Shown here: positions 1 to 64,000 of the stretch, in pieces
Position numbering within the stretch: position 1 is the stretch's first letter
How the letters are laid out: each line of letters begins with the position of its first letter
Source: Candidatus Magasanikiibacteriota bacterium
GTDB taxonomy: Bacteria; Patescibacteriota; Patescibacteriia; Magasanikbacterales; UBA922
Length of the DNA stretch: 64,000 nucleotides
NCBI GenBank assembly: GCA_049287025.1
Contig: JBAQFA010000051.1
Location: 65,697 to 129,696 of the forward strand
Reading direction: 5' to 3'
Position numbers and translations under genes: made by a program
Notes under the pieces: model-generated
The model's database searches: none
Seen by the model: the letters and a program-made list of their open reading frames with translations, nothing else
What the model was told of the DNA's origin: nothing

Positions 1-113
1 AAAATTTATCAAGATCAATTACAGGGTGTATTATTAAAAATTGTTGCCATGATAATTATGGTTATAGGTGTTTATATAATTAGCAGTTAAATTTTATTGA
101 ATTTAGTTTTATT

Positions 114-1418
114 ATGAAAATATTGTTTATTACTTCTAGCAATATGATTGCCCCTGATATGGCTCGTCTTTTGCAAGATGAAGGTAACCAGGTAAAATTA
201 TTTATTGATGACAAAAATCGGAGTGATAATTTCGAAAATATTATTAAGAAATGTAAAAACTGGAAACAGGAATTGGCCTGGGTAGGTAAGGATGGTCTGA
301 TAATTTTTGATGATGTTGGCTATGGTAAGATTCAAGATAATTTAAGAGAACATGGTTTTGCAGTTTTTGGTGGTAATGCTGAGAGTGATAAGCTTGAAAT
401 GAAAAGATCTTATGCCCAGGATGTGCTAAAAGATCATGGTTTGCAGACTTTGGAAACTTGGGATTTTGATAATATTGATGATTGTGTTAATTTTATCAAA
501 AAAAGCAAAAAAACTTGGGTTTTGAAACAAAACGATCACAAACTTAATATTAATACTGTCTCACAGTTTAAAGATAACCAAGATATTTTGGATGTTTTGA
601 AATTGTGTAAGACTAAATATAAAAATAAAGTTAAGGTTATTACTTTGCAAGAAAAAGTAGAAGGGGTGGAAATTGGTGTAGGCAGGTTTTTTAATGGCAA
701 AAATTGGGTTGGACCAGTGGAAATAAATTTTGAACACAAACGGCTTTTTGATGGCGACGTTGGACCAATGACAACTGAAATGGGCACTTTGGCTTGGCTT
801 GAGACTGAAAAAGATAGTGTGTTATTTAAAAAAACCCTATCTAAATTGAAACCATTTTTGAAAAAAATAAAATTTAGAGGAGATTTTGAAATTAATTTTA
901 TTATAAACGGCCAAAATATTTATCCTTTAGAAATTACTCCTAGGCTAGGCTCCCCAATAGTCCATTTACAGAGTGAAATGTTAAATTTGAAGTGGGCGCA
1001 ATTTTTGAAAGCTTTGGCTCTTGGTAAAAGCCTTAGACCAAAATGGAAAAAAGGTTATGGCTTGGTGGTGTTATTGGCTGTACCACCATTTCCTTATATG
1101 ACAAAGTTGGGAAAAAATTCTCCCAGAGGTGTGATTGTCTATTTGGATAAAGTTACAAAAAATGATTTTAAACATATCTTTTTTGAAGGGGTGTCAAAAG
1201 AAAAAGTTCAAGGCAAGGAACATTTTTATATTTCGGATGATGAAGGCTATGTTTTATATGTGACTGGTGTGGGGAAAGCTATTGCCAAGGTGCAAAAAAA
1301 TGTTTATGGAATAATTAAAAAAATCTATGTTCCAAAATCTCTTTATAGAAGAGATATTGGGTCCAAGTTTTTGTTTAGTGACGAGAAGCTTTTGAAAAAA
1401 TGGGGTTATATTAAATAA
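114..1418 (+). CDS. ATP-grasp ligase, phosphoribosylamine--glycine ligase (PurD/GARS)-like
   Basis: 434-aa ORF. Carries the PurD core motif 'EHKRLFDGDVGPMTTEMGTLAW' (cf. DHKRxxDGDTGPNTGGMG) and a PurD-like N-terminal Rossmann segment ('FGGNAESDKLEMKRSYAQDVLKDHG'). Confidence 0.7.
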   Translation: MKILFITSSNMIAPDMARLLQDEGNQVKLFIDDKNRSDNFENIIKKCKNWKQELAWVGKDGLIIFDDVGYGKIQDNLREHGFAVFGGNAESDKLEMKRSYAQDVLKDHGLQTLETWDFDNIDDCVNFIKKSKKTWVLKQNDHKLNINTVSQFKDNQDILDVLKLCKTKYKNKVKVITLQEKVEGVEIGVGRFFNGKNWVGPVEINFEHKRLFDGDVGPMTTEMGTLAWLETEKDSVLFKKTLSKLKPFLKKIKFRGDFEINFIINGQNIYPLEITPRLGSPIVHLQSEMLNLKWAQFLKALALGKSLRPKWKKGYGLVVLLAVPPFPYMTKLGKNSPRGVIVYLDKVTKNDFKHIFFEGVSKEKVQGKEHFYISDDEGYVLYVTGVGKAIAKVQKNVYGIIKKIYVPKSLYRRDIGSKFLFSDEKLLKKWGYIK

Positions 1419-1501
1419 AATTTATTTATGGCTTCTCTCTAGTTTAATATGGCCAAATTGTGTTATAATATAATTGAAAACTATTTAATCTAAAAGAAAT
1501 T

Positions 1502-2218
1502 ATGAAGAAAGAAAATAAATTTCAAAAAACTAAAGATTTTTTATCCCAGATACCTAATTGGGAAAAAGATTATAAAAAAAATAATGAAGTTCAATTGAAT
1601 TATGAAAAAAAAGATTGGGCTAATGCCAAAGCGTGTTTTTCTGAACATGATTTAAAGATTTTAGGTGAACCTGTGATGGAAGACTGGGAAACCCCGTATA
1701 TGAAAGATTTGGCCGAAGTAGCGACCTCTAAGGGCGGTGTGGTGTTGGAATTAGGTTTTGGTATGGCAATCTCGGCTAACTTTATTCAACAGCATAATAT
1801 TAAAAAACACATTATCATTGAAGCTAACAAAGCGGTAGTCAAACAAGCTGAAAAGTTTGCAAAAAAATCTAAACATAAAGTAGTGATACTGGCTGGTTTG
1901 TGGGAGGATATGATAAAAAAGATTCCTAACAATAGTTTGAATGGAATTTTATTTGACACTTATCCACTTTCGGAAGTTGAATTGTATCAGAATCATTTTA
2001 ATTTTTTTCCTTTTGCTTATCAAAAATTGGTTTCTGGCGGGGTGTTTACTTATTATTCAGATGAAATAAAGAAATTTGGTAAAGTCCATCTAAAAAAATT
2101 ACAAGAAGCCGGTTTTAAGAAAAAAAATATCAAGAGTAGGGTATCTAAGGTTGTACCACCAAAAAGTTGTGAATACTGGAAAGCTAAAACTATTTTAGTT
2201 CCCATAATTACAAAATAA
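1502..2218 (+). CDS. Class I SAM-dependent methyltransferase, guanidinoacetate N-methyltransferase (GAMT) family
   Basis: 238-aa ORF. Colinear with animal GAMT as recalled: 'ILGEPVMEDWETPYM', 'GGVVLELGFGMAI', 'HKVVILAGLWED', 'NGILFDTYPLSE', 'NHFNFF', 'SGGVFTYY', 'VVPPKSCEYW'. Confidence 0.75.
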   Translation: MKKENKFQKTKDFLSQIPNWEKDYKKNNEVQLNYEKKDWANAKACFSEHDLKILGEPVMEDWETPYMKDLAEVATSKGGVVLELGFGMAISANFIQQHNIKKHIIIEANKAVVKQAEKFAKKSKHKVVILAGLWEDMIKKIPNNSLNGILFDTYPLSEVELYQNHFNFFPFAYQKLVSGGVFTYYSDEIKKFGKVHLKKLQEAGFKKKNIKSRVSKVVPPKSCEYWKAKTILVPIITK

Positions 2219-2237
2219 ATTTAATTTATATAGACTT

Positions 2238-3929
2238 ATGGACGATCCCTTTTACTGTTCCCTGTCAATCTCCCTAAGACATTTGGTGGATTTTAGTTTT
2301 GCTCCCCAATTGCTTTTTTATTCATATATCCCAATTATTGTTGTTTCTTTAGTCTTTGGTTTGTTTGTATTTTACAAGAGCCAACGTTCAGTCAATGCCA
2401 GAAATTTGCTTTATATTGCTATAGTTTTTTCGTTGTTTCTTTTGAATGAAATTGTGCAGTGGGTGGCTATTCCTGCTTCTTTAGTAAATTTTGGTTGGTT
2501 GTTGTCGCCACTTTTACAATCTTTGGTTTGGTTTTTTACGATTAGATTTTTTTATCAATTTTTAGAAGATAGAGTTTTACCATGGAAATGGAATTTGTTT
2601 TTGATAGTGTTATTTTTACCAATAATTTTTTCTTTACCAACCAGATTCAATATCGCTTTTTTTGATCTAGTAAATTGTGAAGGAACTGTTGGACCAATTT
2701 GGTATTATCTCTATTCATTACAAATTATTTCTATTATAGTTTTATTTATTTGGGGAATGATTAAATATAAAATAAATAAGATTAGTAATTTAAAAAGGCA
2801 AATATTGTTATTAAGCATTGGTGTACCATTTTTTCTTTTATCATTTGCTTTGTCAAATATTTTAGGTGAGGTCTTACAAACTTACCAAATAAATTTGGTT
2901 GGTCCTATTGGTATGGTTTTGTTTATAGGATTGTTGGGTTATTTGATAGTTCATTACCATATATTTAATATCAGAGTAATTGCGGCTAAGGTTTTAGTTA
3001 TTACCCTAGTAGTTTTAATTAGTTCACAATTTTTCTTTATTAGGAATAATACTAACAAAATACTAACAGCGATTACTTTGTTGTTGACGGCAATTTTTGG
3101 TTGGCAATTGGCAGCTTCGGTTAATCGTGAGGTAAAACAAAAGGAAGAATTGGCCAAATTGGCCAAGTCTTTGGAAAGAGCCAATTTGCGTTTGCAAGAA
3201 TTGGATCGACAAAAGACAGATTTTCTTTCCATTGCCTCTCATCAACTCCGTACCCCATTATCTATTATGAAAGGGTATGTAGAACTTATCCAAGACGGAG
3301 CTTATGGTAAAATAGATAAGAAACTTTTTGGAGTTTTGACAGAAATGGATGAAAGTAATGAACGTTTGGTAAAATTAGTGGATGAATTTTTGGATATTAC
3401 GAGAATTGAACAAGGTCGGACAAAATTTTCTTTTGAATATTATGACATGAATAAATTGGCCGAGAGTGTTGCTAAAGAATTGACCAATCGAGCGCATGAT
3501 AAAGGTTTAGAAATTATTTATAAACCAGACAAGAAAATTGAAAAAATTTATATAGATGAAGAAAAGGTTCGTCATGTAATTTTTAATTTTGTAGATAATG
3601 CGATCAAATATAGTAATAGTGGCAAAATTATTATTACTACAGAAAAAGAGCAAAAAGGTATTACCGTAAGAGTAAAAGATCAGGGTTTTGGTTTTGGTTT
3701 GGAAGATCAGGCTAATTTTTATCAAAAATTTTATCGTGGTAAAAATGTAGAGGGTACTAACGTGACTGGAACAGGCTTAGGTCTGTATGTTTGTCGTAAG
3801 TTTATTGAGGCTCATTCGGGTCATGTCTGGGCTCACAGTAAAGGTGTGGGAGAGGGGAGTGAATTTGGTTTTTGGATTCCATTAACCAAAAAAACTGCGG
3901 AAAAGGCAAATAAAATATTGAGTAAATAA
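2238..3929 (+). CDS. Membrane sensor histidine kinase
   Basis: 563 aa. About 8 N-terminal TM helices, then a coiled coil. H-box 'SIASHQLRTPLS', N/G boxes 'VDNAIKYS' and 'GTGLGLYVCRKFIEAHSG'. No response regulator is adjacent. Confidence 0.8.
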   Translation: MDDPFYCSLSISLRHLVDFSFAPQLLFYSYIPIIVVSLVFGLFVFYKSQRSVNARNLLYIAIVFSLFLLNEIVQWVAIPASLVNFGWLLSPLLQSLVWFFTIRFFYQFLEDRVLPWKWNLFLIVLFLPIIFSLPTRFNIAFFDLVNCEGTVGPIWYYLYSLQIISIIVLFIWGMIKYKINKISNLKRQILLLSIGVPFFLLSFALSNILGEVLQTYQINLVGPIGMVLFIGLLGYLIVHYHIFNIRVIAAKVLVITLVVLISSQFFFIRNNTNKILTAITLLLTAIFGWQLAASVNREVKQKEELAKLAKSLERANLRLQELDRQKTDFLSIASHQLRTPLSIMKGYVELIQDGAYGKIDKKLFGVLTEMDESNERLVKLVDEFLDITRIEQGRTKFSFEYYDMNKLAESVAKELTNRAHDKGLEIIYKPDKKIEKIYIDEEKVRHVIFNFVDNAIKYSNSGKIIITTEKEQKGITVRVKDQGFGFGLEDQANFYQKFYRGKNVEGTNVTGTGLGLYVCRKFIEAHSGHVWAHSKGVGEGSEFGFWIPLTKKTAEKANKILSK

Positions 3930-3930
3930 A

Positions 3931-4024
3931 TCCCGCACCACGAGTTTATGTCTGTGATATTAAGGCTGGGTGAATTGATATTCATTTTTTACGTCAGCAC
4001 GTGAAGTGCTCGGTGGTGAGGGAT
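3931..4024. repeat. GC-rich element with imperfect 13-bp terminal inverted repeats (MITE-like) upstream of the bactofilin gene
   Basis: 'tcccgcaccacgag' ... 'ctcggtggtgaggga' flank about 65 bp that contain the internal hairpin agcac-gtgaa-gtgct. GC-rich relative to its surroundings. Confidence 0.25.
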
Positions 4025-4090
4025 AAAAACTTGTAAAATTGTTTCAAGTGGTGTATTATATCCATAAATAATTTTTAAAATATTATATAT

Positions 4091-4549
4091 ATGTTCCAAA
4101 AACCATCTCCAGAAATCGCTCTTAATAAAGACAGACAAATGAATTCTTCTCATGACGATGTCGAAACTGTCGTTGGTCCATCAGTGGTGGTTGAGGGTGA
4201 TTTTGCTTCTGAAGGTAACATTATAGTAAAGGGGACAGTCTCTGGTTCAGTCAAAACTAGTCGCTTATTAACAGTAGAAAAAGGCGCAAAAATTTTGGCC
4301 AGTGTCAAAGCTGGGAGCGCAATTGTGGCAGGGAGTATTAGAGGTAATGTAAAAGTGGATGATAAATTAGATTTATTGGAGACATCACAGATTGCTGGTG
4401 ATATTATTTGTCAGGTTTTAACTGTGGCGCCAGGAGCTTTGTTACAAGGAAAAGTAACTATGAAAGGTTTGGATATTATAAAAACTGAAGACGAAACTAA
4501 TAAATTATTTGGTAAATTTAAAAAAGTAGAGGATACAGAAAAGAAATAG
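4091..4549 (+). CDS. Bactofilin family cytoskeletal protein
   Basis: 152 aa. Beta-helical repeat pattern 'VVVEGDFASEGNIIVKGTVSGSVK...VAGSIRGNVKVDDKLDL...IAGDIICQVLTVAPGALLQGKV', typical of DUF583/bactofilin. Confidence 0.65.
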   Translation: MFQKPSPEIALNKDRQMNSSHDDVETVVGPSVVVEGDFASEGNIIVKGTVSGSVKTSRLLTVEKGAKILASVKAGSAIVAGSIRGNVKVDDKLDLLETSQIAGDIICQVLTVAPGALLQGKVTMKGLDIIKTEDETNKLFGKFKKVEDTEKK

Positions 4550-4583
4550 CTTGTTTTTTTAAAACTGATAAAAGTGATGCATT

Positions 4584-5348
4584 ATGTACGTATATCTCTA
4601 CGATAATTTTTTAAAGCAAAAGAAGTTTGATTCAATCTTAAAGGCAATAGAAACTAGATTGACAGATTTTAGTATAGCTGGTAAAATAATCCGGCTGCAA
4701 AATTTTACCAATGCCCAGGCAGTGGTAGAGGACGAAATCAATCGAGGGGCCACGACCATTGTAATTGTGGGTAATGATATAACATTTGGTCATGTTTTAT
4801 CGCGGGCAGCTACCTGCGATATTTTATTTGGTTTTTTACCAGTTGGTACAGAGAACAATTCCATTGCGCAAGTGTTGGGTATTCCAATTGGAGTAGAAGC
4901 CTGTGATATTTTGTCAAAAAGGCGCAAAGTTAGATTGGATGTGGGCTGGTTCAATAATCGTTATTTTGTTTCTCAATTGCATATACCAGTCAGTGATATT
5001 ACAGTAGAATACGATGAAAAGTTTAGAGTGTCGGCCAAAAATAAAATGGAGTTGGTAGTATGCAATCTACAGCCATATGTTTGGAAGGGTAGAGGTAAGA
5101 TTAATGATTATATTGTTCATCCCCAAGATGGTAAATTAGAAGCTTTTTTGCGTCCGGTCTCTGGTCGGGGAATAATTAGAGAAAAATTTGAAGAACCAAG
5201 TTTGTTTCCGTTTGAGGAAATGATTGTGAGCAGTCGTAAGCCGTTTGTCGTAGAGGCTGATGGCAAAGAATCAAAAGAAATAAAAATTAAAATTAAATTA
5301 GCTAAAAGTAGGATTGGGATGATAGTGGGAAGGGAGCGGAAATTCTAA
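4584..5348 (+). CDS. Diacylglycerol kinase catalytic-domain (DAGK_cat/YegS-like) lipid kinase
   Basis: 254 aa. 'ATTIVIVGNDITFGHVL' matches the GGDGT-type nucleotide-binding loop of the DAGK_cat family. N-terminal 'YVYLYDNF' resembles the family start. Confidence 0.55.
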   Translation: MYVYLYDNFLKQKKFDSILKAIETRLTDFSIAGKIIRLQNFTNAQAVVEDEINRGATTIVIVGNDITFGHVLSRAATCDILFGFLPVGTENNSIAQVLGIPIGVEACDILSKRRKVRLDVGWFNNRYFVSQLHIPVSDITVEYDEKFRVSAKNKMELVVCNLQPYVWKGRGKINDYIVHPQDGKLEAFLRPVSGRGIIREKFEEPSLFPFEEMIVSSRKPFVVEADGKESKEIKIKIKLAKSRIGMIVGRERKF

Positions 5349-5458
5349 ACAATATCCAAAATACATGGAACAAAATACACACAATAAAATACATAACATA
5401 AATTACGTGGATTAATAAAATTGTATGTTGTTGCGTGTATATTGTATGTTGTTTTTAA

Positions 5459-5540
5459 GCCCAGGTGGCGAAATTGGTAGACGCACTACCTTGAGGTGGT
5501 AACGCCGTAAGGCATGGAGGTTCGAGTCCTCTCCTGGGCA
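5459..5540 (+). tRNA. tRNA-Leu (anticodon GAG), type II with long variable arm
   Basis: Acceptor GCCCAGG/CCTGGGC. Anticodon loop TTGAGGT. Variable arm GCCGTAAGGC. T-arm GGAGG-TTCGAGT-CCTCT. Discriminator A. CCA is not encoded. Confidence 0.85.
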
Positions 5541-5543
5541 CAA

Positions 5544-5567
5544 GTCTTGACAAACAAGACTTTTTTT
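5544..5567 (+). terminator. Rho-independent terminator after tRNA-Leu
   Basis: gtcttg-acaaa-caagac hairpin followed by T7. Confidence 0.6.
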
Positions 5568-5575
5568 GTTATAAT
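5547..5575 (+). promoter_or_regulatory. Sigma70-type promoter for rnpB, embedded in the tRNA-Leu terminator
   Basis: TTGACA at 5547-5552, 17-nt spacer, TATAAT at 5570-5575. The RNase P RNA P1 helix begins about 8 nt downstream. Confidence 0.5.
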
Positions 5576-5582
5576 TTTTTAG

Positions 5583-5999
5583 TTCATTACATAGTAGATG
5601 ATCAATCTTCGACTTTATGTTGGAGGTAGGAAAGTCCGAACATTCACCCGATGTAAATTGGGTAATAGAGTAGCGGGTAACTCCCGTCGGTCGCGAGACT
5701 AGAGGTGCGAGCAGTGACGCCGAGACGCGAAAGTGTCGAGGCACCACGTAAAAGCGTAAGCTTTTCACGTGGTGAACTCTGATAGTGATATCAGAGGTGA
5801 AACGGCAAAATCCTTACTTGAATGAAAGAACAGCCTTTCGATTCACTTCGTTCGCTTAGAGCAGACTAATTATTGGATGCTTTGGGCGAATGAAGTGCAA
5901 TTTGATTGGACAAGTTAGTTCGCTTGACCCAGCTGGTAACAGCCTGGGCAGATAAATGATCGTCCTAGACAAAATTCGGCTTATAGCTATGTAATGAAC
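5583..5999 (+). ncRNA. rnpB: RNase P RNA (bacterial type A)
   Basis: 13-bp P1 helix: gttcattacatag at 5583-5595 pairs with ctatgtaatgaac at 5987-5999. Conserved 'GGAGGTAGGAAAGTCCGAACA' (P4 5' strand) and 'ACAAAATTCGGCTTATAG' (P4 3' strand, cf. ACAGAAcCCGGCTTA). Locally GC-rich with no ORF. Confidence 0.85.
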
Positions 6000-6045
6000 A
6001 ATAAGAAATTCCCTAAAAATGGGGATTTTTTATTTATAGTCTAAG

Positions 6046-6074
6046 TTGACTAAAGTGTAAATTTTAGCTAAAAT
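6046..6074 (+). promoter_or_regulatory. Candidate sigma70 promoter upstream of the sugar transferase gene
   Basis: TTGACT, 17-nt spacer, TAAAAT. Confidence 0.4.
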
Positions 6075-6086
6075 ACAGAGTAATAG

Positions 6087-6135
6087 GATTTATTCCTTAT
6101 TCCCTGCCTGCGCAGGCAGGTTTATTCCTTACTCC
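6087..6135. repeat. 18-bp perfect palindrome cctgcctgcgcaggcagg flanked by direct repeats tttattccttaYtcc (family B palindromic element, intergenic copy)
   Basis: Perfect palindrome at 6103-6120. Flanking 14-15-bp direct repeats at 6087-6101 and 6121-6135. Related copies lie inside CDSs at 6694, 16525 and 18300. Confidence 0.5.
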
Positions 6136-6142
6136 TTTTTTT

Positions 6143-7579
6143 ATGAAACGTTCAGAAGTAATTTTAATGGTTTTACAAGTGCCAATTGATTTTGTGTTAC
6201 TTGTTTTGGCTGGTATCTCGGCTTATTATTTGCGTTTTTCCGAATGGGCAATACAATTGCGCCCGGTAATTTTTAGATTAACTCTGAATGACTTTTTTGA
6301 AGTAGCATTTTTGGTCTCTATAATTTGGATAGTTATTTTTGCGATTTTTGGTTTGTATTCAGCTGATCAGAATAGAAAATTATCTCGGGATTTGCTACGA
6401 GTTTTATTAGCTTCTTCAGTTGGTTTGGGAATCATTGCTTTGTACGTTATGTTTGCTCTGCAACAATTTGATTCTCGCTTTTTGGTAGCAGGTGGTTTTA
6501 TCTTGGCAGTTATTTATGTTAGTCTGGGTAGAATTTTGATGCGTGGGGTTAAGTCGCTTTTGTATAGAATGGGAATTGGTTTGCGTCGCGTAGTTATAAT
6601 TGGTACCGAAGAAGTGACGAAAAGTATTGTTAATACTTTGCAAAATAGAAAAGAACTTGGATATAAAGTTGTAAAAGTTTTAGAAAAGTTTAACCTGTCT
6701 GCGCAGGCAGGTAAAAATTTAATTCCCAAATTAGACAAATTAAAATTGAATGAAATAATTTTTACTAATCCCAAAGCTGATGAAAAAGAAACTTTAGGAG
6801 CTTTAAATTATTGCAATCAACGTCATATTGTTTTTAAATATTCCGCTGATTTATTTGCTACTTATAGCGCCAATATGTCTGTGACGGCTTTGGCTGGTGT
6901 GCCAATTGTAGAATTAAAACGCACAACTTTGGATGGTTGGGGTAGGGTAATAAAAAGAATTTTTGACATTATAATGAGCGTCGTAGTTATAATTATCACT
7001 TCGCCCATAATGCTTTTAACGACTTTTGTAATTTTAATAGAAACTGGTCGGCCAATAATTTATAAAAATGAAAGAGTCGGAATTAGAGGAAAGAATTTTT
7101 TTACTTTAAAATTTAGGTCAATGTTTCAAAAAGATTCCACTGGAATGCAATTTGGTGAGGTGGGGTTAAAAAATGAACAAAAGGAAAAGGAATTAATTAA
7201 AACAAATAGTATAAAATCTGGTCCAGTTTACAAAATTGCCAATGATCCTAGGGTGACACCATTTGGAAGATTTATTCGTCGTTGGAGCTGGGATGAATTA
7301 CCGCAATTTTTTAATGTTCTTGGTGGCAGTATGAGTATTGTTGGTCCGCGTCCTCATCAACCACGAGAGGTAAAGCAATACGAAGATGAATATAGTACAG
7401 TTTTTACTTTAAAACCTGGAATTACTGGTTTGGCGCAGATCTCTGGTCGGAGTGATTTGTCTTTTGATGATGAAATGAAGTTGGACGTATTTTATATAGA
7501 AAAATGGAGTTTGTTTTTGGACATTATTATATTTTTAAAAACACCGTTTGTAATTTTTAAAAAACGTAAGGCTTTATGA
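6143..7579 (+). CDS. Polyprenyl-phosphate sugar phosphotransferase (bacterial sugar transferase, WbaP/WcaJ/EpsL family)
   Basis: 478 aa. N-terminal TM helices. C-terminal catalytic domain with 'KRIFDIIMS', 'YKNERVGIRGKNFFTLKFRSM', 'DELPQFFNVLGGSMSIVGPRP', 'KPGITGLAQISGR'. Confidence 0.85.
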   Translation: MKRSEVILMVLQVPIDFVLLVLAGISAYYLRFSEWAIQLRPVIFRLTLNDFFEVAFLVSIIWIVIFAIFGLYSADQNRKLSRDLLRVLLASSVGLGIIALYVMFALQQFDSRFLVAGGFILAVIYVSLGRILMRGVKSLLYRMGIGLRRVVIIGTEEVTKSIVNTLQNRKELGYKVVKVLEKFNLSAQAGKNLIPKLDKLKLNEIIFTNPKADEKETLGALNYCNQRHIVFKYSADLFATYSANMSVTALAGVPIVELKRTTLDGWGRVIKRIFDIIMSVVVIIITSPIMLLTTFVILIETGRPIIYKNERVGIRGKNFFTLKFRSMFQKDSTGMQFGEVGLKNEQKEKELIKTNSIKSGPVYKIANDPRVTPFGRFIRRWSWDELPQFFNVLGGSMSIVGPRPHQPREVKQYEDEYSTVFTLKPGITGLAQISGRSDLSFDDEMKLDVFYIEKWSLFLDIIIFLKTPFVIFKKRKAL

Positions 7580-8700
7580 AAATTGCCTTGGTTCACGATT
7601 ATCTGGCTCAAGATGGGGGAGCCGAAAGAGTTTTAAAAGCCTTTCATGAAATTTGGCCTGAAGCCCCGATTTTTGTTTTGTTTCATGACAAAAATAAAAT
7701 TAAAGGTTTTGAAAAGGCTGATATACGTGAATCTTTTATTGCCAAAATGCCTTTTGGCCGGAAGAAATTTAAACTATATTTTCCTTGGATGCCAAGAGCG
7801 ACTGAACATCACAATTTGCATGATTTTGATGTGGTTTTGTCTTCTACCTCGGCTTTTGCCAAGGGGGTTTTGACTCGCCCTGAGACTTTGCATATTTCTT
7901 ATTGTCATACTCCGACGAGATATCTTTGGACAGATACCCATGAGTATATAGAAGATCTAAAATATAATAAATTAATTAAATTGGCCCTACCTCGGATTAT
8001 CCACCACATGCGTTTGTGGGACAAAATGAGTGTGGATAGAGTCGATCATTTCATTGCTAATTCTGGGACAGTCAGAAATCGGATTCAAAAATATTATCGA
8101 CGGGATAGTGATATTATTTTTCCGCCAGTAGATGTTAATAAATTTAAAATATCCGAAACAGTCGGAGATTATTTTGTATCGGGTGGACGTCTTGTACCAT
8201 ACAAGAGATTTGATTTATTGGTTCAGGCTTTTAATCGTTTGAAATTACCTTTGAAAATTTTTGGCGATGGACCAGAATTAGCCAATTTAAAAGAAATGGC
8301 TAAACCAAATATAGAATTTTTGGGTAGAGTGACAGATGAAGATAAAGCTGAATTATTAAGTAAAGCCCGGGCTTTTTTACACCCGCAAGTAGAAGATTGT
8401 GGTATTACGCCAATTGAATCAATGGCTTGTGGTCGGCCAGTCATTGCTTATGGCGTGGGTGGAGTGACCGAAACTGTAATTCCCGGTAAGACAGGTATAT
8501 TTTTTAATGACCAGACTTGGGAATCAATTGTAGACGCGGTAATAAATTTTGATCATGAATTGTGGTATCCAGACTATATTCGCAATTGGGCGCTACGTTT
8601 TGATGTGGATAGTTTTAAAGAGAGGATTAAACGATATGTAGAGGACAGACAGGAAGAATTTAAACAGGGTTTGGAACAATGTAAATTGGAAATACGGTGA
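7576..8700 (+). CDS. Glycosyltransferase family 4 (GT-B, 'group 1')
   Basis: 374 aa. 'FGDGPELANLKEMA...FLHPQVEDCGITPIESMACGRPVIAYGVGGVTETV' matches the GT4 C-terminal EX7E region. Start overlaps the upstream stop (translationally coupled). Confidence 0.8.
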   Translation: MKIALVHDYLAQDGGAERVLKAFHEIWPEAPIFVLFHDKNKIKGFEKADIRESFIAKMPFGRKKFKLYFPWMPRATEHHNLHDFDVVLSSTSAFAKGVLTRPETLHISYCHTPTRYLWTDTHEYIEDLKYNKLIKLALPRIIHHMRLWDKMSVDRVDHFIANSGTVRNRIQKYYRRDSDIIFPPVDVNKFKISETVGDYFVSGGRLVPYKRFDLLVQAFNRLKLPLKIFGDGPELANLKEMAKPNIEFLGRVTDEDKAELLSKARAFLHPQVEDCGITPIESMACGRPVIAYGVGGVTETVIPGKTGIFFNDQTWESIVDAVINFDHELWYPDYIRNWALRFDVDSFKERIKRYVEDRQEEFKQGLEQCKLEIR

Positions 8701-8742
8701 TCACATATCATATAACACATATCACATAACAAACATATAAAT

Positions 8743-9987
8743 ATGAATGTAGGTATTGATATTCGTTGTCTCATGGATAAAAACAGAACCGGTGTTGGGG
8801 AATATACTTTTGGTTTGTTGGATAATTTATTTAAAGGCATTGATTCCACAAATTTTAAAAAAGATTACACTGATAATAAGAATCAGTTTTTTTTATTTTA
8901 TAATTCTAGTAAAGATATTTTAGCTAATTTGCCAAAATGGGGTTATGAAAATGTACATTATATTGGATTAAATTGGCCGAACAAATTGCTTAATTTGCTT
9001 TTGTGGTTGAGGTTGATTAGGTTGGATAAAATGGTGGCCAAAGTATTGAAAGATCAAAAGATCAACCTTCGTCCCGAGCTCAGGTCGAGGGAAAGATCAA
9101 AAGATCAAATTAACAATGTAACAATTCGACAATGTAACAATCTTAATATTTGGTTTTCTCCAAATCTAAACTTTACCAATTTATCCAAGGGAGTCAAGCA
9201 TATCCAAACCATTCATGATTTATCTTTTGAATTTTTTCCAGAATGTTTTACTTGGAAACAAAGATTATGGCATTGGTTTCTCAATCCAAAAAAACAGTGT
9301 AAACGAGCGGACATTATTTTAACACCATCGGAGAATACGAGACGGGACGTTGTCGACAGATATCATATATCAGATAACAAAATACAAGTATTGAGACCAG
9401 GACTGTCTGTAGACAGAGGACATAAGACAGAAGACATAAGACATAAATATGGTTTACCAGAGAAATATATTTTGTATTTAGGGACGTTAGAGCCACGCAA
9501 GAATGTTGAAAGCATAGTAGATGCCTATAAATTATATCGGTCACAGATCACTGATCACTACCCACTTGTCCTCGCTGGTGCTCTAGGTTGGAAAAATAAA
9601 AAATTAATGCAGTTAATCAAAAACACTCCCAACGTCAAATACAGTGGTTATGTGGATGGTGAGGATAAAATGGTATTATATAAAAATGCCAGTTTATTTG
9701 TTTTTCCAAGTTTATATGAGGGTTTTGGTTTGCCTGTTTTGGAAGCAATGTCCTGTGGCGTGCCTGTAATTACTTCTAATCGCTCATCGCTTACAGAAGT
9801 TGGTCAGGATGCAGTTTACTATGTTAATCCTAACAATGTTAATGAATTGGCGGGGGCAATGGAATTGATCATGAAAAATAATGAGTTAAGAACGCGGATG
9901 ATAGCCAGAGGTTTAGAAGTTGGCAAAGATTTTGATTGGCAAAAATCAGCTCAAGAACTACTAAGTGTAATAAATAATGTAAGTTGA
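8743..9987 (+). CDS. Glycosyltransferase family 4, carrying in-frame repeat insertions
   Basis: 414 aa. 'YLGTLEPRKN', 'VFPSLYEGFGLPVLEAMSCGVPVITSN'. Contains the family-A palindromic element (9049-9142) and a palindrome plus gacataa repeats at 9403-9447. Confidence 0.8.
   Translation: MNVGIDIRCLMDKNRTGVGEYTFGLLDNLFKGIDSTNFKKDYTDNKNQFFLFYNSSKDILANLPKWGYENVHYIGLNWPNKLLNLLLWLRLIRLDKMVAKVLKDQKINLRPELRSRERSKDQINNVTIRQCNNLNIWFSPNLNFTNLSKGVKHIQTIHDLSFEFFPECFTWKQRLWHWFLNPKKQCKRADIILTPSENTRRDVVDRYHISDNKIQVLRPGLSVDRGHKTEDIRHKYGLPEKYILYLGTLEPRKNVESIVDAYKLYRSQITDHYPLVLAGALGWKNKKLMQLIKNTPNVKYSGYVDGEDKMVLYKNASLFVFPSLYEGFGLPVLEAMSCGVPVITSNRSSLTEVGQDAVYYVNPNNVNELAGAMELIMKNNELRTRMIARGLEVGKDFDWQKSAQELLSVINNVS
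9049..9142. repeat. Family A palindromic element inserted in frame in the GT4 gene
   Basis: aaagatcaaaagatcaa-[cgtcccgagctcaggtcgagg]-aaagatcaaaagatcaa, then acaatgtaacaat x2. Encodes 'KDQKINLRPELRSRERSKDQINNVTIRQCNNLN'. Confidence 0.5.
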
Positions 9988-10114
9988 CGTTATAATAGAT
10001 ATAAATAACAGTTTAACATATATTATGTTAACATTAACACTGATAAGTCTGGTATATATTGGTAAAAAATGGCTAAAACTAGCTAAGTTTAAGAAAGTTA
10101 TTAACCTGTGAAGG

Positions 10115-10143
10115 TTGACTAATGTTGATTTTTGGGGTATAAT
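10115..10143 (+). promoter_or_regulatory. Sigma70 consensus-like promoter upstream of the large secreted protein gene
   Basis: TTGACT at 10115-10120, 17-nt spacer, TATAAT at 10138-10143. Confidence 0.5.
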
Positions 10144-10187
10144 CCGCTATTCTTAATTTAATCTTAATAATTTTTAATTAATAATCT

Positions 10188-13100
10188 ATGCGAAAAATCA
10201 TCATAGGAGTAGCCGTTTTTGCTCTAGCAATCATGGCTCTACCAAATACAGCCAGCGCTGGTGGCTGTTATTATCCAAGGACAGCTAGTGAAATTATTGC
10301 TAGTAGTCCAACTAAAATAAATTTTGAAAAAACTTATGCTTTGCCTTTGACAGGCTATTGGAGTGATAATGGTGTGATGTTTTCTTCGGACAATGGAAAA
10401 GCTATATATATTAATAGTTATAATCGTGGTGGTTCCACAACAGCTTCTGGTGAATATTCTCTGTCTAATAATGCTACTTGGCCAAAAACTAGTGCAAATG
10501 ATCCATTAAAAATAAATTTTAAAAATGCAGTAAATAAAGTTGGTTTGTATTTAGGTAATGGCGAAGGTAGCGAACCTGTTGTGGCCGTGGTATCTTTATT
10601 TAATAAGTCTGGAGAAAAATTGTGTGATATTGATGTAGATGTTAAGTCAGATAATGTAGATACATTTTTAGGTTTTGAAACTGTAGCTGATTTGTATTCA
10701 ATGACAATTGATTATGGTAATACTACTCTAAGTGAAGAAATAGATGATTTGATGTTTACTTATAGTTCTAAATATGATCCAATTTGTTCAGAAACAGATG
10801 ATGGAGAAGATTATTATGTAAAAGGTGAAACTACTGGTCACTGGCTTTGTGTTGAAGACGGATATCCAATAGTCACGGAAAAAGATGTTTGTGTAGATGC
10901 GAACACTGTAAGAGAATATATGTGTAATAGTGGATGTAATAATATTTTAGCAACCGACGTAAAATGTCCTAACGGTTGTGTAAATGGAGCTTGTGTATCT
11001 CCTAGCGATATTGTGGTGCCAACCTTATCCAATTTTGTAGCTTATGACACAATTAGTGGAATAGGTTTGGTAGAAAATAAAGTTGGCTACAAAAAATATG
11101 GTAGTTATTCAAAACCATTACCAGTTTCAATTTACAATTCAACTAAAGCAATTAAATTATCTTTGATGCTTAAAAATAGCAATGATAATTTTACTTATGC
11201 TTATGTCTGGAATAATAATCCTTCAGATGGTGTAGAAGCTGATTACAGTGAGCAGACTGTGAAATCTATGGCTGGGTCAGCCAATTTTAATTCTTCGGCT
11301 GTGACAACTTTGAATTTAACTGACTATTATCGTGGTAAGTATGTGATGGTGCATGCGTTTGTGAGAAATAATGATGGTAAATCCGAAGTGCCAAATATGT
11401 CAGTAGAAGTAGATGAAGTCGTGCCATTATATTTTAGAATTGAGAAATTAAAAACGCCAACAGTAAATAGTTGTGTAGATTCTGATAATGGTTTAGAAAT
11501 TTATACCAAAGGTAGTACCAAAGGAGAAAAAGAAGGTACTAGAGTTTATGGGATTTATAATGATTCTTGCAGTAATAAAGTTGGTGAATCTGGTTTGTAT
11601 AGTGGTAAATGGGTAGTGGAACAACATTGTAGTGGCCCAGTTGACAAACCATATGTACATACTCAATGGAATGATTGTCCAAATGGCTGTATGGATGGCA
11701 AATGTGCTGAAAAGACTGTTTATGATAATACCATAAAGCCTACGGTAGCTTATCCAACAAACAAACAAGTTCTAACAAATTATCCAAGAGTAGCAACCCT
11801 AAAATGGAATTCAATTAGTGAAGCAGTTTCTTATAATATAGAATTGACATGTGATCATTGTAATAGTGTCGCCTGGCAAGATTATTATAAATGGACTTCT
11901 AAATCTAATTATTATGTTACCACTCCTCTAGATGGTGACAATGAATTTAGATTTAAAGTAAAGGCTGTGTATGCAGATGGTAGTACCAGTCAATGGTCTG
12001 ATTATAGATATTTTAGTTATAATACGTCAGCGTATTCTGAGAGTGTCTGTAGTGACCCAGATGGTAATAATACTAATGTAAAAGGTTATTCTAATGGTCT
12101 AAATAAAGTGACTAACAAACCGATGAATTATGTTGATTCTTGTGTGGTAAGTGACACTAACACGGTTTATGCTTATAGTAGTAATTATGTTAATGAATGG
12201 GTGTGTACCGCAGGAAATATTGTAGATAGTAGAGTTAGCAAGTGTAAAAATGGTTGTGTTGATGGACTTTGTGTTGAAGACAGCGAAGTTAATTATGATA
12301 TATCTGGTACAAGAGTAGTATTTTATATTTCTCTGAACCAGACCATGAAGCATAAAGAAAGCGGAGTAAATATAAAGTTGAATTATTTTGATGATAAAAG
12401 AATTTTGGTAAATTTGGATGGTGGTGCATATTTTGATGAGACAGTTTTGAGTTTAAAGACAAAGACCCAATTTTCCTTGATAAATGACAGTGTAAATAAA
12501 ATTGCCTTTACCTATTTAGGTAAGACAGCTGATGGTAAACAGGCAAAAATTTTACTTGATTATGGTGCAGATACCAATTTGAATGAATATGGTGCAGATT
12601 GTAATTTGAAAGTATATACAAAGGGTGACCAAACTGGTGGTGATGGAGTCTATCGTTTGTATGGTAGTGACAAACTTTATCATAGTGTATCTGGTATTAC
12701 TATGTCAGCTGACCCACTTGAAAAAAGTGCTAAGATTTATTTAGCGCTAAAGGGTGCTAAAGTATCTAATGTATTGATTAGTGCGAGTAGCATGAAATCT
12801 TTTACTTCAGCTAATGAAAAATATAATTTGACAGTTACATATAATGGATCTGATCCTTGTGGTGGTAGTATTATCACAGTAAAAAGTGAAAAGATTAGCA
12901 ATGAGGATTCTTGTTATAATTTATCTGGTATGGGAAACTTAGCTAAAGCTTGGGGTGATAATAAGGTCTGGTATGTGGAAGGTAATAATAAATATTGGTT
13001 TTCTTCAGCCGATGTTTATTTGTCCTGGTTTAGTGATTTCTCTGGTATCAAACTTACTGATGATAGTACAATTAATTCATTGACTCAGGGTGATAATGTT

Positions 13101-13640
13101 TGTCTAAAAACCGTATCAACTTGCTACAATCTTTCTGGTAAAGGTTATTTGGCCAAATCTTGGAATGATAACAAAGTTTGGTATGTTGATAATTCTACCA
13201 AGTATTGGTTTGCTAGTGAAAGTATTTTTAAATCTTGGTTTAAAGATTTTTCTGGAATCAAACTTATCAATGATAGTGTAATGAATTCTTTTGCTCAGGG
13301 TTCTGGTGTGTGTTATAAAGGTAGTATTACTATTCCAGTGGTAGAGAAACCTATCGTATCTTCAGGTGTGTCTTGTGGTAATTCGGCCGGTGGCGATGGT
13401 TTATATAGTATGTGTAAAGGTGATTCTATCCGCCATAGTGATGGGTTTACTATTACCAATCAAGCTTACACTGATAAAGTTTTGTCTTTAAAAACTGATG
13501 GTTTGGTAGCAACTTATATGCGTTTACCTATGAATGTCCCAGTCGTCATACAAGATATTACAGGAAAGAATAAGTATGATGTCACTTATACGCAAAAAAC
13601 AGATAAACACGGTGCATTCTTACAGATTGACAGTAAATAA
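10188..13640 (+). CDS. Large secreted cysteine-rich surface protein (signal peptide; CxNGCxxGxC modules; FN3-like domain; two C-terminal ~75-aa repeats)
   Basis: 1150 aa. Signal peptide 'MRKIIIGVAVFALAIMALPNTASA'. Repeated 'CPNGCVNGACV', 'CPNGCMDGKC' and 'CKNGCVDGLCV' modules. C-terminal duplicated repeat 'CYNLSG.G.LAK.W.DNKVWYV...KYWF...FSGIKL'. Confidence 0.7.
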   Translation: MRKIIIGVAVFALAIMALPNTASAGGCYYPRTASEIIASSPTKINFEKTYALPLTGYWSDNGVMFSSDNGKAIYINSYNRGGSTTASGEYSLSNNATWPKTSANDPLKINFKNAVNKVGLYLGNGEGSEPVVAVVSLFNKSGEKLCDIDVDVKSDNVDTFLGFETVADLYSMTIDYGNTTLSEEIDDLMFTYSSKYDPICSETDDGEDYYVKGETTGHWLCVEDGYPIVTEKDVCVDANTVREYMCNSGCNNILATDVKCPNGCVNGACVSPSDIVVPTLSNFVAYDTISGIGLVENKVGYKKYGSYSKPLPVSIYNSTKAIKLSLMLKNSNDNFTYAYVWNNNPSDGVEADYSEQTVKSMAGSANFNSSAVTTLNLTDYYRGKYVMVHAFVRNNDGKSEVPNMSVEVDEVVPLYFRIEKLKTPTVNSCVDSDNGLEIYTKGSTKGEKEGTRVYGIYNDSCSNKVGESGLYSGKWVVEQHCSGPVDKPYVHTQWNDCPNGCMDGKCAEKTVYDNTIKPTVAYPTNKQVLTNYPRVATLKWNSISEAVSYNIELTCDHCNSVAWQDYYKWTSKSNYYVTTPLDGDNEFRFKVKAVYADGSTSQWSDYRYFSYNTSAYSESVCSDPDGNNTNVKGYSNGLNKVTNKPMNYVDSCVVSDTNTVYAYSSNYVNEWVCTAGNIVDSRVSKCKNGCVDGLCVEDSEVNYDISGTRVVFYISLNQTMKHKESGVNIKLNYFDDKRILVNLDGGAYFDETVLSLKTKTQFSLINDSVNKIAFTYLGKTADGKQAKILLDYGADTNLNEYGADCNLKVYTKGDQTGGDGVYRLYGSDKLYHSVSGITMSADPLEKSAKIYLALKGAKVSNVLISASSMKSFTSANEKYNLTVTYNGSDPCGGSIITVKSEKISNEDSCYNLSGMGNLAKAWGDNKVWYVEGNNKYWFSSADVYLSWFSDFSGIKLTDDSTINSLTQGDNVCLKTVSTCYNLSGKGYLAKSWNDNKVWYVDNSTKYWFASESIFKSWFKDFSGIKLINDSVMNSFAQGSGVCYKGSITIPVVEKPIVSSGVSCGNSAGGDGLYSMCKGDSIRHSDGFTITNQAYTDKVLSLKTDGLVATYMRLPMNVPVVIQDITGKNKYDVTYTQKTDKHGAFLQIDSK

Positions 13641-13656
13641 GATTTGAAGTTAAATA

Positions 13657-13684
13657 AAACCCCACTTGAAAGAGTGGGGTTTGT
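13657..13684. terminator. Bidirectional terminator between convergent genes
   Basis: aaaccccac-ttgaaaga-gtggggttt hairpin with A/T runs on both sides. Confidence 0.6.
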
Positions 13685-13692
13685 TTATGAAA

Positions 13693-13980
13693 TTATTTTT
13701 CCAGTTCAGCTAGTTTTTTTTCCAATTCATCAAAAGTTAAATTTCCAGCCCTGTATGATTCAAAAAGTGTTAATTCTTTTTTTATCAGCTCAGAGTCAAC
13801 TGGTTGGTTGTCTCTTTCTTGACCGTATATGGCTTCGGCAGCGGCAACGTTTTCTTCTGTAATTCTTTGTATTTCTTCATCAGTGCGCTGTGGTTCACCA
13901 GTCATTTCATCTTTTAGTTCCAGAGCTTCTTTAAGCTCTGGGTATTTGGCGAGTAAAGCCTCCAATTTTTGATTGTCCAT
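13693..13980 (-). CDS. Small acidic coiled-coil hypothetical protein
   Basis: 95 aa. Last gene of a tightly spaced minus-strand operon. No recognisable domain. Confidence 0.5.
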   Translation of the reverse strand: MDNQKLEALLAKYPELKEALELKDEMTGEPQRTDEEIQRITEENVAAAEAIYGQERDNQPVDSELIKKELTLFESYRAGNLTFDELEKKLAELEK

Positions 13981-13994
13981 AATTTTTAAATTAA

Positions 13995-15434
13995 TTAATT
14001 AGTAAAATAATTCATTTGTTTTAATTTTTCAACAGTTTTTATTGTTATTTTTTCAATTACTTCTGGTGTTAAGTCTTTAAATTGCGTTGCTAATTCTTTT
14101 GCAGATTCAGCAATAACTTTGGTAATTTGGCTTGTATAACTTTCGCCATTTTTACTTTCTTTTTTTCTTGTGTCGTCAACAAAAGACACTCCTTTACCAA
14201 TTTTATCAGTAAAAAATGAAGTTTTTTTTCGTACTGCATCCTGTGGTATTTGTGAAATTATTGTTTTAATTGCTTGTAGCCATTGATCGGATTCTGTTTT
14301 TTGTTCTGTTGTCTCTGCTTTCGGTATATATAAATATGCGACACAAGTATCAGTTCTTTCATATGCAGCAAAATCTTTTCTAAACTTGAATTTTAAGCGA
14401 ATTCCGTTTTGATCTAAATAATCAGAAAGTTTACTGAGACATTCTGCAACTTTAGTAGTGCCATCTGGGCTGGCGTTAATATAGAATCGTACCTCTCGTG
14501 CATTATCCTTGTATGGAGCATTACCTTTAAACCAAACGAATCCCGCTGCTTGGTCTGGCTGTTGACCGTCGATAAGTTCTTGTTCGGTAATGTGTCTAAC
14601 TTTAGAAGATTGTGTTACTATATCAATTAATCTGTTACTAATTTCGGTATCGAAGTTTGCAATGAAATTTTCTTTGTCTGGGACATTAATCTCATCTTTT
14701 ACCTCTTGGTCAGTCATACCAGATTTATGTATATATTCATACATTACTACCGGCATTTTTGCTAGCATCTCAACATCACTTAAAGACTGTCGTTTTTTAA
14801 ATTCATCATCTGTTTCCCCAATATTTTTTCTGTTTCTAAATCTATCCATCTTCCCTCGAAAGTCTTTATCATTGAGAACAAGTTGTAGAAAATTTTTAAT
14901 TTGTTCTTCAAACAGTTGTTCTCTTTCAGATTTTATTTTTGTTTCAAGCTTATTGGTTGTTGTTTTTGGTAAAGGTTGTTTTTCTTTCTGCCTGAGATAA
15001 TCTAAAATTTTCTGTCGCAGTTTAACTTGTTCTGGGTCTGTGGTTCCCCAGAGTTCTTGTACAATTTCAGAAGACAGCCCTCGATACTTGGTTGGGATGT
15101 CTTGTTCTGTTATTGGTGGTTCGATACTCTCAGGCTTTGACATTGGCTGTTTTTCCTTGCCTCTTAGATACTCCAAAATTTTTTGACGTTTTTCAATCTC
15201 GTCTGGATGTGAAGTCTGCCAGATCTCTTCAAGTATTTCTGCAGAAATGCCACGATATTGAGGTGGTATATCTTCTTCGGTTGTTGGTTGTTCAGTGTCT
15301 TCTTCCAATTCAAAAAGCGTCTCAGTTGCTAATTTTTCTTGAGCTTTTGTTTGACCAGAAGTTGAACGAGGCTGTTTTTCGGTTGGGTGTAATTCTGGGT
15401 TTATGATTTGTTCTATTTCTTCATCTCTGTCCAT
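13995..15434 (-). CDS. Hypothetical protein with a tandem ~50-aa acidic N-terminal repeat
   Basis: 479 aa. The repeat 'EEDIPPQYRGISAEILEEIWQTSHPDEIEKRQKILEYLRGKEKQP' is followed by a near-identical copy 'EQDIPTKYRGLSSEIVQELWGTTDPEQVKLRQKILDYLRQKEKQP'. No recognisable domain. Confidence 0.6.
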   Translation of the reverse strand: MDRDEEIEQIINPELHPTEKQPRSTSGQTKAQEKLATETLFELEEDTEQPTTEEDIPPQYRGISAEILEEIWQTSHPDEIEKRQKILEYLRGKEKQPMSKPESIEPPITEQDIPTKYRGLSSEIVQELWGTTDPEQVKLRQKILDYLRQKEKQPLPKTTTNKLETKIKSEREQLFEEQIKNFLQLVLNDKDFRGKMDRFRNRKNIGETDDEFKKRQSLSDVEMLAKMPVVMYEYIHKSGMTDQEVKDEINVPDKENFIANFDTEISNRLIDIVTQSSKVRHITEQELIDGQQPDQAAGFVWFKGNAPYKDNAREVRFYINASPDGTTKVAECLSKLSDYLDQNGIRLKFKFRKDFAAYERTDTCVAYLYIPKAETTEQKTESDQWLQAIKTIISQIPQDAVRKKTSFFTDKIGKGVSFVDDTRKKESKNGESYTSQITKVIAESAKELATQFKDLTPEVIEKITIKTVEKLKQMNYFTN

Positions 15435-15436
15435 AG

Positions 15437-16282
15437 TTAGTTTAATTCCTTTATTTTTTTGATTAATTCAGAAACAGGCAAACTATCTCCAAATGGTTTG
15501 TATAGCATTCCCTTAAATTTTTTTAATCCAAACTTTGAAAAAGTTTCTAAAATATTTAGATTAAACTCTTTTAAAGCTAAAAATACTTTTTTTAAATCTT
15601 GATCATAAAAATTTTCTTCCAGTCTGTAAAAGGCTGCTAATAATTGGTGACGTATTTCTGGGTTAAAGATTTTATAACACAGTTCTTTGCGGAAAGTATT
15701 CTCTAGAGGATAATATGCTGGTAGATTGCCAGCTTTGGTTTGTAATCCCGTTGTAAGTAATTTTTGTTTGTCGTTCTCATTTAAGTAAGTAAATTCATAG
15801 AGCACTTGTAATGTGTATTCTAAAACATAAAAAATACCTATTTTTTGAATAACATCTTTATCATTTTTTTCTTGTTCTTCTGGGGATAGTTTTTTTGTCC
15901 TGTCCGCTAATTTTTTCAATAAAACGTGATGTTCTATTACGGCTGTTTTGGTTTTTGTAAATATTTTGTTTATATCCCCTAATAATTCTTCAACTTGGGT
16001 GTTTGGTGCTGGGGTGTTTGAATAAATATCAATAACATTGCCGAGCGCTTGGATAAATTCAACCTCATTAATTTTTGTTTCCATTAGTATTATTTCTGTA
16101 TTTTTTATAGCTTTGTAAGCGTGAGTAGTGGTTAGGTTTTTATTTTCCAGAGCATTTTTTAGAGAAATTGTTGCTGATAGAATATTTTTTAGAATTATTT
16201 TTTGTTCTTCTGTACCCCAAAAGTTTAATGGTTTTGTGCCCAATTTTTGAATTGTTTCAAGAAGAGTGTAGAGTGGTGTCAT
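15437..16282 (-). CDS. Hypothetical alpha-helical protein
   Basis: 281 aa. Its stop lies 2 bp before the start of the downstream gene. No recognisable domain. Confidence 0.55.
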   Translation of the reverse strand: MTPLYTLLETIQKLGTKPLNFWGTEEQKIILKNILSATISLKNALENKNLTTTHAYKAIKNTEIILMETKINEVEFIQALGNVIDIYSNTPAPNTQVEELLGDINKIFTKTKTAVIEHHVLLKKLADRTKKLSPEEQEKNDKDVIQKIGIFYVLEYTLQVLYEFTYLNENDKQKLLTTGLQTKAGNLPAYYPLENTFRKELCYKIFNPEIRHQLLAAFYRLEENFYDQDLKKVFLALKEFNLNILETFSKFGLKKFKGMLYKPFGDSLPVSELIKKIKELN

Positions 16283-16364
16283 AAAGTTTTGTTTGTATGT
16301 TAAGTATAATATAATGGCTTAGATTAGTAAATAGTTGTTGGAGGGGTTGTTTTTTTGTTGATTT

Positions 16365-17585
16365 GTGATAAATTATAGCTATATGAAAATAGGTATTGAC
16401 GCTAGAATGATGGGTTCAAAACAAGCTGGTTTAGGACGTTATGTTGAACAGCTGGTTTTGGGTTTATTGGAACAGGACAAAGAGAATGAATATGTACTGT
16501 TTACAAACAACGGTAACACACCATGTCTGCCTGCGACGGCAGACACCCCACTCAAGAGGGGATTTAAAATTGTTGAAGCAAACATACCTTGGTACAGCTG
16601 GCAAGAACAGACAAAATTTAAAAAAATAATTGATAGGGAAAAAATTGATTTAATGCATTTTCCTCACTGGAATGTGCCGTTATTTTATAATAAGCCATTT
16701 GTCGTCACGGTGCATGATTTGATTATGTACCATTATCCTCGGCAAGAGGCGAGTACTCATGGGCCGTTTGTTTATTGGCTGAAAGATTTAGGACATCGCC
16801 TAGTACTTAATCACGCGGTACAAAAAGCCAAGCATATTATTGTGACGAGTGAATTTACCAAGCAGGATTTACATCAGACCTTGGGAGTTTCATTAGAAAA
16901 AATGACTGTGACTTACCAAGCACCGTTTCAAAACACGATTCATGATTCACATAACACGACACAAGTTTTAAAAAAAAATAATGTTGAAAAACCATACGTT
17001 TTGTATGTTGGGAATGCTTATCCTCATAAAAATTTGGAAGGATTGTTAAAGTCTTGGAAAATTTTTAATGAAAAATATGGCAATGAATACCAATTAGTTT
17101 TGGTTGGCAAAAAGAATTTTTTTTATGAAAGACTTTTGAAAGATCAAAAGATTGAAAGATCAAAAGATCAGGAAGAAAAATCAGGATTTTCCGATCTTCC
17201 GATCTTCCGATCTTCAATTATTTTTACTGATTACGTCACAGACAATGAACTATCCCAACTATACGTCAACGCTTCACTCTACGTCTTCCCTTCACTCTAC
17301 GAAGGTTTTGGTTTACCACCACTCGAAGCACAACAATATAATGTGCCAGTGGTTTCTTCCAGTGCTAGTTGTTTGCCAGAAATATTAGGCGAGTCGGCGT
17401 TGTATTTTGATCCAGAGAATTATGAACAAATGGCGGAGGTGATTTATACTGGTTTGACTAATGAAGATATGAGATTTGAATTAAGACAAAATGCGAGAGA
17501 AAACCTAAAACGTTTTAATTTAAATAATATGATTAGTCAGACGTTGTTGATTTATAATAATATTGTTAAATTATTACATTATTAA
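16365..17585 (+). CDS. Glycosyltransferase family 4, carrying in-frame repeat insertions
   Basis: 406 aa. 'VFPSLYEGFGLPPLEAQQYNVPVVSSSASCLPEIL'. Contains a family-B palindrome (16525-16544), a family-A element (17137-17216) and a 12-nt direct repeat (17273-17301). Confidence 0.8.
   Translation: MINYSYMKIGIDARMMGSKQAGLGRYVEQLVLGLLEQDKENEYVLFTNNGNTPCLPATADTPLKRGFKIVEANIPWYSWQEQTKFKKIIDREKIDLMHFPHWNVPLFYNKPFVVTVHDLIMYHYPRQEASTHGPFVYWLKDLGHRLVLNHAVQKAKHIIVTSEFTKQDLHQTLGVSLEKMTVTYQAPFQNTIHDSHNTTQVLKKNNVEKPYVLYVGNAYPHKNLEGLLKSWKIFNEKYGNEYQLVLVGKKNFFYERLLKDQKIERSKDQEEKSGFSDLPIFRSSIIFTDYVTDNELSQLYVNASLYVFPSLYEGFGLPPLEAQQYNVPVVSSSASCLPEILGESALYFDPENYEQMAEVIYTGLTNEDMRFELRQNARENLKRFNLNNMISQTLLIYNNIVKLLHY
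17137..17216. repeat. Family A palindromic element inserted in frame in the GT4 gene
   Basis: gaaagatcaaaagattgaaagatcaaaagatcagga ... tccgatcttccgatcttccgatcttc. Encodes 'LKDQKIERSKDQEEKSGFSDLPIFRSS'. Confidence 0.5.
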
Positions 17586-17656
17586 ACTGCTATCTACCTC
17601 TGTTTCTCTGTGTAGTAGAACAGTGCAAAAATGTAACAATGTTTCATTATATTTAT

Positions 17657-17678
17657 CCACCCCAAACAGGTGGTTTTT
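17657..17678 (+). terminator. Rho-independent terminator after the GT4 gene
   Basis: ccacc-ccaaaca-ggtgg followed by T5. Confidence 0.5.
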
Positions 17679-17790
17679 CTTTTTAAGAACACAAAAATAT
17701 GGTATAATATTGATGTTAAAATTAAGTCAGATTTTTCTCTTAAATTAGCTAAAAAATAGAGTTATTAAAATAGTAAAAGTTTTTTGTTAA

Positions 17791-20433
17791 ATGCCAGCAA
17801 AAAGAAATGTACAATTGAGGTCTTGTTCTCTGTGCGGTCGCACTGGTCATAATCGAGCGCGGTGTAAAAATAATATTGCAGAGACAAAAATTGAAAAAAA
17901 GGCTAAACCAACGCAAAAAAACAAATTATCAACTAAGAAAAAGTTGGTAAAAAAGATAGCGGAGGATTTTTTTGTTTCTCAAAAAATTGGTTTAGGTAAG
18001 CCTATACTTGTTAGAAGCGAGATTAATACCAAATCATCACCGCACATAATAAATTTGAAACGAAAAGAAGAAACAGTTTGGGACAAAGTTGGTGTTTATC
18101 AGGAAAAGGGTTTAATCCAAAAACAAAATGTGGTGGTAGATTTTGGGCAAATGGTAAAGAAGGCTAACGCCGTTGGATTGGGAATGAGGAGTAGGGGTTT
18201 GGAGGCGAGAAATATTAAAATACATAAATCAGATTCAGTGTTGAATAATAATTATAAAAAAAATAAACAGAAAATAAATATTAATTCAGTCTTCGCTAAC
18301 CTGTCTGTGCGGGCAGGAGCTGTGATGGACAAGCAAAAATTAAACAGAAATTTTACAAAAATTAAAAATATTATTTTAAGTACGTGGAATTCTACATTCT
18401 ACATTCTACATTCTACATTCCGAAATTTCAATTACAAAAAGTTAGCTTATGCTTCTTTAGTTTTATTAATACTAATTAGTTTACCATTTCCAGCTTTTAG
18501 TTATTACAATAGTGTGCAAAATACTAGTGCCAGAATAGTAGAGGCGAGTACCAATGCTTTTTTATCTTTACAGTCTTCAACGGTGGCGGCTATGAATTAC
18601 AACATTCCTCAAGCGCAATTTGATTTGAATGAAGCTTTAATTTCATTTGGTGAAGCCAATACAATTGTAGACAAAGAACATCAAGTGTTGCAGTATGTGG
18701 CTGGCCTTTTACCCGTGGTTGGTACCCAAGTAACTAGTCGTCAACATTTATTAGTAGCTGGTCACCACTTGGCTTTGGGTAATACTTATCTTGTAAAGGG
18801 TTTAAAAGAAGTGGAAGATAATAATAGTTTTTCTACAACTGACAAAATTAAAATTATTGCTAATCATTTGTCTAGTGCTATACCACAATACGAAGAAGCC
18901 TTGGCTGATTTGAGTGCAGTTGATTCTTCGGCTGTGCCAGTTGAATATCAAGAATCTTTTAATGATTTTAAGGTTTTATTTACGGCTCTAGTTGATGATA
19001 TGAATGACATCGTTGATTTGTCTGATTCTCTAGATTTAATTTTTGGTTCAGACCAATTAAAAAGATATTTGCTTGTATTTCAAAATAATAGTGAACTACG
19101 TCCGACAGGTGGTTTCATGGGTAGTTTTGCGATTATGGATGTGCAAAAAGGCAAAATTACAAATTTGGATATTCCGGGTGGTGGAACTTATGATTTACAA
19201 GGTCAATTGAATGAATATCTTAAACCACCATTACCTTTGCAATTGTCTAATGATAGATGGGAATTTCAAGATGCCAATTGGTTTCCAGATTTTCCAGCTA
19301 GCGCAAAAAAGATTGCCTGGTTTTATGAACATGGTCGTGGTACCACGGTTGATGGGGTAATAGCTCTCAATGCTTCAGTTTTGGAAAGACTTTTATCAGT
19401 TTTGGGTCCAGTGACAAATTCAGAAAATAATTTGACATTGGCATCTGATAATGTTTTACCTCAATTACAATACAAAGTAGAAGTTGATTATGATAAAGAA
19501 GAAAATAAGCCAAAAGAAATTTTGTCAGATTTGGCTTCGCAATTTTTAAATAGTATGACTCAGTTGGATGCCATGAGTGCCATTCGTCTTTTGTCAGAAT
19601 TAAATGAAGCTTTGACACAAAAAGAAATTCAAGTTTATTTTAATGATAGTATGCTCGAGTCCAAGATGAAAAGTTTTGGCTGGGCTGGAGAAATTATTAA
19701 TAATACGAATGATCAAGATTATTTGTATGTAGTGAATACTAATATCCATGGACAAAAGAGTGATGCAAAAATAAAACAAACAATTGAACATCAAGCGGTA
19801 ATTGATGACAGTGGTTCAATTTTGGATACAGTGGTAATTACTCGGGAGCATACCGGTACACCAGGAGAAATGTTTTTTGGTGTTAACAATGTGGACTATA
19901 TTAGAGTTTATGTTCCAGCTGAGGCAGAATTAGTTGAAGCGGGTGGTTTTGTTTATCCGCCCGAAGAAGCTTTTTATGTGCCAGAGGATTGGTATAAAAT
20001 TGATTCTGATTTGGAAACCAATGAAAAGGAAATTAATATTGATAAAAAAACCGGTACGAGAATTACTAGCGAATTTGGTAAAACCGCTTTTGGTAATTGG
20101 ACAATGACTGCTCCTGGTCAAATCAGTAAAGTTTATTTTACTTACAAATTACCTTTTAAAGTGATAACGGAAAATAATAAAGAAGAGACGACTTTTGAAA
20201 AATGGAAAAAAACTTTTGTAGGTGAAGCGACCGAAGTATCACGTTATAGTTTGTTTGTCCAAAAACAATCTGGGATTGATAGTGATTTTAATTCTCGGGT
20301 TATTTACCCAGCCAACTGGACACCAATTTGGCAAGAAAATGAAAATTTGCAGATGGCTGTTAATGGGGCCGAGTTTTCAACCAGACTCAAGACTGATGAT
20401 TTTTTTGGATTAATAATGGAAAAAAATAATTAA
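17791..20433 (+). CDS. Membrane protein with an N-terminal CCHC zinc knuckle and a large extracytoplasmic DUF4012-like domain
   Basis: 880 aa. 'CSLCGRTGHNRARC' fits C-x2-C-x4-H-x4-C. One TM helix near aa 215-235. 'NNSELRPTGGFMGSFAIMDV...DANWFPDFP' is as recalled for DUF4012. Confidence 0.55.
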   Translation: MPAKRNVQLRSCSLCGRTGHNRARCKNNIAETKIEKKAKPTQKNKLSTKKKLVKKIAEDFFVSQKIGLGKPILVRSEINTKSSPHIINLKRKEETVWDKVGVYQEKGLIQKQNVVVDFGQMVKKANAVGLGMRSRGLEARNIKIHKSDSVLNNNYKKNKQKININSVFANLSVRAGAVMDKQKLNRNFTKIKNIILSTWNSTFYILHSTFRNFNYKKLAYASLVLLILISLPFPAFSYYNSVQNTSARIVEASTNAFLSLQSSTVAAMNYNIPQAQFDLNEALISFGEANTIVDKEHQVLQYVAGLLPVVGTQVTSRQHLLVAGHHLALGNTYLVKGLKEVEDNNSFSTTDKIKIIANHLSSAIPQYEEALADLSAVDSSAVPVEYQESFNDFKVLFTALVDDMNDIVDLSDSLDLIFGSDQLKRYLLVFQNNSELRPTGGFMGSFAIMDVQKGKITNLDIPGGGTYDLQGQLNEYLKPPLPLQLSNDRWEFQDANWFPDFPASAKKIAWFYEHGRGTTVDGVIALNASVLERLLSVLGPVTNSENNLTLASDNVLPQLQYKVEVDYDKEENKPKEILSDLASQFLNSMTQLDAMSAIRLLSELNEALTQKEIQVYFNDSMLESKMKSFGWAGEIINNTNDQDYLYVVNTNIHGQKSDAKIKQTIEHQAVIDDSGSILDTVVITREHTGTPGEMFFGVNNVDYIRVYVPAEAELVEAGGFVYPPEEAFYVPEDWYKIDSDLETNEKEINIDKKTGTRITSEFGKTAFGNWTMTAPGQISKVYFTYKLPFKVITENNKEETTFEKWKKTFVGEATEVSRYSLFVQKQSGIDSDFNSRVIYPANWTPIWQENENLQMAVNGAEFSTRLKTDDFFGLIMEKNN

Positions 20434-20454
20434 AATTATATTTGATAAAATTTT

Positions 20455-22371
20455 ATGATACAAAATAATAATAGAGAAAATACTGATCATGAGTTTGTAA
20501 AAATTGATTTGGATAAAAAATCAATTGCCAAAAAGACAACCGTTTCTAAACCAATTGTAAAAAGAAAAGTTGAAAAAACCAGTGTAAATAAAGGTGAACA
20601 AAAAATAAAAAAAGAATTGCAGGAAATTTATAAAAATGATGATGGGACTATGCCTAACATGAAAGATTTTAAAAAAAAGAAAAAAAGAGGCTTAGCCAGA
20701 GCATTTATGACACTGTTGTTGGCTTGCTCATTTTTGGCTGGGGTAGCTTGGTTAGGTTTTTTTGTTTTTCAGCCCAAGGTTCAATTTGCTGAAAATGATG
20801 TAGTCTTGGCCATTGAAGGTAAAGAAAATGTCATGGTGGGGGAGGAAGTTAAATATCGGGTAAAATATAATAATATTCAGAATTCATCTTTAAAAAATGT
20901 AAAGCTGCAGATTCGTTATCCAGAAGGTTTTGTTTTTAACAATGCTAGTGTGAAACCAACCAATGAAAAACAAGATGAATGGGAGCTTGGTTCATTGGGG
21001 CAAAATGCTGATAATTATATTGATATTTTTGGTCAGATGTATGGCAGTTTGGAAGAAAAACAGTCTTTTCGCGCTTTCTTAAATTATACTCCAGATAACT
21101 TTAGTTCCGAGTTTCAAAAAGTGACTAGTTTAAATATTCAGATCACTGGGTCTCCAGTAGAAATTAATATTAAATCACCAAATGAAGCTGTGCCAGGATC
21201 AGAAATAGAATTTTTAGTAGAGGCAACCAATCGTGAGGAAATAAAAAAAGATAATATGTTTTTGGTTATGGAGCCAGCTGGTGGTTTTGTCAAAACTACT
21301 AGTAGTTTGTTAAATATTCCAGACGAAGAGTATCAGTGGAGCTTGGCATCCTTTGGTGATAAAAATAGTTTATCAATAAAAGGGAGTTTTAATCCAGAAG
21401 TCGGCACTGAAGAGGCAAAAGTAGTTTTTAAAGTTGTTGGTTGGAAAGATGTAGACAGACAGTCTGATCCTTATGTTTATTTAATGAAAGAAGTTCCAGT
21501 AAAATTATTAAAAACTGATTTGTCTTTAAATTTGGCAATTAATGGTTCAATTAATGATATTAAAGTAGAACCAGGAGAAGTTTTGAATACCAGTATCATT
21601 CTAAAAAATGCTGGCAGTTCACTTTTAAAGAATTTTAGTGTTAGATTGGTTTATGAAACACCATCATATAATGGTTTGAGTATGCTTGATTGGCGGGCAT
21701 TGACTGATAAAGCTGATGGCGACATAATTGGTGAACAGATTAATCCTCAAACTAGACGAGGTATAATAAATTGGACCTCTAAACATATTAGTGATTTGCG
21801 CCAGCTAGATCCAAATGAAGAATTAAATATTGACCTAAATATTCCATTTAAAGATTCAACTGACGTGGATCTGACAAAGTTTATTGGTACTAATGCTAAA
21901 GTTTTTGTAGAAGTAAAATATGATACAGATAGTGGACAAAAATTACTTACCAGTAATGAAATAAACATGATAATTAATTCTGATTTGAAGTTTGAGGTTC
22001 GTGATCAAGTAAAACAAGATTCACAAAATAAAGATGTTCATACTTTTACTTGGTTATTATCCAATAATTATCATGAACTTAAAGATATAGAAATTTCCGC
22101 TGATATCTATGGTGATATTGCTTGGCAAGAAGAAAATCTAGTTGTACCAGCTGGTGAGGCTAAGTGGGATGACAAAGAAAAGAAATTAGTTTGGAAAGTT
22201 GCTTCAATGCCAACCAGTCTAGATGTTTTGGCCTTACAATTTAGTTTTGTTTTAAATAGTAAAAATCCATCACAAACAAATCTAACTTCCAAAGTTAGTG
22301 TCAAAGCTACAGATACTATTACTGGAGAAGAAATATTAAAATCTGGTAATGAAGTTTTGTTAAATCAATAA
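20455..22371 (+). CDS. Membrane-anchored protein with repeated DUF11/CARDB-like beta-sandwich domains
   Basis: 638 aa. Lys-rich N-terminus, one TM helix ('AFMTLLLACSFLAGVAWLGFFVF'), then several repeats of the 'G..V.Y.V...N........V.L....P.GF' type. Confidence 0.5.
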   Translation: MIQNNNRENTDHEFVKIDLDKKSIAKKTTVSKPIVKRKVEKTSVNKGEQKIKKELQEIYKNDDGTMPNMKDFKKKKKRGLARAFMTLLLACSFLAGVAWLGFFVFQPKVQFAENDVVLAIEGKENVMVGEEVKYRVKYNNIQNSSLKNVKLQIRYPEGFVFNNASVKPTNEKQDEWELGSLGQNADNYIDIFGQMYGSLEEKQSFRAFLNYTPDNFSSEFQKVTSLNIQITGSPVEINIKSPNEAVPGSEIEFLVEATNREEIKKDNMFLVMEPAGGFVKTTSSLLNIPDEEYQWSLASFGDKNSLSIKGSFNPEVGTEEAKVVFKVVGWKDVDRQSDPYVYLMKEVPVKLLKTDLSLNLAINGSINDIKVEPGEVLNTSIILKNAGSSLLKNFSVRLVYETPSYNGLSMLDWRALTDKADGDIIGEQINPQTRRGIINWTSKHISDLRQLDPNEELNIDLNIPFKDSTDVDLTKFIGTNAKVFVEVKYDTDSGQKLLTSNEINMIINSDLKFEVRDQVKQDSQNKDVHTFTWLLSNNYHELKDIEISADIYGDIAWQEENLVVPAGEAKWDDKEKKLVWKVASMPTSLDVLALQFSFVLNSKNPSQTNLTSKVSVKATDTITGEEILKSGNEVLLNQ

Positions 22372-22375
22372 AAAT

Positions 22376-22765
22376 ATGAACCCAGAAAAAATAAAAGTTA
22401 TTTGGGATGACAAAGATAAGTTAGTCTATATAAAATTAGTAGGTGAGTTTGATCAAGACCATGCTGAACAAGCCGTTCAAAAATATCGAGAAGTTTTGGA
22501 TGAAATAGAAGAAAAAGATATTGTTTTGAATAAAGTTTTATATGATATTACTGAAGCTGGTGATGCTACGATTGGCGCCAGAAGAATTTTTGCTAGTTTT
22601 GCCAGAAGTATTACTCAGAGTTTTAAAAATTTAAAAGTTGCATATATAGATGGACCAAGGTTGGCTATGATTGTTAGTCGTTTTATCCATAGACTTACAA
22701 GTATTGGGGAAGTAAGATATTTTAAAACAGAAGAAGATGCGAGAGGATGGCTAAGAGGAGAATAA
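22376..22765 (+). CDS. Small hypothetical protein (STAS-like fold possible)
   Basis: 129 aa. Starts 5 bp after the upstream gene. No confident domain. Confidence 0.45.
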   Translation: MNPEKIKVIWDDKDKLVYIKLVGEFDQDHAEQAVQKYREVLDEIEEKDIVLNKVLYDITEAGDATIGARRIFASFARSITQSFKNLKVAYIDGPRLAMIVSRFIHRLTSIGEVRYFKTEEDARGWLRGE

Positions 22766-22781
22766 CGTTTGTAAAATATAA

Positions 22782-22807
22782 AACTAGCTATAAAGCTAGT
22801 TTTTTTG
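22782..22807. terminator. Bidirectional terminator
   Basis: aactagc-tataaa-gctagtt followed by T7. Abuts the 3' end of the minus-strand tRNA-Arg. Confidence 0.55.
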
Positions 22808-22809
22808 AT

Positions 22810-22884
22810 TGGTGCCCTCGGCAGGAGTCGAACCCACATTACCAGGTTCGAAGCCTGGTGTCCTATCCGTTGAACGACGAGGGC
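22810..22884 (-). tRNA. tRNA-Arg (anticodon TCG)
   Basis: Minus-strand sequence GCCCTCG...CGAGGGC-A-CCA. Anticodon stem CCAGG/CCTGG with loop CTTCGAA. T-loop TTCGACT. CCA is encoded. Confidence 0.85.
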
Positions 22885-22961
22885 AAAAAAACACGATACA
22901 AAATACACTTATCACTACACAAATAATATGTATCGTGTTATGTGTGTCATGTATCGTGTTT

Positions 22962-23037
22962 TGGTACGCCGCCTGGGGATTGAACCCAGGACCTTGGGCT
23001 TAAGAGGCCCCTGCTCTACCAACTGAGCTAGCGGCGC
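22962..23037 (-). tRNA. tRNA-Lys (anticodon CTT)
   Basis: Minus-strand sequence GCGCCGC-TA-GCTCAGTTGGTAGAGC-A-GGGGC-CTCTTAA-GCCCA-AGGTC-CTGGG-TTCAATC-CCCAG-GCGGCGT-A-CCA. Confidence 0.85.
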
Positions 23038-23057
23038 GCGTGTAAAATTTTATAATT

Positions 23058-23840
23058 CTACTCAAAATATTCACTTTTTGTATCTTGTTTAATTATATTT
23101 ATTTTTGGGCCAGGCCATTTTTTTATTTCCAAAGCATTTTCTGCCGCATTTACTTGAGCTTCTTGTTTACTGCTACCACGACCTTCGGCAATTTTTTCTT
23201 TATCTAAGTATACACCAACAATAAATTCCTTGGCATGATCAGGGCCGTCTTCTTGGATTACTTTGTAAGTTGGAGTAATGCCAATAATTTCTTGAGCTGA
23301 TTCTTGGAATCTTGATTTTGGATCCATCCACAAACCTTTTTCTAAGACTTCTGGTAATTTGGAAATAAACCATCTTAAAATAAATTGTTTGGCCATATCC
23401 CAACCCTGATCAACATAGATAGCACCGATTAATGATTCCATGACTTTAGCTAGAATATATTCTCTGGCTTTAGTGCCAGCGTCTTTGGATTCACCATGGC
23501 TCAAAAATAAGTATGGCTCCATGTCAATTTCACTGGCAATCTGGGCGCACATCTTGGCGTTTACCAGAGCGGCACGCCAATTGGTCAATTCACCCTCGGG
23601 ATTTTGATAATTTTCAAATAAATGTTCAGTAATAACTAATTCTAATACGGCATCACCCAAGAATTCTAACCGTTCATTGTGACCCAAAGCAAAATCACGA
23701 TTTTCATTTAAATAAGAACGATGAACCAAAGCCTGAACAATATAATTGGAATTATTAAATTTTATGCCGATTCTATCTTCAAGGTTTTTAAATTTTTTTT
23801 CTTTGTATTGTTCAACGACTTGCATAATTTTCTCCATCAT
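23058..23840 (-). CDS. rnc: Ribonuclease III
   Basis: Signature 'ERLEFLGDAVLELVITEHLF' and a C-terminal dsRBD ('GPDHAKEFIVGVYLDKEKIAEGRGSSKQEAQVNAAENAL'). Start moved to the internal ATG at 23840 (MMEKIMQ...). The track ORF extends to 23909. Confidence 0.85.
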   Translation of the reverse strand: MMEKIMQVVEQYKEKKFKNLEDRIGIKFNNSNYIVQALVHRSYLNENRDFALGHNERLEFLGDAVLELVITEHLFENYQNPEGELTNWRAALVNAKMCAQIASEIDMEPYLFLSHGESKDAGTKAREYILAKVMESLIGAIYVDQGWDMAKQFILRWFISKLPEVLEKGLWMDPKSRFQESAQEIIGITPTYKVIQEDGPDHAKEFIVGVYLDKEKIAEGRGSSKQEAQVNAAENALEIKKWPGPKINIIKQDTKSEYFE

Positions 23841-24014
23841 CTCGAGTGAGCCTGAATAGGCGACGAGAGATCCCTTAAATAAAAAGGTTAGATGGACACA
23901 CAGATTCAACTAATTTAACGAATTGGAACTGATCTTTTGTTAGGTTAAAACAATCCGTTCAAATTCGTCTAATTTGTTGAACTAGTAATCCGGTTTAAAA
24001 TTAATAAAGAACTC

Positions 24015-24443
24015 TTATTCTTTTTTTACTTCTATATTTTTATAAATTGCTCCTAATACACCATTAACAAATTTGCCACTAGATTGTCCACCGTAAGTTT
24101 TGGCTACCTCAATGGCTTCATTGATCGCAACTTTGGCGGGAATTTTATCATTAAATTTTAATTCATAAATACCAATCCGCAAAACATTTCTATCTACGAG
24201 TGATAATTGTTCTAAAGGCCAATTGGTGGCATACTGGGTTATTATTTTATCAATTTCAGACAAATTATTGATAACCCCGTCCACAGTATCATAGACATAT
24301 TGTTTATCTTCATTTAGTCCAGCGCCAAATTCTTCTAGGTTCTGATCAATAATGGCAGGCAAAACAGCCGTGGGTTGATTTTTGAAATCCCATTGATACA
24401 AAGATTGCATGACAATTGATCTGGCTAAATGACGATTGGACAT
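24015..24443 (-). CDS. nusB: Transcription antitermination factor NusB
   Basis: 142 aa. '[17 protein letters not shown]' matches the NusB N-terminal signature. Typical all-helical length. Confidence 0.75.
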
Positions 24444-24525
24444 AAGACATTGATTACACAGATTATTATGGATTTCACTGACTTTACAATATTTTGTTGG
24501 TTTATAAAATCAGTCCCAATCTATG

Positions 24526-24756
24526 TTATTTTGAAGTCTTACCAGTGGCTTTATGACTGCGTTTCAATCTAGCAGTGCGTTTTTCTACATTGACGACACT
24601 TTTGCCACGGTAGTTGCCACATTTGGCACAGGCAACATGAGGCTTGATAACAGCATTGCAAGTACTACATTTGGTGGTAGTGGTTTTTTTCAAAGCAAAA
24701 TGAGAAGCTCGGTCATGCTTTGATCTAGGTGTGCGTTTTTTTGAAGGTAGACCCAT
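24526..24756 (-). CDS. rpmF: 50S ribosomal protein L32
   Basis: 'KKRTPRSKHDRASHFALKKTTTTKCSTCNAVIKPHVACAKCGNY' is an L32 zinc-ribbon type. Start chosen at the internal ATG 24756 (MGLPSKK...). The track ORF extends to 24846. Confidence 0.7.
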   Translation of the reverse strand: MGLPSKKRTPRSKHDRASHFALKKTTTTKCSTCNAVIKPHVACAKCGNYRGKSVVNVEKRTARLKRSHKATGKTSK

Positions 24757-24896
24757 ATAAAATAAATTATAAATTACAAATGTCAAATTCCAAATGTTTG
24801 GAAAATAAGCTGGGAATATTATACAATAAATAGAAAATAAAATCAAGAGGTGGTCCAGGAATTGCTAAAAATCCGTTTTTTCGCTAGAATAGTAGT

Positions 24897-25835
24897 ATGT
24901 TAGAGAATAATAGACAGCTAGATTTGGCTGAATTTTTACAATCCAGTGAATGGGGCAGGTTTCAAGAGTCCACCGGTAAAAAGGTGGTAAATTTTGTGAT
25001 TGATGATATTCAGATACAGGGGCTTGAACACAGTCTGTCTTTTTTAGGGAAATATTTGTATATTCCCAGACTTAAGACATCAGACCTAAGACTTAAGAAT
25101 GTAATTGAATATTTAAAAAGTTCAGATTATATCTTTTTGAGGATAGAACCAATTGAAGAATTTTCAATTTTAAATTTTAAATTTTCAATGATTAAGAATA
25201 GACAGCCACAGACTACTTTAATTTTAGATTTAACAAAATCAGAAGAGCAGTTATTACAAGCCATGCATACCAAGACTCGTTATAATATTCATTTGGCGGA
25301 AAAGCATAATGTAGAAGTGAAAAATGAAAAAGATGTAAATGTTTTTTGGAATTTGAATTTGGAAACTACAGAACGTGATAAATTTAAAAGCCATGATAAA
25401 GATTATTATAAAAAAATGCTGGATAGCGGAATGGCTTTTCAATTAACAGCTTATTATAATGATAAAGCTATTGCTTCAAATATATTTATAAATTATAAAA
25501 ATACTTTTACTTATTTGCACGGAGCTTCGTCCGGAGAATTTAGAAATTTAATGGCACCATATTTATTACAATGGGAAGGAATAAAATTTGCTAAGAGTCA
25601 GGGCTGTGATTATTATGATTTTTGGGGGATTGCCCCTCAGGTAAAAGAAAACGATAAAAAATCCCGTAGTTGTTTTCATAATTTATGTTGGGAAGTTAAT
25701 CATAAATGGACCGGAGTGACTCGTTTTAAAGCAGGCTTTGGCGGACAGGTGAAAGAATATCCAGAAGGAGTAGATATTATTTTAAATAAAAATAAATACA
25801 AAATATATAAAATTATTAGGTTTTTTTGGCTTTAA
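24897..25835 (+). CDS. FemAB-family peptidoglycan interpeptide-bridge aminoacyltransferase-like protein
   Basis: 312 aa. 'FLQSSEWGRFQ', 'TLILDLTKSEEQLLQAMHTKTRYNIHLAEK', 'YDFWGI' are FemX/FemA-like. Carries an in-frame repeat at 25065-25101. Confidence 0.55.
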   Translation: MLENNRQLDLAEFLQSSEWGRFQESTGKKVVNFVIDDIQIQGLEHSLSFLGKYLYIPRLKTSDLRLKNVIEYLKSSDYIFLRIEPIEEFSILNFKFSMIKNRQPQTTLILDLTKSEEQLLQAMHTKTRYNIHLAEKHNVEVKNEKDVNVFWNLNLETTERDKFKSHDKDYYKKMLDSGMAFQLTAYYNDKAIASNIFINYKNTFTYLHGASSGEFRNLMAPYLLQWEGIKFAKSQGCDYYDFWGIAPQVKENDKKSRSCFHNLCWEVNHKWTGVTRFKAGFGGQVKEYPEGVDIILNKNKYKIYKIIRFFWL

Positions 25836-26109
25836 TATTGCCTTTTTTGTGCATATCTTGACTTTTTCTTGATTTTATGCTATATTATTATGTTGATTTG
25901 TGATATAATGAAGACAAAATTAATTTCTTTTTATGAATAAAATAAAGGAAATTTTGGCTAAATTTTGGGATATTTTTACGGTTTATAAACAAGGTAGAGA
26001 CAGATTAGAAAAGGAAGAATATCAGATAATTAAGGATGCAATAGAGGAAGCTAAAATAAACAAAATTCAAAAAATTAGAGAACATATAAATAAATTATAA
26101 TTTTTTACT

Positions 26110-29100
26110 ATGTCTTTTAAAGAATTCAAAAATTTTTTTCAGAGTCCAAAAGGTATAAAAAGAGATGAAAGAATTACCGCATCGGTAAAAGGTTTTTTTG
26201 ATGATAGGAAACAAACAAAAGGAATGGTGGATGCTTATGAATTTGATCGCAAAGAAAAAGAGAGAAATGATGCCGAGGCTAGTAAAATGGTGACATCTAG
26301 AAGGTTTCAAAATAAAGGTGAAAATATTGATGAAGGTGAAAGTGAAGTTCACAGTGCCGTTGAATATCCTGGTAAGTGGGAGATGTTAAAAGATCGATTG
26401 GTTGGTGGTAACAGACAAGAGCCGGTGGCAGATTTTTTGGAAGCAGAAGCTAGGGCTGAAGCCAAGATACATAAGCGTAGAGTACAGGATTGGATTGAGG
26501 GTAGTGAAGATGGTTCAGTAAAAGGTATAAGACAAATAATTGAAGAACAAAATCTTGATATTGATTTGGAATTTGTTTTAGAAAAAATTAATCAAAAAGA
26601 AAAAGATTGGGGTACACATTACGAACAATTTATTAGAGATATATTTAGTATGGTGGCAGAAATGAAAGTAATGATTTATCAGGAAAATCTTGTCCGATGG
26701 ATGACTGATTTGGTTGAAACAGAAGGTTTTGATATTGAAGTTGATCTAGATGGTATTTTGGGTAAATTAAATCAAGCTATAAATAGATCGGGTGGCGACT
26801 TTTCTAAGGTAAATTCGGAATTACAAGAAACAGAAAGAGAAATCAAAATTGAAGTCAAAAGACAAATGCTTTCTGGTTGGTTGGACAAGTTTTTGGCACC
26901 ATCTGAACAGTGTAAAACCGAAAAAGATACAGCTGTCAATGGGGTGGAAGAGGATTTGAAAATTGAGTTAGAAAAAGTGGATGGATTATCAAAGGCAACA
27001 TCTGAAGTAAATAAATTAGTCCAAAAACAAGATGCTTTAGAACTACGTAAGAGAATTTTGTCAGAGGAAATGTTAAAATTAGAGAGATTGGAACAAGAAA
27101 GTGAAGTGGGTGCAGAGGTTGAAGGTGGCGAAGTTGAAGTAGTTGTTGAAGGTGGTGGTAGAAAAAAAGGGAAAAAAGGTAAGAAGGTCGAAACCGCTGG
27201 TAATGCAAGTACAATAGAAGAAAGAAAAGCTAGAGTTCAAAAAGCGATTGATGAATATGAAGATGAATTGAAATTGGCAAGAGCAGAATTGGCTTTGTCA
27301 AGAGAAAAATTAGCTACAATAACTACCCAAGCTGGGGGTTCAGCGGAAAAGGTTAGGGTGTTAAAAGAAAGAAAAAAACAATTACAAGGTGAACAAAAAA
27401 GTGCAGAAGATGAACTTAAAAAAGTTAAGGGAGTTATAGAAACATTTAGACAAGATATTAATACTCAGGCTAAGTCTTCTGGAAGTAATGAAAGCTCATT
27501 TAGATTGGAAATAGCTAGAATTAAACGTAAAGCTTCTAATGATTTGGATAAATTGGGTGGTATAAAAGATTTTCCTGATTTGGATAATATTCCAGAGATG
27601 CCAAAATTAGATCTGCCAGAATTGCCAGATGAGTTTTGTTATTTGCCAAGTGATGTCCAAAGTAAATTATCCAAAAAGAAACCAGTAGATGTAAAAAAAC
27701 CTTGGGAATTGACTGGTCCGATGGCACCAAGTGGAATATTTAGAGCAGCTAGTGGTGGTAAGATTTCTCCTTTTAGAAAGGAAAGAGGCGGAGAAACAGA
27801 AAAAAGTGATAAAGATAGATTGAGAGAAATCTTAGCCGGAAATAATTTGGAGAAAAAAATTCAAGCTTTAGTAAAATGGGCAGAAGAAAAAAATAGAAGA
27901 CAAGGACTAGGTGACGAAAGTGATGAATATAGCGCTTTGAGTTTATTATTACGCGCGGAAAGTTTTGTAAATGGTTTGTCGGATAATGATAAAAAAGTGG
28001 AATGGTTAAAAACCATAGGTACATGGATAAATATGCCAGAAAGGGATAAACAGAATTATGATGCTTTGTCAGATACTGATAGAGCCATAATAAATGATTT
28101 AGAAATTAATTATAATCCTCAAACTGGTAAACCAGAATTATTTAGAAAAGATGACCTGGATAGGCTTGAACAGCAAATAGAGAATGAAAGTGATCCGGAA
28201 AAGAAATTAATTCTTTTGTTAAAAAAAGCCCAATATGAAGCTATGGGCTTGTTAGAAGGTGATTTTAATAAAACTTTGGAATTGGTCAGTCAAGAATTAG
28301 AAAAAATAAAAGATAATTGTGCTAGATTTATTTCCCTAGCTTGTTTGGTGGCAGAAAGAAGAAATAATCTTGGTGCTGATGATGGAGAAACCAAACGTAT
28401 ATTAGGTACGGCTGTGGAAATGACGGAAAAAGTTGAAGACTTGACAGAAAGAGAAAAATTAATAAAAAAATTAATTAAATCATATGGCGCACTTGGTCCA
28501 AGAAAAGAAGCGATTGATCACTTGGTAGGTGATACTAGTGAACCAATTTCAGAACCTGTTGAAGAGTCTGTAGAGACAGAAGAGTTAGATGAAGACGCTC
28601 CAGTCGTTGATGAACAATCTACTAGAACAGAAGATTTTGTTGGTTTTGATTATGATGAAGTTTTTACTGATGATGAAGCAGCTAGTCAAGTAGATGAAGA
28701 TGTGGACTCACAAACTGTTCCAAATCAAGATAAATCAAAGGATGTTGCCAAATTGGCCTGGTTGAAAAACTTGGGTAAAAGACTAGTTCCATCATTTTTG
28801 AAAAGAAATCAAGAAAAAGTTGAACCAAATCAAACTGGACCAGACGTTCAAGAACCAGAACAAGAGAGTGAAAGTGATCAGGAATTCAACAAATTGTTAG
28901 AATCGATGGAAGGAGATCATGTTAATATTAAGCTAAAGTCGTTAGCTGAGTTTGTTCAAGATCAGGAAAGTAAGGGTACTTTTGGAAGTATTTCTGATAG
29001 AGTAAAAGATATGGTTGGAGGGTTGAGTCAGGAACTTAATAAACGAGGAGAAAGAAGTTCAGAAAATACAATGGGAGCATACATTGATTTGGCTAGAGTT

Positions 29101-29451
29101 AATACTGCTTTGAATAATTTTACTGAAGCTAGAAAAAATTATGATAAATCAAGAAAAATGGGTCCATCTATAATTACCAAGGGTCCTGGTTATTATCAAG
29201 ATAGTCATTTGGATCAAACTTTTAAATGGTTGGATGCTATGATTGATGGATATATAAAACTAGGTCCGACTTCAAGAGCAAAGAGTAGAGCCAAAAATTG
29301 TTATAAAGAAATGGCAAAATTAAGAGGATATGTACGTAAGGCAGAAAAGAAGTATAGAGGAGATCCTGATAAACAGCCATTTGGTAATCATTTATATGAA
29401 GATATTAACGCAAGGATGGAAGGTTATGTACATCAAATAAATAAAAAATAA
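26110..29451 (+). CDS. Giant acidic hypothetical protein (coiled-coil and low-complexity regions)
   Basis: 1113 aa. No TM helix or signal peptide seen. E/K/D-rich, with a long coiled-coil segment and a 'GGEVEVVVEGGGRKKGKKGKK' stretch. No recognisable domain. Confidence 0.6.
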   Translation: MSFKEFKNFFQSPKGIKRDERITASVKGFFDDRKQTKGMVDAYEFDRKEKERNDAEASKMVTSRRFQNKGENIDEGESEVHSAVEYPGKWEMLKDRLVGGNRQEPVADFLEAEARAEAKIHKRRVQDWIEGSEDGSVKGIRQIIEEQNLDIDLEFVLEKINQKEKDWGTHYEQFIRDIFSMVAEMKVMIYQENLVRWMTDLVETEGFDIEVDLDGILGKLNQAINRSGGDFSKVNSELQETEREIKIEVKRQMLSGWLDKFLAPSEQCKTEKDTAVNGVEEDLKIELEKVDGLSKATSEVNKLVQKQDALELRKRILSEEMLKLERLEQESEVGAEVEGGEVEVVVEGGGRKKGKKGKKVETAGNASTIEERKARVQKAIDEYEDELKLARAELALSREKLATITTQAGGSAEKVRVLKERKKQLQGEQKSAEDELKKVKGVIETFRQDINTQAKSSGSNESSFRLEIARIKRKASNDLDKLGGIKDFPDLDNIPEMPKLDLPELPDEFCYLPSDVQSKLSKKKPVDVKKPWELTGPMAPSGIFRAASGGKISPFRKERGGETEKSDKDRLREILAGNNLEKKIQALVKWAEEKNRRQGLGDESDEYSALSLLLRAESFVNGLSDNDKKVEWLKTIGTWINMPERDKQNYDALSDTDRAIINDLEINYNPQTGKPELFRKDDLDRLEQQIENESDPEKKLILLLKKAQYEAMGLLEGDFNKTLELVSQELEKIKDNCARFISLACLVAERRNNLGADDGETKRILGTAVEMTEKVEDLTEREKLIKKLIKSYGALGPRKEAIDHLVGDTSEPISEPVEESVETEELDEDAPVVDEQSTRTEDFVGFDYDEVFTDDEAASQVDEDVDSQTVPNQDKSKDVAKLAWLKNLGKRLVPSFLKRNQEKVEPNQTGPDVQEPEQESESDQEFNKLLESMEGDHVNIKLKSLAEFVQDQESKGTFGSISDRVKDMVGGLSQELNKRGERSSENTMGAYIDLARVNTALNNFTEARKNYDKSRKMGPSIITKGPGYYQDSHLDQTFKWLDAMIDGYIKLGPTSRAKSRAKNCYKEMAKLRGYVRKAEKKYRGDPDKQPFGNHLYEDINARMEGYVHQINKK

Positions 29452-29464
29452 TTAATCATATTTT

Positions 29465-32400
29465 ATGACAAGAGAATCAACTCCAACAATTGAACAACCG
29501 AAAGATAAAGCAAAAGAACGTATAATTTTAGAGAAAAGAGCGAAGGAACAAATAAAATTAATAAGTGATATGGCACGAGAAAGTCGTTTGCATGATTATT
29601 ATAATATGCTGAGAGCAAAAGGTGAAAAAATGGCAGTAAAGGCTGACGCAGAAATTTTTAATAAGAGGGGTGAAAGTAAGAGAGGGGTAGATTCTGATGC
29701 CGCCAATCTGTGGGCGAATCAAGTGACAAATAAATTAGAAAGTTTTTTGGATAGAAAAGAAAAAAATAAATCTTATATAAAGGAAATAGAACTTATTAAT
29801 AAAGCCATTCAAGAGAGTAGACTTAATGATTATTATTTGGAACAAAAATCTGCCGGTGATGCTGTAGCTGTTGAGGCTGATACTAAGGTTTTTGGTACTG
29901 GTGATAGAAAGCGTGGTAAAGGAAATGATGCTGCTAACCAATGGGCTAATGAAAAAGTAAAAAAATTGGAAGAAATGATTGCTGGAAGTGTTTCAGAAAA
30001 AGAGATAAAAGAATTACTTGATGTTTTAGATGGTAATAATTTAGTTGATTCTGAAGTTAGTGCAGAAACTCCAACCAAGCCAGTTGATGTGGCGGAAGCG
30101 AAAGAGACAAAGCCGTCTACTGTAAGAGTACACTTGGTTGAAACTGGTGTAAAAGAAGAAGGATCGGAAGGTGGACCTAGAAGGAAATCAACAATTTTAG
30201 GAGATCCACAGCCAGAATCTGGTGTTGCCTCAGCACCCAGAGCAGAACAAAGTAATTCTGAATTTCTTACTAAATTGGAAACAGAGAAAGACCCTGCCAA
30301 ACGAATTGCTTTGTGGTTGGAATTGGCCAAGGAACAAAAGAAAAAAGGCCAAGGTGATTTTGAAGATTCTTTAGTAAAAGCTGAGAAAGAATTATCAAAA
30401 ATAGATGATATTAATAAAAAATTAAATTTATTAGTTAATATCATTGATGTTAGAATTAGTTTGGGTGCTGATGAAGTAGAAACAGGTAAACTTTTGGATG
30501 AAGCTGGTAAACAATTGGATAAATTAACTGATACAGATTTAAAAACTGTAATTCGTCATAATCTAATTATATTAAATGGAAAAATGACAAATGAGGGCGC
30601 TGAAATAACAGCATTAGTGGACAAATTAAAGAAAGTACAAGGTGATTTAAAAGCTGTAAAAAATGATCGTGATACTACAGGAGAAAAGAATTATCCAATG
30701 ATACATGTAAAAAAACCAGAGTCTGGCGCTATTACGACTGGTGATAATGGCGATTTGGAAAAATATAGAAAAATTATTTTGGAACAACCTAGAACTGTGT
30801 TTGATGAACAACTTTCAGAATTTGCAAATCGTAAAAATTCAGAATCAGATGAAATAGTTGAACTTTCAGAAGATGAATTAATGACCTCAGAAAAATTAGC
30901 TGACGCTTTGTTAGATTATTTTTGGGATTACATCAAAGAAAATCCAGATGCTGGATTTGTACCTTTGAAAAGTTTTGTGGATGTAAATAAATTAGGTGCC
31001 AAAGATATTCAAGAAATAATAGACAATTTAAATAAAAGAGGTTATCCAGTCCAGGGTGGTTATCCTATACAAATGGGCGATCCAACAATGGGTAGAATAA
31101 ACATTGGTGAACCAGTACTAAAGAGGATAATTTCTGCAGAAAATGATGAAGCAAAAAAAATTGGTGACAATGAGGCAAGTGCTTATAGATTATTAGCTTT
31201 GGCTACTAATCGTATTTTGGTAGCAAAGGGTAGACCGTCTGAATCATTAGATTCTGGTGTTAGATTTGCTCTAGATCAGGCCTGGCAGGTGGTACAAGAT
31301 CTGAATAAAGATGATAAGAATTTTGATTTGGTAGATAGATTAAGAGAAGAAATTGCTGTGTATTGGCAAGAATACGGTGATAATGGAAAATATTTAGAAG
31401 TGATGAGTTGGGACAGTGGTAGATCTAAAAAAACGGATAGTTTTGAAGCTCCATCTTTACCTGACAACACCATCGACCTCCTCGACGAATCAGGTTATGA
31501 AAGATTGGTACAACAATACCATGAAGCCTATCCAGATGAAGATGAAGAAGTACTAAAAAGTTTTGTTCAATCTCAATTAGATAAAGGTGTCACCACTATC
31601 AAAGCACCAGATCTAAAACATTTAAAAGAATTGGCTGATATATATACATATGAATATGGTATTAATCTAAAAACTGATGCCTATCGTGGATTAATCTCAG
31701 CCTTTAATGAAAATTTCCCTGACGCCACTCCAATTGAGTTAGTCACAATTGAACGTGCCTTAGAAGCTCTACCAGATGATCCAAAACAACTAGAAGCGGC
31801 TCGCTCAACATTTTTAAGTGTGCTTGAGGCTAAGAAGAGAAAGGGTGTACAAGATTTTGAACAATTTACTAGAGATTTGTCCCAAGCTTTTTCTGGATTA
31901 TCTGAAGCCGGTAAAAGGATTAATGATATGATTGAATATGGAAAAAGATTAGATAAAGATGCAGAAGTTCAAACCATGTTAAATGACATTAAGACTTGGT
32001 CAATTGATCAATTAGAATCTGAATTGGCCAAATATGGTAATGCTACAGTTATTAATTCTCCAGAAAGAAATGCTTTGAGTATTGAAGAGTCTGTCCGTCT
32101 TTCGTTTATTCAGGATGAATTGAGGAGAAAAACAGATGAAGTTTCGGTTGGTAGTTTGCGAACAACTGAAGCCGAAACCCAACAAGAATTTGCCGACATG
32201 ACTACAGATAGATTGGTATCTGAATTGATTAGATACGGTAGAATCGGTGGTTTTGATCCGTTTAACGTGAGGAAAATGTCAACAATTTTGTTGAATAATG
32301 CAGATCGTCCACGCTTTGATTATATTCGTAGTGAATTATTGAAAAGACCAGCTAATGAAGTAGCTAAAGCTAGGTTAGAATTGATTGGCAAAAACAGAAC

Positions 32401-33619
32401 ATCACGTGGGGCTACAGAAAGAGTATTGCGTGATTGGGATGCAACTAAAGATAGACCGGACTATGTAGATGATTTTGAACCTAATTTGGATGAAGATGCT
32501 TATCATGAATTAATTAAATCATTTCATGATAGATTTCCTGATGCCACTCCAGCTGAATTAGCTACAGTTGAACATGTTTTAGAAGGCCTACCTAATGACC
32601 CTAAACAATTGGAAGCGACTCGCTTGGCATTTATGAGTGTGCTTGGGGCTAAAGGAGATAAAGACGGACAAGCAGAAGAAAAAAGCAGACTCTTGTTAGA
32701 AGATAGTTTAAAAGGGACTGGATCAAAACCAGATGAACTAGTAGAAGAACAATTACAACAAAAAAGATTTGATGAATTTACTAGAGATTTGTCCAAAGCT
32801 TTTGCTGAACTTGGTAATATAGATTTTAAAATAAAACCAAGCGCTATACCCGATATCTCTAATGCTTATCATGAGTTAGCAGGTCTTGAATTTGATTCAG
32901 ATGAATTAAATGCATTACAATCAGATTTGGATACACGTGGAATTGATTACTCCTCTTTGTTAAAAGAAGATAAAAAAGGTCTTGATTCAGACAAAGTCGT
33001 AGATGCTGTAACTTTGGCTGCTGGCCTAGGTGTTGGTGTTTCTGTAGATGCACTTAAAAATATTCCCGTCGCTATAAGAAAGGGTTGGCTTGCAAAAGGA
33101 TTAGACTTTATTCTTGGAAGAAATAAAAAAAATAAACGACCAGAAATAGTATTAAAAACTGGTGCCCAAGAAGATTTAGATGTTGGGTTTGAAGATGACG
33201 AAGCCACTGAATCTACTGAACCTGGTAGAACCATACCATTTGCTTTACAAGAAGACGAAGAACCTTTACCATTAGAAAAATTAAAAAAAGGGTTAGCGGT
33301 TGAAGGGGGCGAAGCTGAAATTGATGGTAAAATTTCATCCAGGATGTCCAACCAAGAAAAAGAAGCTGGTAATGCAAAAGATCCAGAAAAAAGAACACAA
33401 GCATTTTTAAAATTGGCTAATGTTAGAGTGGCTGATTATGAGGCTGGACATGATGTGATAAATTTAGTAGGGGCGAGAAGCGTTTTAAATAAGGCTGAAC
33501 TATCTGCTAGACAAGTAAAAAATCCCAAAATACGAAAAGGTTTGATAGATGATATAGTTGTGTACTGGCAAAGACTTGGAGATAATGATACCGCCGGTAA
33601 AGTACGTGCTGGAAAGTAA
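29465..33619 (+). CDS. Giant acidic hypothetical protein with internal duplications
   Basis: 1384 aa. Internal repeats 'FPDATP(I/A)EL(V/A)T(I/V)E..LE.LP.DPKQLEA.R..F(L/M)SVL' occur twice, and 'L(H/N)DYY...(A/V)DA..(F)..(K/G)(R/D).KRG...DAAN(L/Q)WAN' occurs twice. A 'VYWQ..GDN' motif occurs twice. Starts 13 bp after the upstream giant. Confidence 0.6.
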   Translation: MTRESTPTIEQPKDKAKERIILEKRAKEQIKLISDMARESRLHDYYNMLRAKGEKMAVKADAEIFNKRGESKRGVDSDAANLWANQVTNKLESFLDRKEKNKSYIKEIELINKAIQESRLNDYYLEQKSAGDAVAVEADTKVFGTGDRKRGKGNDAANQWANEKVKKLEEMIAGSVSEKEIKELLDVLDGNNLVDSEVSAETPTKPVDVAEAKETKPSTVRVHLVETGVKEEGSEGGPRRKSTILGDPQPESGVASAPRAEQSNSEFLTKLETEKDPAKRIALWLELAKEQKKKGQGDFEDSLVKAEKELSKIDDINKKLNLLVNIIDVRISLGADEVETGKLLDEAGKQLDKLTDTDLKTVIRHNLIILNGKMTNEGAEITALVDKLKKVQGDLKAVKNDRDTTGEKNYPMIHVKKPESGAITTGDNGDLEKYRKIILEQPRTVFDEQLSEFANRKNSESDEIVELSEDELMTSEKLADALLDYFWDYIKENPDAGFVPLKSFVDVNKLGAKDIQEIIDNLNKRGYPVQGGYPIQMGDPTMGRINIGEPVLKRIISAENDEAKKIGDNEASAYRLLALATNRILVAKGRPSESLDSGVRFALDQAWQVVQDLNKDDKNFDLVDRLREEIAVYWQEYGDNGKYLEVMSWDSGRSKKTDSFEAPSLPDNTIDLLDESGYERLVQQYHEAYPDEDEEVLKSFVQSQLDKGVTTIKAPDLKHLKELADIYTYEYGINLKTDAYRGLISAFNENFPDATPIELVTIERALEALPDDPKQLEAARSTFLSVLEAKKRKGVQDFEQFTRDLSQAFSGLSEAGKRINDMIEYGKRLDKDAEVQTMLNDIKTWSIDQLESELAKYGNATVINSPERNALSIEESVRLSFIQDELRRKTDEVSVGSLRTTEAETQQEFADMTTDRLVSELIRYGRIGGFDPFNVRKMSTILLNNADRPRFDYIRSELLKRPANEVAKARLELIGKNRTSRGATERVLRDWDATKDRPDYVDDFEPNLDEDAYHELIKSFHDRFPDATPAELATVEHVLEGLPNDPKQLEATRLAFMSVLGAKGDKDGQAEEKSRLLLEDSLKGTGSKPDELVEEQLQQKRFDEFTRDLSKAFAELGNIDFKIKPSAIPDISNAYHELAGLEFDSDELNALQSDLDTRGIDYSSLLKEDKKGLDSDKVVDAVTLAAGLGVGVSVDALKNIPVAIRKGWLAKGLDFILGRNKKNKRPEIVLKTGAQEDLDVGFEDDEATESTEPGRTIPFALQEDEEPLPLEKLKKGLAVEGGEAEIDGKISSRMSNQEKEAGNAKDPEKRTQAFLKLANVRVADYEAGHDVINLVGARSVLNKAELSARQVKNPKIRKGLIDDIVVYWQRLGDNDTAGKVRAGK

Positions 33620-33642
33620 TTTGTCTGAGTAAAAAATTAGAC

Positions 33643-34218
33643 ATGAACAAATTTAAATATTCTTGGTCACAAAAATTATTTTTAAGAATCAATGCCGAGA
33701 TTGGCAGGCGAATTTGGCTTGATGAGATAATGAAACTGGCTGCCCACTGGTTAATTTATCTATACTCTTTTATTGTTTTGGTTTGGGGAGTGATTGTCTT
33801 AACACCGGTTGAGCTGAAATTATTTATAAAACTTCTTTTAACCGTGGTTGCTTTGAGTAACGTTATTGTTTGGCTCTTAGCAATTATTTGGCGTCACCCT
33901 AGACCAATTGAAGAATTGCCAAATGTAAAAGAAATTGTTTTACCCTTACAGACTTTTCGGTCATTTCCTTCTATTCACACTATGTTGTCGTTTATTCTTT
34001 TGTTTTTGACAATTCTTAGTGGAATTGGTATCTTGGGAATAATAATATTTTTTATTATTTCTGTAATTATTGCTACCGCGCGAGTGTATGTCGGAGTTCA
34101 TTATCCTCGTGATATTATTGGGGGAATATTATTTGCATTATTTTTTTCTGTAATTGTTTTTTGGTTATTAGAAAATGTTTCACAGCCGGTTTATCTTTGG
34201 TTGATAAAACTTATTTAA
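33643..34218 (+). CDS. PAP2-family membrane phosphatase (undecaprenyl-diphosphatase / PA phosphatase-like)
   Basis: 191 aa, multi-TM. PAP2 motifs 'WRHPRP' (KxxxxxxRP), 'PSIH' (PSGH) and 'ARVYVGVHYPRD' (SRxxxxxHxxxD). Confidence 0.75.
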   Translation: MNKFKYSWSQKLFLRINAEIGRRIWLDEIMKLAAHWLIYLYSFIVLVWGVIVLTPVELKLFIKLLLTVVALSNVIVWLLAIIWRHPRPIEELPNVKEIVLPLQTFRSFPSIHTMLSFILLFLTILSGIGILGIIIFFIISVIIATARVYVGVHYPRDIIGGILFALFFSVIVFWLLENVSQPVYLWLIKLI

Positions 34219-34226
34219 TATTATTT

Positions 34227-34931
34227 ATGAAGGCAATAATTTTGGCCGGGGGGTTGGGTACACGTTTACGTCCATTGACCTTAGAGACGCCTAAACCACT
34301 TTTACCAATCAAAGGTATCCCGATGGCAGAACAGGCGATTTTGAATTTTAAAAAATATGGTATTACTGATATTGTTTTATCTATTGGTTATTTGGCCGAT
34401 AAAATTAAAGAGTACTTTGGTAATGGTGAGAAGTGGGGAGTACAGATTGCTTACTGTGTAGAAGATGAACCTTTGGGTACTGGTGGAGCAATCAAAAAGG
34501 CAACTGAAGGCATAAAAGAAACTTTTATAGCTATTAATGGTGACAATTTGGCAGACTTTAATTGGGCGGAAATAATTTCTGTCCATAAAAAAAATCAAGC
34601 AAAAATTACTTTGGCACTTTTTCCAGTAGAAGACGTTACTCAATTTGGTATTGCTGAATTGGAGGGAGACAAAATCAGGCGTTTTATAGAAAAGCCAAAA
34701 GTTGAGGAAGCGCCCTCAAATTTAAATAATGCCGGCGGTTATATAATTGAACCAGAAGCTCTGGATATTTTGCCAACGGGGGTTTCTTCTATTGAACGTG
34801 ATTGTTTTGAAAAACTTGCAAGTCAAGGTGTGGTGTATGCCTATCAGCACAATGGGCAGTGGTATCCAACTGATACTTTGGAAAAATATAAACTGGCGGA
34901 TGAGAAGTTTGTGCCAGTCGTCATTTTTTAA
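34227..34931 (+). CDS. Sugar-1-phosphate nucleotidyltransferase (NTP_transferase family)
   Basis: 'MKAIILAGGLGTRLRPLTLETPKPLLPI'. Start set at ATG 34227. The track ORF start at 34161 overlaps the PAP2 gene. Confidence 0.8.
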   Translation: MKAIILAGGLGTRLRPLTLETPKPLLPIKGIPMAEQAILNFKKYGITDIVLSIGYLADKIKEYFGNGEKWGVQIAYCVEDEPLGTGGAIKKATEGIKETFIAINGDNLADFNWAEIISVHKKNQAKITLALFPVEDVTQFGIAELEGDKIRRFIEKPKVEEAPSNLNNAGGYIIEPEALDILPTGVSSIERDCFEKLASQGVVYAYQHNGQWYPTDTLEKYKLADEKFVPVVIF

Positions 34932-34959
34932 ATTTTTAATTTCTAGTAACTAATCTCTA

Positions 34960-35820
34960 ATGAAATTTCCAATTTTTAATTTTCAATTTTATAAATTTGT
35001 TGGGATATTAACGTTGTTGTTTTTGTTGTTGTTTGGCAGTTATAAATGTTATCGTTATTTTCATCCTAAATATATACCTTTACCACCCCGGCCGGAAGTT
35101 ACTATTACTATTATACCAGGTTGGGATTTACGTGATGTAGCAGAATATTTAGTCGCACAAAAATTGGCCAGCAGTACAGATGACGTTTACACCATTACTG
35201 GAGAGTCAGCGAAAAAATATAAAGTAAGTGATGACGCGGTTTATTTTGGACCGTCAGATGACTTACTTGAACAAAAACCATTTGGTTTGAGTATGGAAGG
35301 TTATTTGGCTCCAGAAACTATTCGAGTTTTTGCTGACGCTGATTTAGCAAGTATAATTGATAAATTTTATTTTGCTAGAAAAGATCAATTAACTCCAAAC
35401 ATTTTAGAAGCAGTAAAAGTTTCTAAAAAAAGTTTGCATGAAATTTTAACCATGGCCAGTATTTTGGAACGTGAAGTTAGAAATTTAGAAGACAAGAAAA
35501 AAGTCGCTGATATTTTTTGGCGGAGATTAAAGATCAATTGGGCCTTGCAAGCTGATTCTACCGTACATTATGCTGTGGGTAAAGAGGGAAATGTATTTAC
35601 TACAGCCGAAGATCGTCAAGTTGATTCATTATGGAATACTTATAAATATCCTGGACTGCCACCTAGTCCAATTTGTAATCCTGGGTTGGAATCAATTCAA
35701 GCTGCGCTTTATCCAGAAGCAAATAGTTATTGGTATTTTTTGACAGATAAAGATGGAACTGTACATTATGCTAAGACGTTGGAGGAACAAAATAGTAATA
35801 AATATAAATATTTAAATTAA
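34960..35820 (+). CDS. mltG: Endolytic murein transglycosylase MltG (YceG family)
   Basis: 286 aa. N-terminal TM anchor. 'WNTYKYPGLPPSPICNPGLESIQAALYPEANSYWYFLTDKDGTVHYAKTLEEQ' matches the YceG C-terminal signature. Confidence 0.8.
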   Translation: MKFPIFNFQFYKFVGILTLLFLLLFGSYKCYRYFHPKYIPLPPRPEVTITIIPGWDLRDVAEYLVAQKLASSTDDVYTITGESAKKYKVSDDAVYFGPSDDLLEQKPFGLSMEGYLAPETIRVFADADLASIIDKFYFARKDQLTPNILEAVKVSKKSLHEILTMASILEREVRNLEDKKKVADIFWRRLKINWALQADSTVHYAVGKEGNVFTTAEDRQVDSLWNTYKYPGLPPSPICNPGLESIQAALYPEANSYWYFLTDKDGTVHYAKTLEEQNSNKYKYLN

Positions 35821-35825
35821 TTTTT

Positions 35826-37331
35826 ATGTCAGATGAAAACAGAACAGGAGAACCACCCCGTTTTAAAATTGTTCCACCAGAACCATCTGTTGATGTTGTT
35901 GTAGTAGAAGAACCAGAAGGTGAAGAGGTAATGGAGTTACGAGAGAAGAGTCATAAAGTTGTGGCTGACATTACTAAGTGTCACGAGATTGTCGATTCTA
36001 TAACAGTTGAAAATTTATTTGATCCGTCTTGTGTTCCAGAAAATATAAAAAAATTAGAATTGGTCAAACAGGTACAAGATGAGGTTCACCAGACTTTGGA
36101 AGAAAATAATGATAATTTTTTTTCTTGTAAAGCATATTTAGAAGTCCATGATGCTAAAGTTTTGTTGAGTGCTTTAGAATTGTATGAAAAAATTAAACAA
36201 TTGTCATTAAAAAAAATTGGTCGCGAAAAACCAGATAGATTATCTGTTGAATATGATGTATGGTCGCTTTTAAATTCTAATGAGTTAAATTTGAAAGATT
36301 TACAATCTAGGCTAAATAATTTGTGTTATAGGAGTATAACCTCTAAGAATCCACATCCAGAGATTATTAAGGGTGTGCCAGATATGACTGGAGATAAAAA
36401 AGTTGATTATAAAATTGCTTTTGATACAATAAAACCTTTGTTTGAAGTTTTGACAAGGGTTAGAGATATACAGTTACGTAATGGTTTGGTAGACAAAGAC
36501 ACTCAGCTAGATCCTCTAGGAGTGGTTTTGGCAAAAATTATGAGTTATGGTCATGACAATACCGAAGCTTTACATCTAGCTTTGAGTCATTATGATGATG
36601 TCTCAGAAGCAGGTAAGAGAGAAATATTATTTTGGCTTCAACCTTTATTTGGTGAACAAAAAGCAGAAGGTGAGTTGGAAGAACGAATTAGGGAATATAA
36701 AAAGACCGAAGCAATCGGTGAATTGATGGCTCAATTACCAAACGTAGAAGCATTGTCACAATTTATTTATCAACATGTAGATAAAATTGCCATTGAACAC
36801 ACAACTGAACAACATGATTATCATGATAAAGAATACTTACTAAAGGCAATTTTAGAGTTGATTAAAGCTAATACTTTTTCTTCTGATTTACAAAATATAG
36901 GAATGGAAGGGGCATATGAAGCTTATAAGGCACAAGTGCATGAAAGGATAGAAGCAAAATTATCTGGCAGTATAAAAGAAATGAGACATCCTTTAACACG
37001 ACATGTTGGAGATTTTAATTTGCGTGAAACAGTGTCAGGCGACATAAAAAAAGAAATGATAGATGAGGCGGAATTTTTTGCTACAATGGGGCGTAATTAT
37101 AATTTGGTCGAAGCTTTGGAAAAAGGTTGGATATCAACTATTTGGTATTTTCAACGTACTTTTAAACCAGAACAGACAATTACGGCGGTAATTAAAATTG
37201 AAGAAGTGGACACTATTGTAAATACAACAGGCAAAGAATTGTTAGAGTATGTTGAAAATCGTCCAAGAGGTGTAAAAGATGAAAAATTAGATAAAATTAT
37301 TGAATATTTAAAAGAGCATGATGTGGTGTAA
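35826..37331 (+). CDS. Hypothetical acidic protein
   Basis: 501 aa. No recognisable domain. Tightly packed between mltG and queA. Confidence 0.5.
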   Translation: MSDENRTGEPPRFKIVPPEPSVDVVVVEEPEGEEVMELREKSHKVVADITKCHEIVDSITVENLFDPSCVPENIKKLELVKQVQDEVHQTLEENNDNFFSCKAYLEVHDAKVLLSALELYEKIKQLSLKKIGREKPDRLSVEYDVWSLLNSNELNLKDLQSRLNNLCYRSITSKNPHPEIIKGVPDMTGDKKVDYKIAFDTIKPLFEVLTRVRDIQLRNGLVDKDTQLDPLGVVLAKIMSYGHDNTEALHLALSHYDDVSEAGKREILFWLQPLFGEQKAEGELEERIREYKKTEAIGELMAQLPNVEALSQFIYQHVDKIAIEHTTEQHDYHDKEYLLKAILELIKANTFSSDLQNIGMEGAYEAYKAQVHERIEAKLSGSIKEMRHPLTRHVGDFNLRETVSGDIKKEMIDEAEFFATMGRNYNLVEALEKGWISTIWYFQRTFKPEQTITAVIKIEEVDTIVNTTGKELLEYVENRPRGVKDEKLDKIIEYLKEHDVV

Positions 37332-37336
37332 ATGTT

Positions 37337-38503
37337 ATGAACACATCAGACTTTGACTACAATTTACCTTTAGAATTAATTGCACAAAAACCAGTAGAGC
37401 CACGAGATTATTCACGGTTGTTTGTGGTTGATAGAAAAGAAATAGGAAAAGATCCTTCGGCGAAGTTTACCCCGATGAATATCGGGGCTCAGGACAAGCA
37501 TTTTTATGATATTATTGATTATCTAAAACCAGGTGATTTGATAGTTTGGAATAATTCCAAAGTTTTTAAAGCTAGATTATTTGGTGAATTAGAATCAACC
37601 AATAATCAAGAATTGTTTGAACATAAAAAAAAGATTGAAGTGTTTTTAGTTAGAGAAATGGAAAATAAAGGCGTATGGAAAGTTCTTGCTAAACCCGGTC
37701 GGCATGTGAGAGTGGGTATGAGAATTAGATTTTCAGAAGACTTTTATTGTGATGCTATGATTAAAGATCCAGAAGGAACTATTCTAGTGCAATTTCCATA
37801 TGATGCCGAGACAGTTATGAAGAAGGCGAATAAATATGGTCATATTCCAGTACCGCCATATGTAAAAGACGAACCAGATCAAATTGAAACTTACCAAACT
37901 GTTTATGCCAAAGACGAAGGGTCGGTCGCAGCACCAACAGCTGGTTTTCATTTTACCAAAGAACTAATTGAAAAGATAAAAGCCAAAGGCGTGGAGTTTG
38001 CTGAGGTGACTTTGCATGTTGGACTTGGAACTTTTTTACCAGTGAAATCAGAAAGAGTAGAAGATCACACTATGCATAGCGAGTGGATAGAATTGTCACA
38101 AGAAAATGCAGATAAGATTAATAAAGCCAAAGCTGAAGGTAGACGGGTGGTGGCGGTTGGTACTACGACTGTAAGAACTTTGGAAGGTGTGGCGCAAAAG
38201 TTTCTCCCCCTACCAGGGGGAGTTAGAGGGGGTCTGCAACCAGAAGGACCCCACCCAACCTCCCCTTATAGGGGAGGAGCTGTTCATGCCTACAAAGGAG
38301 ATATTAATATTTTCATCACCCCAGGTTTTGAATTTAAAGTTGTTGACGCAATGATTACTAATTTTCATTTACCAAAGTCTACCCTACTTATGTTAGTGAG
38401 TGCGTTTATTGGTGATCGGGAAAAGACTTTGGAAATATATAATCAAGCTGTGGCAGAAAAATATCGATTCTTTAGTTTTGGGGATGCAATGTTTATACAT
38501 TAG
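37337..38503 (+). CDS. queA: S-adenosylmethionine:tRNA ribosyltransferase-isomerase, with an ~28-aa in-frame insertion
   Basis: 'FDYNLPLELIAQKPVEPRDYSRL', 'VGTTTVRTLE', 'ITNFHLPKSTLLMLVSAF'. The insertion 'LPLPGGVRGGLQPEGPHPTSPYRGGA' is encoded by three GC-rich hairpins (38204-38277). Confidence 0.85.
   Translation: MNTSDFDYNLPLELIAQKPVEPRDYSRLFVVDRKEIGKDPSAKFTPMNIGAQDKHFYDIIDYLKPGDLIVWNNSKVFKARLFGELESTNNQELFEHKKKIEVFLVREMENKGVWKVLAKPGRHVRVGMRIRFSEDFYCDAMIKDPEGTILVQFPYDAETVMKKANKYGHIPVPPYVKDEPDQIETYQTVYAKDEGSVAAPTAGFHFTKELIEKIKAKGVEFAEVTLHVGLGTFLPVKSERVEDHTMHSEWIELSQENADKINKAKAEGRRVVAVGTTTVRTLEGVAQKFLPLPGGVRGGLQPEGPHPTSPYRGGAVHAYKGDINIFITPGFEFKVVDAMITNFHLPKSTLLMLVSAFIGDREKTLEIYNQAVAEKYRFFSFGDAMFIH
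38204..38277. repeat. Three consecutive GC-rich palindromes inserted in frame in queA
   Basis: ctcccccta-ccagggggag at 38204-38222, ggggtc...gacccc at 38229-38252, cctcccc-ttata-ggggagg at 38259-38277. About 65% GC within a 35% GC gene. Confidence 0.55.
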
Positions 38504-38533
38504 ACAGTCTCCAGCAAACAGTAGACATTATTT

Positions 38534-39028
38534 ATGAAAAAAGAGTTTGAAGAAAAATTTAAAAAGACTCTAGAATTTTTGGAAGATTCCAAAATAGAAA
38601 GTCCAAATAAGCCTGCTCTTCCCCATGTAAAAAGAGTCGGAGAATTTTTGTATAAAAAAGGTTTCAGTGATGAGGTTGTTAATGCTGGCTTACTGCATGA
38701 TTCTTTGGAATGGTCAGAGACTGGAGAAGATGATATTGAAAAGAAGTTTGGCAAGAGAATTTTGGAAATTGTAAAAGCCAATTCTAAAGATAGATCTATA
38801 GATGGTACAATGAACCGAGCAGTAGACATGATGGAAAGATGTAAAAAATTTGGTGATGATGCTTTGGCAGTCAAAGTGGCTGATGTGTTGGATAGCTGTA
38901 ATTATTATTTTGTACAAAAAAAGGAGAAAGAATTGATAACTTATAGAAAATTTGCAAAATTGTTATTAGAAAATTTGTCTGATAATTTAAAAAAGATTTT
39001 TTTGGAAGATTTAAAGATAGTTGAATAA
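38534..39028 (+). CDS. HD-domain phosphohydrolase
   Basis: 164 aa. 'HVKRVGEFL...NAGLLHDSLE' gives the H...HD motif. Confidence 0.6.
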   Translation: MKKEFEEKFKKTLEFLEDSKIESPNKPALPHVKRVGEFLYKKGFSDEVVNAGLLHDSLEWSETGEDDIEKKFGKRILEIVKANSKDRSIDGTMNRAVDMMERCKKFGDDALAVKVADVLDSCNYYFVQKKEKELITYRKFAKLLLENLSDNLKKIFLEDLKIVE

Positions 39029-39111
39029 AAAAGTAGTGTATTTACAAAAGTTTAATTTGTGTTATATTATCTATATTAGCATAATAAGACTAAGAAAATA
39101 ATTTAAAAAAT

Positions 39112-39603
39112 ATGTGTAGTCGAGAAGTAGACTTAAGTTTTGGAGAATTGGCTAGAAAAATAAAGTATGGGCCAAGACCTAGTACGGAAAAAATAGAACA
39201 AGATTTTTTTGGGGAAGGAAAAGAGCTTCCCCAGTCTTTTTTGGATAAAGTGACAGATTTTTTAATTAGAGAGGATCACTACTCGCCTAGACCAGGACAC
39301 CACAGAGTCTTCGATTCCATTTTTATGTTAGAAGGTCATAAAATTTTGGTTCACTATATATTGAGAGAACGTTTTGACCATAAGAATCAAACAGATGATT
39401 TGTTAACACATGATGGTATGGGCTATATTAGGATAGGAGAAGGAGAATTGCATAATAGTATGATAGAAATTGATGATAAAAATCCAGAAGTGGGAGAAAG
39501 AGAGACGCTGGGTCTAACCGATGATAATTTGGTTAAATTAATTAGGAAAGAGATGATCACTTATCTACGTAGTCTTGGAGAATTAGCTTTTAAAGAAAAA
39601 TAA
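39112..39603 (+). CDS. Hypothetical protein
   Basis: 163 aa. No recognisable domain. Confidence 0.45.
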   Translation: MCSREVDLSFGELARKIKYGPRPSTEKIEQDFFGEGKELPQSFLDKVTDFLIREDHYSPRPGHHRVFDSIFMLEGHKILVHYILRERFDHKNQTDDLLTHDGMGYIRIGEGELHNSMIEIDDKNPEVGERETLGLTDDNLVKLIRKEMITYLRSLGELAFKEK

Positions 39604-39607
39604 AAAA

Positions 39608-39630
39608 TCGGGGTATGAACCTCGGTTTTT
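39608..39630 (+). terminator. Rho-independent terminator (hairpin with loop tatgaa)
   Basis: tcgggg-tatgaa-cctcgg followed by T5. An inverted copy of the same hairpin lies at 40787. Confidence 0.55.
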
Positions 39631-39633
39631 AGT

Positions 39634-39662
39634 TTGACAAAACACGAAAAATGTGCTATAAT
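39634..39662 (+). promoter_or_regulatory. Perfect-consensus sigma70 promoter (TTGACA-17-TGnTATAAT)
   Basis: TTGACA at 39634-39639, 17-nt spacer with TG at 39654-39655, TATAAT at 39657-39662. Lies 54 bp upstream of the TSP3 gene. Confidence 0.55.
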
Positions 39663-39715
39663 ATCTCTAGTTTTTAAATAAAATTGGCTAAATAAAGCCA
39701 AATAATTAGAAAAAT

Positions 39716-40321
39716 ATGAAAGAAGGACCATGGTTTAAAACGGCGGCTAAATTTGTCATACCATTGGTTGGATTAGGAATGGCAAGCCCAAATGCTGAAG
39801 GAAGAGAGCTTAAGTTTGAAAAAAATAAAGCTTCATATGCTATTGACCCCGATGGTGATGGTGTACCATCTGTACGTGAGGACTCAGAGGGTCGACTGGT
39901 TAGAGGTGATAATTGTCCAAAAAAGCCCAATCCTGACCAATCGGATGCTGATTATGATGGTGTTGGAAATGCATGTGACAATTGCCCTGAGGAAAGAAAT
40001 CGAAGGGAGAATCCTGGTGAGAGTAAAAGATACCGGGTGGGAGGGGATGGTTCTATCATTGGTGATCCTTATGAAATATTTGAGAAAGCTAAACAGCCAG
40101 ATAAAGATGGTGACGGTATCGGCGATGAATGTGATTTTGATGGCAATGATGTGGATGGTGATGGCATTATTAATGGCGCTGATAATTGTCCACATAATCC
40201 GAACAAGGGTCAATCAAATTTGGACCACGATGGTCTTGGTGATGCATGTGATGACGATGCTGATGGGGATGAAATTTCTAAAAAGAATGATAGAAATGAC
40301 TTAGATCCAAATAAATTTTAA
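39716..40321 (+). CDS. Thrombospondin type 3 repeat (calcium-binding) protein, secreted
   Basis: 201 aa. N-terminal hydrophobic signal. Repeated 'DNCPxxPNxDQSDxDxDGxGxACD' units, e.g. 'GDNCPKKPNPDQSDADYDGVGNACDNCP', 'DKDGDGIGDECD', 'DNCPHNPNKGQSNLDHDGLGDACDDD'. Confidence 0.7.
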   Translation: MKEGPWFKTAAKFVIPLVGLGMASPNAEGRELKFEKNKASYAIDPDGDGVPSVREDSEGRLVRGDNCPKKPNPDQSDADYDGVGNACDNCPEERNRRENPGESKRYRVGGDGSIIGDPYEIFEKAKQPDKDGDGIGDECDFDGNDVDGDGIINGADNCPHNPNKGQSNLDHDGLGDACDDDADGDEISKKNDRNDLDPNKF

Positions 40322-40356
40322 AATTATTTTATATTAATTCAGTCAATTATAAAAAT

Positions 40357-40779
40357 ATGGGAAATCCTACACAAGAAGGAATAAATCCAAGTGCTCGAGA
40401 AGTTGAAGGAGCTTTTTTTGGGACAGATTCTCGTGGAAAAAAATATCAACCTTTAGAAACTGATGAGGAAATTTTCGTTAGAGAAAGAGCAAAAAAAGTA
40501 AGTAGATTGAAAGAATTGTTAAGATATTGGAATAATGGAATTGATGATTTTGATATCACTACACGTCCGGTAATTGATGACGACGTAGAAAAACTTGTAT
40601 CTGGTGGATATCCTATGGCGGTAGCGGAAACTGCTGAATGTTTAAGATTTTTAAAACACGATTGTGGTATGAGTGAAAATGATGTCAAAAATTCACTTGT
40701 AGGTGTGACTCCTATTAATTCCAATTGGTTTGACAGAGACTTAGAAAAACACATTTTAGAAGTGTACAGAGAAATTTAA
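40357..40779 (+). CDS. Hypothetical protein
   Basis: 140 aa. No recognisable domain. Confidence 0.45.
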   Translation: MGNPTQEGINPSAREVEGAFFGTDSRGKKYQPLETDEEIFVRERAKKVSRLKELLRYWNNGIDDFDITTRPVIDDDVEKLVSGGYPMAVAETAECLRFLKHDCGMSENDVKNSLVGVTPINSNWFDRDLEKHILEVYREI

Positions 40780-40786
40780 ATAAAAT

Positions 40787-40810
40787 CCGAGGTTCATACC
40801 TCGGTTTTTT
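40787..40810. terminator. Bidirectional terminator (hairpin with loop ttcata, inverted copy of the one at 39608)
   Basis: ccgagg-ttcata-cctcgg followed by T6. Serves the convergent genes at 40357 (+) and 40840 (-). Confidence 0.55.
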
Positions 40811-40839
40811 GTTTTATTGTGTTACTCTGTTGTTCTGTT

Positions 40840-41511
40840 CTAAGTGTTCAAATGTAATGGATTAAAATTTGTATCCTTATCAAAAAAATCTTCATTTTCT
40901 TTTTTCTTTAGGAAATTGACCACACGGTAGGTGAGAGGTAAGAAAATAATTTCAATCCCAACTTTGAAAATGTAGTTTGATATCCAAATAATCCAAATCA
41001 AGTCCCAAGGCAAGACTCCTGCAAAGGCGATGAGTAAAAATATAGTAGTGTCAAAGAATTCACCAACCAATGTGGAACCTATGGCACGGAGCCAAAAATA
41101 TTTACCAGCGGTTTTTACTTTTAATTTTGCCAAAATATAACTATTTAAAAATTCACCAATTAAATAAGCACATAAACTTCCCAATACTATTCTAGGTACG
41201 ACACCAAGGATTGCATCATAGGCGCCTTGGTTACCCCAATCCATGGCAGGAGGAAGAATACCTACAACAAAAAAAGTGAAGACCATTAATAAATTCATGA
41301 TAAAGCCAGTCCAGATAACTCGTCTGGAGTTGGCATAGCCATAGACCTCTGTAAGAACATCACCAAATATATAGGCTAGAGGAAAAAGAATTGTGCCACC
41401 ATCAAAACTAAACCAGCCGAGTGATAAAATTTTACTACTGGCGATGTTAGATAGGATTAGGACGACTGAGAATAATGTGGTGATGAAGGCGAGGTATTTG
41501 TATTGTTTCAT
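40840..41511 (-). CDS. Queuosine-precursor transporter, YhhQ/COG1738 family
   Basis: 223 aa, about 6 TM. 'FDGGTILFPLAYIFGDVLTEVYGYANSRRVIW' matches the YhhQ signature. Confidence 0.7.
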   Translation of the reverse strand: MKQYKYLAFITTLFSVVLILSNIASSKILSLGWFSFDGGTILFPLAYIFGDVLTEVYGYANSRRVIWTGFIMNLLMVFTFFVVGILPPAMDWGNQGAYDAILGVVPRIVLGSLCAYLIGEFLNSYILAKLKVKTAGKYFWLRAIGSTLVGEFFDTTIFLLIAFAGVLPWDLIWIIWISNYIFKVGIEIIFLPLTYRVVNFLKKKENEDFFDKDTNFNPLHLNT

Positions 41512-41661
41512 AAATTTTAACTATCCAGATATCCGGATAATCCAGATTTACGGATAAATTAATGAATAAAAAAAAGATGAGCACCGAGCCATCTAATGTC
41601 ACCTTGATGGGGTAATAAATTATGGAAGTATTATATGGAAAAAAATTTATTTTGTCAATAA

Positions 41662-42885
<1,224 letters not shown>

Positions 42886-42937
42886 TTATTTACCAATTTT
42901 ATATTATTTTGCAATAAATTTCAAGGTGTGGTAAGAT

Positions 42938-43588
42938 TTGTTTGTTAATCATAATTTTATGCAGAGAAATCGAATTGAAATGGGTGACTTTAAAAAAGAG
43001 ATGGGTGTTGCTCCACATGTTTCTTTTAAAGGACAAAAACATAAAGAAATATTATTTGAAAATAATCCAGCAAAATATCCTCCGGAAGCATATCCAGCCG
43101 AGAATACACCTTTTGGTAATATAAATATAGAAGAAAATCCAGTTATTGAAATTGCAATGAAACAAGGTTTGATCATGATTTTGGATGATGGTAGGGCATG
43201 GGTGACTATTAAAGGAAAAGAATTTTTAGAATGTCATAATAAAAAAAATTTTGAAAATGGTTATTTTGACGGTCAAGACAGAGTGCCTTTTTTTGGTAGG
43301 CTTGATAAAAAAGATATTGAAAATAATGGTTATTTAAAATGGGGTTTAGAAAATGGCCTGTTGGAACAAGAGGGTGAGGGAGAAATTAAAGTTAAAGTTC
43401 CAGAAGGATATGAATTTTTGAATACTCTTAAAAATTTAAATACAGCGTTTGCTGTTGATGGCGATAAATACGCTTATAGTAAATTCACAGATGCTGGTGG
43501 TACGTTGGCTCAGAGGGCAAAAGAGCGTAAACGTGATCAGAGGGATAAATATAGACAAACATTGGAAAAAATTTTAAAGGGCCGATAA
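42938..43588 (+). CDS. Hypothetical protein
   Basis: 216 aa. No recognisable domain. Confidence 0.45.
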   Translation: MFVNHNFMQRNRIEMGDFKKEMGVAPHVSFKGQKHKEILFENNPAKYPPEAYPAENTPFGNINIEENPVIEIAMKQGLIMILDDGRAWVTIKGKEFLECHNKKNFENGYFDGQDRVPFFGRLDKKDIENNGYLKWGLENGLLEQEGEGEIKVKVPEGYEFLNTLKNLNTAFAVDGDKYAYSKFTDAGGTLAQRAKERKRDQRDKYRQTLEKILKGR

Positions 43589-43599
43589 GCCCTTTTTTT
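43577..43599 (+). terminator. Rho-independent terminator overlapping the stop codon
   Basis: aagggc-cgataa-gccctt followed by T5. Confidence 0.55.
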
Positions 43600-43609
43600 A
43601 TTATCTTTT

Positions 43610-44464
43610 TTGTTCTACAATATAAGAATGAGAGAATACTTTTGGTTTAATATAATGTGCTTATCAATCTCAGTGTTTTGTGGACTGGGGACGTTTTTGA
43701 TTTGGCAGAATTTTTTAAATACTGAGTCATTTGTTCATTATACAATTACATCACAAATTGAAGTAGAAGATCAAAAGACTAAAAGATCAGAAGATCAAGT
43801 AATTTTGAATAAAGATCTTCCGATCTTGCGATCTTCTACTCTTGACATAGCAAGTACAACAAAAAATAAAAAAATTATTGAACTACCAAAACAATACAAC
43901 CTCGCCGTCCCATTTACTTCCCAAGCGCCAGAAAAGAATTGGGATCAGCCGTGGCAGGATGCTTGCGAAGAAGCAGCACTTCTGATGTTGGATGCTTATT
44001 ATAAAAATTATAAATTGAGTCCTTTATTTGCCAAGGATGAAATTTTGAAAATGGTAAAGTGGGAGGAAAATAAAGGCTGGGGGAGAAGTATTGAAATAGA
44101 AAAGATAAAACAGGTAGCAGAGGAATACTTAAAAATTTCCAATTTCCAATTTCCAATTTCCAAACTCGTGATTATTGAAAATCCCACAGTTGAAGATATT
44201 AAAAAATCGATTGCCAATGATAATCCAGTGTTAGTCGTGGCCGATGGAAAAGCTTTACCCAATCCACATTTTCAAAATGGTGGTCCAGAGTATCACGCCT
44301 TAATTATTCGTGGCTATACTGAAACCAAATTTATTACCAATGATCCGGGTACACAGTTTGGTGAAGCGTTTGAATATGAGTATGATGATTTGATGGATGC
44401 GATTAGAGATTGGAATAATGGAGATGTGAAGAATGGACGCAGAGTAATTTTGGTGATAGAATAA
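43610..44464 (+). CDS. Peptidase C39-like (papain-fold) domain protein, membrane-anchored, with in-frame repeat insertions
   Basis: 284 aa. N-terminal TM helix. 'VPFTSQAPEKNWDQPWQDACEEAALLMLDAYY' fits the Peptidase_C39_2 pattern. Family-A element at 43766-43840, tttccaa x4 at 44135-44163. Confidence 0.5.
   Translation: MFYNIRMREYFWFNIMCLSISVFCGLGTFLIWQNFLNTESFVHYTITSQIEVEDQKTKRSEDQVILNKDLPILRSSTLDIASTTKNKKIIELPKQYNLAVPFTSQAPEKNWDQPWQDACEEAALLMLDAYYKNYKLSPLFAKDEILKMVKWEENKGWGRSIEIEKIKQVAEEYLKISNFQFPISKLVIIENPTVEDIKKSIANDNPVLVVADGKALPNPHFQNGGPEYHALIIRGYTETKFITNDPGTQFGEAFEYEYDDLMDAIRDWNNGDVKNGRRVILVIE
43766..43840. repeat. Family A palindromic element inserted in frame in the C39-like gene
   Basis: gaagatcaaaagactaaaagatcagaagatcaag ... 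aaagatcttccgatcttgcgatcttc. Encodes 'EDQKTKRSEDQVILNKDLPILRSS'. Confidence 0.5.
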
Positions 44465-44471
44465 GGCAACT

Positions 44472-46505
44472 ATGATTGATTTTCAACAAGAACTAAATGA
44501 TGAACAATTAAAAGTCGTTACCAATGGTGATGGACCTTGTTTAGTTTTGGCTGGGGCGGGATCTGGTAAAACACGCACGATTACTTATCGCGTAGCCTAT
44601 TTATCAGAACAAGATGTAAAGCCAGAAAATATTTTACTAGTAACTTTTACGAATAAGGCAGCACGGGAAATGCTAGAGAGAGTAAAGGTGTTAACTGGTG
44701 GTGATATTCATTTGCCATGGGCGGGGACGTTTCATCATATTGGTTATAGATTACTGAAAAAATATGCGACTCTGATTGGCTACAAAAATAATTTTTCTGT
44801 ATTAGATAGTGAAGATAGTTTGGATTTGATTAAACTTTGTCTTAAAAATGAAGGTATTGATCGAAAAGAAAAACGATTTCCTTCCCCAGCTGTGGTTCAG
44901 GCAATTATTTCTTATGCGCGGAATTCAGAAACCACGATTGCTGATGTTTTGGATTTGAAGTATGAACATTTTTTATATATCAGTGATATAATTGTTAGAA
45001 TTGCTGAAGATTATCAAAAAAGAAAAATAGCTGCGAATGTGATGGATTTTGATGATCTACTGGTGAATTGGTATATGTTGTTAGTTAAGGAACAAGGAGT
45101 AAGGAGTAAGTTAGCCGAACAATTTGAATATATTTTGGTTGATGAATATCAGGATACAAATAAAATTCAGGCCTCAATAATAAATTTATTAGCTTCTAAA
45201 CATAATAATTTATTGGTCGTGGGTGACGATGCTCAGAGCATTTATTCTTTTCGAGCGGCTGATATACAGAATATCTTAGCGTTTGAAAAAAAATATAGTC
45301 AAGCTAAAATTTTTAAATTGGAAACTAACTATCGCTCTACGCCAGATATTTTGGATTTGGCCAATGATATTATCGCGAATAATCTAAAGCAATATGAAAA
45401 GAATTTAAAAGCCATTAATACTAATTTTACTAAACCAGAACTGATTGCTTTTGCTAGTCAGGCCGAAGAAGCGCAATTTATAGTGCAAAGAATTAAAGAA
45501 TTGGAAAATGAAGGTATAGACCTAAATAAAATCGCCGTATTATTTCGTGCAGCTTATCATTCCCAAGCTTTGGAAATGGAACTGGTAAAACGGGGGGTTG
45601 ACTATGATTATCGTGGCGGAGTAAGATTTTTTGATCGAGCGCATGTCAAAGACGTTTTGGCTTATTTGCGGATTATAAATAATATTGCCGACGAGGTGGC
45701 TTGGCGGAGAGTTTTAAATATGCAAATTGGCATCGGCCCAACTTGGGCAGAGCGGATACTGTCATTAATTATTCAGAATCCAGAATTAGCAAATGACCTG
45801 TCTCATGTTGGTGCACAATTGCCAGCCAAAGCTCAGGTAGGGTGGAATGATTTTTTACAGATTTATGAAAGATTAATGTTAGTTGAAAATAAAAATCCAG
45901 GTGATCTTATTCTTGCAGTATTAGAATCTAAATATACAGAATATATTGAAAATGAATATCCAGATTATCGTGAACGTTTGGAAGATATAAAACAATTATC
46001 TTTATTTTCAAAAAATGAAACCGAACTAGATAAGTTTTTGGCTGAGGCTACGTTGCAAGAGAATTTTCGTTCACTTACCCCCGGCCAATCTCTCAAAGAA
46101 AGAGAGGAGAAAATTGTTCTTTCTACGATTCATCAGGCCAAGGGTTTGGAATGGGAGGCAGTGTTTGTGTTGGGTTTGTCAGCTGGACAATTTCCCAATG
46201 ATCGGGCTTTGCGTGAGCGTGATGGTATAGAAGAAGAAAGGCGTTTGTTTTATGTAGCAGTCACTCGCGCTAAAAAATATTTATATCTTACATATTCATT
46301 TGGTGGTGGATGGGGTGATTCTTTGGCTGGACCAAGTATGTTTATTGATGAGCTTAATAAAAAATTAGTGTCGGCCGAAGGTGTTGGAGGAGGAAATGTG
46401 TTTGAAGATTTTGATGATGAAGTGGAATATATAGATGAAGATTCTCAAATTATAGATAGTAAAAAGTTTCCTGGGAGTTTTTTGAAAGATTTGGGTGAGT
46501 TGTAA
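44472..46505 (+). CDS. ATP-dependent DNA helicase, UvrD/PcrA/Rep family
   Basis: 677 aa. Walker A 'LAGAGSGKTRT', 'LLVTFTNKAAREM', 'LVDEYQDTN', 'VGDDAQSIYSFRAAD', 'STIHQAKGLEWEAVFV'. Confidence 0.85.
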   Translation: MIDFQQELNDEQLKVVTNGDGPCLVLAGAGSGKTRTITYRVAYLSEQDVKPENILLVTFTNKAAREMLERVKVLTGGDIHLPWAGTFHHIGYRLLKKYATLIGYKNNFSVLDSEDSLDLIKLCLKNEGIDRKEKRFPSPAVVQAIISYARNSETTIADVLDLKYEHFLYISDIIVRIAEDYQKRKIAANVMDFDDLLVNWYMLLVKEQGVRSKLAEQFEYILVDEYQDTNKIQASIINLLASKHNNLLVVGDDAQSIYSFRAADIQNILAFEKKYSQAKIFKLETNYRSTPDILDLANDIIANNLKQYEKNLKAINTNFTKPELIAFASQAEEAQFIVQRIKELENEGIDLNKIAVLFRAAYHSQALEMELVKRGVDYDYRGGVRFFDRAHVKDVLAYLRIINNIADEVAWRRVLNMQIGIGPTWAERILSLIIQNPELANDLSHVGAQLPAKAQVGWNDFLQIYERLMLVENKNPGDLILAVLESKYTEYIENEYPDYRERLEDIKQLSLFSKNETELDKFLAEATLQENFRSLTPGQSLKEREEKIVLSTIHQAKGLEWEAVFVLGLSAGQFPNDRALRERDGIEEERRLFYVAVTRAKKYLYLTYSFGGGWGDSLAGPSMFIDELNKKLVSAEGVGGGNVFEDFDDEVEYIDEDSQIIDSKKFPGSFLKDLGEL

Positions 46506-46561
46506 ATTGTATTATTGAATTTATAATAATAAAAACAGCCTTTGTGGGGTTGTTTTTTTGT

Positions 46562-46885
46562 ATAGAGTTTAATTATAGGGCGCAGAGATGGAGTGCTGCG
46601 CGGGTTATCACGACGCCGTGCAGGCCGGTAGCACAGCTCTGAGCTGAACTACCCGGATTGCATTGCAACACTCCATCTGGACGCTTTCACGTCCTTGCCC
46701 TCCTTTTTGGCTTTTGCAGTCTGTAAACACGCTTTGATGCGGCGACAAGGGGGTGCCTTGATTGGCATACCCTTTGTGCTTACAGACGGCGTCTGCCTTT
46801 TCCATTTTCCTCCTAGTTAGAGTAAACAACAACCGTGGTGCGTGAACTATCTTCGGTTGTTGTTTCTCTCGGTTGGTGTATTTGA
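46562..46885. other. GC-rich (~55-60%) structured island with no convincing ORF: candidate ncRNA of unknown class or horizontally acquired fragment
   Basis: Nested inverted repeats: agatggagtg at 46578-46587 pairs with cactccatct about 90 nt downstream. Hairpins cagctc-tg-gagctg and ttgcattgcaa. Hairpin aaacaacaaccg...cggttgttgttt near the 3' end. Confidence 0.3.
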
Positions 46886-46919
46886 GATATATCATTATTT
46901 ATTAATTTTGTCAACAGTC

Positions 46920-46948
46920 TTGACTTTATATAAATTTCATACTATAAT
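46920..46948 (+). promoter_or_regulatory. Sigma70 consensus-like promoter for ndk
   Basis: TTGACT at 46920-46925, 17-nt spacer, TATAAT at 46943-46948. ATG lies 30 bp downstream. Confidence 0.5.
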
Positions 46949-46977
46949 CTAGCCAATAAATTTTAATCTATATTTAT

Positions 46978-47457
46978 ATGAATTTTGAAGGAATTTTTGA
47001 AAAAACGATTTTAATTGTTAAACCAGATGGCGTACAAAGAAGTTTGGTTGGTGAAGTGTTGCGTCGTTTGGAATTAAAAGGTCTTAAAATTGTTGGTCTA
47101 AAAATGATGTTACTAGACGAAATAAAACTTCGCGAACACTACGCTCATCATGTAGAAAAGCCATTTTATTCTGGTTTGGAAAAGTTTATGAAATCCAGCC
47201 CAGTGGTTTGTATTTGTGCTGAAGGTAAAGGGGCCGTAGAAGCTGTGCGTTTGATCGCTGGCACCACTAATGCGGCCAAAGCTGACGGTGGCACAATTCG
47301 TGGTGACCTCGCTATGGGTATGTGTAATGTGGTACATTGTAGTGATAGTGTAGAAACTTCCAAAGCTGAAGTAGAGAGATTTTTTAAAGAAGGTGAAATC
47401 TTTGATTATGATAAGACAGAATATTTGCATGTATATATGGATGATGAACGAGTGTAA
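46978..47457 (+). CDS. ndk: Nucleoside diphosphate kinase
   Basis: 159 aa. 'TILIVKPDGVQRSLVGEVLRR', 'NVVHCSDS' (active-site His), 'RGDLA'. Confidence 0.9.
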   Translation: MNFEGIFEKTILIVKPDGVQRSLVGEVLRRLELKGLKIVGLKMMLLDEIKLREHYAHHVEKPFYSGLEKFMKSSPVVCICAEGKGAVEAVRLIAGTTNAAKADGGTIRGDLAMGMCNVVHCSDSVETSKAEVERFFKEGEIFDYDKTEYLHVYMDDERV

Positions 47458-47496
47458 GTTTAAGAAGTATCTAAGTTTTCTAAGTTAACTAAGTTT

Positions 47497-47529
47497 AAAA
47501 GCGCCTTTATATTATGAAGCGCTTTTTTT
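47497..47529 (+). terminator. Rho-independent terminator after ndk
   Basis: aaaagcgc-(14-nt loop)-gcgctttt followed by Ts. Confidence 0.5.
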
Positions 47530-47908
47530 GTACAAAAAGTTATCCACACTAGGTCTTGCAAATTTTTTGGCGTTTTAGTAAGATAAAACAGATAGAAATA
47601 ATATGAATTCACAAAATAACAACCAAAATATATATAAGAACTGGAGTATCAAGTTGTCTATTGTCGTACGCAATCTTTTTGTGTACGTTTTGTATTCTAG
47701 GGTGCTATATATAAATGGTTGCTATAATGATTAATAAATATTTATATAATAAAAAGCACTCTAGAAAAACTAGAGTGCTTTAATTTTATAAAAATTGTTC
47801 TTTAAACAAGGAGGAAATAGGGTAGACAAATATTTTTAACAGATAGATAATTAAAATTAGTTATTTTTCTGGTGGAGATATCAACCAAATATCTTTTGGA
47901 GGGATCCA

Positions 47909-48097
47909 ATGGGAAAACAGGAGTGGACCTGTCCTGGATGTGGTTGTGATGTCAAGAAGAAGAACACTCGGCTCTGCCCCGAGTGTGGAGTTGGTCGGTA
48001 CGATAAAAAGCGTACACCACAAGTTGGTGTGTCGCCGGCAATCATGAGCTTTTTCGAGATTGCTTATCCTCCTGAAACAAGGAGGAAAAAATCGTGA
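47909..48097 (+). CDS. Zinc-ribbon microprotein (CPxCG ... CPECG)
   Basis: 62 aa, 'MGKQEWTCPGCGCDVKKKNTRLCPECGVGRYDKKR'. SD GGAGGG lies 5 nt before the ATG. Locally GC-rich. Competing antisense ORF 47861..48157 rejected. Confidence 0.45.
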   Translation: MGKQEWTCPGCGCDVKKKNTRLCPECGVGRYDKKRTPQVGVSPAIMSFFEIAYPPETRRKKS

Positions 48098-48491
48098 CGA
48101 CAGTATGGGGTGGCGGGAGTATGGACTTGTGGTCTTTCCCGCCACCCTGAGGATCATGACAAAACCGCCAGAAACTTGAGAGAAAAATTTATTGTTCTTT
48201 CAAGGAGGTTACGGCGGTTTTGTTTTTAAATTTGACATGGTTATTTTGATGTGAGATAATATGTTTGATCCTGATAGCTGTGGCAGTTCATATCATATCC
48301 GCAAATATTCATACTTGGGAAACCTATATTTCTCCAGCCTGTGGGCTAGAGGTGCGGTTACCCACCTGATTTTCAGGGGTATGGATATGTCCTGCTTCGG
48401 GCTGATGGATCTACAAAAGACAATCTTAAAGAGGTTGTTTTTTTAACTTGACTTTTGTAATTAATTAGTGTATTATATTTTTGCTTTTTAT

Positions 48492-48565
48492 GGACCCGTA
48501 GCTCAGTTGGTTAGAGCGCTACATTGACATTGTAGAGGTCAGAAGTTCAACTCTTCTCGGGTCTA
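48492..48565 (+). tRNA. tRNA-Val (anticodon GAC)
   Basis: GGACCCG-TA-GCTCAGTTGGTTAGAGC-G-CTACA-TTGACAT-TGTAG-AGGTC-AGAAG-TTCAACT-CTTCT-CGGGTCT-A. No CCA encoded. Confidence 0.85.
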
Positions 48566-48670
48566 CAGAGGATGCTCAGTTTCGGCCAAAGGCCGACCAG
48601 CCTCTGGCTGGGGTTAGAGCGTCCCGATTTTACATCGGGAAGGTCAGAAGTTCAACTCTTCTCGGGTCTA
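48566..48670 (+). other. Partial tRNA-Val duplicate lacking a 5' acceptor strand, with the anticodon arm replaced by hairpin tcccga-ttttaca-tcggga (UUA anticodon-like loop)
   Basis: 48613-48670 repeats GGTTAGAGCG ... AGGTCAGAAGTTCAACTCTTCTCGGGTCTA, the exact 30-nt 3' end of tRNA-Val. The preceding 48 nt contain the hairpins tcggcc-aaa-ggccga and agcc-tct-ggct. No sequence pairs with the 3' acceptor strand. Confidence 0.4.
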
Positions 48671-48758
48671 CTAGGGCTTTGCTTATACTATGCCCTATAA
48701 ATAGTTTACTACTTGAAAAAATTTTATAAGTGTAGTATACTCCTTTTACTTTTTATAA

Positions 48759-48835
48759 AGGGCAATTAGCTCAGTTGGCTAGAGCGCAACACTGATAATG
48801 TTGAGGTCCCAGGTTCGATTCCTGGATTGCCCACC
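48759..48835 (+). tRNA. tRNA-Ile (anticodon GAT)
   Basis: GGGCAAT-TA-GCTCAGTTGGCTAGAGC-G-CAACA-CTGATAA-TGTTG-AGGTC-CCAGG-TTCGATT-CCTGG-ATTGCCC-A-CCA. CCA is encoded. Confidence 0.9.
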
Positions 48836-48945
48836 AAACACAGTTGGACAAAACTGTGTTTTAATTTACAAAAAAGATGCTTAGTAATGAGATTCTCGGA
48901 GCGAAGCGAAGATCCCGATTTTTATCGGGACTGGATTGCCCACCA
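48836..48945 (+). other. Terminator hairpin, then a second tcccga-tttttat-cggga hairpin fused to a 15-nt copy of the tRNA-Ile 3' end (ctggattgcccacca)
   Basis: aacacagtt-ggacaaa-aactgtgtt followed by T4 at 48836-48868. 48909-48945 reads gatcccgatttttatcgggactggattgcccacca, then the hairpin ccgtcc-aaaata-ggacgg. Confidence 0.4.
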
Positions 48946-49024
48946 AGCCGTCCAAAATAGGACGGTTTTAAATTTGATTTTTTTGGGAAATAGGTATATA
49001 ATTGATTTTACATTAATTTATTTT

Positions 49025-49663
49025 ATGATACTAAATCTTACAGAAAAACAAAAGGCTGAAGAAGATGGAGAGGAAGAGTCTTTACCGATTGTAAGTGAGA
49101 CAGAAAAGGGTTTTTTGGCTAAAACCAGTCTTTTCTTTTTGGAGTTAATCAAGATTGTCATCTTGGCGGCAATTACCATTGGTTTGGTACGTTATTTTTT
49201 GTTCAAACCATTTTATGTAAAAGGTCAATCAATGGAACCAAATTTTTATGAAAGTGACTACCTTATTATAGATGAGTTATCTTATCGTTTTCGTGAACCC
49301 GAGCGGGGGGAGGTTATTGTTTTTCGCGCTCCCGTAGATAAAAAAGAATTTTACTTGAAAAGAATTTTAGGCTTGCCTGGTGAGAGAGTGAAGGTTGGTG
49401 ATGGTAAAGTCGTGGTTTATAACAATGATTATCCCCAAGGAATTTTAGTGGATGAATATTATTTGACCGAAAGCACACCTGGTTCAACTATGACTACTTT
49501 AGGATCAGATCAATATTTTGTAATGGGGGATAATCGTGATGCCAGTTATGATTCACGTCGGTTTGGTCCGATTGACAAAAATGACGTTGTTGGACGCGCT
49601 TGGGTGAGAGGTTGGCCATTTACTCGAGTAGGTAAGTTGGGCACGCCTGAATATAATTTTTAG
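49025..49663 (+). CDS. lepB: Signal peptidase I (S26 family)
   Basis: 'FYVKGQSMEPNFYESDYLIIDE', 'GEVIVFRAP', 'YLKRILGLPGERV', 'YFVMGDNRDASYDSRRFGPI'. Start set at ATG 49025. The track ORF start at 48827 runs through the tRNA-like fragment. Confidence 0.8.
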   Translation: MILNLTEKQKAEEDGEEESLPIVSETEKGFLAKTSLFFLELIKIVILAAITIGLVRYFLFKPFYVKGQSMEPNFYESDYLIIDELSYRFREPERGEVIVFRAPVDKKEFYLKRILGLPGERVKVGDGKVVVYNNDYPQGILVDEYYLTESTPGSTMTTLGSDQYFVMGDNRDASYDSRRFGPIDKNDVVGRAWVRGWPFTRVGKLGTPEYNF

Positions 49664-49687
49664 ATTATAAATTTTTAAAAGATATTT

Positions 49688-51106
49688 ATGCTAACAAAAA
49701 ATAAAAAAACTGCAATTAAAAAAAAGAAAATCATATCACCGAAGAAGGTTGAAAATAAAGTTACTGTAAATTTGGAAGAAAAAAATGATGAAATTGTTGA
49801 AGGGATTAAAACTGCCAAAGGTAAAGTTTTGTCTTTACTGAGAGGTTTTAAAGATATTCTTCCAAAGGAAGATAATTATTGGAAAACAATTCGTCATTCG
49901 GCTGAAGATTTGGCCGAAGCCTATGGCTATAAATGGATTGAAACACCGATTGTAGAAGAAGCGGGTTTGTTTATTAGATCAATTGGTAAAGGTACAGATG
50001 TCGTGGATAAGGAAATGTATGTGTTTGAAGATACTGATGGTGATAAAATTTGTCTTCGACCAGAAGCCACAGCTTCAGTTGCTCGAGCTTATATTTTACA
50101 TGGTATGCATTCTTTGCCTCAGCCGGTAAAGGTGTGGTATTTAGGACCAATGTTTCGCCATGACCGACCACAGGCTGGCCGATATAGAGAATTTCACCAG
50201 TTTAGTTGTGAGACTCTAGGGGTAAAAGACCCAGTCGTAGATGCCGAATTAATTGCGGTGGCTTATAATTTTTTAAAAGATCTAAATATTAGTTCAGTGG
50301 TTTATATCAATAGTATTGGCACTTTGGCAGATAGACAAAATTATATTGTAGAATTAGTTGGTTATTTGCGAGCCAAGAGAAGCTATTTGTGTGAGGAATG
50401 TAAAAAAAGAATAAATAAAAATCCATTGCGGGTTTTGGATTGTAAAAATCCTGATTGCAAAACTATTTTGGAAGAAGTGCCCCAGATTATAGACTGGTTA
50501 AGTGATGAATCTAGAAATTTTTTCATGAAAGTTTTGGAATATTTGGATGATCTTAATATTCCTTATGAATTAAAACCAACTTTGGTACGTGGACTAGATT
50601 ATTATACTGATACCGTTTTTGAATTATATAAAGAAAGTGGCGAAGAGGGAGCCCAAAGCGCTCTTGGTGGTGGTGGTCGTTATGATGGTTTGGTGGCTGA
50701 ATTAGGTGGTAAAGAATCAGTTCCGGGTTGTGGTTTTTCTCTAGGTCTAGAAAGAATTGTAAATGTTTTGAAAGAACAACAACAGGCGAGTGGTATTGAA
50801 TATCAAGAAACTAATAAATTTTATTTTGCTCAGCTTGGTGAACAGGCTAGACGTAAGACTTTAAAAATATTAGAAGAATTACGTTTGAATGGAATTGTCG
50901 TAAAGCATAATTTGGCCAAGACTGCCTTGAAGGCACAGTTGGAATTGGCCAACAAATACAAAGCTGATTACACTTTGATTTTGGGTCAAAAAGAAGTTCA
51001 GGATGGTACAATTATTATTCGTGATATGGAGTCGGGAATTCAGGAAATTATTGATCAAAAGAAATTGGTTCCAGCTATAAAAAAGAAATTGGAGAAAATG
51101 AACTAG
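49688..51106 (+). CDS. hisS: Histidine--tRNA ligase (class II), with a ~45-aa Lys-rich N-terminal extension
   Basis: 'GFKDILPKE', 'ICLRPEATASVARAY', 'FRHDRPQAGRYREFHQFSCE', 'GGGGRYDGLV'. Confidence 0.85.
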   Translation: MLTKNKKTAIKKKKIISPKKVENKVTVNLEEKNDEIVEGIKTAKGKVLSLLRGFKDILPKEDNYWKTIRHSAEDLAEAYGYKWIETPIVEEAGLFIRSIGKGTDVVDKEMYVFEDTDGDKICLRPEATASVARAYILHGMHSLPQPVKVWYLGPMFRHDRPQAGRYREFHQFSCETLGVKDPVVDAELIAVAYNFLKDLNISSVVYINSIGTLADRQNYIVELVGYLRAKRSYLCEECKKRINKNPLRVLDCKNPDCKTILEEVPQIIDWLSDESRNFFMKVLEYLDDLNIPYELKPTLVRGLDYYTDTVFELYKESGEEGAQSALGGGGRYDGLVAELGGKESVPGCGFSLGLERIVNVLKEQQQASGIEYQETNKFYFAQLGEQARRKTLKILEELRLNGIVVKHNLAKTALKAQLELANKYKADYTLILGQKEVQDGTIIIRDMESGIQEIIDQKKLVPAIKKKLEKMN

Positions 51107-51188
51107 TTTATTTGACTTTTGGCTAGAACTAGTGTATTATTAAAACAAGATTAATTTATCTAATTTTATTCACAGGAGGTGAATAAGT

Positions 51189-51434
51189 ATGTCAGAAATA
51201 AAACGTAAAAAAGGTGAATCCTTTGAAGCTTTTATGCGCCGAATTAAACGGCGTTGGCAACAGTCCGGTAAATTGTTACAGGCTCGTAAAATCCAATACG
51301 TCCAACCTACCTTGAGCAAGAACATGCAAAAGAAGCATACCGTAAAAAAGTTGCAAATGGTTTCAAAAATGAATTATCTGCGTAAAATTGGTCGTTTACC
51401 AGAAGAAGAAGAAAAATTCACTAAAAGAAAATAA
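51189..51434 (+). CDS. rpsU: 30S ribosomal protein S21
   Basis: 81 aa, basic. 'GESFEAFMRRIKRRWQQSGKLLQARK'. SD AGGAGGTG lies 8 nt upstream. Confidence 0.7.
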   Translation: MSEIKRKKGESFEAFMRRIKRRWQQSGKLLQARKIQYVQPTLSKNMQKKHTVKKLQMVSKMNYLRKIGRLPEEEEKFTKRK

Positions 51435-51439
51435 ACTTT

Positions 51440-51883
51440 ATGTCTTTGCGTGATGTAATTCAGGAGGCGCAAAAACAAGCTATGAAAGAACGCAAAGAGA
51501 AAACCTTATCTACTTTGCGTCTTTTGTGGTCACAAATTAGAAATACCGAGATTGATAAAAAAAGCGATCTGACTGATAGTGAAATTTTGGATGTGATCAA
51601 ACGGCAAGTTAAACAATTAAAAGATTCATTAAAAGATTTTGAACGGGGCGGTCGACAAGATTTGATCATGGGTGTAAATGAAGAAGTGAATTTGCTAGAA
51701 AGTTATTTGCCAGCGCAAATGGGAGATGAAGAACTCAAAAAAATAACTGAAGAAGTTTTGCAAAAAAATAATATTACTGAAACAAAAGATATAGGAAAAG
51801 CGATTGGCCTCGTGATGAAAGAAATTAATGGTGGGGCAGACGGTAATCGAGTGCGCGAGTTGATCAGTCAAATTCTAAAATAA
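51440..51883 (+). CDS. GatB/YqeY-domain protein
   Basis: 147 aa. 'DSEILDVIKRQVKQLKDSLKDFERGGRQDL', 'ELKKITEEVLQ' are YqeY-like. Confidence 0.65.
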   Translation: MSLRDVIQEAQKQAMKERKEKTLSTLRLLWSQIRNTEIDKKSDLTDSEILDVIKRQVKQLKDSLKDFERGGRQDLIMGVNEEVNLLESYLPAQMGDEELKKITEEVLQKNNITETKDIGKAIGLVMKEINGGADGNRVRELISQILK

Positions 51884-51899
51884 ATAAAAAAATTAATTC

Positions 51900-54020
51900 T
51901 TGTCCCTGGTTTCCATGCTGACTAGGACTGACAAAAAATTAAATTGGTTAAAAAGAACTACCACATTGTTTGCGGTTATTTTTATGGTAGTTTTTTTGTT
52001 TGCTTTTTTGCAACCGACCTCTGCTCAAGGAGTAATACAAGGTGGCAATGAAAATACTGATACTCTTGGTATAGAAACTATTGATCAAAATATTGGTTTG
52101 ACTGGTATGGACATAAGATTAGTAGCGGTCAAAATCATTCGGGCAGTTTTAGGTTTACTTGGTATTATTGTTTTGGGTTTAGTTTTATATGCAGGTTATA
52201 CTATTATGACCTCAGGTGGTAATGAAGAAAAAGTTCAACAAGGTAAAAAGATCTTGATCAATGCGGTAATTGGTCTCATAATTATAATGTCTGCCTTTGC
52301 TATAGTACAATTTATTATTAATATGCTTAGTGGCAATGGCGGTAGATTTGGAAATGATAATAGTTCTCGTCCAAGAATTGAGACTTTTGCTGGCAGTGGG
52401 TCACTGGGCAAAATAATCCGTGATCATTACCCAATGCGAGGGCAAACTGGAGTAAAAAGAAATACAAAAGTAATGATTACTTTTGCCGATGCAATTGACC
52501 CGAGTACCATAATAGAAAATACTAACAATACTTGCTGGGCTCCAGATGGTTCCCCAACATCCACTTGTCCTACTGGAGCAGTTCCATATTATGGTGATTG
52601 TTTGGTGCGAGCAGATTTTGATTGGGGGAGAGATTGTGATCATCTAATTTCCAACAATTTAATTATTTATAAAACAGATGATACAACCAAGACTCCGGTA
52701 GAGTCGGCTGCTATGACGACTTATAATGCTGATAGAGATGCTTTTACTTTTGTATTCAAGCCACTTTCCCCATTAGGTAGTGATGAGGGAGACGTGTGGT
52801 ATACAGTGACTTTGGATAATGATATAAAAAGAAAAACAGGTGAAGGTGCTTTTGATAGTCAATTTTATAAATATTATACGTGGCAATTTCAAACTGATAC
52901 AGGATTTGATTTCACACCACCATATGTAGTAAGTGTTGATCCAGTGGCAACTGATAATAATATTTCAAAAAATACTATTATACAGATTATGTTTAATGAA
53001 GCGATGGATCCGACAGCGGTACAAGGAGTTTTGGACGGTACTGGTTTATTTAATAATTTAGTTTTTCATAGTGTGAGTATAACTGGTGAGTGGCAAGTGT
53101 CCAATGGTTACACAACCGTAGAATTTGTTTCAGACCAACCGTGTGGCATAAATAGTTGTGGCGGAACAATTTATTGTTTGCAATTGGATTGTTCGCCAAT
53201 AGACACAGATTGTTCAGAAGATTTTCAAACACTTATTCGTACAGCCGCGAAGTTGTCTGGAGGGCAATCATTTGAAGCTCTGCCTTTTTCTGGAGTTATG
53301 GATGCCGCTGGCAATGCTCTAGATGGCAATGAAGATGATATAGCTCAGACTAAGCCACCTATGCCAGGCACAATGGAGGAGAGAGCAGTTATTGGGCTTG
53401 GTGAAGAGACAGCTGACAACTATTTGTGGTCTTATAACGTAAAAAATAAAATTGATAATATATCACCCTATGTCCAAAAAGTTTATCCTGGGTTAGACGA
53501 AGGGTCGGTGTCAAAAGACGCTGTAGTAGAAATTAATTTTAGTCGAAAAATGCGTTCGTATAATTTTAGTGATATCCAATTGGACCAACACCCTGATGTT
53601 GTAGATGATTTAAATATTGATTTTGCTTTTTGGGTCAGATCAATTGTTAGTGAAAATAATAAAACAATTGGAAGAATATATAATAGTAGTGGTTTTGGTT
53701 CTAATGGAGCTAATTTTTATTATTTTCCTCAAGTGCCAAGTAGTATCGTAAGTACAAATTTTAATTGTTTGTACCCTGGTCGGGGTCCAGTCAGATCACC
53801 ATCGGATATTAATTTTTCTCCCACTTGTGTTGTTGGTGAATATGACGAAAATGGTAATCCGATTGCATCGTCAATTCAAAATTGTGTGAATGTTAGTAAC
53901 GTTAGTTCAACTATAGATACTGGCTGTATTGATGTTAGTGATGTAAATGTACAGGCAACTGATTCAGTGACTAGTTGTTTAAATTATCTTCAACGACTTG
54001 ATGTTAGTCCAATTTTTTAA
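51900..54020 (+). CDS. Large surface protein with an N-terminal double-TM VirB2/TrbC-pilin-like module and a cysteine-rich extracellular region
   Basis: 706 aa. 'IRLVAVKIIRAVLGLLGIIVLGLVLYAGYTIMTSGGNEEKVQQGKKILINAVIGLIIIMSAFAIVQFIINML', then a Cys-rich domain. Paralogous N-terminus to the next gene. Confidence 0.65.
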   Translation: MSLVSMLTRTDKKLNWLKRTTTLFAVIFMVVFLFAFLQPTSAQGVIQGGNENTDTLGIETIDQNIGLTGMDIRLVAVKIIRAVLGLLGIIVLGLVLYAGYTIMTSGGNEEKVQQGKKILINAVIGLIIIMSAFAIVQFIINMLSGNGGRFGNDNSSRPRIETFAGSGSLGKIIRDHYPMRGQTGVKRNTKVMITFADAIDPSTIIENTNNTCWAPDGSPTSTCPTGAVPYYGDCLVRADFDWGRDCDHLISNNLIIYKTDDTTKTPVESAAMTTYNADRDAFTFVFKPLSPLGSDEGDVWYTVTLDNDIKRKTGEGAFDSQFYKYYTWQFQTDTGFDFTPPYVVSVDPVATDNNISKNTIIQIMFNEAMDPTAVQGVLDGTGLFNNLVFHSVSITGEWQVSNGYTTVEFVSDQPCGINSCGGTIYCLQLDCSPIDTDCSEDFQTLIRTAAKLSGGQSFEALPFSGVMDAAGNALDGNEDDIAQTKPPMPGTMEERAVIGLGEETADNYLWSYNVKNKIDNISPYVQKVYPGLDEGSVSKDAVVEINFSRKMRSYNFSDIQLDQHPDVVDDLNIDFAFWVRSIVSENNKTIGRIYNSSGFGSNGANFYYFPQVPSSIVSTNFNCLYPGRGPVRSPSDINFSPTCVVGEYDENGNPIASSIQNCVNVSNVSSTIDTGCIDVSDVNVQATDSVTSCLNYLQRLDVSPIF

Positions 54021-54027
54021 TTAGTTT

Positions 54028-57000
54028 ATGAAAGGTTTAAAAAGCAAAATTTTATTTAGTTTCTTAATTGCAGTTTTTTTAATTGGAGGCTTTTTGTGTG
54101 TTTCTAATTTTGCTTTGGCTCAAACAGATACTTTGGGTTTAAACTCAGTTGGCGATAATATTGCCTTAGCTGGGACTGATATTAGAGTAATTGTTGTTAA
54201 AATAATCCGAGCTCTTTTGGGGTTATTGGGGATCATTGCTTTGGTAATAGTTTTGTATGGTGGCTACGTATATATGACTTCGGGCGGTAATGAAGAAGAA
54301 ATTGGTAAAGCAAAAAAGATTTTGATAAACGGTGTAATTGGATTAATAATTATTTTCTCGGCTTTTGCGATTGTCCAATTTGTTTTGAACAAATTGGCCG
54401 ATGCTACTGGTCTTAATGATAATAATATATCCAAACTTTGTTCTGATCCAAATTATGCTGTATTACATCATGACCAATGTTATCCAGATAATTGGTGTCA
54501 AGATCTAACTGATTGTTGTGAAAAAAATAGTTTTGTTGTAAAGAGTATTACCCCAAACACTGATTCCACTAATATGAATAATGTGTTGGTTAGAGTAGTG
54601 TTTAGTGGTCGTATTCAGTATAATTCTGGTGATGTAAAAATTTATAAAAGTGGTAAAGACATTTCTACTGATTTTGAGTTTAGTGTGGTAGGTTCTAGTA
54701 GTAAAGACGAAAATTCAGTGATTGAGGCTAGATATAATGGTCAAGAAGTCTGTGATGAAGGTGGAAAATGTCTGCCGTCTGGTGAATATAAGGTAGTTGT
54801 TAGCCCTGACATAAAGGATCTGTCAGGTAGACAAATAACCAAAGATACGGCTTGTGGCACCTATTTCTTAGAAGCCAGTTTCCAAGTTAATACAGGGGAG
54901 TTTGCTGGTTATTATCATTTAGATGGTACAACTAGTAGTTTGTATATTACACCGAATACAGTTCATCCTTTGTTAAATGACAAAGTGACAGTGGGGGTAT
55001 GGGTAAAAGTAAATGGTCCAGCTATAGATAGTTGGGTAGATGCTACGAGTGGTAAGACTGTAACATCTACAGCGGGTTGGGTTATATCCAGCGAAGGTTT
55101 TGGAGTAGAGTTGATGGCCAATCTTAATGCTAGTAATACTGTCAATATAGCTGGTGGAATTATGGATGCAATTGATCCAATAGTTTCGAATGGAAAAGGT
55201 GGATACTCGTCTCATCCCAGAACTAATACTACAGTGGTGACAGATAAAAAGGTAAATGAGTGGTTTTATGTGTCAATGACTTATGATGGTAGTATTATAA
55301 AATTATATATTAATGGTGAATTTAAAAAATCAGTTGTTCAGACCGGTCCGATAAAACAATCTAAAACAAGATTTAGTATTGGGTCTTTGGATAATTTACG
55401 TTATAATTTTAATGGTGACGTGGATGAAGTTCATGTTTATAATAAAGTTTTAACGCCTCAACAGATAACACAAAATTATAGTGGCGGTCTTGGTCGGTTG
55501 GATCATTTTAGTTTAGTTCAAGACGGTATTATCCTAAATTTACATTTTGACAAGACTGATGATTTGACAGATTATTCTACCTATAAACATGTAGTGAAAA
55601 ATAATAATGCAATTTGGGTAAATGCTACTACTGAACCAGGTGTTGATAAAGGAATAAAAAAAGATATAACGCCACCTAATTTAGAAAATATTATTATTGA
55701 TGGTAAAGTGTCTAGTAATGGTCAATTGTATCGAGGTCGAACTTATAGTTTTAAAACTAGACTATCTGACAACAGTGGGGCGGGTTTGGTGCGTTTTTCA
55801 TTAGACAAAATAAAGTCTGGTGATGTTTTGGAACGAAATTTAAATTCTTATGGTGGACCTAGAATAAATAGGGTAGGTGGTTCTGATGCTCCACCGAGTA
55901 ATAAATATGATTATCACTATGCACTATATTTACCTTTGGTTTCCACGGCTCTACAAGATTACCAAGTGACTTTGGAAGGTTGGGATATTGATAGTAATAG
56001 TACGATTGTGACTACTACGTTTAGAGTAATTGGTGAACATTGTGACAATGAAGTGCAAGATGGTGATGAAACAGGTGTGGATGTGGGTGGTTCTTGCGGT
56101 CCAGGTAGAGATGGTGCTTGTAAAAATGATATTGACTGTGCTCCAAATTATAAGTGTGTAAATAATTTTTGTGTACCTAGTCCATTGATTACTGATGTTT
56201 TGCCAATGCGAGGTGCAGGTGGTAATTGGGTCACAATTCTTGGTAAAAATTTTGGTGATAGTGGAAAAGTGTATTTTGGAGCAGACACAGTTGGTAATGC
56301 TCAATATAATGGTCCATGGAATTGGTCTGAAGTTAGTCTGGTTGATTGTGGTGGTTATGATACTTGGCATAATAGTTGGATAATTTTTGAAGTACCAGAA
56401 GGAGTAATAAATGATTTGTATAATATTAAAGTAGAGAGGGCTGATAATGGTTTATCTGATACTACTAGGGATAATATTGGCCCAAGACCAAATGAAATTG
56501 GTTTGTTTGTAAAAAATGATACTAAGAGTCCAGGGTTGTGCCAAGTTGGAGTAGACATAAATGATAATGATATCCCATATGGAGCAGTTGTGGCCACAAG
56601 AAATACCCCAATATTTTTGGTTGGTAAGTCATTTGGTGATACTACCAAATCTGGTAGAGCGGTAATGTTTGGTGGTTCTTATGATGCTCTCCAAGGGAAA
56701 TTAACTGGGGGACTTCAAGCTCTGATACAGACCAATGGTTGGAATGATGCTCGGATTAATTCTTTTGTTCCTAGGAATTCTCAATATGGTAAACAGTCAG
56801 TTTATGTGACAGTTGATGGTCAGGCTAGCAATGGTTTACCATTTACAGTGGTAGATAAAGATGGTTTGTCTGAGCATACCCCAGTGATTGAAGAGATTAG
56901 TCCAACCTCCACTACGCCTGGCAGTTTAATAACTATTTTTGGTAAAAATTTTGGTGACATGCCAGGTAATATTTTTGTGGCCAAAACTAAAGCTGATGCT

Positions 57001-60000
57001 TTGAGTTGTAATGTGGATTCACCCCAAAATAAATGTATAAGGCTTTACAATCAAAATGACACTGAATTTCCAGAAAAATGTGATAATACCTGGAGTGATG
57101 ATCAGGTAGTGGCTAAGGTACCGGGTGGTTCTTGGCTTGATAGGCCTATAGTAGCCCCAGAATCTGGTTATCAGGTAACAACTAGCACTAACAATAGAAT
57201 ATTTAATATAAATTCTTTGCCAGCGGATGAAAGTGTTTTGAAATCGGCTTTAGATTTTTCTTCGCCATTTACTTTGGAAATAAAATTTAAATTGGACAAA
57301 TTACCAGCATACCATCAAACAATAGTAGATTCGAGTGATTGGCCTTATCCACATTTGAGATTTGATGGGGTAGATGATTATGTAGAAGCACCAGGGTTAG
57401 ATTTGACTGGTAAGTCTTTTACTGTGGAATTTTTTGCTAAACGTGGTGCTATAAATAGTGGTGACGATTTTATTATCGGTCAGGGGATTAGTGAAAGTTA
57501 TAAAGGATTACAAATTGGTTTTAGACCAAATAATAAATTTACCTTTTCGTTTTGGTATTCAGACGTTGATACTCCTGCTTACACTGATTTGGATTGGCAT
57601 CATTGGGCGGTTACTTATGATAAAGATATACACAAAAAAAAGATTTATAGAGATGGGATATTAATTTTGGAAAATATAAATCCTAACGGCTATATTTACA
57701 CCGCTGGTAGTAAATTAAATATTGGTGGGTGGGTAGATGATGTCTACGGTAATCGTTGGTTCAAAGGTGGTTTAGATGAATTGAGAATATTAGACAGAGT
57801 TTTGTCTCAGCAAGAAATCAGTGAGGATGCTGCCAAAATAAATACTGGTGATAGTTATGTTTTTAGAAATAATGTTTTGCTCTGGTATCACTTTGATGAT
57901 AGTAGTGAACTAGTTGTTGAAGATAAATCTACTTATGGTAATAATGGTACTCTAAAAAATGGCGTTGTTCGTGCCGGTTGGGGAAGTGGTGGCTCGAGAG
58001 GCATATATGAAGGTATCGTCGGTAGAGCGGGAAATTATGGATTTATATTTCCTTTTGTTGATGATAAACCAGTTTTTTGTTTTGCCTTGCCAACTGTTGG
58101 TGTTGAAAATGTGGAACCAATATGTAGTATCCAAACAGTTAGAGTTGGAGAAACTTACCATTATGTTATTACTTGGGATAAAGATAGGGGGGCAATAAGA
58201 TTGACTGATTCTGGTGGTCATAGTGAAACAGCTTTTGCAACTGGTTTAGATTTGAGTCAAGATCAATTTTTGATTGGTAAATTTGTGACTGATAACAGTG
58301 AAGCAACGATTGAATATTCGTTGAATAGGTTAAATATTTTGCCTGGTTCAGCTTTGTTTGATAATGATGTAACCAGCCTTTTTAATAATAATAATCGTCC
58401 TGGTTGGTCAAATTTAATGACTAAGTCTGGAATTATTTCCACCGACTTAACCGGTGGTGAAATTACCCCAACAAATGGCCTAACTGCTGGTAAATTTTAT
58501 ACAGTTTTAAGACGTTATGATGGTCTAAGTAGTTTAGGTGATGATAATTTTGATATAACAGATGGTCCAACCAAGCCTGGTTTGTGCAAGTTGACGCCAA
58601 ATAGTGGGTTGTCTCCATTACCATCAGGTCAATATTTAACTTTGAATGGTGAGGGTCTTAGTTCCAACGTTGATCCAGTTGTTTATTTTTGGCAAGTAGG
58701 CTCTGTGGCGGGTAACTATAGTACCTGGCTTGGATCTAATAGAGATTTGTATAATGGTGCGCCAGTTTTACACAGAACCTCAACTAACGAGATTGAGACT
58801 GCTATCCCGGTGTCTTCTCTTGGTAATAGTTTGTCAAATCCAGGGGACATAAAAGTTGTTGTAAATGGTCAAGATACTAATTCTCTACGTTATCAATTAA
58901 GTGATTGTACCCAAGCGAGTGAAGTTGAAGCTAATGTTATGTCAAGTTCAAGTTATCATTGCTGTTCTACTCCTGACTCAAGAGATTATGGTTTGTGGAA
59001 AAATACAGTTTGTGATGGTGACACTGTTAGTGCTGGTTATGTGTGGCGTTTTACCAATGGTAGAATAATTACCGCCCCATTTGTTTTGGAACGTTGTGAT
59101 GCTGTTTCTATACCTTCGCCCTCACCTAGTTTGATAAATACAGAAGACGCGAGAAATGCTTGTCCAAATGCTATTATAACAACGGTATTTTCTAGACCCA
59201 TGAATAGTTCAACCTTGGTTGCGAGTAATGTGAAAGTTTATACTTGTGGTAGCACGGAGTTTGGTAGTATTGATTGTGATACAAATAAAGTTGATGTCAC
59301 AAGTAATTATGCTTTTGTTGTAGAAGGAGAGAGTGTTTTAAAATTAAATCCACCTGCGTCAGGTCATACCACCAATACTTGGCATCGAGTGGAATTATCT
59401 AGTAATATTGAATCAATTGAAGAAATTGATGAATTTGACAGTCAGAGATTGGTTGGTCAAAAATTAAAAGCCACCAGACCTTTATCACGGACTAATATTG
59501 CTTATCACTTTGATTTTAGAACCGGGGCAACCAATTGTAAATTAGTCGGAGCAAATATTGAACCAAATCTTTACTCAGTAGATTATCTTGGTAAACTCCA
59601 GGATCGTCGTTATCTTTTTGACAAGAGCACTAATGCTCTGTATCATCCGGCCAATCCTTTATATTTATTTATCAATGGTCGAGCAGATCAGGAATGTACA
59701 AATATTAGTGCCGAAGGTTATCCTTGGCAGTGGAATCCACGTTATCCAAATTATAATAGTGATACACCACCGGCTACTATACCCACTGATGTAGCTACAG
59801 CAACTGTACAGTTAGCACCGTCTTCTGGTACTTCAACACCTATTTATACCAATACCAGAGCTACAGCCATTGGTTGGCATGAGGGGTTGGGTAATTTATC
59901 AGTTAGTACAATTGTTTCTTCTTCTGTAGCTGGTGATTCTGATAAAGTAATAACAGCTACTTCGGCTATATCAATTATTTTAGGTCCACCACGGGTGACA

Positions 60001-63000
60001 TATTATGAACCAAATTGTTCCGAAGCTTGTATTAATGGCAGCCTTAGAATTGGTTTTAGTCGACAAATGAAAGTGGATACTTATAATGATAGTAATGGTA
60101 TAAAAATGTACAAGTGCGCTAATGCTAATTGTTTATCAGATCAACTAACGGCAGTAGATAGTAGATATTATGAGGTTGATTCCGATGCTTCTACTAATTG
60201 GGAAATGATTGTACAGATGGTAAGTTCCTCACATTATTTAGAGCCAGATACAAATTATAAAGTTGTTTTAAATGGTTATTATAATTCTGGTGTTTATGTT
60301 AGTAGCACTGCAATACAGGGTCTGACTGAGTTATCTGGTATTATTTCTGATAACACCATTAGTCTAATACCGTTTCAGTGGCAATTTAAGACTGAAGCCG
60401 GTGGCGTGGTTTGTAAGGTAAATAGAATTGAGACTGAACCTGTAAATATTTATCATAATTATATTGGACAAAAATCACTAGTAGTAGCCAATCCCTATAG
60501 TAGCCCAAATGAGTGTAGCGCGACTGGACAACTTCTAAATCGTTGGGATTATGGTTATACTTGGAGTTCAGCTAACGGTTCAATCGCTTCGGTGTCTAAT
60601 TTTAATTATAAAGCTTCTTGGCCAGATTTTTGTGCAATGGATTGCTTACCAAAGGGGAGTGATATCTCTTCTAGTACTAATAATATTGGTTTGTCAGTCT
60701 GTGGTAATGGTACAGTTGATTTGGGAGAAGATTGTGATATTGCGCGTGCCGGTGAGGTCATTGGTGTGTCTTGTAGTTTAAGTTGTTTGCGTCCAGGAAA
60801 TAATGTTACAACTGGTACCTCTGGTTTTGTTTGTGGTGATGGCATTGTTAGTTCAACATTGGGAGAACAATGTGAACCGTCTGTTGAGGGTACAGATGTT
60901 TGCTCAAGTAAATGTTTGTTAACTGGTTCTAAACCACAGACTAATGTAGTGGTTTCCGGCGCCTCTATTTGTGGTAATAATAAATTAGAAAAAGGCGAAG
61001 CCTGTGATCCAGAAATTGGTGTTAGTGGTTGTACCAATAATTGTTTGCACACTGGAGCGCAGTTAGCATCTTATTGGTGTGATAGTGATCCAGCCTCGGC
61101 TTTTGCTACTTCTACAATATGTCTTAATGCTCCTAGTGTTTGTGGTAATAATAAAATAGAAAAGGGTGAAGAATGTGAAGTCAATTTGGATAGTACTTCT
61201 TATTTAAGAGTTTTAAATCAAGATAATTATAATGCTGTAAATGGTAGTTCTGGTTTACTTGTAACTAGTGGCACGCCCGCTTATTATTGTTCAGATTCTT
61301 GTTTACTAAAGAATTTGTGTGGCGCGACTTTTATACCAGATAGTTATGGTCATAAATGTAATGCCAGTAGTGATTATTGTAATAATGATTGTACCTTAGC
61401 AGGTTCATCGCCTGTGTATGCGACTTCATCTTTTTGTGGTAATGGTGTAGTTGAAAATGGTGAATCTAATATTTGTGAGGTGACTTCCACTATAGCTGAT
61501 ACTGTCCCTGGTACCAACCCTACCCAAATGGTGACAGCCATTGGTAGTCTGATGACATCTAGTTCCACCCAGGAGACTGATATTCGGGCAAATTTATTTC
61601 AAGATAGTACGATTTTAGGTTCATCCAATTATTATTTGATGTGTGGTTATAATGAGTTTGAAAATCCTGAATCTGATGTATATAATAATTGCCCATCAAA
61701 TGCTAATAATGGCTATGGTGTAGGAACCAATTCTTGTTGTTATGCTAGACCTCTGCGTAAAACTGGTTCAGAATATCCTTTGGATTCAGCTGGTCTGTCT
61801 GGTCCTGGTGTTTGTCGTAATACTTATATAGCGGTTGAGTTTGATGGTTATTTGGATGAAAAGACAGTTAATAAAGATACGGTATTTTTGGCGACTGGTA
61901 TAAATACTAATACTAGTACATACAATTGCTGGTCTGGAAGTAATAATGTGACTGATAAAGTAATTTCTGCTTTAGATTATGTACCAAATTATCTGGTTTT
62001 AGGAGACGGTAGTTTTATAAATAAAAGTTTGGCTTTTATAAAGAACATTTTTGTAAAAATTACAAGATTTTTTGTTGAATTAGTTTATGCATATAGTCCT
62101 GTGGTAACAGATTATGATACTTGGTGCTCACCAAATTTGGTAAAGGATGTTCAGGTAAGTTATAGAGTGGATGCGTCATCTACTACCCATAGTATTATTA
62201 CAAAGTTAGATATACAGTTAAATGCTGTTTTGGAAGCGGAAAAAACTTATGCTGTGGTACTGGTGGGTGGAAAAAGTGGTATAAAAGATAAGTATGGTGT
62301 TGGTATTAAAAACCAGAGAACAGACAGTAATGCTTTAAATGATGGTTGGGTGTTCAAGACCAGAGCTGATATTTGCACATTGAGTCAAGTGGATGTAAGA
62401 CCCGACAATCATCTGTTTACAAGACCATTAACAACCACAACCTTTGAAATTTTTGGTATTAGCCAGTCAGCTAATAATCAATTATTACAACCAATTGCCA
62501 ATGTGTATGATTGGAATTGGATTTGGTCGCCGACTACAACTCAATTATTCGATATACCAGTCGCTGGTACTAGCTGGGATAGTAATAATATTATTATTGG
62601 CTCTACCGAATTAGAAGGGGATTTAATGGCTGTTGGTAAAGCAGAAATTGTTAGCTCGACTGATGCAAAAGAGGTTGGGAAAGTTTTGGCAGATACTTTT
62701 GATTTGACAGCGAATTTTTGTGAAAGACCATGGCCAGATTTTAATGATGATGGTACTTGGGAACCATTTAAAGACACTGTTTATAATTTTAGCTTGAGCT
62801 ATTGTGCAGATAAGGGGGCTTCTGGGGATACGAGTGATGATTTACCATTTTTGACTAATTCAGTATTTGTCACCAGTAGCGATCCAGCCAATTTGAGTTT
62901 TGCTGCGTCCACTGGTACTTTGAAAAGGTTTTTCTTATTTAATGATAAAAATGATGATGTAATTGGGATTCAAATTTTTAGCAATGAAGATGGATTGGAT

Positions 63001-64000
63001 GTTGATAAATGGTACAAAGCTCAGCCGTTTGCTGGTCAAAAAACTTTGACAACTGGTAGAGTGGCTAATTACCCAGCTTTGGTAGATGAAAATAATTATT
63101 ATGTAAATGTTTTGAATATTGATGAAGCTACTAATATTACCTATAGCAATATTTATTTGTTCAGTCTTAATAAAGGAGCGCAAAAAAATACTAGAACAGT
63201 TTTTGAAAAATTAGTCCTGGACTCACTCAAGTTTAATATAAACCTAACTGATTTTGGTTATTGTTTGCGTTCCAGTGCTGATCTTTATGTTTCACCTTAT
63301 AATTATATAGAAAAAGAATGTGATACAGATTTTGATTGTCGTGATAGTTTTGGTGTGCCTCTCACCAACGCCAATGGAACTTGTTCCAATGTTAAAACCA
63401 AAATATTTAGAGATTTGGATAGACTAAATGATATAAAAGAAATTCAAGGTATTTTTGATAAGTTTAAAGCTGGTTCAACAATGTACCCTGATCTAAAAGG
63501 TGGTACTTATATCCCAGGCTATACCAATTCCAAATGGTCTTCTTGGGGATTATTGGCAAGTAAAATAAACAGTGGCTTACCATCAGACCCCTTAAACACC
63601 TGGGTAGGTTGTGATAGTAATGCCGAACAGGGTACCTGCTGGAATGCAGTTAGTTCAACTTTTTATTGTCCGCATTTTGCCAGCATCTATGAATACAAAG
63701 TAGCCACTTCTACCAATACTTTTTTGTTCCATGTACCATTAGAATATTTCAAACCTTGGTATGGGGTGTCTAGCCACTATGTTTCACCGACTGGTAGTTA
63801 TTCATTTGACAGACTGTGTGAACCTGATTTTTCTTATAGTCCATTTGGAGCCTCTTGTGGTGATGGAGTGGTAAATAGTAATGAAGAATGTGATCCACCC
63901 GGTTCAATGCGAGTAATCGCTAGTACTACCCAGGGTTTTGTGGCGACTTCTACTTGTAGTGATACTTGTATGTGGAGTGATAATAATTTTTATGAAACAA
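54028..64000 (+). CDS. Giant surface protein (>3300 aa, 3' end beyond window): double-TM pilin-like N-terminal module, LamG/ConA-like lectin domains, IPT/TIG domains, Cys-rich CGNGxxExGExCD repeats
   Basis: ATG at 54028, frame 1. The ORF track lists no frame-1 plus-strand ORF anywhere in 54028-64000, and codons read sensibly at 56191, 58561, 63301 and 63991. N-terminus 'IRVIVVKIIRALLGLLGIIALVIVLYGGYVYMTSGGNEEEIGKAKKILINGVIGLIIIFSAFAIVQF'. LamG-like 'EWFYVSMTYDGSIIKLYINGEF' and 'HHWAVTYDKD...IYRDGIL'. IPT-like 'ITDVLPMRGAGGNWVTILGKNFGD' and 'IEEISPTSTTPGSLITIFGKNFGD'. Cys repeats 'CGNGTVDLGEDCD', 'CGDGIVSSTLGEQCE', 'CGNNKLEKGEACD'. Confidence 0.7.
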   Translation, partial: MKGLKSKILFSFLIAVFLIGGFLCVSNFALAQTDTLGLNSVGDNIALAGTDIRVIVVKIIRALLGLLGIIALVIVLYGGYVYMTSGGNEEEIGKAKKILINGVIGLIIIFSAFAIVQFVLNKLADATGLNDNNISKLCSDPNYAVLHHDQCYPDNWCQDLTDCCEKNSFVVKSITPNTDSTNMNNVLVRVVFSGRIQYNSGDVKIYKSGKDISTDFEFSVVGSSSKDENSVIEARYNGQEVCDEGGKCLPSGEYKVVVSPDIKDLSGRQITKDTACGTYFLEASFQVNTGEFAGYYHLDGTTSSLYITPNTVHPLLNDKVTVGVWVKVNGPAIDSWVDATSGKTVTSTAGWVISSEGFGVELMANLNASNTVNIAGGIMDAIDPIVSNGKGGYSSHPRTNTTVVTDKKVNEWFYVSMTYDGSIIKLYINGEFKKSVVQTGPIKQSKTRFSIGSLDNLRYNFNGDVDEVHVYNKVLTPQQITQNYSGGLGRLDHFSLVQDGIILNLHFDKTDDLTDYSTYKHVVKNNNAIWVNATTEPGVDKGIKKDITPPNLENIIIDGKVSSNGQLYRGRTYSFKTRLSDNSGAGLVRFSLDKIKSGDVLERNLNSYGGPRINRVGGSDAPPSNKYDYHYALYLPLVSTALQDYQVTLEGWDIDSNSTIVTTTFRVIGEHCDNEVQDGDETGVDVGGSCGPGRDGACKNDIDCAPNYKCVNNFCVPSPLITDVLPMRGAGGNWVTILGKNFGDSGKVYFGADTVGNAQYNGPWNWSEVSLVDCGGYDTWHNSWIIFEVPEGVINDLYNIKVERADNGLSDTTRDNIGPRPNEIGLFVKNDTKSPGLCQVGVDINDNDIPYGAVVATRNTPIFLVGKSFGDTTKSGRAVMFGGSYDALQGKLTGGLQALIQTNGWNDARINSFVPRNSQYGKQSVYVTVDGQASNGLPFTVVDKDGLSEHTPVIEEISPTSTTPGSLITIFGKNFGDMPGNIFVAKTKADALSCNVDSPQNKCIRLYNQNDTEFPEKCDNTWSDDQVVAKVPGGSWLDRPIVAPESGYQVTTSTNNRIFNINSLPADESVLKSALDFSSPFTLEIKFKLDKLPAYHQTIVDSSDWPYPHLRFDGVDDYVEAPGLDLTGKSFTVEFFAKRGAINSGDDFIIGQGISESYKGLQIGFRPNNKFTFSFWYSDVDTPAYTDLDWHHWAVTYDKDIHKKKIYRDGILILENINPNGYIYTAGSKLNIGGWVDDVYGNRWFKGGLDELRILDRVLSQQEISEDAAKINTGDSYVFRNNVLLWYHFDDSSELVVEDKSTYGNNGTLKNGVVRAGWGSGGSRGIYEGIVGRAGNYGFIFPFVDDKPVFCFALPTVGVENVEPICSIQTVRVGETYHYVITWDKDRGAIRLTDSGGHSETAFATGLDLSQDQFLIGKFVTDNSEATIEYSLNRLNILPGSALFDNDVTSLFNNNNRPGWSNLMTKSGIISTDLTGGEITPTNGLTAGKFYTVLRRYDGLSSLGDDNFDITDGPTKPGLCKLTPNSGLSPLPSGQYLTLNGEGLSSNVDPVVYFWQVGSVAGNYSTWLGSNRDLYNGAPVLHRTSTNEIETAIPVSSLGNSLSNPGDIKVVVNGQDTNSLRYQLSDCTQASEVEANVMSSSSYHCCSTPDSRDYGLWKNTVCDGDTVSAGYVWRFTNGRIITAPFVLERCDAVSIPSPSPSLINTEDARNACPNAIITTVFSRPMNSSTLVASNVKVYTCGSTEFGSIDCDTNKVDVTSNYAFVVEGESVLKLNPPASGHTTNTWHRVELSSNIESIEEIDEFDSQRLVGQKLKATRPLSRTNIAYHFDFRTGATNCKLVGANIEPNLYSVDYLGKLQDRRYLFDKSTNALYHPANPLYLFINGRADQECTNISAEGYPWQWNPRYPNYNSDTPPATIPTDVATATVQLAPSSGTSTPIYTNTRATAIGWHEGLGNLSVSTIVSSSVAGDSDKVITATSAISIILGPPRVTYYEPNCSEACINGSLRIGFSRQMKVDTYNDSNGIKMYKCANANCLSDQLTAVDSRYYEVDSDASTNWEMIVQMVSSSHYLEPDTNYKVVLNGYYNSGVYVSSTAIQGLTELSGIISDNTISLIPFQWQFKTEAGGVVCKVNRIETEPVNIYHNYIGQKSLVVANPYSSPNECSATGQLLNRWDYGYTWSSANGSIASVSNFNYKASWPDFCAMDCLPKGSDISSSTNNIGLSVCGNGTVDLGEDCDIARAGEVIGVSCSLSCLRPGNNVTTGTSGFVCGDGIVSSTLGEQCEPSVEGTDVCSSKCLLTGSKPQTNVVVSGASICGNNKLEKGEACDPEIGVSGCTNNCLHTGAQLASYWCDSDPASAFATSTICLNAPSVCGNNKIEKGEECEVNLDSTSYLRVLNQDNYNAVNGSSGLLVTSGTPAYYCSDSCLLKNLCGATFIPDSYGHKCNASSDYCNNDCTLAGSSPVYATSSFCGNGVVENGESNICEVTSTIADTVPGTNPTQMVTAIGSLMTSSSTQETDIRANLFQDSTILGSSNYYLMCGYNEFENPESDVYNNCPSNANNGYGVGTNSCCYARPLRKTGSEYPLDSAGLSGPGVCRNTYIAVEFDGYLDEKTVNKDTVFLATGINTNTSTYNCWSGSNNVTDKVISALDYVPNYLVLGDGSFINKSLAFIKNIFVKITRFFVELVYAYSPVVTDYDTWCSPNLVKDVQVSYRVDASSTTHSIITKLDIQLNAVLEAEKTYAVVLVGGKSGIKDKYGVGIKNQRTDSNALNDGWVFKTRADICTLSQVDVRPDNHLFTRPLTTTTFEIFGISQSANNQLLQPIANVYDWNWIWSPTTTQLFDIPVAGTSWDSNNIIIGSTELEGDLMAVGKAEIVSSTDAKEVGKVLADTFDLTANFCERPWPDFNDDGTWEPFKDTVYNFSLSYCADKGASGDTSDDLPFLTNSVFVTSSDPANLSFAASTGTLKRFFLFNDKNDDVIGIQIFSNEDGLDVDKWYKAQPFAGQKTLTTGRVANYPALVDENNYYVNVLNIDEATNITYSNIYLFSLNKGAQKNTRTVFEKLVLDSLKFNINLTDFGYCLRSSADLYVSPYNYIEKECDTDFDCRDSFGVPLTNANGTCSNVKTKIFRDLDRLNDIKEIQGIFDKFKAGSTMYPDLKGGTYIPGYTNSKWSSWGLLASKINSGLPSDPLNTWVGCDSNAEQGTCWNAVSSTFYCPHFASIYEYKVATSTNTFLFHVPLEYFKPWYGVSSHYVSPTGSYSFDRLCEPDFSYSPFGASCGDGVVNSNEECDPPGSMRVIASTTQGFVATSTCSDTCMWSDNNFYET

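Follow-up and report, generated by a model that had tools for sequence, protein, structure and literature searches.

In the cultivated CPR bacterium Ca. Southlakia epibionticum, a T4SS and an array of VirB2-like pilins are essential for epibiotic life (PMC10633639), and tandem arrays of 2–11 genes encoding such pilins occur across CPR (PMC10633639, PMC12102498). Pilins of the PF18895 type are located in a T4SS cluster or near virB4 in 1,135 of 1,948 assemblies, a position that is typical rather than obligatory, and a CPR-wide survey found neither a PrgB-like adhesin nor any T4SS adhesin (PMC12102498). According to the literature, no filament of PF18895 proteins has ever been observed, and 'pilin' is itself a hypothesis for the family.

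We analyzed a stretch of 64,000 nucleotides (referred to here as the window; all coordinates are positions within it) from a member of the Magasanikbacteria (CPR/Patescibacteria, GTDB class ABY1); the stretch carries two adjacent genes, ORF-A and ORF-B, on its forward strand. On balance, we consider it probable that both encode a conserved surface-protein pair equipped with a VirB2/TrbC-type pilin module, and not with a plain anchor, which would make them modular pilins or pilin-anchored adhesins. In both proteins a Sec signal peptide leads into a hairpin of the T4SS_pilin family, nothing hydrophobic follows, and the remainder is made up of Ig-like, TIG, LamG-lectin, Cys-rich and Ca-binding-type modules. 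The features of ORF-A are:

51915..54020, + strand: ORF-A, 701 aa, with signal peptide, VirB2-like hairpin, linker and Ig-like ectodomain
51915..52028, + strand: Sec-type signal peptide of ORF-A, about aa 1–38 (...PTSAQG), with hydrophobic segment 11–41, model helix 8–30 and basic n-region KK..KR
52113..52340, + strand: pilin-like two-helix hairpin of ORF-A, aa 67–142, loop MTSGGNEE, PF18895 at 34.4 bits
52407..54017, + strand: ectodomain of ORF-A, aa 165–701, a string of Ig-like beta-sandwiches, Big_5 E 1.1e-16 in three stretches, 14 cysteines

Translation of ORF-A probably starts at the ATG at 51915 and not at the TTG at 51900, because Met1 is nearly invariant across 72 orthologues and a normal signal peptide results. 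The AlphaFold model comprises the hairpin (helices 67–98 and 104–142, pLDDT about 84–94 over most of its length), a low-confidence linker after helix 2, and a string of Ig-like domains (pLDDT 86 for the model, mostly above 90 in the ectodomain). Foldseek matched the ectodomain to the Ig domains of LdtMt2, to protocadherins and to DSCAM, and matched no enzyme fold in the model. Orthologues of ORF-A were listed in at least 120 clusters, with lengths of 549–778 aa and both PF13205 and PF18895; clusters of about 700 aa number in the hundreds. The features of ORF-B within the window are:

54028..64000, + strand: ORF-B, N-terminal 3,324 of its 4,105 or more aa, without a stop before the window ends
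54028..54120, + strand: Sec-type signal peptide of ORF-B, aa 1–31 (...NFALA/QT), from the sequence, with model helix 4–33
54181..54408, + strand: pilin-like hairpin of ORF-B, aa 52–127, loop MTSGGNEE; as isolated module PF18895 43.2, TrbC 25.5 and NF045849 39.2 bits
54526..54849, + strand: Big_5 Ig-like domain, aa 167–274, best Big_5 stretch
54925..55467, + strand: Laminin_G_3 lectin-like domain 1, about aa 300–480, 64.8 bits (cutoff 27.6)
56188..57132, + strand: IPT/TIG region, about aa 721–1035, at least two TIG domains, 57.9 bits in two stretches (cutoff 20.9)
57364..57822, + strand: Laminin_G_3 lectin-like domain 2, aa 1113–1265, 92.1 bits (cutoff 27.6)
60700..61479, + strand: five Cys-rich CGNGxxxxGExC[DE] repeats, aa 2225–2484, found by regular expression, with 18 and 13 Cys per 200 aa
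61807..61992, + strand: further Big_5 Ig-like domain, about aa 2594–2655, 29.1 bits in two stretches
63856..63894, + strand: sixth Cys-rich repeat, aa 3277–3289, found by regular expression

The frame that begins at 54028 is stop-free to 64000, as the earlier note had described when it reported a second protein of more than 3,300 aa missing from the ORF track; ORF-B is absent from that list only because its frame leaves the window. In the 100%-identical contig JBAQOB010000129.1 (GCA_049304355.1), which ends inside the gene, the protein extends to at least 4,105 aa and is still open, so that the downstream sequence lengthened it but did not supply the stop codon. From the orthologues, we estimate a full length of about 4,200–4,400 aa. 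Relatives in a species-representative genome collection shared only 34–46% identity with ORF-B, and a word-index search with its C-terminal part returned four fragments.

Because ORF-B stays open within the window, and one relative, in locus L006, is interrupted, with a 1,649-codon segment, a mis-assembled or frameshift-fused frame or a decaying pseudogene had to be considered. This explanation is effectively refuted by the 100%-identical sequence in one independent NCBI assembly and two Logan assemblies, and by the 53 giant homologues of at least 3,000 aa found among the best 150 matches, which represent 53 distinct clusters at 50% identity, measure 3,077–5,289 aa, are uninterrupted and keep the order of regions. 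One of these homologues, 3,683 aa long, is encoded on a contig of 1.23 Mb that appears to be of chromosome scale. None of the 53 has a C-terminal TM segment.

The LamG and IPT/TIG domains that had been proposed for ORF-B were recovered well above their cutoffs, with Laminin_G_3 matched twice by Pfam (135 bits over the whole protein). Residues 701–1000 aligned in all 53 giant homologues, whereas the region of Laminin_G_3 domain 1 aligned in only 5–6 and aa 1101–1500, around domain 2, in only 2–4 of the 53. Both LamG regions are consequently lineage-specific inserts in a conserved scaffold, which fits variable ligand binding. Big_5 reached 36.7 bits summed over the whole protein, while the segment aa 167–274 alone scored 18.8, below the 23.6 cutoff. 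The CGNGxxxxGExC[DE] motif is present in six copies in the window part, and more Cys-rich repeats, together with TSP3-like repeats (TSP_3 21.1 bits, below threshold), lie in the tail beyond the window. The suggestion that these are Myxococcus-type Cys-rich repeats held for the motif and not for the family, since the resemblance to DUF4215 (PF13948) is sub-threshold throughout (14.9 and 14.3 bits in window segments and 23.3 beyond the window, cutoff 27). For the ectodomains, the cysteine content of 2–2.6% is consistent with an extracellular location.

BLASTP of ORF-A against ORF-B gave a single significant match, between A 19–155 and B 5–133 (53% identity, E 9e-28), and no detectable similarity between the ectodomains; a third copy of the module was absent from the six-frame translation of the window. 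The pair had been introduced as two paralogous giants. Paralogy applies to the N-terminal residues, about 135 of them, and not to the ectodomains, and only ORF-B is a giant, ORF-A having 701 aa. A hydrophobicity scan placed three hydrophobic segments in each protein, all inside the first 125–141 residues, and AlphaFold predicted a confident helical hairpin in both (in ORF-B, helices 52–84 and 89–127 with pLDDT of at least 90 over most of the hairpin), in agreement with the earlier description of a signal or TM helix followed by two hydrophobic helices around a short loop.

Profile searches support the assignment of this module to the patescibacterial VirB2-like pilin family. PF18895 (T4SS_pilin) scored above its gathering threshold of 26.6 bits in ORF-A (34.4), in ORF-B (36.9) and in the isolated ORF-B module (43.2), and all 56 aligned relatives match this family. 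The TrbC/VirB2 profile PF04956 aligned with the isolated ORF-B module over positions 6–97 of 98 at 25.5 bits (E 1.6e-5), below its cutoff of 27.9, and with full-length ORF-B at 17.3 bits; 23 of the 56 relatives matched TrbC at E<=0.01, the best at 1.2e-7. For NF045849, a Mycoplasma ICE pilin-like profile with a cutoff of 40, the isolated ORF-B module (39.2 bits) was borderline below and ORF-A scored 34.3. The VirB2/TrbC likeness first noticed in the N-termini is therefore borne out, by PF18895 above threshold and TrbC just below it, and the module is not an ordinary signal-anchor devoid of pilin similarity. For the hairpin, Foldseek against the PDB returned only generic helical hairpins (E >= 0.18) and no T4SS pilin, and a profile search of PDB sequences with the alignment of relatives (A1) gave no match at E<=10.

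The closest short relatives are stand-alone pilins of 105–190 aa. Identity between the module and stand-alone pilins (105–238 aa) was 31–72%, and the loop M-T-x-x-G-N-E is near-invariant in both, with M83, T84, G87, N88 and E89 near-invariant in A1. The two stand-alone relatives that we examined both lie within arrays of 8–10 tandem pilin genes. The module is carried by 34,758 cluster representatives, and some single chains contain 6 to 17 hairpins in tandem, which fits a topology with both ends of the hairpin outside. For ORF-A and ORF-B, this topology is deduced from the signal peptide and the number of hydrophobic segments; in a charge-based prediction, the loop and flanks of the hairpin were near neutral.

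The pair is embedded in a conserved order of genes, whose upstream members are:

48827..49663, + strand: signal peptidase I, four genes upstream and within the conserved block, TIGR02227 at 141 bits (cutoff 47)
51189..51434, + strand: S21-like gene, 81 aa, divergent ribosomal protein S21-like, upstream end of the conserved order
51440..51883, + strand: yqeY (GatB/YqeY family), Pfam YqeY E 3.4e-39, directly 5' of ORF-A

The S21-like product scored below threshold with both TIGR00030 S21p (20.2 bits, cutoff 28.95) and Pfam S21 (15.1 bits, cutoff 27). The order S21-like gene, yqeY, ORF-A, ORF-B is shared by six or more further Magasanikbacteria genomes, of which three (L011, L012, L013) also have signal peptidase I and HisRS upstream in the same order. 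An A-B pair with both modules was present in seven further loci (L004–L007 plus L009–L010, and L011–L013), with YqeY upstream in L006, L007 and L009–L013; the S21-like gene adjoins yqeY in L006, L007 and L009, and a gene of similar size occupies its position in L011 and L012. With the start at ATG 51915, the gap between yqeY and ORF-A is 31 nt, not the 16 bp given in the earlier note, which corresponds to the TTG at 51900. No terminator-like site was predicted between yqeY and ORF-A, and counts in the promoter and terminator scan did not exceed the shuffled expectation. Co-transcription of the S21-like gene, yqeY and the pair is plausible from the conserved order and the lack of a predicted terminator.

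The signal peptidase I encoded upstream is the expected enzyme for the cleavage of both signal peptides. As a candidate TraF-like pilin-maturation enzyme, the same S26 peptidase was rejected (TIGR02227 141 bits; TraF_Ti 39 against a cutoff of 100), and it is the only S26 gene found near the pair. This bears on a processed precursor, in which the hairpin would be an export and processing module cut after helix 2, near a conserved ...L..ATG, so that the ectodomain would be secreted or bound to the wall and a pilin of normal size would remain. TrbC and VirB2 pilins do undergo C-terminal trimming and cyclisation. Moreover, stand-alone relatives stop about 5–20 residues past helix 2, within a few residues of the 'ATG', which is where the low-confidence linker begins in ORF-A and ORF-B. 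However, a dedicated maturation peptidase is lacking among the genes near the pair, and the C-termini of the homologues carry no recognisable wall-sorting or anchoring signal for a freed ectodomain; we regard such processing as improbable.

No VirB4, VirB6, VirB3 or T4CP domain was found in any ORF of at least 100 aa in the 64-kb window, and no gene for a T4SS ATPase, channel or coupling protein in the flanks of L007, L009, L011 and L012, including 7–10 kb downstream, so that a cognate secretion or assembly ATPase was missing from both sets of sequences. Magasanikbacteria assemblies with VirB4 and TrsD do exist, at least one of them with VirB3 as well. Because the window holds no T4SS gene, incorporation of the pair into a pilus is an inference. 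Of the earlier proposal of pilus-like or filament-tip adhesins, the adhesion-type domains stand, and nothing places the proteins on a pilus or at its tip.

The genomic setting leaves room for a simpler explanation, namely that the hairpin is a passive anchor with both ends outside and that ORF-A and ORF-B are structural parts of the envelope (an S-layer-like coat, wall-spanning fibres or division-site scaffolding), with no link to a T4SS or pilus and no need for host binding. The pair is part of a constant housekeeping block (signal peptidase I, HisRS, S21-like, YqeY, A, B), which in relatives continues downstream with TSP3 proteins, YbeY, FtsA and FtsZ, far from any T4SS gene, and published tables flag the VirB2-like matches of Magasanikbacteria as lying away from virB4. 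Furthermore, conservation of the two ectodomains extends over most of their length throughout the class, and envelope proteins often contain Big_5-type Ig domains. A constant place among housekeeping genes and class-wide ectodomain conservation are as compatible with a structural part in the envelope as with host adhesion. Even so, we judge a passive anchor unlikely, though a serious possibility, because such an anchor needs hydrophobicity only, whereas ORF-B is best conserved in the hairpin, polar loop GGNEE..K.KK included (49–72% identity among the giants versus about 31% for the ectodomain), and the hairpin retains the near-invariant residues of the stand-alone pilins. The hairpins of ORF-A and ORF-B also track each other, being at least as similar within one genome (61–81% identity) as orthologous hairpins are between genomes (56–65%), and the lineage-specific LamG inserts point to ligands that change and not to a uniform lattice. 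The hairpin thus appears to be constrained beyond the needs of a simple anchor. In this genome, the likeness is not explained by a recent gene conversion event, since no DNA repeat longer than 22 nt links the 5' ends of the two genes in the window; the within-genome likeness of the hairpins is therefore one of protein sequence only, at least here.

If ORF-A and ORF-B are modular pilins or pilin-anchored adhesins, as we favour, export by Sec and removal of the signal peptide by signal peptidase I would leave the hairpin embedded in the cytoplasmic membrane, its two ends facing outward, a topology expected of a pilin family physically tied to surface display. With both ends outside, the entire C-terminal part (560 aa in ORF-A and about 4,000 aa or more in ORF-B) would be displayed outside the cell, where it could form a long stalk whose lectin-like heads attach to the surface of partner or host cells. 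With less certainty, the hairpin may have been retained to make specific contact with further pilin subunits or the T4SS assembly machinery. A subunit with a 450-kDa extension cannot be a bulk part of a tightly packed helical pilus. ORF-A and ORF-B might instead be low-abundance modular pilins that prime a VirB2-type filament, cap it or dock in the membrane pilin pool, in analogy to modular minor type IV pilins and, in function, to the VirB5 tip adhesin.

A bolder proposal, which we put forward as speculation, is that Magasanikbacteria build a VirB2-type filament in which ORF-A and ORF-B are the initiating or tip subunits. They would then be the first natural modular conjugative-type pilins, with a 60-kDa Ig stalk in ORF-A and a lectin fibre of at least 450 kDa in ORF-B, and their co-evolving hairpins would form a heterodimeric cap. 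Such a cap would be the missing patescibacterial T4SS adhesin, with host specificity set by swappable LamG inserts; we hold this full scheme to be doubtful.

The family offers candidates for how the ultrasmall cells of Magasanikbacteria (CPR) attach to partner cells. A large conserved family here joins a T4SS-pilin module to adhesion domains, and no pilus has yet been seen for Southlakia, the only genetically tractable CPR bacterium. The giant gene alone takes up about 1% of a genome of about 1 Mb. Surveys that filter VirB2 homologues by small size, or that omit protein length, can miss this fusion architecture. Junction peptides in metaproteomes, glycan binding by the LamG domains and multimer modelling are testable targets. 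In the literature searched, we found no description of pilin-module fusions, and the architecture of ORF-A and ORF-B appears to be a previously undescribed variant within a known pilin family.

Compared with the patescibacterial VirB2-like pilins of PF18895, both proteins share the signal peptide and two-helix hairpin, the loop motif, a score above the family threshold and a tandem arrangement, here of two module-bearing genes. They differ in that known members have about 110–190 aa and end soon after helix 2, and in the position of the A-B pair away from virB4. Pilins within arrays are also reported to be highly divergent from one another (mean identity 25%; PMC10633639, PMC12102498), in contrast to the closely similar hairpins of ORF-A and ORF-B within a genome. 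With VirB2/TrbC/TraA (PF04956) of diderms, they have in common a long signal peptide, a hydrophobic helical hairpin, a short polar loop and the near-complete TrbC alignment, but the score stays below threshold, solved pilins gave no sequence or fold match, no TraF-type peptidase lies nearby and the host is a monoderm. To our knowledge, no natural VirB2-type pilin has a large C-terminal domain. The 80-residue hairpin profile of the Mbov_0395 family (NF045849) of Mycoplasma ICEs was matched at positions 8–78, just under its cutoff, in line with the MPF-FATA ancestry that has been published for the CPR T4SS, although the ICE proteins are small and lie within conjugation gene clusters.

Among adhesins, VirB5 and CagL at the pilus tip of diderms and PrgB in Gram-positive conjugation serve a T4SS in target-cell adhesion, the function proposed here for ORF-A and ORF-B, but they have no sequence relation to ORF-A or ORF-B and are separate proteins, not fused to a pilin fold. 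Giant surface proteins of other CPR (for example Absconditicoccaceae; PMC13059738) and giant adhesins such as SiiE are similar in their very large size relative to a genome of about 1 Mb, their signal peptide or TM segment, their Ig-like, ConA-like and Ca-binding repeats and their proposed role in host attachment. They have been described, however, with ordinary signal peptides or TM anchors, or as T1SS substrates, and none has been reported with a pilin-family module. The closest parallel in design is found in the modular type IV pilins PilB (vWA) and PilC (lectin) of Streptococcus sanguinis, in which an N-terminal polymerisation module is grafted to an adhesive or lectin module displayed by the filament (PMC8179133, PMC9934059). 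Type IV pilins belong to an unrelated class with a class III signal peptide, a single N-terminal alpha-1 helix, a prepilin peptidase and T4P machinery, whereas ORF-A and ORF-B combine a Sec type I signal peptide (ALA/Q, TSAQG) with a VirB2-type hairpin and an extension up to about 10 times larger; the likeness is one of design only.

We delimited the pair of genes at the 3' end of the window as follows.

51900-54020 (+): ORF-A, as given in the ORF list
54028-64000 (+): ORF-B, from its ATG to the window end, where it is still open; 3,324 codons without a stop

The ATG of ORF-B lies seven bases past the ORF-A stop, and the ORF list lacks this gene for no other reason than that it runs out of the window, which bears out an earlier note that described an unlisted frame leaving the window without a stop. 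The likely start of ORF-A is the ATG at 51915, since it opens a basic n-region followed by a hydrophobic core and ...TSAQG, and since Met1 is nearly invariant in 72 orthologues; with this start, the gap to yqeY is 31 nucleotides instead of the 16 proposed before. Contig JBAQOB010000129.1 (GCA_049304355.1) is 100% identical to the window at the protein level, and its ORF-B was called at 4,105 amino acids (protein P0059), still open at the contig end. Residues 1-3,324 of P0059 are the window translation of ORF-B, and the 781 residues past the window hold further Cys-rich repeats and thrombospondin type 3 (TSP3)-like DxDxDG repeats. The A protein of this assembly appears in NCBI as 'MAG: Ig-like domain-containing protein [Candidatus Magasanikiibacteriota bacterium]'. 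Alignment with orthologues suggests a total of about 4,200-4,400 aa for ORF-B. The gene pair is real, an assembly artefact being excluded as its explanation.

BLASTP of A against B gave one significant match, confined to the N-terminal ~135 residues (53% identity, E 9e-28), with no further match beyond them, and a six-frame search of the window revealed no third copy of this module. Of the two paralogous giants claimed by the earlier note, only B is giant, and the paralogy holds for the module only. The module belongs to PF18895 (T4SS_pilin), which was matched above its cutoff of 26.6 bits by A (34.4 bits), by B (36.9 bits) and by the isolated 140-aa B module (43.2 bits). This confirmed the pilin-like character noted previously, while the isolated B module fell just below the cutoff of PF04956 (TrbC/VirB2; 25.5 bits, E 1.6e-5, profile positions 6-97 of 98, cutoff 27.9) and scored 39.2 bits against a cutoff of 40 with NF045849 (Mycoplasma ICE pilin-like). 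TrbC was matched at E<=0.01 by 23 of 56 relatives. AlphaFold placed the hairpin helices at residues 52-84 and 89-127 of B, with pLDDT of at least 90 across most of the hairpin, and at 67-98 and 104-142 of A. As searches of solved structures, by fold and by sequence, yielded nothing informative, what ties the module to VirB2 is profile similarity together with the published association, in genomes, of PF18895 genes with virB4.

A word-index search with the module retrieved 54 proteins, all short PF18895 members (105-238 aa, 31-72% identity), and the loop motif M-T-x-x-G-N-E was nearly invariant in their alignment with it. These short relatives stop a few residues past a conserved 'ATG' after helix 2, where A and B go on into a linker; release of the ectodomain through processing at this junction is a minor alternative to its remaining attached. 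An exhaustive search found the module in 34,758 cluster representatives; among the best 150, 54 (ORF-B itself included, as P0059) had at least 3,000 aa and 36 had 600-900 aa. ORF-A matched 717 cluster representatives at E<=1e-5, and among the matches listed the source names were 'hypothetical protein', 'Ig-like domain-containing protein' or 'pilin'.

Each protein has only three hydrophobic segments, all inside the first 125-141 residues: a Sec signal peptide and then two membrane helices, with nothing hydrophobic later. From this order, the mature N-terminus and the entire C-terminal part should lie outside the cell, so that A and B are probably displayed there with the hairpin as anchor. A C-terminal TM segment was found in none of 53 homologues of at least 3,000 aa. 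Single chains with 6 to 17 tandem hairpins are consistent with both ends being outside. Such 'poly-pilin' chains of PF18895 hairpins are P0060 (555 aa, 6 matched stretches), P0061, P0063 and P0104 (1,775 aa, 17 stretches); read by eye, every module of P0060 has its own GNEE-type loop. A signal peptidase I gene lies four genes upstream, within the conserved block; it encodes the housekeeping enzyme and was rejected as a candidate TraF-type pilin peptidase.

Past the hairpin, both proteins consist of adhesion-type domains. ORF-A carries Big_5 in three stretches, and its AlphaFold model (mean pLDDT 86, pTM 0.77) shows beta-sandwich domains spanning residues 165-701 after a disordered linker (141-162). 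For this model, Foldseek matched Ig-like domain strings (LdtMt2 BIg domains, protocadherins, DSCAM) but no enzyme fold. In ORF-B the following were found.

aa 167-274 and around aa 2594-2655: Big_5
about aa 300-480 (window 54925-55467) and aa 1113-1265 (window 57364-57822): Laminin_G_3
within aa 721-1035: TIG (57.9 bits)
six CGNGxxxxGExC[DE] repeats; DUF4215 below threshold

The LamG and TIG domains and the CGNG motif reported for B were thus recovered, the Cys-repeat profile remaining under its threshold. When the 4,105-aa protein was compared with 53 giants by BLASTP, a scaffold of about 31% identity was apparent at aa 1-300, 500-1000, 1500-3400 and 3700-4000. The LamG regions (B aa ~300-500 and ~1050-1500) aligned in 2-6 of the 53 and the flanking scaffold in 40-53; judged from these alignments, they are lineage-specific lectin-like inserts, or cassettes, within a conserved stalk.

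The architecture of the A-B pair is conserved in other genomes. A block of S21-like, YqeY, A (~660-760 aa) and B (~3,300-4,000 aa) genes recurs in the Magasanikbacteria MAG loci L006, L007, L009 and L010, the first three of which also show HisRS. Signal peptidase I and HisRS lie upstream of the block in L011 (984-kb contig), L012 (1.23-Mb contig, chromosome-scale by appearance) and L013, and the pair stands alone within the fetched flank in L004 and L005. Genes found 3' of the pair in relatives encode small TSP3-repeat proteins, a ~400-aa unknown protein, YbeY, FtsA and FtsZ. This housekeeping location and the class-wide conservation favor the main rival explanation, that the hairpin is a mere anchor and the pair a structural envelope component. 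The earlier note had asked for a cognate secretion or assembly ATPase in the genome; none was found within the window, where no ORF of at least 100 aa has a T4SS domain. Other genes of the window and relatives were recorded as follows.

51189-51434 (+): 'rpsU', very divergent, under the Pfam and NCBIfam S21 thresholds; its position beside yqeY is conserved
39716-40321 (+): the window's one small secreted TSP3 (Ca-binding) repeat protein; relatives have one or two immediately 3' of the giant gene (L007 14140-15533; L009 15035-16006)
10188-13640 (+): large secreted protein (1,150 aa) with signal peptide and 2.8% Cys; no Pfam match, no pilin module
13995-15434 (-): 479-aa ORF matching the HopA1 effector protein family (43.5 bits, cutoff 22.7), unexpected in a CPR genome
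17791-22371 (+): DUF4012 protein (880 aa), then DUF11-repeat protein (638 aa), an envelope-associated pair with one TM-like segment each
26110-29451 and 29465-33619 (+): adjacent large ORFs (1,113 and 1,384 aa), E, K, L, D-rich and nearly Cys-free, with no TM segment or Pfam match, coinciding with the window's strongest GC and AT skew
43610-44464 (+): Peptidase_C39_2-like protein (284 aa), upstream of a UvrD helicase gene; no NCBIfam match

Hairpin conservation and the variability of the LamG inserts speak against a mere anchor in a structural envelope component. Among the giants, identity is 49-72% in the hairpin and about 31% elsewhere in the protein; in the A family it is 56% in the hairpin and 41% in the ectodomain. 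We compared 100-aa hairpin modules at eight loci (the window locus, L004, L006, L007 and L009-L012): A and B hairpins of the same genome share 61-81% identity, and orthologous hairpins across genomes 56-65%, the former being at least as high as the latter in most loci. Unlike the hairpins, the ectodomains of A and B are not related to each other, and no DNA repeat joins the 5' ends of both genes in the window. These comparisons point to concerted evolution or co-adaptation. As such likeness is not expected of a passive anchor, it provides modest evidence for co-adaptation of the hairpins, whether mutual or to a shared partner. A and B might, tentatively, be coupled functionally to a T4SS and pilin system; as modular minor pilins, or else as a cap complex, they would present lectin heads to a partner cell.

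VirB2-like putative pilins and their arrays are already known in Patescibacteria (PMC10633639, PMC12102498), and such pilins are essential in Ca. Southlakia epibionticum (PMC10633639). Two stand-alone relatives of the module sit in tandem arrays of 8-10 pilin genes, in agreement with reported CPR arrays (PMC12102498). These arrays of PF18895 genes are at L014 8778-12532 (8 genes) and L016 472-6133 (10 genes, adjoining a phage-type integrase), with no VirB4 within 10 kb of either. In published tables, VirB4 and TrsD are listed for assemblies of Magasanikbacteria (class ABY1), and VirB3 as well for one; the VirB2-like matches of these assemblies are distant from virB4. Surface proteins of very large size that carry adhesion domains have already been described from other CPR lineages (PMC13059738). 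We found no description of any fusion between a VirB2-type module and large ectodomains in the literature searched; the family is known, and the pilin-ectodomain architecture is present in databases yet apparently undescribed. Modular type IV pilins offer a precedent in design, although their pilin class is unrelated (PMC8179133, PMC9934059). Stand-alone array pilins average 25% mutual identity (PMC12102498), whereas the A and B hairpins of one genome share 61-81%.
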